Source of the DNA: Candidatus Eiseniibacteriota bacterium
GTDB taxonomy: Bacteria > Eisenbacteria > RBG-16-71-46
Direction of reading: 5' to 3'
Length of the DNA stretch: 33,584 bases
NCBI GenBank assembly: GCA_041483195.1
Contig: JBGPFC010000038.1
Coordinates: forward strand, 1-33,584
Shown: positions 1 to 33,584 of the stretch, piece by piece
Numbering within the stretch: the first letter of the stretch is position 1
Layout of the letters: each line of letters begins with the position of its first letter
Notes under the pieces: generated by a model
Told to the model about the DNA's origin: nothing
Database searches by the model: none
What the model saw: the letters and a program-made list of their open reading frames with translations, nothing else
Program-made: the position numbers and the translations under genes

Positions 1-8
1 GATCGTGC

Positions 9-1688
9 ATGTCCCCTGATTTTATTTTCACCATGAAGGATCTCGGCAAGGTGGTCCCGCCCAAGCGCGAGATCCTCAAGGGCATCTGGCTGTCGTTCTT
101 CTTCGGCGCCAAGATCGGCGTGCTGGGCGCGAACGGCGCGGGCAAGAGCTCGCTCCTGCGCGTCATGGCCGGCGAGGATCCCGATTTCGTCGGCGAGGCG
201 TTTCCGGCGAAGAACATCAAGATCGGCTTCCTGCCGCAGGAGCCGCGGCTCGATCCATCGAAGAGCGTCCTCGGGAACATCGAAGAGGGCGTCGCGGCAC
301 AGAAGGCGCTGCTCGATCGCTTCAACGCGGTCAGCGCGATGTTCGCGGAGCCGATGGACGACGACGCGATGCAGAAGCTGCTCGACGAGCAGGGCAGGCT
401 CCAGGATCAGATCGACGCGCAGAATCTGTGGGAGCTGGATCGCACGCTCGAGATCGCGATGGATGCGCTGCGCTGCCCGCCTCCGGAGGCCGATGTCACG
501 ACGATTTCCGGCGGCGAGCGGCGGCGTGTCGCGCTGTGCCGCCTGCTGCTCCAGCGACCCGATCTCCTGCTGCTCGACGAACCCACCAACCACCTCGACG
601 CGGAGTCGGTGGCGTGGCTCGAGCGATTCCTCAAGGAGTATCCGGGCACGGTGGTCGCGGTCACGCACGATCGCTACTTTCTCGACAACGTCGCGGGCTG
701 GATCCTCGAGCTCGACCGCGGCGCCGGGATTCCATGGGAAGGCAACTACACCTCGTGGCTCGAGCAGAAGCGGACGCGGCTGGCGCACGAAGAGAAGACC
801 GAGAGCGCGCGCCAGCGCACGCTCGAGCGGGAGCTCGAGTGGGTGCGGATGGCCCCACGCGCCCGGCAGGCGAAGGGCAAGGCGAGGCTCGCGGCGTACG
901 AGAAGATGCTCGCCGAGGAAGGCCGCGAGAAGCTCGAGCAGATCGAGATCTACATCCCGCCCGGTCCGCGCCTCGGAAACGTCGTGATCGAGGCCGATCG
1001 CCTGAAGAAGGGCTACGGCGACAACCTGCTCATCGACGGTCTCTCGTTCAAGCTCCCGCCGGCCGGGATCGTCGGCGTGATCGGGCCGAACGGGGCGGGC
1101 AAGACCACGCTGTTCCGCATGATCGTGGGGCAGGAGAAGCCGGACTCTGGCGCGCTGCGAATCGGCGAGACCGTGCGCATCGGCTACGTGGATCAGAGCC
1201 GCGACGCGCTCCCCCCCGACGCGAACGTCTGGGAGGCGATCAGCGACGGCAAGGACACGCTCGAGCTCGGCAGGCGCACGATGAACTCGCGATCCTACGT
1301 CGCCTCCTTCAATTTCAAGGGCGCCGATCAGCAGAAACGCGTCAAGGATCTCTCGGGCGGCGAGCGCAATCGCGTGCAGCTCGCGCGTATGCTCAAGACC
1401 GGCGCCAACGTGATGCTGCTCGACGAGCCCACCAACGATCTCGACGTCGACACCCTGCGCGCGCTGGAGGACGCGCTGCTCGATTTCGCGGGCTGCGCGG
1501 TCATCATCTCCCACGACCGCTGGTTCCTGGACCGCGTCGCCACCCACATGCTCGCGTTCGAAGACGAGGCGCAGGTGGTGTGGTTCGAGGGGAACTATGC
1601 GGACTACGAGAAGAATCGCCACGAGCGGCTCGGCGCGGACGCCGACACGCCCCACCGGCTGCGGTACAAGAAGCTGGTGCACGGATAG
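9..1688 (+). CDS. ettA: Energy-dependent translational throttle ABC-F ATPase EttA
   Basis: 559 aa; two ABC domains (GANGAGKS and GPNGAGKT Walker A, SGGERRR/SGGERNR signatures, LLLDEPTN); PtIM linker ELEWVRMAPRARQAKGKARL; typical EttA N-terminus. Confidence 0.96.
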   Translation: MSPDFIFTMKDLGKVVPPKREILKGIWLSFFFGAKIGVLGANGAGKSSLLRVMAGEDPDFVGEAFPAKNIKIGFLPQEPRLDPSKSVLGNIEEGVAAQKALLDRFNAVSAMFAEPMDDDAMQKLLDEQGRLQDQIDAQNLWELDRTLEIAMDALRCPPPEADVTTISGGERRRVALCRLLLQRPDLLLLDEPTNHLDAESVAWLERFLKEYPGTVVAVTHDRYFLDNVAGWILELDRGAGIPWEGNYTSWLEQKRTRLAHEEKTESARQRTLERELEWVRMAPRARQAKGKARLAAYEKMLAEEGREKLEQIEIYIPPGPRLGNVVIEADRLKKGYGDNLLIDGLSFKLPPAGIVGVIGPNGAGKTTLFRMIVGQEKPDSGALRIGETVRIGYVDQSRDALPPDANVWEAISDGKDTLELGRRTMNSRSYVASFNFKGADQQKRVKDLSGGERNRVQLARMLKTGANVMLLDEPTNDLDVDTLRALEDALLDFAGCAVIISHDRWFLDRVATHMLAFEDEAQVVWFEGNYADYEKNRHERLGADADTPHRLRYKKLVHG

Positions 1689-1693
1689 CCCGC

Positions 1694-2494
1694 ATGACCG
1701 CGCCCGCGCCGCGTGAACGCTGGGCGGATGCGGACGCCTACGAACGCTACATCGGGCGGTGGAGCCGCGCGGTGGCGGCCGAGTTCGTCGCCTGGCTCGC
1801 GCTGCCACCGGACCGGCACTGGGTGGACGTGGGCTGCGGCAGCGGCGCGCTCTCCGCCACCCTGCTCGCGCGCTGCGGCGCGAGGCGGGTCACGGGCATC
1901 GATTATTCGCTGGCGTACGCGGCCGGAGCCCGCCGGTCGCTCGGGGACGCGGCGGCCCGCTTCGCGGCCGGCGACGCGCGGTCCCTTCCGTTCCGCGACG
2001 CGAGCTTCGACGCGGCGGTTTCGGGCCTCGTGCTGAACTTCGTACCGCGGCCCGATGCGATGCTCGCGGAGATGGCGCGGGCGACCCGCGACGGCGGCAC
2101 CGTGGCGGCGTACGTCTGGGACTACGCGGACGGTACGCAGCTCCTTCGCCATTTCTGGGACGCGGCGGTCGCGCTGGATCCCGGAGCCCGCGATCTCGAC
2201 GAGGCCCGGCGCTTTCCGATCTGCGGTCCCGAACCGCTCGCCGCGTGTTGCCGCGCGGCCGGCCTGCGCGACATCCGGGTGCGCGCGATCGACGTGCCGA
2301 CCGTCTTCCGGGATTTCGACGACTACTGGTCGCCGTTCCTGATGGGCCAGGGCCCCGCGCCCGGCTACGTGAGCGGGCTCGACGAGGCGCGACGCACGGC
2401 GCTCCGCGACGCGATCCGCGCGCGGCTGCCCGTCGCTCCCGACGGGTCGATCGCCCTCGCCGCGCGGGCGTGGGCGGCGATGGGCCGCCGCTAG
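1694..2494 (+). CDS. Class I SAM-dependent methyltransferase
   Basis: ATG at 1694, 5 nt after the ettA stop, inside ORF 428..2494; AYERYIGRWS, motif I VDVGCGSG, GDARSLPF..FDAAVSGLVLNF. Confidence 0.88.
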   Translation: MTAPAPRERWADADAYERYIGRWSRAVAAEFVAWLALPPDRHWVDVGCGSGALSATLLARCGARRVTGIDYSLAYAAGARRSLGDAAARFAAGDARSLPFRDASFDAAVSGLVLNFVPRPDAMLAEMARATRDGGTVAAYVWDYADGTQLLRHFWDAAVALDPGARDLDEARRFPICGPEPLAACCRAAGLRDIRVRAIDVPTVFRDFDDYWSPFLMGQGPAPGYVSGLDEARRTALRDAIRARLPVAPDGSIALAARAWAAMGRR

Positions 2495-2521
2495 GGGGCC
2501 GAACCGTGCCCGCGCCCGCGT

Positions 2522-2551
2522 TTGACGGGTTTCGCGCGGGCCTCCTATCTT
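2522..2551 (+). promoter_or_regulatory. Sigma70-type promoter for ispG (probably leaderless)
   Basis: TTGACG (2522-2527), 18-nt spacer, TATCTT (2546-2551), 7 nt before the GTG at 2559; no SD. Confidence 0.6.
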
Positions 2552-2558
2552 CTTCCCC

Positions 2559-3803
2559 GTGCCTCTAGTCCACATCGAGAGTCCACGCGCCGGGCAGCGG
2601 CGCCGCAGCGTCGTCTGTACGATTGGAGACGTTCCGGTCGGCGGGACGCACCCGATCGTGGTGCAGTCCATGACCAACACCGACACCCAGGACCCCGCCG
2701 CCACCGCGGCGCAGGTGCGATTGCTCGCCGAGGCGGGCTCGGAGCTGGTGCGGGTGACGGTGAACACGCGCGAGGCGGCCGCCGCGGTGCCCGAGATGGT
2801 GCGGCGCGTGCGCGATGCCGGAGTCGGCGCGCCGATCGTCGGGGACTTCCACTACAACGGGCACCTGCTGCTCACCGAGTACACGGCGTGCGCGGCGGCG
2901 CTCGACAAGTATCGCATCAACCCGGGCAACGTCGGGGTCGGCGAGCGTCACGACGAGAATTTCCGGCGCATGATCGAAGTCGCGATCGCGCACGGCAAGC
3001 CGGTCCGGATCGGCGTCAACTGGGGCTCGCTCGATCGCGCGCTCCTCACGCGGCTGATGGACGAGAACGCGAAGCGCGCGAACCCGGTCGCGGACCGTGA
3101 GGTGGTGCTCGAGGCGATGCGCGAGAGCGCGCTGCGTTCCGCCGAGCTCGCGGAGCGCTTCGGCCTCGCGCACGATCGCATCATTCTCTCGGCGAAGGTG
3201 AGCGACGTGCGCGACCTGATCGCGGTCTACCGCGCGCTCGCATCCGCCTGCGATTATCCGCTGCACCTGGGGCTCACCGAGGCCGGGCTCGGCACCAAGG
3301 GAATCGTCGCGACCACCGCGGCGCTCGCGGTCCTGCTGGTCGAGGGGATCGGCGATACCGTCCGTACCAGCCTCACTCCGGCGCCGGGCGGCGACCGGGC
3401 CGAGGAGGTGCGCGTCTGCCAGCAGGTGCTGCAGTCACTCGGCATCCGCCACTTCACCCCGCAGGTGAGCTCGTGCCCCGGCTGCGGCCGCACCACCAGC
3501 ACCTACTTTCAGGAGCTGGCGACCGACGTCACCGCCCACATCCAGAGGCGCATGGCCGAGTGGCGCACGCGATACCCCGGCGTCGAGTCCCTGCGGGTCG
3601 CGGTGATGGGCTGCGTCGTGAACGGACCCGGCGAGAGCAAGCACGCCGACATCGGCATCTCGCTCCCCGGCACCGGTGAGAATCCGAGCGCGCCGGTGTT
3701 CGTGGACGGCAGGCTCGAGACGACGCTCAAGGGCGACGCGATCGCTGCGGACTTCGCGCGTCTGCTCGACGCGTACATCGAGCGTCGCTACGCCGCTTCC
3801 TGA
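2559..3803 (+). CDS. ispG: (E)-4-hydroxy-3-methylbut-2-enyl-diphosphate synthase
   Basis: [38 protein letters not shown], 4Fe-4S ligands CPGCGRT and [12 protein letters not shown]. Confidence 0.96.
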
Positions 3804-3818
3804 GGAGCGCCGGCCCGC

Positions 3819-4895
3819 TCAGCGGATCAGCATCACGCTGCGCGTGAACGACTGCTGGCCGACTCGCAGCGACGCGAAGTAGATCCCCGCCGGAAGGCCC
3901 GCGGCCCGCAGCGGAGCGCTGTGGTCGCCGGGCGGCAGGTCGGCGTCCACGATGCTCTGCACCAGGTGTCCGGCCAGATCGTAGAGGCGCAGCCGCACGT
4001 GCGCGCCGGCCGGAAGCGTGAAGCGCAACGTGCTCTCGATCTGGAACGGATTGGGCCACGCCCCCTGGAACGCGATCGCCGCGCCCGGCTGCGTCACGGC
4101 CGTCGAGCCCGGCGCGACGCTCGGGGGCGGCGCGAGATCGGGCGCCGCGCCCAGCAGGCCGGGGCGATAGAGCCGCACGATCGCGTCGATCCGCCCGCTC
4201 TGGCCCGGCGTGAACTCCGATGGGGACGCGTCGATGCCGTAGTCCGTATGGAGCATTCCGAGGTAATGCCCCACCTCGTGGGCCAGCGTGTGGCCCAGGT
4301 CGTCGTTCGGAACGGAACCGCCCGGCAGCGAGCCGTAATGGATCACGACGCCGTGCATCGGATCGTCCTCGGGAAACGAGAACGGGAAGGTCGACCAGCC
4401 CAGCAGGTCGCGGCCCGGCAGGCAGGTGTACACGTTGAGACGATGCGTGGGATCGATGGCGAGCGCCTGCTTCGCTCGCTTCTCGTCGCCGGTGCCCGGC
4501 AGCAGCCTGAACCACGCCCGGCTCTCGGTGCGATCGATCGACGCCAGCGAGAAACGATAACCGGTCCCGAGAAAGTCGCGGTTGAGCTCGCGAACCTGCT
4601 CGTTGATCTGGTCGATGCCGACGTCGCCGAGATCGCCGGAGTGAATGACGTGGAAGGCGATCTGGATGGTTCCGCCCGGCGAGCGCGCGCCGGCCGGGCC
4701 GCGTGCGCGCCGCAGGCTCGCGTCCATGCGCTCGAGCTCGAGGGGCGTCGGTTCGGGCGTGCCGCAGGTGCGCGCCGCGACGGCGCCCGGCGCCTGCGCC
4801 TCCGGAGCCGCGGCGCCGGCGGTCGCGGTCGCGGCGACCGCACACACCAGCAGCGCGAGCGTACCCGCGATCAGGCGATGGAAGGGCGATGACAT
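3819..4895 (-). CDS. Secreted M43 (ulilysin/pappalysin-like) zinc metallopeptidase-like protein with T9SS type-A C-terminal domain; catalytic domain internally shortened
   Basis: ATG 4895 gives a signal peptide (MSSPFHRLIAGTLALLVCAVAATATA); cysteine-switch-like RTCGT; LLGWSTFP, GVVIHYGSLPGG, HEVGHYLGMLH; tail WPNPF...LYDLAG...LPAGIYFASL. Confidence 0.8.
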   Translation of the reverse strand: MSSPFHRLIAGTLALLVCAVAATATAGAAAPEAQAPGAVAARTCGTPEPTPLELERMDASLRRARGPAGARSPGGTIQIAFHVIHSGDLGDVGIDQINEQVRELNRDFLGTGYRFSLASIDRTESRAWFRLLPGTGDEKRAKQALAIDPTHRLNVYTCLPGRDLLGWSTFPFSFPEDDPMHGVVIHYGSLPGGSVPNDDLGHTLAHEVGHYLGMLHTDYGIDASPSEFTPGQSGRIDAIVRLYRPGLLGAAPDLAPPPSVAPGSTAVTQPGAAIAFQGAWPNPFQIESTLRFTLPAGAHVRLRLYDLAGHLVQSIVDADLPPGDHSAPLRAAGLPAGIYFASLRVGQQSFTRSVMLIR

Positions 4896-5052
4896 GGCTC
4901 GACTCGATGGGTTGGCCGGAGGCCCCGCGCGGAAGCGACGGTCCGCTCCCCGCCGGGACCAAGGCCGATGCATCGATTCTGACAGAGGACGGCGGGCGCA
5001 TTCCAGCGCCAATTCGCCGGGCGGAGGGCGGCTTCCGGGGCCGATGTGGCGC

Positions 5053-7002
5053 TCAGCCCGCGGCGATCGCATCGAGCGCGCGCCGCGCGAGCGAGGTGAG
5101 CGAAGGATCCCGCGCGCCCATGATGAGCACGAGGTCGCCCTCGCGCGCCTCCCGCGCGAGCCGCGCGATCAGCCACTCGCGGCTCGGCGCGAACTCGGCT
5201 TGCGCCCCGCGGGCCGCGATGTCGGCGGCGATGTCGGCGGCGGAGAAGTCGCGCTGCGCCGTGCCTCCCGCGTAGAAGACCTCGAGCAGCCAGAGCCGGT
5301 CGTCCGGCGTGAGCGCGCCGGCGAAGGTCTCGACGAAATCGCGACGCAGGAACCGCGTGGGGCCGTATCCGTGCGGCTGGTAGACCGCGAGCACGCGCCG
5401 CGCGCGAGCGTGCGCGGCCGCTAGCGTCGCCGCGATCTTCGCCGGATTGTGGGCGAAGTCGTCGACCACCTCGACGCCGCGAGCGATTCCCACCGTCTGG
5501 AAGCGGCGCGCAACGCCGCCGAATTCCGCGAGCGGCGCCGCCATCGCATCGAGCGGAACCCCGAGTGCGCGGCAGGCGGCGATCGCGGCGAGCGCGTTCT
5601 CGACGTTGTGCCGGCCGGGCGCCGGAAGGGTGAAGCGCACGCCGTCGACCTCGAATCGGCTTCCCGCGGGGTCGAGCGCGACCGCGGTGCCCCGCACCGT
5701 CGCGCGCGGTCCGAGGCCGAACACGCTCGCCCCGTCCGCGAGCGGGACCAGGCGCTCGTCCTCCCCCACCACGAAGGCTTCGCGGGTGCGCGCGCGAAAC
5801 GTCTCGAACATCGCCGCCACCTCGCTCATCTCCTTGTGGTCGCGCTGCAGGTTGAGCACGACCCCGATCGCCGGCGAATAGCGCACCAGCGAGCCGTCGC
5901 TCTCGTCGGCTTCGACGACCAGCAGATCGGAGTCTCCGGCCCACGCGTTGCCGAGCGCGCGCTCGCCCTTGAGCAAGAGCAGCTCGCCTCCGGTGATGAT
6001 CGAAGGCCCGCGGCCCGCGCCGCGCAGGATCTCGAACGCCATCGCGGCGACCGTCGACTTGCCGCTGGTGCCGCTCACCGCGAGCGTGCGATGGATCGCG
6101 ACGAAATGGGCGAGCAGCTCGGAGCGGTGCACAATGGGGAGGTCGCGCGCGTGCGCGGCCGCCACGTCCGGGACCTGCGACTCGACGGCGGTCGAGACCA
6201 CCAGCGCTGCGCAGTCGCCGGAAAGGCCGCTGCCGTCCTGCGGGTGGATCGCGATGCCGAGCCGCTCCAGCACGGCCCGCTCCGGCGCACGCTCGCCGCG
6301 ATCGAAGGCACGGTCGCTCCCGCTCGCGCGACCCCCGCGCATCGCCTGAAACTGGGCGAGCGCGCTCATCCCGCTCCCGCCGAGTCCCGCGTAGTGAAAC
6401 CGGCCCTGGCCGAGCGGATCGGGCATCGGCGACTCTCCGCCCTCCAGCACCAGCACGCCGTCGCCTTCCCGCACGCGTTCGAACAGATCGATCACGTCCT
6501 GGTTCGCCATGCGGACGCATCCGTGCGAATCGGGGGAACCGAGCCGCGCCTCGTGATTGGTGCCGTGCACGTAGATGAAGCGCTCGAGCGAATCGAAGCC
6601 GGGCCCGCGATTCACGCCGGGCTCGAGGCCTTCGAGGGTGAGCACGCGGGTGAGGATGAGGTCATCCTCGCGCGGCTCGCCGCGCCACACCTTCCCGGTC
6701 GGCTCGCGGCTTTCGAACACCGCGCCGCGCGGCGCGCCCGCGCCGATGCGCGCGTGCACGCGATGCCAGCCGGGCGGCGTGCGCAGCGAGCCGGACGCCC
6801 CGCCGATTCCCGCGGCGGCCGTCGAAACCGGGTACTCCGCCATGACCCGCCCCCCGTCGATCCACGAGAGCCGCTGGCGCTCGACGTCCACCACCATCAT
6901 TCGATCGGGAAGCGCGCGGAATGGCGCGCGCGGGCGTCCGAGTGCGGATCGCGCGAGACCGGGCGCACGCGAGTCATGCGCGGTGCGGGGGGACGAGTCC
7001 AT
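5053..7002 (-). CDS. Fusion of YkuD-family (ElsL-like L,D-carboxypeptidase/transpeptidase) domain and MurC/Mpl-like Mur ligase
   Basis: One uninterrupted ORF; N-part TPPGWH, DLILTRVL, FIYVHGT..SHGCVRM; C-part GLGGSGMSALA, GTSGKST, VVEADESDGSL, NLQRDH, GRHNVEN, DDFAHNP; start ATG 7002 (GTG 7020 also possible). Confidence 0.85.
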   Translation of the reverse strand: MDSSPRTAHDSRAPGLARSALGRPRAPFRALPDRMMVVDVERQRLSWIDGGRVMAEYPVSTAAAGIGGASGSLRTPPGWHRVHARIGAGAPRGAVFESREPTGKVWRGEPREDDLILTRVLTLEGLEPGVNRGPGFDSLERFIYVHGTNHEARLGSPDSHGCVRMANQDVIDLFERVREGDGVLVLEGGESPMPDPLGQGRFHYAGLGGSGMSALAQFQAMRGGRASGSDRAFDRGERAPERAVLERLGIAIHPQDGSGLSGDCAALVVSTAVESQVPDVAAAHARDLPIVHRSELLAHFVAIHRTLAVSGTSGKSTVAAMAFEILRGAGRGPSIITGGELLLLKGERALGNAWAGDSDLLVVEADESDGSLVRYSPAIGVVLNLQRDHKEMSEVAAMFETFRARTREAFVVGEDERLVPLADGASVFGLGPRATVRGTAVALDPAGSRFEVDGVRFTLPAPGRHNVENALAAIAACRALGVPLDAMAAPLAEFGGVARRFQTVGIARGVEVVDDFAHNPAKIAATLAAAHARARRVLAVYQPHGYGPTRFLRRDFVETFAGALTPDDRLWLLEVFYAGGTAQRDFSAADIAADIAARGAQAEFAPSREWLIARLAREAREGDLVLIMGARDPSLTSLARRALDAIAAG

Positions 7003-7065
7003 GGCCGCGCACTCTGCCACAAGCCGGCGCGCCGCACGAGCCGCGAGCGCCCGCCGGCGCGTGAA

Positions 7066-7440
7066 TCAGCTCGCCTCGGGACCGCCGGACCAGCCGAGCG
7101 CGAGCACGAGCCATCCCGCGATGAAACACGCGCCGCCGATCGGGGTGATCGCCCCGTAGCCACGGGTACCGGTCAGCGCCAGCGCATCGAGACTCCCCGC
7201 GAACAGGAGAATGCCGGCGACGAACAGCCAGCCCGAAGCGAGCAGCGCCCGTCGCGGCCGCTGCTCGAGCGCGATCGCGATGACGATCAACGCGATCGCA
7301 TGGAACATCTGCCAGCGCACCGCGGTCTCGAGCACCGCGAGCCGGTCGGCGGGAAGCCGCGAACGGAGCGCGTGGGCGCCGAATGCGCCGGAGAGGACCG
7401 CGAGCATCGCGAACGCGGCTCCGAGCCTGGCGAAGATCAT
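7066..7440 (-). CDS. DUF423 (YgdD/TMEM256) family membrane protein
   Basis: GAFGAHAL, TAVRWQMFHAIAL, GILLFAGSL, GAITPIGG family motifs; ATG at 7440. Confidence 0.9.
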   Translation of the reverse strand: MIFARLGAAFAMLAVLSGAFGAHALRSRLPADRLAVLETAVRWQMFHAIALIVIAIALEQRPRRALLASGWLFVAGILLFAGSLDALALTGTRGYGAITPIGGACFIAGWLVLALGWSGGPEAS

Positions 7441-7474
7441 TCGCGGAGGATACGACCCACGGCCGCCCGACGCG

Positions 7475-7507
7475 AAGCCCCCGCGACTTACCACGTCACG
7501 GGGGCTC
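7475..7507 (-). terminator. GC-rich hairpin after tRNA-Asn, possible terminator or processing stem
   Basis: Minus strand GAGCCCCCGTGAC-GTGGTAA-GTCGCGGGGGCTT, 13-bp stem including G-U pairs; no real U-tract. Confidence 0.5.
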
Positions 7508-7515
7508 TCACAAGC

Positions 7516-7590
7516 TGGCTCCTCGGGTAGGATTCGAACCTACAACCCTCCGGTTAACAGCCGGATGCTCTACCATTGAGCTACCGAGGA
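7516..7590 (-). tRNA. tRNA-Asn(GTT)
   Basis: TCCTCGGTAGCTCAATGGTAGAGCATCCGGCTGTTAACCGGAGGGTTGTAGGTTCGAATCCTACCCGAGGAGCCA: cloverleaf, GTT anticodon, TTCGAAT T-loop, encoded CCA. Confidence 0.97.
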
Positions 7591-7654
7591 AAAGAGGATG
7601 GGCGCCGCGGAGTGAACCGGCGGCGGGCGATGTCATCGGCAAGACAGGCGACGC

Positions 7655-7683
7655 AGTTTAGGAGCGTGCGCCGCCTGGGTCAA
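7655..7683 (-). promoter_or_regulatory. Sigma70 promoter of tRNA-Asn
   Basis: TTGACC (7683-7678), 17-nt spacer, TAAACT (7660-7655), followed by GC-rich GCGTCGCC. Confidence 0.7.
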
Positions 7684-7761
7684 GCGAACCGCGCGCGGGC
7701 GCGCGCGATCGATGGTCCCCGCGAAGTCGTGAGGCTGCGGCCCCGAGCGTGACCGCCGTTC

Positions 7762-9138
7762 TCAACGACCCGTGGGCGCCGAGGGCTCTCCGTCCCCTTC
7801 GAGGAGCGGCAGGAACGCGCTGAAGCGCGTGCCGGTACCCGGCTCGCTCCAACACTCGATCCAGCCACCGTGCTCCTCGAGGATGTCCTTGACCACGGGA
7901 AGCCCGAGGCCCGTGCCCTGGCCCGAGTCCTTCGTCGTGAAGAACGGCTCGAAGATGCGGGCCATCACCTCCGAGGTCATGCCATGGCCCGTGTCGTGGA
8001 CGGTGAGCTCCACGAGCTTCCGCTTGGGCGCCCCGGGCTGGGCGCTCCGCCGCGGAGATCTGCCGGGTACGCTTCGTGTCGCGAGCGTGAGGCGTCCGCC
8101 ATCGGGCATCGCGTCGCGCGCGTTGATGCACAGATTGATCAGCATCTGGCCGAGGCGCGAGGCATCCGCCATCACGAGCGCCGGGGCGGCCTCCAGCCGG
8201 GTCTCGATCTCGACCCGCGGCCCGATGGTGGGCGTGAGAAATCGAATCGATTCCACCACCAGTGCGTTCAGATCGAGGGGGCGAAGATCGAGCGTCGGAC
8301 GCCGGCTGAACAGCAGCAGCTGGCGCGTGAGCTCCGCCGCGCGCAGCGCCGCGCTCTCGCTGTCGCGCAGGCCCGGCACGATGGAATGATCGGCAGGCAG
8401 CTCCGCGAGCGACAGCGACAGGTTTCCCAGGATCACGGTGAGCAGGCTGCTCAAGTCGTGCGCGATTTCGCCCGACCGCTCGCTCACGAGATCGGCCTTC
8501 GATGGCCGCCGCGCTCCCACCGCCCGGCGCCGGCGTTCGCCGTTGACGGCGATGGAAACGAGCAGTCGGGAGAAATCCCCGCCCGCGTCTCGGACCGGCA
8601 CCGCCTCGATCGTCCAGGACACCGGACGCAGTCCCACCCACTCGATCTCGACGTCGGAGTCGCGAACGCGCTCCCCGGCGGCGAGTGCGCGATTCACGAG
8701 CGCCTCCACCGCGCCTCCCGCGAAATCCGGAAAGTGCTCGGAGAGCCGGGTGCCGTCGAGGGGCCGCTCTCCCCGATAGGGCTCCAGCAGCCGCGCGTAG
8801 GCGCGGTTCCAGGCGAGCGACTCGAGCCCGGGCACCGCCACCAGCAGAACGCCGGTCTCGATGTGATCGAGCATTTCCTCGAACCGGCCGCACGTGGTGC
8901 GCAGCGCGAAGACTTGACCGATGAGGCCGCCGAGTTCCTGGGCATTCAACGCGCTCGCGCCGGATTCCGGGCCCGCTCCCTCTGGAGTCGAGCGATCCGC
9001 GGACAGGCTCTCGCCCTCCGGAGCCCGCAGGGTGTCCGCTGGAGACGAAGGCGTGCCTTCCCAATTACGCGTCATCGTGAGGTGCACCGATTGGCCGGGC
9101 TCGTTCGCGCAACAGTGATTGTTATGAAGCAAGACCAT
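7762..9138 (-). CDS. Cytoplasmic PAS-like sensor histidine kinase (CckA/NtrB-like core, no receiver)
   Basis: H-box EIAHDLSSLL, N-box QMLINLCINARDAM, DTGHGM, FEPFFTTK, GTGLGL; no transmembrane segment; start uncertain (9138 or 9075). Confidence 0.85.
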   Translation of the reverse strand: MVLLHNNHCCANEPGQSVHLTMTRNWEGTPSSPADTLRAPEGESLSADRSTPEGAGPESGASALNAQELGGLIGQVFALRTTCGRFEEMLDHIETGVLLVAVPGLESLAWNRAYARLLEPYRGERPLDGTRLSEHFPDFAGGAVEALVNRALAAGERVRDSDVEIEWVGLRPVSWTIEAVPVRDAGGDFSRLLVSIAVNGERRRRAVGARRPSKADLVSERSGEIAHDLSSLLTVILGNLSLSLAELPADHSIVPGLRDSESAALRAAELTRQLLLFSRRPTLDLRPLDLNALVVESIRFLTPTIGPRVEIETRLEAAPALVMADASRLGQMLINLCINARDAMPDGGRLTLATRSVPGRSPRRSAQPGAPKRKLVELTVHDTGHGMTSEVMARIFEPFFTTKDSGQGTGLGLPVVKDILEEHGGWIECWSEPGTGTRFSAFLPLLEGDGEPSAPTGR

Positions 9139-9178
9139 ACCGCAAGCAGAATAGTTTTCCAGATATTTTTGCGACCAA

Positions 9179-10216
9179 TCAGTTATTTGTCTTGAATTGG
9201 CTTCGCGCCGTGGAGGTCAGCGCGGCGGCGAGCGTGAGTTCGCGTGGCCGCTCCGCGTAGCCGGGATGGCTGCGCTGCGGCCGGTGTTCGAGATGCCAGC
9301 GCACGACCGACGGGAGGTAGCCGCTTATCGGGGAGGCCGCGGATCCGAGCTCGAGTGCCGAGCGCGCGGGGTCGAGCACCGACGACCATCGACCCGCGAA
9401 CGGTGAACAGGCCGGCGAGAGTCCCGCGCGCCGCATCTCGTCCCACGACGCGGCGACGAAACGCGGCGACACGCCCGCCGCATGCGCGATCCGCTCGAGC
9501 AGTTCCCGAAGCGGCAGCGTCTCCCGTGGAGCGAGGTTGAGGACCGTGGACCGCGCCGGCTCATGCACCAGGCACACGAGCGCGCGGGCGAGATCGCCGG
9601 CATGAAGGTGCCCCATCGGCTGCTCGCCGCCCGCCGGCAGCAGGATCGCCCCCCCGTCGAGCATGCGTTCGAGATATGCCCACAGTCGCAGGGTCCCGTC
9701 GCCTTCGCCCTGAACGATCGGGAGTCTCAGGATGGTCGCGCGCACCGCGTGCGTTTCGAGCAGGGCGAGCGCCGCCGCCTCCGCGCGCCGCTTGCCGATG
9801 CCGTAGCGCCACTGGGCGTGATCGAACGTGCCCGGCGGCGGCTCCGGCATGAGGGGCCGGTCGCTGTCCGCCTCGCGATAGGGTGGCTTCGCGCCATCGG
9901 TCACGAGATACACCTGCCCGCTCGAGATCAGGATGTATCGCCCGAGCGCCGCGCGCGGCGCGCCGAACAGACACTCCACGTCGCCGGCATCCCAGGCGAG
10001 GAAATCCACGGTGAGGTCGAAGCGCCGGCCGTCGATGACGCGAGCGAGCGACTCGCGGTCGGCGCGATCGGCGGTGATGCGCTCGGCGCCGTCGGCCGGC
10101 CCGGTGCCGCGCGCGAGCACGCTCACCCGGTGCCCCGCCGCGAGCAGCGCACGCCGCGCGTGGCCGCCGAGGAATCCGGTGCCCCCGAGCAGCAGGATCG
10201 AGCGGGATGCGCTCAC
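9179..10216 (-). CDS. NAD-dependent epimerase/dehydratase family (atypical SDR)
   Basis: ILLLGGTGFLG Rossmann motif, YILISSGQVY, YGIGK (YxxxK), ILRLPIVQG; GTG 10216 preferred, ATG 10288 possible. Confidence 0.85.
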   Translation of the reverse strand: MSASRSILLLGGTGFLGGHARRALLAAGHRVSVLARGTGPADGAERITADRADRESLARVIDGRRFDLTVDFLAWDAGDVECLFGAPRAALGRYILISSGQVYLVTDGAKPPYREADSDRPLMPEPPPGTFDHAQWRYGIGKRRAEAAALALLETHAVRATILRLPIVQGEGDGTLRLWAYLERMLDGGAILLPAGGEQPMGHLHAGDLARALVCLVHEPARSTVLNLAPRETLPLRELLERIAHAAGVSPRFVAASWDEMRRAGLSPACSPFAGRWSSVLDPARSALELGSAASPISGYLPSVVRWHLEHRPQRSHPGYAERPRELTLAAALTSTARSQFKTNN

Positions 10217-10321
10217 TGCGGAATCCGGCGCGGGACGGGGCGAGGCATGCTCGAAGCCTAGCGCCTCGGTCCCCCCTCGCGCGAACATCGCGCGCGACGC
10301 CCGAGCGGGGGCTGGTCGGGG

Positions 10322-10960
10322 TCAGGCGGCGCGGGGCTTCGGAGCGGTGCGCGCGGACCGGCAGGCGGTGCATGCCTCCTCGACCGTCGCACCCGCGGCG
10401 TCACGGTCGAAGAACCGCTCCGGCTCGACCCACTCCCCATCCTGGCCGCGGAGCTTTCCACAGCTGGAGCAACGCGCGGGGGGGCGGGCGCGCCGCTCGA
10501 GCTCGACGCGGGCGCTCTCGAGGTCGGCGTTGCTGAGCTCGAGCTCGCCGAGCTTCTGCCTGAGCTCCTGCGTGAGCAGCACGATGCGCAGCCCGGCCCG
10601 CACGCGGGCCATGAGCTCGCCGTGGTCGCAGGGCTTGACCAGATAGTCGTCTGCACCGGTCTCGAGCCCGAGCAATCGATCGCTGATCTCGCCCTTCGCG
10701 GTGAGCAGGATGAAGTAGGGTGCAGCCTCGCGCAGCCCGGTCTTCACCGACTGACACAGCTCGAGGCCGTCCACCTGCGGCATCATCCAGTCGGACACGA
10801 CCAGGTCGGGCTCGGAGTCCACGATCGCCTTCATGCCGTCGCGGCCGTCCGCCGCCGTGAACACCTGATAGCCCTCGGCGCTGAGCCGCTTCACCAGCAC
10901 CCGCTGGAAGAAGGGGTCGTCCTCGACGACCAGCACCCGGATGTCGCCGGTCGCCTTCAC
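10322..10960 (-). CDS. Response regulator: receiver + coiled coil + C-terminal CxxC...CxxC domain
   Basis: GTG 10960 overlaps the upstream TGA (GTGA); VLVVEDD, VVSDWMMP, ILLTAK, GADDYLVKP; tail RCSSCGKLRGQDGEW...ACTAC. Confidence 0.88.
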   Translation of the reverse strand: MKATGDIRVLVVEDDPFFQRVLVKRLSAEGYQVFTAADGRDGMKAIVDSEPDLVVSDWMMPQVDGLELCQSVKTGLREAAPYFILLTAKGEISDRLLGLETGADDYLVKPCDHGELMARVRAGLRIVLLTQELRQKLGELELSNADLESARVELERRARPPARCSSCGKLRGQDGEWVEPERFFDRDAAGATVEEACTACRSARTAPKPRAA

Positions 10961-11358
10961 GCGGCAGCCTCCAGGAAATTGCGCACCTGCAGGACGAACG
11001 CCGCGTGGTCCACGATCGGCTTTGCGACGTAGTCGTCGGCGCCGCTCTCGGCGAGCAGGCGCTCGGCGTCGCCGCGCATGGCGTGCGCGGTCGCCAGCAC
11101 CACCGGAACCCCGACCGTCTGCGGATCGGACTTGAGCCGCTGGCACAGCTCGACGCCATTGATCGGGCGGCCCTGCCAGTGCGAATTGGTGAGCGAGACG
11201 TCCATCAGCACCAGGCTCACTCCCCCTCCACGCAGCATGTGGAAGAGCTCGTCCGGGGACTCGGTCACCGTCACGCTCACGCCGCAACGCTTCTCGAGCA
11301 GCTTGCGGAACAGCGTCGCGTTGTGCGGGTCGTCCTCGACCACGATCACATGCGTCAT
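10957..11358 (-). CDS. Single-domain response regulator (DivK/DevR-like)
   Basis: ATG 11358 overlaps the kinase stop (ATGA); 133 aa; IVVEDD, VLMDVSL, LATAHAMRGD, GADDYVAKP. Confidence 0.9.
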   Translation of the reverse strand: MTHVIVVEDDPHNATLFRKLLEKRCGVSVTVTESPDELFHMLRGGGVSLVLMDVSLTNSHWQGRPINGVELCQRLKSDPQTVGVPVVLATAHAMRGDAERLLAESGADDYVAKPIVDHAAFVLQVRNFLEAAA

Positions 11359-14300
11359 GCCGCCCGCTCCATTCCACCGTCCGGCTCGCGCGTCGCGGCG
11401 GCCGCCTGTCCGTGCCGAACGGCTTCGGCCGCGACCTGCAGGTGCCAGTCGATGATGTGCGGAAGCAACTGGGGATTGTCGTGCACCGTCATCTTGGGAA
11501 GCACGTCGAGCACCAGGCCCTGCTCGAGCAGCCGGCGTTCCTCCTCGTTGCGGCCTTCCGGAAAGTTCGTGAGCACCAGCACCGGCATCTCCGACCCGAT
11601 CCCGGTCAGCGTCATCTCGCGCAGCACGTCGTAGCCGCTCACCTCGGGCATCATGAGATCGAGCAGCAGGAGATCGAATCCACGCGGCTGCGTGCGGAGC
11701 GCGTGAAGGCACTCCTCGCCGTTCTGCGCGTGCTCGACGTAGAAGCGGCCTTCGGGAAGCACCTTCCGCACGTAAGCTGCGACCGACGGGTCGTCGTCGG
11801 CCATCAGGATGCGCACGGTCCGGCCTTCCACGGATCCGAGCAGTTCCTGAATCTTGGCGAGCAGCGCGCCGCCGTCGATCGGCTTCATGAGATGCTCGGG
11901 GCGCCGCGCGAATGCCGTCGACTTGAGCTTGTCGCGCAGCTCGTCGTCGAAGCCGGTTACGAAGATGAGCGGGATGTGGCGGGTCTGGGCATCCGACGTC
12001 ATCCGCTCCGCGAGGTCCCACCCGGTGCGAAGCGCCGCTCCCTCGGGACAGGTCAGCGCGTAGTCGAGGACAACGATCGAGGGGCGCAGCCGCCGCGCGA
12101 TCGCCCATCCGCCTTCGGCGTGCGCGGCCTGCACGGTGCGATATCCGTTCTGATGAAGGAGCGAGCTGAGATAGCGACGGAACGGGGCGTCGTCTTCGAC
12201 GACCAACACCAGCGCGCCGCCGCTCGGGCCCTCGATGCGGTCCGTGGGGTGGTCGTCGGCCGGAGCGTGCTCTGCGCCCTCCGGCCAGGTGGGCAGCGAG
12301 AAGTACATGCGCGTGCCCTTCCCGAGCCCATCGCTCTGAGCGCCGATGATGCCGCCCATCAATTCGACCAGGCTGCGCGAGATCGCGAGCCCGAGACCGG
12401 TGCCGCCGTACTTGCGCGTGGTGCTGCCATCACCCTGCGTGAACTTCTCGAAGATGAGCTTCTGCCGGGTGGCATCGATCCCGATGCCGGTGTCGACGAC
12501 TTCGAACATGAAGTGGCCGAGCTCGGGATGCGCCCCGGCGCGCACCGTGATCGTCCCGCTGGGCGTGAACTTGAGGCTGTTCCCCACCAGGTTGATCAGG
12601 ATCTGCTTGATCTTGCCGAAATCGCCGCGCACCGTGAACGTGCGGCCCTCCGGCGGCCGGAAGGTGAGCGTGATGCCCTTCTGCGCCGCCTGAACGTGGG
12701 TCACCGTGTAGACCTCGTCGAACAGCGCGTGAACGTCCACGCGTTCGATGTCGAGCGTCAGCTTGCCGGCCTCGATCTTCGCGATGTCGAGCACGTCGTT
12801 GATGAGCCCGAGCAGATGGCGCGAACATTGGAGGGCCTGCTTCATGAAGTCCCGCTCTTCATCCTTCGAATCGCACAGCCCATCGAGCACCAGCTGGAGA
12901 AAACCAATCATGCCGTTCAGGGGGGTGCGCAGCTCGTGCGACGTGTTCGCGAGGAACTCGCTCTTGAGCCGCGACGCCTCCTCGAGCTGGGCGTTCACCT
13001 CTTCGAGGCGGCGATTGCTGATCTCGAGGCCGTCGGCGAAGGACCGGATGCGCTCCTCGGCCTGCACCCGCTCGCTGACGTCGCGAACGATCGCGGTGTA
13101 GAGCATGTCCACGTCTTCGCCCGCCCGGCCCAGCGAAAGCTCGACCGGCAGCACCGTGCCGTCCGCCCGGAAGGCCTCGGTGCGCGATACCGCGCCCGGA
13201 GCCGGGAGCAGGATTCCACCGGTCGCGGAGGGGGTGCCCCAGTGAAGAAACCGATGCAGCGGCTGCCCCTCGATCTCGGCGGCGGGCCGCCCGAACAGAT
13301 TCTCGGCGGCGCGGTTCACGCTCACCATGCGCCCCTCGCGATCGAAGGTGAGGATCGCGTCGAATGCGGTGTCGAAGATCGCCTGCACGCGCGCGGCATG
13401 GCGGCGCGTGACCTCGGTCTCACGCTCGGCGAGTCCGCTCGCGTATTGTCGCCGCCAGAACCAGAACGCACCGAGCGCGAGCAGCAGCATCGCGAGATCC
13501 AGCGCGAGCAAGCCCACGATCGTGCCACGCATGCTCTCGGTCATCGCGGCCCGATCTACCTGGGTCACGAGACCCCAGCCGCGCTCGGGCAGGTAGCGGG
13601 TCACGGTCCACAGCGTGTGCTGGTTCGCGTCGGTGGCCTCGACGCTGGACTCCACGCCCTCGGCGGCGATGGCGGCCGGCCGCAGCAGCGGCGTATCCAG
13701 CGGGGCGCGCTGTCCGGCGTGCAGTCCCAGGCTCGCGGGCGGCGAGGTGAGACACACGATCTCCTGGCCGGCCCGGCGCACGAGGTAAGCGCCGGCGGTG
13801 GGACCGAATCCCGGCCAGCTCATGAGCAGCGGGAGCAGCACGTCCTCGACGCTCGCCTGAAACACCATCACGGCGGACGGGTGGCCGGGGGCGGCGCCCG
13901 GCACCGGGATCGCGAGCGCGAGCAGCTGCGGCGCTCCCCCCTCTGCGGAGACCGCTTCCATCACGCTCTGCCCGCTCGCCGCCGTGCGCGCGGCGAGGTC
14001 GCGACCGGTCTGGCCCCCGGCACCCGGATCGTCGCGGGTGGTGAGCACCTGCGACCCGTCGGACCTGAGCAAGTCGATCGCGTGGAACTGGAAGGCGGCC
14101 GCCGCGCGCTGGAGCTCGCGGCGCAATGCCGCGCTTTCGGCGGGCGAGAGGGTGCCGGCCGCCGCGTCGTACGCCCGGGTCTGGAGCGCGGCCTGTTCGG
14201 CGACGAATCGCGCCTGGTGCTCGAACTGCCACAGGAGGTCGCGGACCTCCTCGCGCTTCGCGTCGGTGTGGGCCGCCAGCTGGCCCCAGCGCTGCCGCAC

Positions 14301-14519
14301 CAGGTGGGTGCGCGCGCTCTGGAGGATGCCGAAGTTGAGCAGGGTGACGCTGATCGCGGCGAGCGCGATCAGCCCGGCGGCGATGCGCCGCGACTCGTGC
14401 CGCGACTCCGCTCCCCGCGAGAAGAGAAAATGCGCAGCTTGACCCCCGCCCCGCGGGGAAGGGTTCGGGGTGGCCGTGGAATCCGGCCGCAGCAGGGCGG
14501 GTGGATCAAGGGGGGGCAT
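11355..14519 (-). CDS. Membrane hybrid sensor kinase (TM, Cache-like periplasmic domain, TM, PAS, HisKA, HATPase, REC, REC)
   Basis: Two hydrophobic helices; PAS (AIFDTAFDAIL..VNRAAENLFG); SEFLANTSHELRTPLN; LINLVGNSLKFT, DTGIGI, YGGTGLGL; two receivers with phospho-Asp (VLDY, LLDLMMP). Confidence 0.92.
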   Translation of the reverse strand: MPPLDPPALLRPDSTATPNPSPRGGGQAAHFLFSRGAESRHESRRIAAGLIALAAISVTLLNFGILQSARTHLVRQRWGQLAAHTDAKREEVRDLLWQFEHQARFVAEQAALQTRAYDAAAGTLSPAESAALRRELQRAAAAFQFHAIDLLRSDGSQVLTTRDDPGAGGQTGRDLAARTAASGQSVMEAVSAEGGAPQLLALAIPVPGAAPGHPSAVMVFQASVEDVLLPLLMSWPGFGPTAGAYLVRRAGQEIVCLTSPPASLGLHAGQRAPLDTPLLRPAAIAAEGVESSVEATDANQHTLWTVTRYLPERGWGLVTQVDRAAMTESMRGTIVGLLALDLAMLLLALGAFWFWRRQYASGLAERETEVTRRHAARVQAIFDTAFDAILTFDREGRMVSVNRAAENLFGRPAAEIEGQPLHRFLHWGTPSATGGILLPAPGAVSRTEAFRADGTVLPVELSLGRAGEDVDMLYTAIVRDVSERVQAEERIRSFADGLEISNRRLEEVNAQLEEASRLKSEFLANTSHELRTPLNGMIGFLQLVLDGLCDSKDEERDFMKQALQCSRHLLGLINDVLDIAKIEAGKLTLDIERVDVHALFDEVYTVTHVQAAQKGITLTFRPPEGRTFTVRGDFGKIKQILINLVGNSLKFTPSGTITVRAGAHPELGHFMFEVVDTGIGIDATRQKLIFEKFTQGDGSTTRKYGGTGLGLAISRSLVELMGGIIGAQSDGLGKGTRMYFSLPTWPEGAEHAPADDHPTDRIEGPSGGALVLVVEDDAPFRRYLSSLLHQNGYRTVQAAHAEGGWAIARRLRPSIVVLDYALTCPEGAALRTGWDLAERMTSDAQTRHIPLIFVTGFDDELRDKLKSTAFARRPEHLMKPIDGGALLAKIQELLGSVEGRTVRILMADDDPSVAAYVRKVLPEGRFYVEHAQNGEECLHALRTQPRGFDLLLLDLMMPEVSGYDVLREMTLTGIGSEMPVLVLTNFPEGRNEEERRLLEQGLVLDVLPKMTVHDNPQLLPHIIDWHLQVAAEAVRHGQAAAATREPDGGMERAA

Positions 14520-14561
14520 AGGCGTGGGGGGCGGCGCCCGGAGGCGTCTCCCCCACCTGTC

Positions 14562-14588
14562 TATTCGGCCCGTAGCTGTGAAACTTGA
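14562..14588 (-). promoter_or_regulatory. Sigma28 (FliA/SigD/WhiG)-like promoter of the signalling operon
   Basis: TCAAG (14588-14584), N14, GCCGAATA (14569-14562), close to consensus TAAA-N15-GCCGATAA. Confidence 0.6.
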
Positions 14589-14623
14589 GCGCGTTTAGCG
14601 CAGCTGGCGCGGCGCGCGCCGTA

Positions 14624-16492
14624 TTATTTTTGCCAGTATCTGGGGCGCACGTTTCCAGGCAGGACGCGCTTGCGCAGGCGCAGGCTCGCGGGCGTCACCT
14701 CGAGCAGCTCGTCCTCTCGAATCCACTCGAGCGCCTGCTCCAGCGAGAGATTGCGCGCCGGGAGCAGGTGGACCCCTTCATCGGAGGTGGAGGCGCGCAT
14801 GTTCGTGAGCTTCTTCTCCTTCACGATGTTCACGTCGATGTCTTCTTCCCGCGCGTTCTCCCCGACGATCATGCCTTCGTACACGCGGCGGCCGGGCTCG
14901 ACGAACATCTCGCCCCGGTCCTGCACGTGCTCGATCGCGTAGGCCGTGGTCTTGCCGGACCGGTCGGACACCAGCGCCCCGGTGGTGCGGTGGGGGATCT
15001 CGCCCTGCCACGGCTCGTATCCGTCGAAGATGTGGTTCAGGAGGCCGGTGCCGCGCGTGTCGGTGAGGAACTGGCTGCGGAATCCGATCAGCCCGCGCGA
15101 TGGAATGCGGAACTCGAGGCGGACGCGGCCGGTGCCGTGGTTCACCATGTTGGTCATCCGGCCCTTGCGGTTGCCGAGCTTCTGCGTGACGACGCCGACG
15201 TAAGCTTCGGGGCAGTCGATCACGAGCTTCTCCATCGGCTCCTGCTTCGTGCCGTCGACCAGGCGGACGATGACCTCGGGCTTGCTCGCCGCCAGCTCGT
15301 AGCCCTCACGTCTCATCATCTCGATCAGGATCGCCATCTGCAGCTCGCCGCGCCCCGAGACCTTGAAGATGTCGGGCGTGTCGCCGGCCTCGATGCGGAT
15401 ACCGACGTTGGTGAGGATCTCGCGATCGAGGCGCTCGCGGAGGTTGCGCGACGTGACGTACTTCCCCTCCAGGCCGGCGAACGGGGAATTGTTCACAGAG
15501 AACATCATGCTGACCGTCGGCTCGTCGATCACGACCCGCTCCAGCGGCCTCGGATCGTCGGGGTCGCCGATGGTCTCGCCGATGTTGACCTCCTCGAATC
15601 CCGCGAGCGCGACGATGTCTCCGGGCCCGGCCTCCATGACCTCGACGCGCTCCAGTCCCTCGAAGGCGTACAGGTTGGTGACCCGGGTGCGGGTGACGCT
15701 GCCGTCGAGCCGGCACAGCGCGACGTCCTGCCGCGCCCGGACGTGGCCGTTGAAGATGCGTCCGATCGCGAGCCGGCCCACGAAGTCCGAGTAGTCGAGA
15801 TTGAGGATCAGCATCTGCAGCGGGCTCATGCGGTCGTAGCGGGGCGGGGGGATGGTGCGGATGATCTCCTCGAACAGCGGCAGCAGCGGCATGTTCTCGC
15901 CGTCCGGCGTGAGCCGGCAGACGCCGTCGCGCGCGATGGTGTAGAGCACCGGGAACTCGAGCTGGCTCTCGTGGGCGTCGAGGTCGATGAACAGGTCGTA
16001 GATCTCGTTCAGCACCTCCTGCGGGCGCGCGTCCTTGCGGTCGATCTTGTTGATGACCACGATCGGCGGCAGCGAGAGCTCGAGCGCCTTCTTCAGCACG
16101 AACCGGGTCTGCGGCAGCGGGCCCTCGCTCGCATCCACCAGCAGCAGCACGCCGTCCACCATCTTCAGCGTGCGCTCGACCTCGCCGCCGAAATCGGCGT
16201 GGCCCGGGGTGTCCACGATGTTGATCTTGTGCTTCCCGAATCGCACGGCGGTGTTCTTGGCGAGGATGGTGATGCCCTTCTCGCGCTCGAGGTCGTTCGA
16301 GTCCATGACCCGCTCGACGACCTCCTGGTTCGCGCGGAACACGCCGCTCTGCCAGAGCAGGGCGTCGACCAGCGTCGTCTTGCCGTGATCGACGTGGGCG
16401 ATGATCGCGATATTGCGCAGGTCCTCGCGAGCGGCGCGCGCGCCGTCGGCAGGCACGGCGCCGGTGCTCGCGGCGGATGACGTCGTATCCAA
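14624..16492 (-). CDS. typA: Translational GTPase TypA/BipA
   Basis: [74 protein letters not shown] start. Confidence 0.96.
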
Positions 16493-16502
16493 GTGATCCC
16501 CC

Positions 16503-17723
16503 CTAATGATCCGAGGCCGCCGGATGCTCGCCGGCGTCCAGATTGTCGCGCAGCCGCGGCCAGTAGCCGGGGTGCACGGTGAGCGCGTCGTAGGAATAGA
16601 CGGCGAGCGTCGAGAAGCCCAGCGCTCGTGCCCCTTTGATCTTGGCCGCGGCGTCCGCCGGCGGCGTGTTGTAGACCGCGATGCCCGGCACGACGCGGCC
16701 GTCGGTTCCGAAATCCGAGGCGAAGCCCTGCAGCTGGCGCATCACGGTCTGCACATCCGGCGCGTAACACATCGCGAACGCGCGGTCGATGAGGCCGTCG
16801 CGCAGCCACGCGCGCCAGGTCTGCGCATGATCGCGCGCGGCGCTCACGGTGTCTGCGAGCACGGCGGCGCTGATCGAGAAGCCCGCGCGGGATCCGACCG
16901 AGTCGCGCACCTCACGCACCACGGCGGTCACCTCCTCCGAGCGGAAAGCGCTCCACGCGGAGTCCACCCCCGGCCTCGCAGCCACCGAGACGCGATCGAA
17001 GCGCGCCGGATCGACCCCGCTGCGCAGCGCGAACTCGGCGCGGGTCGTCGGGTCGAACCCGGTGCCGGCACGGGGCTCGCGGATGTAATCGAGATGTATG
17101 CCGTCCACCGGATAACGCTCCACGATCTCCTTCGCCACCGAGCCCAGATACGCCCGTACCCCGGGATGGGCCGGAGACAGATACACGCCTTCCACCATCA
17201 GGCGCCTGCGCTCCCGCATCCCGAGCGCCGACATCCGCCGCCCGTCGCGCAGCCGCGCGATCCATTCCGGATGCGCGTTCATCACGTGGCGCGGATCGCG
17301 CGGGGGCCGCGGTCCGGACCACACCAGCAGGCAATTCATCCACGCGTGCACCTCGAGTCCCGCCGCGTGCGCGAGGGCGACGATCTCGCCGAGCGGATCG
17401 AAGTCCGAACGCGGCAGGGCCTCGGCCCGCGGCAGCAGGTCCGAGCGATAGTAGGCGTCGCCCCGTCCCACGACCTGCACCAGCAGGCCCCGCACTCCCA
17501 TCGCCCGCGCGTCGCGCACCACTCCCCCGATCTGCGCCGAATCGAGCAGCGCGGTGCGCACCACCCACACGTATTCGAAGCGCCGGTGCCCGCGCGCCGC
17601 GACCCCGGCCGAGTCTGCCGCCGGCGCCCGGGCCGAGTCGGCGGGCGCGAGCCCGAACGCGGAATCCGGTGCGACCCCGGCCCGAGTCGCCGGCGGGAGA
17701 GCGGCGAGCGCCGCCAGCATCAA
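16503..17723 (-). CDS. GHL10/DUF187 (YddW/DigH-like) glycoside hydrolase, probably exported
   Basis: [57 protein letters not shown]-terminus ambiguous (see findings). Confidence 0.85.
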
Positions 17724-17782
17724 CCCCAGCGCCCGGCCGGCGCGGCGCGCGCGGCCAGGAACCGCATGATCGCCTTCAGCGC

Positions 17783-17817
17783 GAACGCGGGCGGAAAGTG
17801 GCCTCCCGCCCGCGTCC
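17783..17817 (-). terminator. Long hairpin downstream of rplQ (end of ribosomal super-operon)
   Basis: ACGCGGGCGG (17785-17794) and CCGCCCGCGT (17806-17815) form a perfect 10-bp inverted repeat, extendable by G-U pairs on the minus strand; no U-tract. Confidence 0.55.
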
Positions 17818-17842
17818 CGTTCGTCCCGGCGTGGTGGGCGCG

Positions 17843-18406
17843 TCAGCCGGTCTTCACCCCGGTACGGGTGCGCTTCTTCGCCGGCGCCGCCACCGCGGCC
17901 TTCTCCTTCTTTCCGCGTTTCGGTTTCTCCGCCGCTGGCTCGCCTTCGGCGAGCACCTTGGACTTCTTCTTCGGAGCCCCGCCCTTGAGCGCGGCCTCCT
18001 TCGCCTCCGCCGCCGCGATGCGCGCCGCCCGCTCCTGCTCGCGCTGCACGGCGCTCTTCACCAGCTCGAGGTATGCGGTCTCGCCGGCGTCCCCCAGCCG
18101 GCGCCCGATGCGCAGGATGCGGGTGTATCCGCCGTTGCGTTCCGCGTACCAGGGCGCGATGGTCGTGAACAGCTTCTGCGTGATCTCGGGCTTCATCACG
18201 AAGCGCGCGACGTGCCGCCGCGCCGCGACATCGCCGCGCTTGGCGAACGTGATGAGGCGCTCGGCCAGCCGCCGCGCCTCCTTGGCCTTGGCCACCGTGG
18301 TCTCGATGCGCTCGTACTCGTAGAGCGCCGTGACCAGGTTGCGCAGCACCGCGCGCCGGTGCGAAGCGGTGCGGCTCAGTTTGCGATGGTCTTTGCGGTG
18401 TCGCAT
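17843..18406 (-). CDS. rplQ: 50S ribosomal protein bL17 with Lys/Ala-rich C-terminal extension
   Basis: [38 protein letters not shown]. Confidence 0.97.
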
Positions 18407-18454
18407 GGATCGCTTCCTCTCTCTCGCGGCGCCGGATCGCGCGCGTCCCCGTTC

Positions 18455-19450
18455 CTAGTGCTCCGCCTCGATCATGATCCGGGGCTCGCGATACCGGGTC
18501 ACGTCCATCCCGAAATGGAGGCCCATCTCACCCAGGATGTCCTGGATCTCCTTGAGGGACTTGCGACCGAAGTTTCGGTACTTGAGCATCTCCGGCTCGC
18601 CCTTCTGCACCAGGTCGCCGATCGACTTGATCTCGGCGGCGCGCAGGCAATTGCTGGAGCGTACCGACAGCTCGAGCTCCTCGACGCTCTTGTCGAGCAG
18701 CTTCCGCACGCGGAGAATCTCCTCGTCGACCTCCTCCTCGACTTCCTCCTCGATCGGTTCCTCGAAGTGGATGAAGAGGTTGAAGTGGTCGCGGAGGATC
18801 TTGGCCGCCACCGCCACCGCGTCGGACGGCAGGATGCTGAGATCGGTCCACACTTCGAGCGTGAGCTTGTCGTAGTCGATGCGCTGGCCGAGACGCGTCG
18901 CTTCCACCTGGAAGTTCACGCGCGTGACCGGCGAGAACAGCGAGTCGATCGGGATCACCCCGATCGGCCGGTCGGTGGCCGAGTGCTGGTCGGCCGAGAC
19001 GTATCCACGACCGCCGCCGATCTCGACTTCCATGCGGAGATCGCCGTCCCGATTGAGGGTCGCGATGTGGAGGTCCGGGTTCAGGATCTGAACCTCGGCG
19101 TCGACCTTGAGATCGCCCGCGCGCACCTCGCCCTTGCCGCGCATTTCGAATGTGCCCTTCTTCGGACCGTCACCGTGCAGCTTCAGGCGCACCTGCTTCA
19201 GGTTGAGGATGATCTCGGTGACGTCTTCGATGACGCCCGGAAGCGTCGAGAACTCGTGGAGCACGCCATCGATCCGCACCGCCGTGATGCCGGCGCCCTG
19301 GAGCGAGGAGAGCAGAACGCGCCGCAGCGCGTTGCCCAGCGTGATCCCGAATCCGCGCTCGAGCGGCTCGATCAGGAACTTGCCGTACCCTTCCGTGTTC
19401 GCGGGATCGGGAACGACCTGCTTCGGCATCGTGAGGTTCTTCCACTTCAT
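18455..19450 (-). CDS. rpoA: RNA polymerase alpha subunit
   Basis: EPLERGFGITLGNALRRVLLSS, GVLHEF, ELELSVRSSNCL, NFGRKSL. Confidence 0.98.
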   Translation of the reverse strand: MKWKNLTMPKQVVPDPANTEGYGKFLIEPLERGFGITLGNALRRVLLSSLQGAGITAVRIDGVLHEFSTLPGVIEDVTEIILNLKQVRLKLHGDGPKKGTFEMRGKGEVRAGDLKVDAEVQILNPDLHIATLNRDGDLRMEVEIGGGRGYVSADQHSATDRPIGVIPIDSLFSPVTRVNFQVEATRLGQRIDYDKLTLEVWTDLSILPSDAVAVAAKILRDHFNLFIHFEEPIEEEVEEEVDEEILRVRKLLDKSVEELELSVRSSNCLRAAEIKSIGDLVQKGEPEMLKYRNFGRKSLKEIQDILGEMGLHFGMDVTRYREPRIMIEAEH

Positions 19451-19479
19451 CTTTCAGCCTCCCTCGTGGGTGGAGGTCG

Positions 19480-20109
19480 TTACTTCGAGTAAAGCTCGAC
19501 GATGAGTTGCTCGTTGATCGGTACCGGAATCGACGCGCGGGTCGGAATGTTCAAGATGCGGCCGCTGATCTTGTCGGTGTTGAGATCCATCCATTCGGGA
19601 ACGCCCTGTCCCTTGCGCGCCTCGAGCGAGGACTGCACCGAGATCAGCTTCTTGCTCTTCTCCCGCAACGACACCTCGTCGCCGGCCTTGACCAGCATCG
19701 AGGGAATATCCGCGGAGCGGCCATTGATCGTGATGTGTCCGTGCCGCACCAGCTGGCGCGCCGCGCTGCGCGATGACGCCAGGCCCAGTCGGAACACGAC
19801 GTTGTCGAGCCGGCGCTCCAGCAGCTGGAGCAGCACCTCACCGGTGACGCCCTTCGACTCGGTCGCCTTGCTGAACGTGTGACGGAACTGCCGCTCGAGC
19901 AGGCCATAGATGCGCCGCGCCTTCTGCTTCTCGCGCAGCTGCTGGCCGTAGTTCGTTTCCTTGATCCGCCGGCTCTTGCCGTGCTCGCCGGGCGCGTAGC
20001 CCCGGCGCTCGAACGCGCACTTGTCCGTGAAGCAGCGTGCGCCCTTCAGGAACAGCTTCATGCCCTCGCGCCGGCAGAGCCGGCATCGCGCATCGTGATA
20101 GACCGCCAT
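19480..20109 (-). CDS. rpsD: 30S ribosomal protein uS4 (Cys-containing form)
   Basis: CRLCRREG..LKGARCFTDKC, YGQQLREKQK, LERRLDNVVFRLG, EQLIVELYSK. Confidence 0.98.
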   Translation of the reverse strand: MAVYHDARCRLCRREGMKLFLKGARCFTDKCAFERRGYAPGEHGKSRRIKETNYGQQLREKQKARRIYGLLERQFRHTFSKATESKGVTGEVLLQLLERRLDNVVFRLGLASSRSAARQLVRHGHITINGRSADIPSMLVKAGDEVSLREKSKKLISVQSSLEARKGQGVPEWMDLNTDKISGRILNIPTRASIPVPINEQLIVELYSK

Positions 20110-20122
20110 GAGTCGCGCTCTC

Positions 20123-20509
20123 CTAGACCCGGCGCCGCTTGGGCGGGCGGCAACCGTTGTGAGGAATCGGTGTCACGTCTTTGATGGCTGAGATCTCGAG
20201 CCCTGCCGCCTGCAGTGAGCGGATGGCCGCCTCTCGTCCCCCACCCGGGCCCTTGACCCAGACCTCGACACGCTTCATGCCCTGATTCAGCGCCTCGCGC
20301 GCGCTCGCCTCGGCCGCGACCTGCGCGGCGAACGGCGTGCTCTTGCGGGAGCCCTTGAAGCCCACCTTGCCGGCGCTCGCCCAGGTGATGACGTTGCCGT
20401 CCATGTCGGTGATGGTGACGATGGTGTTGTTGAAGCTCGCCTGCACGTGAGCCACTCCATTGGCGCTCACTTTGCGGTCGCGCTTCTTGACCTTCTTGAC
20501 TTCCGCCAC
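20123..20509 (-). CDS. rpsK: 30S ribosomal protein uS11
   Basis: [44 protein letters not shown]. Confidence 0.98.
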
Positions 20510-20557
20510 TCGAAACCTCCGTTCGGGCGCGCCCGCGGCCGCCCGTTCGCAGTCGGG

Positions 20558-20962
20558 TTACTTCTTGGGTGCCGGCTTCGCGGCCACCGGCGCCGCCTTC
20601 TTCATCACGCCCGCGGTCTTCTTCGGACCCTTGCGGGTACGTGCGTTGGTCTTCGTGCGCTGGCCGCGCACCGGCAGCCCGCGCCGATGCCGCAACCCGC
20701 GATAGGCCCCGATGTCCATCAGACGCTTGATGTTCATCGACATCTCGCTGCGGAGCGAGCCTTCCACCTTGTATTCGCGCTCGATGACGTTGCGCAGCTT
20801 GCCCGCGTCCTCGTCGCTCATGCTCTTCACCCGCACGTCCGGGTTGACCCCGGTCGTCGCGAGGATCTTCTTCGCGGTCGTGCGCCCGATTCCGTAGATG
20901 TACGTCAGCGCGACCTCGATCCGCTTCTCGGACGGCAAGTCGACACCCGCAATGCGTGCCAC
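20558..20962 (-). CDS. rpsM: 30S ribosomal protein uS13
   Basis: [43 protein letters not shown]. Confidence 0.98.
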
Positions 20963-20977
20963 GGTGATCCTCCCTCG

Positions 20978-21094
20978 CTACTTCTGACGCTGTTTGTGCC
21001 GCGGATTGCGATCGCAGATCACGCGGATGACGCCCTTGCGACGCACCACCTTGCAGTGCTCGCAGATCTTCTTCACGGAAGTACGCACCTTCAT
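20978..21094 (-). CDS. rpmJ: 50S ribosomal protein bL36 (Zn-binding form)
   Basis: Not in the ORF track; manual translation [38 protein letters not shown]. Confidence 0.96.
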
Positions 21095-21107
21095 GCGAAG
21101 CGCTCCT

Positions 21108-21326
21108 CTACTTGTAGCGGTAGACGATCCGGCCCCGGGTGAGATCGTACGGCGACAGCTCGACCGTCACCTTGTCTCCCGGCAGAATCTTGATGAAATG
21201 CATCCGCATCTTTCCCGAGATGTGGGCGAGGACCTTATGGCCGTTCTCCAGCTCAACGCGGAACATCGCGTTGGGGAGCGGCTCGACCACCGTGCCCTCG
21301 ACCTGGATGCCCTCTTCTTTCGCCAT
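21108..21326 (-). CDS. infA: Translation initiation factor IF-1
   Basis: [39 protein letters not shown]. Confidence 0.98.
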
Positions 21327-21338
21327 TCGATCCCCTGG

Positions 21339-22094
21339 TCAATCCCCGTCTGGCCGCGAGAGGATCTCGGGCCCGTCCCGACCCACCGCCACCGTGTGCT
21401 CGAAATGAGCGCTCAGCGACCCGTCCCGCGTCACGACCGTCCACCCGTCGGGCTGCGTGACGACATCCGCCGTGCCGATGTTCACCATCGGCTCGATCGC
21501 GAGCACCTGCCCCACCATGAGCCGCGGTCCCCGGCCGGGCGCCCCGTAGTTCGGGACCTGGGGCTCCTCGTGCATCTCTCGTCCGATCCCGTGACCCACC
21601 AGTGCACGCACCACCGAATACCCCTCGCGCTCGACGTGCGACTGGATCGCGAACGAGATGTCGCCGACCCGATTGCCGGCCCGCGCCTGCTCGATTCCCT
21701 TCGCCAGCGATTCCCGCGCGACATCGAGCAGCCGCCGCGCCTCGTCGCTCACCGCGCCCACCGGCACCGTCACCGCCGAATCGCCGTAGAAACCGTCTTT
21801 CTCGACGCCCACGTCCAGTCCCACGATGTCGCCCTCTTCGAGGCGCCGCGCGCCGGGAATGCCGTGGACCACTTCCTCGTTCACCGCCTGGCAGATCGAG
21901 GCGGGGAACCCGCGATAACCTTTGAACGCCGGCCGTCCGCCGCTCTTCAGAATGAATTCCTCGGCGATCCGATCCAGCTCGGCCGTGGTCACCCCCGGTC
22001 GAACTTCGCGTTGAAGCAGCTGCAGCGTCTTCGCGACGAGTCGCGCCGCGCCGCGGATCGCCTCGATCTCCGTCTGGTCTCTCAGATAAACCAC
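21339..22094 (-). CDS. map: Type I methionine aminopeptidase
   Basis: FKGYRGFPASIC, NEEVVHGIP, GFYGDSA, GHGIG..HEEP, AIEPM, SAHFEHTV. Confidence 0.96.
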   Translation of the reverse strand: MVYLRDQTEIEAIRGAARLVAKTLQLLQREVRPGVTTAELDRIAEEFILKSGGRPAFKGYRGFPASICQAVNEEVVHGIPGARRLEEGDIVGLDVGVEKDGFYGDSAVTVPVGAVSDEARRLLDVARESLAKGIEQARAGNRVGDISFAIQSHVEREGYSVVRALVGHGIGREMHEEPQVPNYGAPGRGPRLMVGQVLAIEPMVNIGTADVVTQPDGWTVVTRDGSLSAHFEHTVAVGRDGPEILSRPDGD

Positions 22095-22098
22095 GCGC

Positions 22099-22761
22099 TC
22101 ACCTTGCCGTTCCCGCGCATCCCAGCGCCTGCGTCAATCGCCCGTAGACCTCGTCGATGCCGCCGCCCGCCGGCACCTCGCCCAGCCGCCGGCCGGCGCG
22201 GTAGTAATCCACCAGCGGAGCGGTTTGCGTCCGGTAGACCTCGAGCCGCCGCCGCACGGTCGCTTCGGCGTCGTCGGCGCGCTGCACCAACTCCTCGGCG
22301 GGATGATCGTCGCAATGACGTCCGTCCCGAGGCGGAGCACTGATCAGATTGTAAGCCCGCTTGCACGCCGGGCACTCCCGGCGCGCCGTGAGCCGCTTCA
22401 CCAGTTCCACTTCCGGCATGGCCAGCAACACCACGGCATCCAGCCTCTGCCCGCGTCCCGCGAGCACACCGTCCAGCGCGTCCGCCTGCGCGACCGTGCG
22501 CGGAAATCCGTCGAGCACGAAACCCGCGCCGGCGTCGGCCTCGGCGGTGCGATCCCGCACCAGCCCGATCATCACGTCGTCTCCGACCAGCAACCCCATG
22601 TCCATCTGCCGCCGGGCCTCGAGGCCGAGCGCCGTCCCGCGCGTGGCGGCCGCGCGGAGGATCTCGCCTGTCGAAATCAGCGCCCACCGGTGCTCGGCCG
22701 CGAGCCGCCGCCCCTGCGTGCCCTTGCCCACGCCCGGCGGTCCGAGCAGCACTACCCGCAC
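22099..22761 (-). CDS. adk: Adenylate kinase (long, Cys-containing LID)
   Basis: GTG 22761; GPPGVGKGTQ P-loop, ISTGEILR, GFVLDGFPRT, QRADD, QTAPLVDYY. Confidence 0.95.
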   Translation of the reverse strand: MRVVLLGPPGVGKGTQGRRLAAEHRWALISTGEILRAAATRGTALGLEARRQMDMGLLVGDDVMIGLVRDRTAEADAGAGFVLDGFPRTVAQADALDGVLAGRGQRLDAVVLLAMPEVELVKRLTARRECPACKRAYNLISAPPRDGRHCDDHPAEELVQRADDAEATVRRRLEVYRTQTAPLVDYYRAGRRLGEVPAGGGIDEVYGRLTQALGCAGTAR

Positions 22762-22763
22762 GG

Positions 22764-24083
22764 CTACATTCTCTGCCGGCCGCGAATGCGGCCGCGCTTC
22801 ACGAAGCCCTCGTAGTGTCGCATCAGCAGATGCGACTCGATCTGCTGCAGTGTATCGAGCGCCACTCCCACCACGATCAGCACGCTGGTGCCTCCGAAGC
22901 CCAGGAAGGGCATTCCGAAGGAGGCGATCAGCGCGTCCGGCAGCACCGCGATCAGCGCGAGGAAGACCGCGCCGGGCAGCGTGATGCGCGTGAGCACCCG
23001 ATCGATGTACTCGGCGGTCTTGCGGCCCGGACGAATGCCGGGAACGAAGCCGCCGTACTTCCGCATGTTCTCGGCGAGGTCGTTGGGATTGAGCACGACC
23101 GCCGTGTAGAAGTACGTGAAGAAGATGATGATGACCGCGTAGACCACGTTGTAGAGCAGGCCGAGCGGATTGAACCACTGCGCGAGCGACGCGAGCGGAT
23201 TGGTGGGCGGCACGAAGCCGGCCACCGTGGTCGGCAGGATCATGAGGCTCGACGCGAAGATGATGGGAATCACTCCCGCGCTGTTGACGCGGAGCGGGAT
23301 ATGCGTGTTCTGGCCGCCGAGCATGCGACGCCCGACGATCCGCTTCGCGTACTGCACCGGGATCTTGCGCGTCGCCTGCGTCATGATGATGACCGCGGCC
23401 ACCACCCCGACCATCAGCGCCAGCGCGATCAGCACGACGAACAGCGAGAGCGTCCCCGCGCGGAAGCTGTCGTACGCGGCCAGCACCCGGTTCGGCACGC
23501 CGCCCAGGATGTTCACGAAGATGATGAGCGAGATCCCGTTGCCGATCCCGTGCTCGGTGATCTTCTCGCCCAGCCACATCACGAAGATGGTGCCGGTGGT
23601 CTGGGTGATGATGGTCGAGAGGCTGAAGAGCATGCCCGGGTGCGGCACCACGGTGAGGCCCTGCGAAGCGCCCATGTTCACGAGGAACACGCTGTACGCG
23701 AACGACTGGACGATCGAGATCAGCACCGTTCCGTAGCGCGTGACCTGCGTGAGCTTCTTCTGCCCTTCCTCGCCCTCCTTGCGCAGCTTCTCGAAATACG
23801 GGACCACGGCGCCGAGCAGCTGGATGATGATCGATGACGAGATGTACGGCATGATGCCGAGCGCGAAGATGGTCGCGCGCGAGAACGCGCCGCCCACGAA
23901 CAGGTCGTACAGTCCGAACAGGGTGCCGCGCTGGCGCTCGAACGCGCTCGCGAGGGCGCGCGCGTTGACGCCCGGCGTCGGGACGTGCTCGCCCAGGCGG
24001 TACACGATGAACAGCGCCAGCGTGAACAGAATCCGGCGCCGCAGCTCTGGGACCTGGAACAGATTGCGGAATTTCTCGAACAT
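22764..24083 (-). CDS. secY: Preprotein translocase SecY
   Basis: IFALGIMPYISSSII, MWLGEKITEHGIGNGISLIIF, NSAGVIPIIFA, GFVPGIRPG, FGGTSVLIVVGV. Confidence 0.98.
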   Translation of the reverse strand: MFEKFRNLFQVPELRRRILFTLALFIVYRLGEHVPTPGVNARALASAFERQRGTLFGLYDLFVGGAFSRATIFALGIMPYISSSIIIQLLGAVVPYFEKLRKEGEEGQKKLTQVTRYGTVLISIVQSFAYSVFLVNMGASQGLTVVPHPGMLFSLSTIITQTTGTIFVMWLGEKITEHGIGNGISLIIFVNILGGVPNRVLAAYDSFRAGTLSLFVVLIALALMVGVVAAVIIMTQATRKIPVQYAKRIVGRRMLGGQNTHIPLRVNSAGVIPIIFASSLMILPTTVAGFVPPTNPLASLAQWFNPLGLLYNVVYAVIIIFFTYFYTAVVLNPNDLAENMRKYGGFVPGIRPGRKTAEYIDRVLTRITLPGAVFLALIAVLPDALIASFGMPFLGFGGTSVLIVVGVALDTLQQIESHLLMRHYEGFVKRGRIRGRQRM

Positions 24084-24089
24084 GCGCGC

Positions 24090-24539
24090 TTAGCTCTCCA
24101 CGACCGGCGTCTCGACCTTGCCACCCAGCGCTTCGATCGCCTTCCGCGCCGCGGCGCTCGCGGCGTCGACGCGCACCGTGAGCGCGACCTTGAGCTCGCC
24201 GCCGGCCAGCAGCTTGATCGGCCCGCGGGTGCTGACGATGCGCCGGGCCCTGAGCCAGGCGCGGTCCACGATCGAGCCGGCGGGCGCCGCCGCGAGCCGG
24301 CCGACGCTGACGACGTGATACTCGACGCGGTTGACGTTGTGGAATCCGCGCTTCGGCAGCCGGCGCTGGATCGGCATCTGGCCGCCTTCGAACCACGCCG
24401 GGATCTTGCCGCCGGCGCGCGCCTTCTTGCCCTTGTGGCCCTTGCCGGCCGTGCCGCCGAGGCCGCTCGCGCCGCCCTTGCCACGCCGCTTGGACGGACG
24501 GGTGGAGCCGGCCGCCGGACGAATGGTTCCAATTCGCAT
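24090..24539 (-). CDS. rplO: 50S ribosomal protein uL15
   Basis: GKGHKG, WFEGGQMPIQRRLPKRGF. Confidence 0.96.
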   Translation of the reverse strand: MRIGTIRPAAGSTRPSKRRGKGGASGLGGTAGKGHKGKKARAGGKIPAWFEGGQMPIQRRLPKRGFHNVNRVEYHVVSVGRLAAAPAGSIVDRAWLRARRIVSTRGPIKLLAGGELKVALTVRVDAASAAARKAIEALGGKVETPVVES

Positions 24540-24550
24540 GCTTGGTTTCC

Positions 24551-24736
24551 TTACTTGCTCTCGTCCACCTGAACCAGGTGGCGGATTTTGAAGATCATGC
24601 CCCGGATCTGGGGCGTGTCGGTGTGTTCGACGACCTGGTGCATGCGACGAATGCCCAGCGCCCGCACCGTCGCCGCGTGATCGGCCTTGTGACCGCTCGC
24701 GCTCTTGGTCTGGCGGATTCGCAGCCTACGCGCCAT
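24551..24736 (-). CDS. rpmD: 50S ribosomal protein uL30
   Basis: [32 protein letters not shown]. Confidence 0.95.
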
Positions 24737-25280
24737 GGGTCACCCGCCGCGGCCCGAACAGCTCCTCGAGCGTCATGCCGCGCATCGCCGCGACGTCGGA
24801 GGGCCGGCGCAGGCGCCGCAATCCGTCGACCGTGGCCTTGACCAGGTTGTGGGGATTGCGGCTCCCCAGGCACTTGGTCAGCACGTTCTGCACGCCGGCG
24901 ACCTCGAGCACCGCGCGGACGCCCGAGCCGGCGATGACGCCGGTTCCGGCGGACGCCGGCTTGAGCAGCACCTCGCCCGCGCCGAACTTGCCGACGATCT
25001 CGTGCGGAATCGATCCGGAACGCGTGATCGGGACATTGAAGAAGTTCTTCTTCGCCGTATCGCCCGCCTTGCGGATCGCGTCGGCGACTTCGTTCGCCTT
25101 GCCGAGCCCCACGCCCACGCGTCCGTTCCGATCGCCGATCGCGACGATCGCGTTGAACGAGAAGCGGCGTCCGCCCTTCACGACCTTCGCGCAGCGATTG
25201 ATCTGGATCACGCGCTCCGTGAACTCCGACTTCGGAGCTTCCGATCCACGCATCGAACGACCACCTTCGGAACCACGCAC
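24726..25280 (-). CDS. rpsE: 30S ribosomal protein uS5
   Basis: [45 protein letters not shown] before GTG 25280. Confidence 0.97.
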
Positions 25281-25291
25281 CGGATGACCTC

Positions 25292-25657
25292 CTAGAATTG
25301 CAGACCCGCGGCGCGGGCGCCGTCGGCGACGGCCTTGACCCGCCCGTGGTACAGATAACCGCCGCGATCGAAGCAGACCTGGGTGATGCCCTTTTCCTTC
25401 GCGCGCTCGGCGAGCAGCCGTCCGACCGCGGCGCCGAGCCCGATCTTGCGCGGGCCCTCGGCGGCAGGCGTCAGCTGCTCGCGGCTCGAAGCGGCCGCCA
25501 ACGTGACGCCCCGGGCGTCGTCCACGATCTGCGCATAGATGTGCTTCGAGCTGCGGAACACCGAGAGCCGCGGCCGCGCCATGGTGCCCGCGACCTTCTT
25601 CCGGATCCGATAGCGCCGAATCTGGCGCCGCTCGTACTTGTTGTGCTGCCCGCTCAT
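25292..25657 (-). CDS. rplR: 50S ribosomal protein uL18
   Basis: [28 protein letters not shown]. Confidence 0.97.
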
Positions 25658-26193
25658 GACGCCGCCCCCGCTGCCTTCCCGGCCTTGCGACGGATGTACT
25701 CGCCTTCGTACTTGATGCCCTTGCCCTTGTACGGCTCGGGCGGGCGGAACCCGCGGATGTCCGCCGCGACCTGGCCGACCATGCCCTTGTCGGCCCCGCT
25801 GATGACCATGCGGGTGGGATTGTCGAGCTTGATCGTGATGCCCTGCGGCGGATCGAACGCGATCGGGTGCGAGAAGCCGAGCTGCAGCACCAGCTTCTTG
25901 CCGTCCATCTGCGCTCGATAGCCGGTGCCCACGATCTCCAGCGTCTTGCTGAAGCCCGTGGTGACGCCGAGCACCATGTTGTTGATCAGCGCGCGCATGG
26001 TGCCGAACGCCGGATTGCGCGTCTGCCGATCCGACGACACCTTCGCCTCGCCGTTCTCGATCGCGACCGATGTGCCCGTCAGGACGTGCACGCTGAGCTC
26101 GCCCTTCGGGCCCTTGACCCGCACGCGCTGGTCGCGCACTTCGACCGACACCCCCGCCGGGATCGGCACCGGCTTCTTTCCGACTCGCGACAT
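25654..26193 (-). CDS. rplF: 50S ribosomal protein uL6
   Basis: [35 protein letters not shown]. Confidence 0.97.
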
Positions 26194-26203
26194 GGGCGCC
26201 CCC

Positions 26204-26602
26204 TTACCAGAGCTGGCAGATGATTTCGCCGCCGAGGCCCGCTTCGCGGGCCTCGCGATCGGTCATCATCCCGCGCGAGGTGGAGAGAATGGTGGAACCG
26301 AGCCCGCCCATGACGCGCGGGATGCGGTCGTGGCGCACGTAACGCCTCCGGCCCGGCGTGCTGATGCGCTTGATGCCGCTGATCACGGGCTGGTCGTCGG
26401 TCGTGTACTTGAGGTAGAGCCGAAGCACGCCCTGCTTGCGGTCCTCGATCACCTTGAAGTTGTTGATGTAACGCTCCCGCAGCAGCACGCGTGCGATCTC
26501 GGTCTTCACGCGAGTGGCCGGCACGTCCACCTTGCGGTGCTTCGCGCGGATGGCGTTGCGCACCCCGGTAAGGAAATCCGCGATCGGATCACTGACGGAC
26601 AT
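26204..26602 (-). CDS. rpsH: 30S ribosomal protein uS8
   Basis: DPIADFLT, ISTPGRRRY, ILSTSRG, GGEIIC. Confidence 0.97.
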   Translation of the reverse strand: MSVSDPIADFLTGVRNAIRAKHRKVDVPATRVKTEIARVLLRERYINNFKVIEDRKQGVLRLYLKYTTDDQPVISGIKRISTPGRRRYVRHDRIPRVMGGLGSTILSTSRGMMTDREAREAGLGGEIICQLW

Positions 26603-26686
26603 CGAACCTCCATGAGACCAGCGTTCAGGCGATCGCCTGCGGCCTGGCCTCGTCTCTGTGTGTGCCCCCCCTCCGGGGGGCCGCGA

Positions 26687-26872
26687 TCACCAGCTCGACT
26701 TGACGACGCCCGGGATCTGCCCGGTCAGCGCCAGGTCGCGGAAGCAGATCCGGCACAGACCGAAGTCCCGCAGGTAGGCGCGCGGGCGCCCGCAGCGATG
26801 GCAGCGGGTGTAGGCGCGCACCTTGAACTTCGGCGTCCGCTTCCACTTCTCGATGAGCGATTTCTTCGCCAT
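26687..26872 (-). CDS. rpsN: 30S ribosomal protein uS14 (61-aa zinc form)
   Basis: [26 protein letters not shown]. Confidence 0.97.
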
Positions 26873-26883
26873 TGTTTCTCCCG

Positions 26884-27669
26884 CTACCGCGGCCGGAAGG
26901 GCATCTGCATGAGCCTCAGCAGCTCGCGCCCCTCCTCGTCGGTGCTCGCGCTGGTCACGATCGTGACGTCCATGCCGCGAACCTTCCCCACCTTCTCGAT
27001 ATTGATCTCGGGAAAGATGATCTGCTCGGTGAGTCCCATCGTGTAGTTGCCGCGGCCGTCGAACGAGCGCGGGTTGAGTCCGCGAAAATCCCGGATGCGC
27101 GGCACCGCGACGTTCACCAGACGGTCGTAGAACTCGTACATGCGCGCGCCGCGCAGCGTCACCGCGCAGCCGATCGCGACGCCCTCGCGCAGTTTGAAAT
27201 TCGAGATCGACTTCTTCGCGCGCCGCAGCGCCGGCTTCTGCCCCGCGATCTGCGCCAGCTCGTTCATCGCGATTTCCAGCTGCTTGGCGTCCTGGGTCGC
27301 GTCGCCCACTCCCATGTTCAGCACGATCTTCGTCATGCGCGGGGCCTGCATGGTGCTGCCGTACTTGAAGTGCTCAACGAGCGCCGGCCGCACCTTCTCT
27401 TCGTAGAAGCGCGCGAGGCGCGGCTTCTCGGCGGGCCCGCGCGGCCGCTCCTTCGCGAGCGTGACCGTCTGGCCGCCCGCGTCCTTCGGGCCCCGGCCGC
27501 CCTTCTCGGCGCGCGGGGCTTTCGCGGCCTTGGCGGCCTTCTCGGGAGCCTTGGCCGCCTTCTCGGGGGCGCCGGCGGCCTTGTCGGCCTTGTCGGCCTT
27601 GTTGGCCTTCTCGGCCTTCTCGGTCTTGTCGGGCGACGGTGCGCCCTTCGGCTTCTTCTCGTCTGCCAT
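26884..27669 (-). CDS. rplE: 50S ribosomal protein uL5 with ~80-aa Lys/Ala-rich N-terminal extension
   Basis: ATG 27669 with GGAG upstream; core [45 protein letters not shown]. Confidence 0.95.
27529..27630. repeat. Coding tandem repeats in the uL5 extension
   Basis: 6 x 9-bp degenerate GGCCTT(G/C)TC (27577-27630) and 2 x 21-bp unit encoding APEKAAK (27529-27570). Confidence 0.85.
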
Positions 27670-27681
27670 GCGGGTTCGTCT

Positions 27682-27733
27682 CCAGGGTCTTGAGCCCCGC
27701 CGTCCCCTCGACCCTGGTGCCTCGGGACGGCGG
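27682..27733 (-). promoter_or_regulatory. Candidate cis-regulatory RNA (pseudoknot or switch) in the rplX-rplE spacer
   Basis: Two interleaved perfect inverted repeats of 10 bp and 8 bp; the second overlaps the rplE SD. Confidence 0.55.
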
Positions 27734-27778
27734 CGGACCTCAGTTTCTCGGTCCAACTCCTCGTGTTCGCGACTCTCG

Positions 27779-28105
27779 CTATTCGGGCTTCGCCAGCACC
27801 TCGCCGCTCACCTTGGACACCCGCTCGCGCGTGCCATCCGGCAGCGTGCGCACGCTCATGCGCGTGCCGCGTTCGTGGCGTGCGTCGTAGAGCAGGACGT
27901 TCGAGATGTGAACCGGCGCCTCCTTCTCGATGATCCCGCTATGCACGCCCGCCTTGCGGGCCTTGGTGTGGCGCTTCACGAAGTTCACCTTCTCGATGAG
28001 GACGCGCTGCTTCGCCTCGTCCACCGCCAGCACGCGGCCGACCTTGCCCTTGTCGTCGCCGGCGATGACCTGCACCGTGTCGCCCTTGCGGATCTTGATC
28101 GACAT
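27779..28105 (-). CDS. rplX: 50S ribosomal protein uL24
   Basis: ATG 28105; [29 protein letters not shown]. Confidence 0.97.
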
Positions 28106-28473
28106 CAGATGACCTCCGGCGCGAGCGAGATGATCTTCATGAACGCCTTCTCGCGCAGCTCGCGCGCCACCGGGCCGAAGATGCGCGTACCGCGCGGCTC
28201 CTTGTCGTCGTTGATCAGCACCACCGCGTTCTCGTCGAAGCGGATGTACGAGCCGTCCTTGCGCCGGCCTTCCTTGACCGCCCGCACCACCACCGCCTTC
28301 GCGACGTCGCCCTTCTTCACGGCCGCGCCGGGGATCGCGTCCTTGATCGACACCACCACGATGTCGCCCAGACGCCCGTAGCGCTTGTGGTGCCCGCCCA
28401 GCACCTTGATGCACTGCGCGCGCTTCGCGCCCGAGTTGTCAGCGACCGTCACCATGGTTCGCAACTGGATCAT
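28105..28473 (-). CDS. rplN: 50S ribosomal protein uL14
   Basis: [44 protein letters not shown]. Confidence 0.98.
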
Positions 28474-28491
28474 GACGTCACTCCCGCGGCG

Positions 28492-28758
28492 CTACTTCGC
28501 GCGCTCGACAAATTCCACGAACCGCCAGCGCTTGTCCTTGGACAGCGGCCGGGTTTCCATGAAGCGAACGACGTCGCCGATGTGGCACTCGTTCTTCTCG
28601 TCATGCACCTTGAATTTCGCGCGGCGCCGCACGTAGCGGCCGTAGGTCGGATGCTTCACCAGGCGCTCGATGGAGACCACGATCGTCTTGTCCATCCGGT
28701 CGCTCACGACCTTGCCCACCCGCAGCTTCCTGCGATTTCGCGGTTCCAGCGTCGTCAT
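28492..28758 (-). CDS. rpsQ: 30S ribosomal protein uS17
   Basis: ATG 28758; [37 protein letters not shown]. Confidence 0.97.
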
Positions 28759-28822
28759 GTGTCTCCACACCTCCCTACGAGCGCCGGGCCGGACGTGAAC
28801 GCCGGTGGCGCGGACGCGCGCG

Positions 28823-29035
28823 TCACGCCTTCCCGGCGGCGCGCTCCTTTTCCGAAAGCACCGTGAGCAGCCGCGCGATCTCGCGCCGGCCCGCACGGAT
28901 CTTGAGCGGGTTGTCGAGCTGCTTCATCGAGTTGCGGAAGCGAAGGTTGAACATCTCCTCGCGCAGCTCCGTGACCCGCAGCCGGATCTCGTCCAGCGTC
29001 TGCTCGCGCACGGCGGAAGCCTTGAGTCCGGGCAC
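28823..29035 (-). CDS. rpmC: 50S ribosomal protein uL29
   Basis: [26 protein letters not shown]; position between rplP and rpsQ. Confidence 0.94.
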
Positions 29036-29036
29036 G

Positions 29037-29459
29037 TCACTCCCCTCCCAGCTGATGGCGTTCCACGAACCGCGTGCGAATCGGCAGCTTGGACGCGCCC
29101 AGCTTCATCGCGGCCTGGGCCAACGGCCGCGTAATGCCTTCGAGCTCGAACATCACGCGACCGGGCTTGATCACGGCGACCCAGAATTCGGGAGCGCCCT
29201 TGCCCTTGCCCATGCGCGTTTCGGCCGGCTTCTTCGTGACCGGCTTGTCCGGGAACACGCGGATCCACATTTTTCCGCCGCGCTTGATGCTGCGGGTGAT
29301 CGCGACCCGCGCCGCCTCGATCTGGCGGTTCGTGATCCACGCCGGCTCGAGCGCCTGCAGCCCGTATTCGCCGAACACCACGCCGCCGCCGCGATACGCC
29401 TTGCCGCGCATGCGACCGCGCTGCTGCTTACGGTACTTGACTCGCTTCGGCATCAACAT
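29037..29459 (-). CDS. rplP: 50S ribosomal protein uL16
   Basis: [42 protein letters not shown]. Confidence 0.98.
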
Positions 29460-29471
29460 GGATAGAGGCTC

Positions 29472-30134
29472 CTACTTCGTGGTCGCCGCCGGGGCGCCGG
29501 GCTGCAACTTGTCGAGCACTTCGCCGTGGAACATCCAGACCTTGACACCGCAGGTGCCGTACGCCGTGTTCGCCGTCGCGCGCGCAAAATCGATGTCGGC
29601 GCGCAGCGTGTGAAGCGGCACGCGTCCTTCGCGGTAGGTTTCGTAGCGCGCCATCTCGGACCCGCCGAGGCGGCCAGAGGCCGCGACGCGGATCCCCTTC
29701 GCGCCCGCCCGCATGGAGGAGGCGATCGCCTTCTTCATCGCGCGGCGGAATGAGACGCGCTGCTCGAGCTGCTTCGCGATGTGCTCGGCGACCAGCTGGG
29801 CGTCGAGGTCGGCGCGCTTGATCTCCTCGATGTTGAGCTGCACGTGCTTGCCGGTGAGCTTCTTCATCTCCTCGGAGAGCTTGTCCACCTGCTCGCCCTT
29901 GCGGCCGATCACGAGGCCCGGGCGCGCGGTCCGGATGCCGATCGTCACGCGATCGCCCTTGCGCTCGATCGTGATCTTCGAGATCCCCGCCTGGTAGAGG
30001 CGCTTCTTGAGATACCGCTTGATGAGCAGGTCCTCGCGTAGCAGCTCCGCGAAATTGCGCTTGGCGAACCAGCGCGAATCCCAGGTCTTGACGATCCCGA
30101 GCCGCAGCCCGATGGGGTTGGTTTTCTGACCCAT
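29472..30134 (-). CDS. rpsC: 30S ribosomal protein uS3
   Basis: [37 protein letters not shown]. Confidence 0.98.
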
Positions 30135-30135
30135 G

Positions 30136-30477
30136 TTATCGCGACTCCCTCGTCGCCACGGTCACCGACACGTGGCTCATGCGCTTCAAGAGCGGGGTGG
30201 CCCGGCCCTGGGCCCGCGGCAGCCAGCGCTTGAGCGTCGGCCCCGCACCCACCACGGCTTCCTTCACGAACAGGTCCTCGATACGCACCTTGCCCTCGTG
30301 GAGCGCGTTCGCCACCGCCGACTTCAGCACCTTCTGCACGATGCGGGCGCCGTTCTTCGGCGTGAACTGGAGCGTGTTCTGCGCCTGCTCCACGGTCTGA
30401 CCGCGGATCAGGCCGAGCACCTGGTTGCACTTGCGCGGCGTGATGCGCACGTACCGCTGAATGGCTTTCGCTTCCAT
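30136..30477 (-). CDS. rplV: 50S ribosomal protein uL22
   Basis: [31 protein letters not shown]. Confidence 0.97.
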
Positions 30478-30478
30478 G

Positions 30479-30775
30479 TCAGGCTGGCTTTCCGGGCACC
30501 GGCACCTTCTCGGCGACGTGCTGTCCGTGGCCGCGGAACACGCGGGTCGGAACGAATTCGCCGAGCTTGTGGCCGACCATGTTTTCGGTCACGTAAATCG
30601 GGATGAACTTGTTGCCGTTGTGCACGGCCAGCGTGTGGCCGACGAAGTCGGGGAGGATGGTGCAGCGGCGCGCCCAGGTCTTCATCACGCGCTTCTCTCC
30701 GCTCCGGTTGAGCGTCTCGATCTTCTTCACGAGGGACTCGACGACGTAAGGTCCCTTCTTGATGGAACGCGCCAT
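30479..30775 (-). CDS. rpsS: 30S ribosomal protein uS19
   Basis: ATG 30775; [24 protein letters not shown]. Confidence 0.97.
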
Positions 30776-30789
30776 GAGATCCCCTCTCC

Positions 30790-31614
30790 CTACTTCTTCC
30801 GCCGGCGCACGATGAGCGAATCGCTCAGCTTGCGCTTGCGTGTCTTGAGACCCTTCGTGATCTTGCCCCACGGCGAGCACGGATGGCGCCCGCCCGAAGA
30901 CTTGCCCTCGCCGCCGCCCATCGGGTGGTCGACCGGGTTCATCGCGACGCCGCGCACGCTCGGCGCGCGACCCAACCACCGCGACCGGCCCGCCTTGCCC
31001 AGCGACACGTTCTCGTGATCGATGTTGCCGACCTGGCCCACCACCGCGCGGCAGTTCACGTGGAACTTGCGCACCTCGCCGGACGGCAGGCGCAGCTGGG
31101 CGTAGTCGCCTTCCTTCGCCATCAGCTGGCAGAACGCGCCGGCCGAGCGCGCGATGCGCGATGCCCGGCCCGGGAACAGCTCGACGTTGTGGATGTTGGT
31201 GCCGAGCGGAATGCCCTTCAGCGGGAGGCAGTTGCCGGGCTTGATCTCGGCCTCCGCGCCCGACTGGAGCAGCTCGCCGACCTTGAGCCCGTCCGGCGCC
31301 ACGATATAACGGCGCTCGCCGTCGACGTAGTTGAGCAGCGCGATGCGCGCCGAGCGGTTCGGATCGTACTCGATGCTCGCGACCCGCGCCGGAATGCCGT
31401 CCTTGTCGCGGCGGAAGTCGATGATGCGATAGCGGCGCTTGTGACCGCCGCTGATCCAGCGCATCGAGATGTGCCCGCGATTGTCGCGGCCGCCGGTCTT
31501 GTAGAGCCGCTCGGTGAGCGACTTGACGGGCCGGCTGCGCGTGAGCTCCGAGAAGTCCGGCATGACCGTATGCCGGAGCGTCGGCGTCACCGGACGAAAT
31601 TTCTTGAGACCCAT
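30790..31614 (-). CDS. rplB: 50S ribosomal protein uL2
   Basis: [45 protein letters not shown]. Confidence 0.98.
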
Positions 31615-31627
31615 GGCTCCCTCGTTC

Positions 31628-31918
31628 TCAGATCTGCTCGAACAGCTCGATCTTCTGATCGGGCATGAGCGTCACGATCGCCTTTTTCCAGTCGCTGCGC
31701 CGTCCGGCGTAGCGTCCCTGCCGCTTGAGCTTGCCGCGGATCTGCATGGTGCGCACCCCGCGCACCTTCACCGAGAAGATGGTCTCGACCGCCTGCTTGA
31801 TCTCGATGCGGTTGGCGTCGCGGGCCACCTGGAACGCGTACTGGTTCTGCTTCTCGCGCAGCACCGTGCCCTTCTCGGTGATGAGCGCCTTCTGCACGAT
31901 CGAGCGCGGATCCTTCAT
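31628..31918 (-). CDS. rplW: 50S ribosomal protein uL23
   Basis: ATG 31918; [22 protein letters not shown]. Confidence 0.96.
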
Positions 31919-32541
31919 CGGACGAAGACCTCCTTGACGCGATCGAGGCCCGAGGCGGTGATCAGTAGCGCCTCCGAGTCGAGCAGCTCGTACGGGTTGA
32001 GCTGGTGCGCGAGCGTCGTCTTCAGGTTGGGCAGATTGCGGCACGACTTCACGACGATCGGATCCGCCTCGCTCATCACCAGCAGCGTGCGCTTCGAAGC
32101 CAGCCCCAGCCGGTCGAGGACCTCGGCCATCGCGCGCGTCTTCGGGGCCTCGAACGCGAGCGCATCGAGCACGGTGATGGCGTTCTCGTTCGCCATCTGC
32201 GAGAGCGCGGAGGCGAGCGCCGCCCGGCGCTGCTTCTTCGGCAGCTCGGTGCGGTGGTCGTGCGGCTTCGGGCCGAACGCGCGGCCGCCGCCCGGCCACA
32301 ACGGCGAGGTGTTGGAGCCCGCGCGCGCGCGCCCGGTGCCCTTCTGCTTCCACGGCTTGCGTCCGCCGCCCGAGACGTCGCCCCGCGACTTGACCTTGGC
32401 GGTGCCCTGGCGCTGATTGCCCAGATGGCGCTTCACGGACAGCCACAGCACATGCTCGAGCACGGGCTGAGCGAACAGCTCGTCCGGGAGCGCGGCCTGT
32501 CCCTTTTCGCTGCCGTCGACGCCGACGATCCTCGCGTTCAT
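31915..32541 (-). CDS. rplD: 50S ribosomal protein uL4
   Basis: RQGTAKVKSRGDVSGGGRKPWKQKGTGRAR, GGGRAFGPKP. Confidence 0.97.
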   Translation of the reverse strand: MNARIVGVDGSEKGQAALPDELFAQPVLEHVLWLSVKRHLGNQRQGTAKVKSRGDVSGGGRKPWKQKGTGRARAGSNTSPLWPGGGRAFGPKPHDHRTELPKKQRRAALASALSQMANENAITVLDALAFEAPKTRAMAEVLDRLGLASKRTLLVMSEADPIVVKSCRNLPNLKTTLAHQLNPYELLDSEALLITASGLDRVKEVFVR

Positions 32542-32543
32542 GG

Positions 32544-33167
32544 CTACTCTTCCTGCCGGTGGACGTACACCAGCCCGTTGGTGGGACCCGGCACCGCTCC
32601 GCGCACCAGCAGCACGTTCTGCTCGGCGTCCACCGCGACCACTTCCAGATTCTTGATGGTGAGGTTCACACCGCCCATCCGGCCCGGCAGCCGCTTGCCC
32701 TTGATGACGCGCGACGGATAGGCCGATGAGCCGATCGAGCCCGGCTGCTTACCCGCGGTGGGACCGTGCGAGGCGTGTCCGGCCGCGAAGCCGTGACGCT
32801 TGACGACGCCCGCGAAGCCGCGGCCCTTGGTGACGCCCTGCACGTCGACGCGCCGGCCCTTCTCGAAGATCGCGACCGTCAGGCTCTGGCCAAGCGTGTA
32901 CCCGGACGGATCCGCGATGCGGAATTCGGCGAGGTGGCGCGCGGGGGGCAGGTTGCGCTTCTTGAACTGCCCGAGCACCGGGCGGCTGAAGCGCGACTCC
33001 TTGTTGCTTCCGAACCCGAGCTGCAGCGCGGCGTATCCGTTGCGCTCGCCGTTGCGCAGCTCGGTCACGGTGCAGGGGCCGGCCTCGATCACGGTGACCG
33101 GGATCGCCTCGCCCTTCTCGTCGAAGATCTGGGTCATCCCGACCTTCTTGCCGATGAGTCCAATCAT
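32544..33167 (-). CDS. rplC: 50S ribosomal protein uL3
   Basis: [49 protein letters not shown]. Confidence 0.97.
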
Positions 33168-33469
33168 GTCTTGATCTCGATGTCGACACCCGCGGGGATG
33201 TCGAGCTTCTCGAGAGCCTCCATCGTTTGCGCGGTCGAGCGCGTGATGTCGATCAGCCGCTTGTGAATGCGGATCTCGAACTGCTCGCGCGATTTCTTGT
33301 CGACGTGCGGGCTGCGGAGCACGGTGTAGACGGTCTTCTTGGTCGGGAGCGGCACCGGACCCGAGGTGACGGCTCCGGTGCGACGCGCCGTGCGCACGAT
33401 CTCGGACGCCGACTGGTCCAGCGTCGCGTGATCGTAGGACTTCAACTTGATGCGGATCTTCTGAAGCAT
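33164..33469 (-). CDS. rpsJ: 30S ribosomal protein uS10
   Basis: [31 protein letters not shown]. Confidence 0.98.
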
Positions 33470-33485
33470 CGGTCCCGTCCCCGCC

Positions 33486-33584
33486 TTAGGCGATGATCTC
33501 GGCGACCACGCCGGCCCCGACCGTGCGGCCGCCTTCGCGAATCGCGAAGCGCAGCCCGCCTTCCATCGCGATCGGCGTGATCAA
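33486..33584 (-). CDS. tuf: Elongation factor Tu, 3' fragment (truncated by window edge)
   Basis: Manual translation [36 protein letters not shown]. Confidence 0.96.

Follow-up and report, generated by a model that had tools for sequence, protein, structure and literature searches.

Our analysis of a 33,584-nucleotide stretch of DNA from Candidatus Eiseniibacteriota (GCA_041483195.1, contig JBGPFC010000038.1; hereafter the window) identified a gene that joins an ElsL-like YkuD domain to a MurC-like Mur ligase in one reading frame. The most likely function of its product, and in our judgement a probable one, is the recycling of murein peptide by a cytoplasmic two-enzyme protein. To our knowledge, the reuse of cell-wall peptide has been worked out almost solely in Proteobacteria, with Mpl and a cytoplasmic L,D-carboxypeptidase (LdcA, LdcV or ElsL), and bacteria without Mpl are, as far as we know, usually assumed not to reuse the peptide. 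The features of the gene are given below in window coordinates.

5053..7020, reverse strand: frame of the fusion protein (GTG at 7020; likely start ATG at 7002; stop codon at 5053-5055)
6448..6900, reverse strand: ElsL-like YkuD domain, residues 41-191, a predicted cytoplasmic L,D-carboxypeptidase (Pfam YkuD, NF040925)
6517..6567, reverse strand: YkuD active site, His152 (6565-6567) to Cys168 (6517-6519), invariant residues
6403..6447, reverse strand: linker, residues 192-206, with a dip in pLDDT and variable length in relatives
6097..6399, reverse strand: Mur ligase N-terminal (UDP-sugar binding) domain, residues 208-308 (PF01225, 48.7 bits)
5572..6078, reverse strand: Mur ligase middle (ATP) domain, residues 315-483 (PF08245, 44.8 bits)
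6052-6072, reverse strand: P-loop GTSGKST, within the middle domain
5110..5508, reverse strand: Mur ligase C-terminal domain for the incoming amino acid or peptide, residues 505-637 (PF02875, 77.5 bits)
5353..5463, reverse strand: substrate-pocket motifs DDFAHNPAK (5437-5463) and QPHGYGPTR (5353-5379), from alignment with MurC and Mpl

Translation of the open reading frame gave 655 residues without a stop when counted from GTG 7020. Because homologues conserve residues from about 20 to 40, ATG 7002 (residue 7 of this frame), the start given in the preliminary description of this DNA, is more plausible than GTG 7020; the database gene call for the same protein (P0002) begins at M41 and has 615 aa. 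The frame and the Pfam matches confirmed that a YkuD domain with intact histidine and cysteine motifs is continuous with a complete three-domain Mur ligase. The junction is genuine and no assembly artefact: in each of four other metagenome runs compared, a contig crosses 6403-6447 with no differences and no gaps, which provides the support at the junction that had been sought from the reads. The same four Pfam domains were present in every one of the best 120 database matches (615-698 aa, 68-100% identity). An AlphaFold2 model of the fusion had a mean pLDDT of 89.1 and a pTM of 0.73, with low confidence confined to residues 1-16 apart from the dip at the linker, where alignment placed long Ala-rich insertions in the homologues P0042 and P0098. 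A complex prediction with the YkuD part and the ligase part as partners scored 0.00, which speaks neither for nor against an interface or channelling.

The N-terminal domain matched Pfam YkuD over residues 41-191 with 72.3 bits (cut-off 23.4) and the NCBIfam ElsL model NF040925 with 128.3 bits over profile positions 7-157 of 164, and a profile search of the genome placed the ElsL match at the same site as the protein search. The best L,D-transpeptidase model gave 23.5 bits, against 128.3 for ElsL. The ElsL score is below the curated cut-off of 270 bits, a cut-off of a narrow model of type 'exception' that was reached by none of 34 verrucomicrobial ElsL-like matches; standalone ElsL-like proteins of Verrucomicrobiota scored 87-154 bits. 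The active site consists of H152 in YVHGTN and H166-G167-C168 in SHGCVRM, and these four residues are invariant among 37 aligned fusions. The cysteine of ElsL that aligns with Cys168 is essential, C138S being inactive (PMC8649774). Judged by eye, residues 1-40 hold no hydrophobic stretch, and the domain is likely to be cytoplasmic, given that its partner is an ATP-dependent ligase.

In a tree of the fusion domains, verrucomicrobial ElsL-like proteins and E. coli LdtA-E, built without A. baumannii ElsL, the fusion domains were intermixed with the leaderless verrucomicrobial proteins, and LdtA-E were split from this group (SH-aLRT 95). These comparisons class the N-terminal domain as ElsL-like, nearer to ElsL than to the exported L,D-transpeptidases. 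The tree thus bears out the placement in the preliminary description, whose ElsL-subfamily motifs are found at sites that 14 verrucomicrobial ElsL-like proteins conserve. No ligase was found within 1.5 kb of the verrucomicrobial ElsL-like genes at 14 loci. Split forms in relatives have ElsL-like frames of about 190-280 aa, and many of the listed proteins have about 194 aa. The definition of ElsL orthologues in Dai et al. 2021 (PMC8649774) admitted single-domain proteins of 105-200 aa and discarded those above 200 aa, so fusions, such as the present one of 655 aa, were invisible to that search.

The ligase half is a member of the Mur ligase superfamily, with three domains, the P-loop, the Mg and ATP ligands and a MurC-like fold. 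K321, T323, E370, D372, E373 and H395 of the middle domain are invariant among the aligned fusions, as are N472, R505, R506, D520 and H524 in 37 fusions, and in the alignment the residues that bind ATP, Mg and UDP are kept as in MurC. The preliminary description had called the ligase Mpl/MurC-like. The MurC-like part of this name was upheld, with 283.8 bits on TIGR01082 (MurC; cut-off 335.1), 30% identity to the MurC structures 9ir5/9ir6, 171.7 bits for MurC against 73.2 bits for Mpl among PDB sequence matches, and, for the AlphaFold2 model, a TM score of 0.86 to 1p3d (MurC) and 0.70 to 3hn7 (Mpl). The Mpl part was not: TIGR01081 (Mpl), whose cut-off is 388.7 bits, gave 115.8 for the protein and 64.8 + 51.2 when the genome was searched, and the Mpl-specific loops GI(C/G)GTFM and AFFDKRSK are absent from the alignment, with GLGGSGM at the position of the former.

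These matches also bear on a reading in which the ligase would be an additional isozyme of MurC that adds a single amino acid (L-Ala, Gly or L-Ser), the YkuD domain would have a task of its own in the cytoplasm, and only a common link to wall metabolism would lie behind the fusion. MurC is the top match by HMM, among PDB sequences and in fold, the HMM score is not far below the MurC cut-off, and the standalone form is publicly annotated as MurC. The residues that contact the incoming L-Ala point the other way. In MurC of H. influenzae (HiMurC) these are Tyr346, His348, His376, Arg377 and Arg380 (PMC3060825), and the corresponding positions here, mapped by motif spacing through E. coli MurC and the MurC of this genome and not by direct alignment with HiMurC, are Phe522, His524, His550, Gly551 and Pro554, both arginines being replaced; the canonical MurC of the same genome retains all five residues. 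The loss of the arginines is subfamily-wide: of 137 full-length representatives, 124 have [PL]HG[FYW] and none has the PHR[FY] of MurC. With Arg377 and Arg380 changed to Gly and Pro and Tyr346 to Phe, the ligase is, as judged from these residues, not built for L-Ala in the manner of MurC. A canonical MurC was moreover already present in every genome checked. We consider a second MurC isozyme very unlikely, since it would also leave unexplained the linkage with two unrelated types of carboxypeptidase, the oligopeptide importer and the exclusion with Mpl described below.

The subfamily has its own signature (GSDRxFD, PQDGS, GTSGKST, DHKE, AHNPAK, QPHG(F/Y)xPTRFL, YYAGGT and GARDPSL), of which GSDRAFD in the N-terminal domain of the ligase is an instance in the alignment. 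In a ligase tree with a single Mpl sequence on a long branch, read as an unrooted split, E. coli Mpl and seven MurC sequences were separated from all 50 subfamily sequences (SH-aLRT 99, length 0.48). A MurD-rooted tree, in which the subfamily looked paraphyletic, was set aside; its outgroup branch had a length of 2.95, and for this reason only the unrooted split was read. The comparisons point to a separate MurC-like subfamily that is neither MurC nor Mpl.

The combination of a YkuD domain with a Mur ligase is real and recurrent. Of 79 loci drawn from several phyla, 50 carry the fused form, those of Geothrix fermentans and Holophaga foetida among them, as do all of the best 120 matches, and the YkuD domain is N-terminal to the ligase in every one of the 50. 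A 749-aa protein (P0374) considered as a distant fusion aligned in patches, like a frameshifted call, and was dropped. Fusions are present under generic names in RefSeq genomes of cultured Acidobacteriota; the public name of the fusion is 'L,D-transpeptidase family protein' and that of the standalone ligase is 'MurC'. In correction of the preliminary description, the fusion is neither rare nor new in the databases; we found no paper on the fusion or the ligase subfamily in a search that fell short of subscription journals and supplements.

The following co-occurrence counts come from related, hence non-independent, genomes. Within the phylum of the window, the ligase subfamily (E<1e-80) was present in 137 of 200 other genomes, and 136 of these 137 also have an ElsL-like or Peptidase_S66 gene. 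Among the 63 genomes without the ligase, 47 have neither; the ligase, ElsL-like and S66 genes are all missing from eight families (33 genomes), and S66 occurs without the ligase in 15 genomes. The ElsL-like match in this phylum was in a frame of at least 500 aa in 74 genomes; in 14 it was adjacent or cut short where a contig ended, and in one it was unplaced. Among 81 genomes of Verrucomicrobiota, the ligase subfamily and Mpl are mutually exclusive: an Mpl-like gene occurs in none of the 16 genomes with a strong subfamily match (a count that excludes intermediate matches with E from 1e-56 to 1e-75, which may be subfamily members or MurC), and a subfamily match occurs in none of the 26 genomes with an Mpl-like gene. 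Ten of the 16 ligase-bearing genomes showed neither an ElsL-like nor an S66 gene, which, like the 15 genomes above with S66 but no ligase, counts against the recycling role.

Gene context is the strongest evidence for the recycling role. At three of 34 ligase-only loci, in three differently labelled lineages, the next gene downstream of the ligase is an S66 gene of the LdcA type; no S66 gene was found within the flanks of the other 31, which counts against that role. In a Verrucomicrobia MAG, genes for an oligopeptide-binding protein, two Opp-type permeases, a fused Opp ATPase, the ligase and S66 lie on one strand, and a Kiritimatiellia locus has a permease, an ATPase, the ligase and S66. Among 54 neighbour frames at 22 diverse loci, no wall gene was recurrent except the Opp ATPase and S66 (L122 and L130). 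The ligase subfamily is thus linked to two unrelated carboxypeptidases, an ElsL-like one by fusion or adjacency and an LdcA-type one beside it, twice behind an Opp importer.

In the window, the fusion gene is outside the dcw cluster and is flanked by DUF423 and a secreted protease; the neighbours (DUF423, tRNA-Asn, a histidine kinase, a secreted metalloprotease-like gene and IspG) are unrelated to the wall, and this, together with the closer similarity of the ligase to MurC than to Mpl in sequence and fold and its lack of the Mpl-specific loops, counts against the recycling role. Among 90 related loci searched with tblastn, the gene adjoined DUF423 in 9, the protease in 14 and IspG in 10; where titled, these are mostly Eisenbacteria or mislabelled bins, and the neighbours gave no functional hint.

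A fusion without a flanking wall gene could also suit a pair that acts outside murein turnover, for instance by making or editing some other peptide conjugate with D-amino acids, in which case the YkuD domain would carry out transpeptidation or exchange in the cytoplasm instead of carboxypeptidase cleavage. Mur-ligase-fold enzymes serve the cyanophycin, F430 and pseudomurein pathways, to which profile matches here were weak, and YkuD enzymes catalyse exchange and transpeptidation besides hydrolysis (PMC8649774). The ligase nevertheless retains the UDP-binding N-terminal domain and the MurC-like fold, its ElsL-like and LdcA-type partners are both murein tetrapeptide carboxypeptidases, and the phyletic exclusion with Mpl suits a murein role; we regard a non-murein substrate as extremely unlikely.

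The genome of the window is 96.8% complete. A canonical MurC is encoded on another contig between murG and ftsQ (521.9 bits, cut-off 335.1), as one is also kept in five of five ligase-bearing genomes from other phyla. Profile searches of this genome found no Mpl above the TIGR01081 cut-off and no Peptidase_S66 (LdcA). The genome does encode AnmK, as well as an AmpG-like permease. No Amidase_2 (AmpD) was found in this genome, which counts against recycling, as the release of peptide from anhydro-muropeptide is left unaccounted for.

In the recycling role that we favour, the YkuD domain would trim the tetrapeptide stem to the tripeptide in the cytoplasm, the ligase would attach the resulting tripeptide to UDP-MurNAc in an ATP-dependent reaction, and MurF would then complete the pentapeptide precursor. 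The ligase would stand in for Mpl where Mpl is lacking and the canonical dcw-cluster MurC would supply the de novo precursor, while fusion or tight adjacency would keep untrimmed tetrapeptide out of dead-end UDP-MurNAc-tetrapeptide. This role, put forward in the preliminary description, is strongly backed by the phyletic pattern and the gene neighbourhood, and each computational check suggested there turned out in its favour; the two activities, the peptide substrate and the sequence of the reactions are inferred.

The order of the two steps is a separate matter, and we give trimming before ligation an even chance. Reversed, the ligase would join the untrimmed tetrapeptide, or both tri- and tetrapeptide, and the YkuD domain would act as a product editor that trims UDP-MurNAc-tetrapeptide, for which a tethered carboxypeptidase is as fitting as for substrate preparation; E. 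coli LdcA reportedly also cleaves UDP-MurNAc-tetrapeptide, which counts for this order. PaMpl accepts tetra- and pentapeptide, if poorly (5.9 and 5.3 against 260 per min; PMC3060825 Table 3), and UDP-MurNAc-tetrapeptide accumulates on loss of ElsL (PMC8649774). According to the same source, however, ElsL acts in vitro on disaccharide tetrapeptide, so that an ElsL-type step would be upstream of ligation, and each of the 50 fused loci has the carboxypeptidase as its N-terminal part, a weak argument as domain order need not follow reaction order. We consider the reversed order rather unlikely.

More broadly, we lean towards the view that UDP-MurNAc ligases comprise, next to MurC and Mpl, a third lineage that has no name and includes the ligase half, and which would salvage murein peptide in many non-proteobacterial phyla (by MAG label Eisenbacteria, Holophagae, Nitrospirota, relatives of Fibrobacterota, Bacteroidota, Planctomycetota, Elusimicrobiota and part of Verrucomicrobiota) and, as part of the same view, would more than once have recruited two unrelated L,D-carboxypeptidases, fusing with the ElsL type and sharing an operon for an Opp importer with the LdcA type. 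The fusion serves as a natural Rosetta stone that ties an uncharacterised MurC-like subfamily to the trimming step, and the LdcA/Opp operons of other phyla independently point to the same link. If this is true, there would be a third functional class beside MurC and Mpl, peptide recycling would be far commoner than the distribution of Mpl suggests, and thousands of genes annotated as MurC or L,D-transpeptidase would be misnamed. It would also account for the completion of the recycling loop in several large environmental phyla, and would offer a single polypeptide for studying how toxic tetrapeptide precursors are avoided. The cultured and harmless carriers Geothrix fermentans and Holophaga foetida put testing within reach.

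Among known systems, the nearest to the N-terminal domain is ElsL of A. baumannii, likewise an apparently leaderless YkuD protein with a catalytic cysteine, with a near full-length profile match and the same predicted reaction; ElsL, however, is free-standing (about 165 aa) with Mpl as a separate partner, whereas the domain here is fused to its ligase. A member of the ElsL family would be expected to cleave tetrapeptide stems and not pentapeptide stems. Mpl (E. coli b4233; Psychrobacter 3hn7) is also a three-domain Mur ligase, with which the present ligase may share the reaction of UDP-MurNAc, tripeptide and ATP. Both have DDFAH where MurC has DDYGH, both lack the two MurC arginines, and both have an L,D-carboxypeptidase as partner, joined in certain lineages of the subfamily by an Opp-type importer; unlike the ligase, Mpl has GI(C/G)GTFM and (S/T)AFFDKRSK, its specific motifs along with SGP (PMC3060825), and E. 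coli Mpl groups with MurC in the tree. MurC (1p3d, 9ir5) is closest in sequence and fold, with the same ATP-, Mg- and UDP-binding residues, but it would be expected as the sole MurC-type ligase, usually in the dcw cluster, whereas the fusion ligase lies outside that cluster and is always additional to a canonical MurC in the genomes checked.

The murein tripeptide route of E. coli consists of MppA-OppBCDF, LdcA (Peptidase_S66) and Mpl, encoded by scattered genes. The verrucomicrobial and kiritimatiellial clusters share its logic of importer, L,D-carboxypeptidase and ligase, whereas the window has, in place of Mpl and the S66-type LdcA, an unrelated YkuD type fused to the ligase. Fusion of a Mur ligase with an enzyme that acts at an adjacent step is common; examples are MurC-Ddl (NF011171), MurE-MurF (NF008896) and, reportedly, MurB/MurC of Verrucomicrobium spinosum. 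These join biosynthetic steps, whereas the fusion in the window would join degradative trimming to salvage ligation.

The fusion gene reads as one stop-free frame of 655 codons (5053..7020, minus strand), in which Pfam recognized four domains, listed here together with the linker:

Residues 41-191: YkuD, 72.3 bits
Residues 192-206 (6403-6447, minus strand): linker between YkuD and ligase
Residues 208-308: Mur_ligase, 48.7 bits
Residues 315-483: Mur_ligase_M, 44.8 bits
Residues 505-637: Mur_ligase_C, 77.5 bits

The catalytic histidine of the YkuD domain, H152 (YVHGTN), and the HGC triad H166-C168 (SHGCVRM) are invariant across 37 aligned fusion proteins. The preliminary description of a stop-free frame joining a YkuD domain with intact His/Cys motif to a complete three-domain Mur ligase held. 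Residues 1-40 are polar or charged and, as judged by eye, have no hydrophobic core. The database places the start at M41; since homologues conserve residues about 20-40, the start proposed previously at 7002 (residue 7) fits them better. The linker differs in length among relatives, and the junction is supported by other metagenome runs, as one contig from each of the four compared spanned 6403-6447 without differences. An AlphaFold2 model from the 37-row alignment was confident (mean pLDDT 89.1, pTM 0.73). Some other copies of the fusion are frameshifted, through sequencing error or true decay, so that the ligase or the YkuD domain is itself split in two between different frames (L087 2929-4977; G025:C13:189452-191476; G046:C6:785454-787158, locus L033).

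A search of a 5.8-billion-protein collection found the same four domains in all 120 best matches (615-698 aa, 68-100% identity). In a locus scan with one genome per species, sorted by HMMs made from each half, 79 loci were returned, of which 50 were fused and 21 had the ligase alone; in the other 8 the halves were neighbouring genes that overlap. The fused form is carried by two bacteria in culture, Geothrix fermentans DSM 14018 (L095) and Holophaga foetida DSM 6591 (L097), by metagenome-assembled genomes (MAGs) labelled Candidatus Eisenbacteria, Holophagaceae, Nitrospirota (about 45% identity) and Fibrobacteraceae, and by a Chitinispirillaceae protein (P0245). Many close relatives (65-72% identity) come from MAGs that bear the label Methyloceanibacter, Alphaproteobacteria, Hyphomicrobiales, Proteobacteria or Saccharimonadales (L052, L054, L055, L057-L061, L100, L103, L105-L107, L109, L111, L113), which is probably due to errors of binning or labelling and not to the true distribution. 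The names given to these proteins in public records, 'L,D-transpeptidase family protein' and 'UDP-N-acetylmuramate--alanine ligase', are generic or wrong. No description of the fused architecture or of the ligase subfamily was found in the literature searched.

Among the NCBIfam models, the N-terminal domain matches that for ElsL from Acinetobacter baumannii, an L,D-carboxypeptidase of the cytoplasm. It scored 128.3 bits over nearly the full profile, positions 7-157 of 164 (best L,D-transpeptidase model, 23.5 bits), falling short of the model cut-off of 270 bits. Dai et al. (PMC8649774) report ElsL orthologues in Verrucomicrobiota and the exclusion of matches longer than 200 aa, which would have hidden such fusions. 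When the same model was applied to 81 Verrucomicrobiota genomes, 34 had a match (87-154 bits) and none of the 34 reached 270; the model is narrow. Fourteen of these standalone verrucomicrobial proteins scored 118-182 bits on an HMM derived from the fusion N-domain, and the ElsL-subfamily motifs named in the preliminary description are among the conserved blocks common to both. Hydrophobic N-termini are possible in 2 of the 14. In a tree of 36 YkuD domains, constructed without the A. baumannii ElsL sequence, fused and split N-domains were intermixed with the verrucomicrobial ElsL-like proteins, whereas E. coli LdtA-E separated off (SH-aLRT 95, length 0.7); E. coli YafK and the sole other YkuD protein of the window's genome were on very long branches.

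The C-terminal half is a full Mur ligase that conserves its P-loop (GTSGKST), the ligands of Mg and ATP, and a UDP-binding N-domain. Of the earlier designation as Mpl/MurC-like, the MurC-like part stood: the ligase is nearest to MurC (TIGR01082, 283.8 bits; PDB MurC, 171.7 bits; TM 0.86 to 1p3d) and clearly more distant from Mpl (murein peptide ligase; TIGR01081, 115.8 bits; 3hn7, 73.2 bits, TM 0.70). The curated cut-offs for MurC (335.1) and Mpl (388.7) were both missed. The ligase has a signature absent from MurC and Mpl: GSDRxFD, PQDGS, DHKE, AHNPAK, QPHG(F/Y)xPTRFL (in which four residues are inserted), YYAGGT and GARDPSL. Of the 150 best-matching representatives from 1.84 billion proteins (50% identity clusters), 137 have a length of 430 aa or more; [PL]HG[FYW] was found in 124 of these and GA[RK]D in 134, and the MurC motifs PHR[FY] and HGKTT in none. 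In H. influenzae MurC, five residues bind the incoming amino acid (Tyr346, His348, His376, Arg377 and Arg380; Das et al., PMC3060825). The fusion keeps both histidines, but Tyr346 is replaced by Phe, Arg377 by Gly551 and Arg380 by Pro554, while the MurC of the same genome retains DDYGHHPTE and QPHRYTRT; the single-L-Ala pocket of MurC has thus been remodelled in the fusion.

The ligase tree (59 rows) split seven MurC sequences and E. coli Mpl, the only Mpl included and on a long branch, from all 50 subfamily rows (SH-aLRT 99, length 0.48). The YkuD and ligase trees agree in dividing the fused and split forms into two groups, Eisenbacteria/Holophagae and Nitrospirota with Chitinispirillaceae/Chitinivibrionales sequences, so the two halves seem to travel together. 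Well-supported branches of the ligase tree force the fused forms into at least three places, which implies that fusion or fission happened several times, or else that the gene passed between phyla.

In the genome of the window (96.8% complete, 93 contigs), a canonical MurC (521.9 bits) lies between murG and ftsQ. A genome-wide search found no Mpl over cut-off, no Peptidase_S66 (S66, an LdcA-type L,D-carboxypeptidase unrelated to YkuD/ElsL) and no Amidase_2/AmpD; AnmK is present, as are an AmpG-like permease under its cut-off (186 bits) and one YkuD gene besides the fusion. Canonical MurC was also over cut-off in all five subfamily-ligase genomes checked from other phyla (Geothrix, Holophaga, and Nitrospiria, Chitinophagales and Verrucomicrobia MAGs), in which the subfamily ligase scored 282-322 bits. 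Thus, the ligase is always additional to MurC in the genomes checked. Other features of the window are:

3819-5072, minus strand: protein that looks secreted and has a zinc-protease motif (HExxH) but no further Pfam match, directly downstream of the fusion
7066-7494, minus strand: DUF423 membrane protein, directly upstream
7516-7590, minus strand: tRNA-Asn (GTT), also upstream
9179-14519, minus strand: signalling run with an NAD-dependent epimerase, two response-regulator proteins with overlapping frames (10322-11377, 10957-12108), and a hybrid histidine kinase of 1054 aa in which PAS and two receiver stretches are recognized
14624-33167, minus strand: BipA/TypA GTPase, GHL10 glycosyl-hydrolase-like gene, then a partial ribosomal protein cluster (RpoA, S4, adenylate kinase within a 765-aa stop-to-stop frame, S3, L2, L3)

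The 3819-5072 protein has a weak match to Por_Secre_tail (type IX sorting; 19.9 bits, cut-off 27), and its homologues lie beside the fusion gene in 14 related loci, at times in two copies. The DUF423 position is kept in 9 related loci. Many long spurious frames arise on both strands owing to the high GC content (64-73%).

We surveyed 200 further genomes of the phylum and took a match of the fusion protein at E<1e-80 as presence of the ligase subfamily; these genomes are related, not independent, and the figures are plain counts.

Table. Genomes with each gene in families (f) of the window's phylum
Family: ligase subfamily; ElsL-like; S66
f1: 75/86; 76/86; 0/86
f3: 3/3; 3/3; 0/3
f16: 3/3; 3/3; 0/3
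f5: 1/2; 1/2; 0/2
f7: 33/41 (one more cut by contig end); 0/41; 39/41
f10: 11/12; 2/12; 12/12
f2 (including unpublished genome G014): 7/9; 2/9; 9/9
f8: 1/6; 0/6; 5/6
f14: 2/3; 0/3; 2/3
f15: 1/2; 1/2; 1/2
f4, f6, f9, f11, f12, f13, f17, f18 (33 genomes): none; none; none

An ElsL-like domain or S66 was found in 136 of the 137 genomes with the ligase (the exception, G200, is 70% complete) and in 16 of the 63 without it (15 with S66; G049 with the ElsL-like part only). By cross-reading of the genome searches, with an ORF/HMM check on 20 loci, 74 genomes had the ElsL-like match within an open frame of 500 aa or more, and in 14 it lay beside the ligase or was severed from it by a contig end. Among the 200 genomes an ElsL-like domain apart from the ligase was never seen, G049 being ambiguous; the ligase does occur without the domain, and S66 is then usually present. 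At least one 100% complete genome of the window's family, G008, has no match to the fusion, ElsL-like domain or S66, so the system is dispensable within this family.

Of the 81 Verrucomicrobiota genomes, 26 have an Mpl-like gene (288 bits or more; 13 over cut-off); all 26 carry a standalone ElsL-like gene and none carries S66. A strong match to the subfamily ligase (E<1e-80) was found in 16, none with an Mpl-like gene. S66 is present in four of these 16 and an ElsL-like gene in two, while 10 have neither, which counts against a strict pairing of ligase and carboxypeptidase. Eight ElsL-like genomes have no Mpl-like gene, and six of these have a ligase match at E<=1e-66, matches between 1e-56 and 1e-75 being assigned to neither the subfamily nor MurC. 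S66 occurs in 30 genomes of this sample, never together with an Mpl-like gene.

An iterative search of the frames of 111 ligase or fusion loci, seeded with the S66 frame of L130, located S66 directly downstream of the ligase in three, all among the 34 ligase-only loci: a Verrucomicrobia (L130), a Kiritimatiellia (L122) and a Latescibacterota (L126) MAG. Pfam confirmed both S66 domains in each. On the Verrucomicrobia contig (L160, G205:C36), importer, ligase and S66 form one same-strand cluster (2301-11532):

2301-3953: oligopeptide-binding protein, SBP_bac_5
4254-5219: permease 1
5318-6739: permease 2, with OppC_N
6786-8882: fused double ATPase with oligo_HPY
8948-10360: subfamily ligase
10522-11532: S66

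The Kiritimatiellia locus (1-5468) has permease, ATPase, ligase and S66 in matching order.

Judging from these comparisons, murein-peptide salvage is the best explanation, and a likely one, of the fusion and its ligase subfamily, because the ligase is extra to MurC with a remodelled amino-acid pocket, is mutually exclusive with Mpl, and is linked with two tetrapeptide L,D-carboxypeptidases that are unrelated to each other and, in two lineages, with an importer of oligopeptides. In the fusion protein of the window, the predicted carboxypeptidase is part of the ligase's own chain. According to PMC8649774, loss of Acinetobacter ElsL leads to toxic UDP-MurNAc-tetrapeptide because Mpl accepts untrimmed peptide; with a fusion, no ligase would be made without its trimming enzyme. 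Opp importer, ligase and S66 may constitute a self-contained cassette for murein-peptide uptake and reuse. In E. coli, murein tripeptide is handled by MppA-OppBCDF, LdcA and Mpl. Both clusters have the logic of this route in common, with the subfamily ligase standing where E. coli has Mpl; the pathway logic is already known, and what appears new is the fused architecture and the ligase subfamily.
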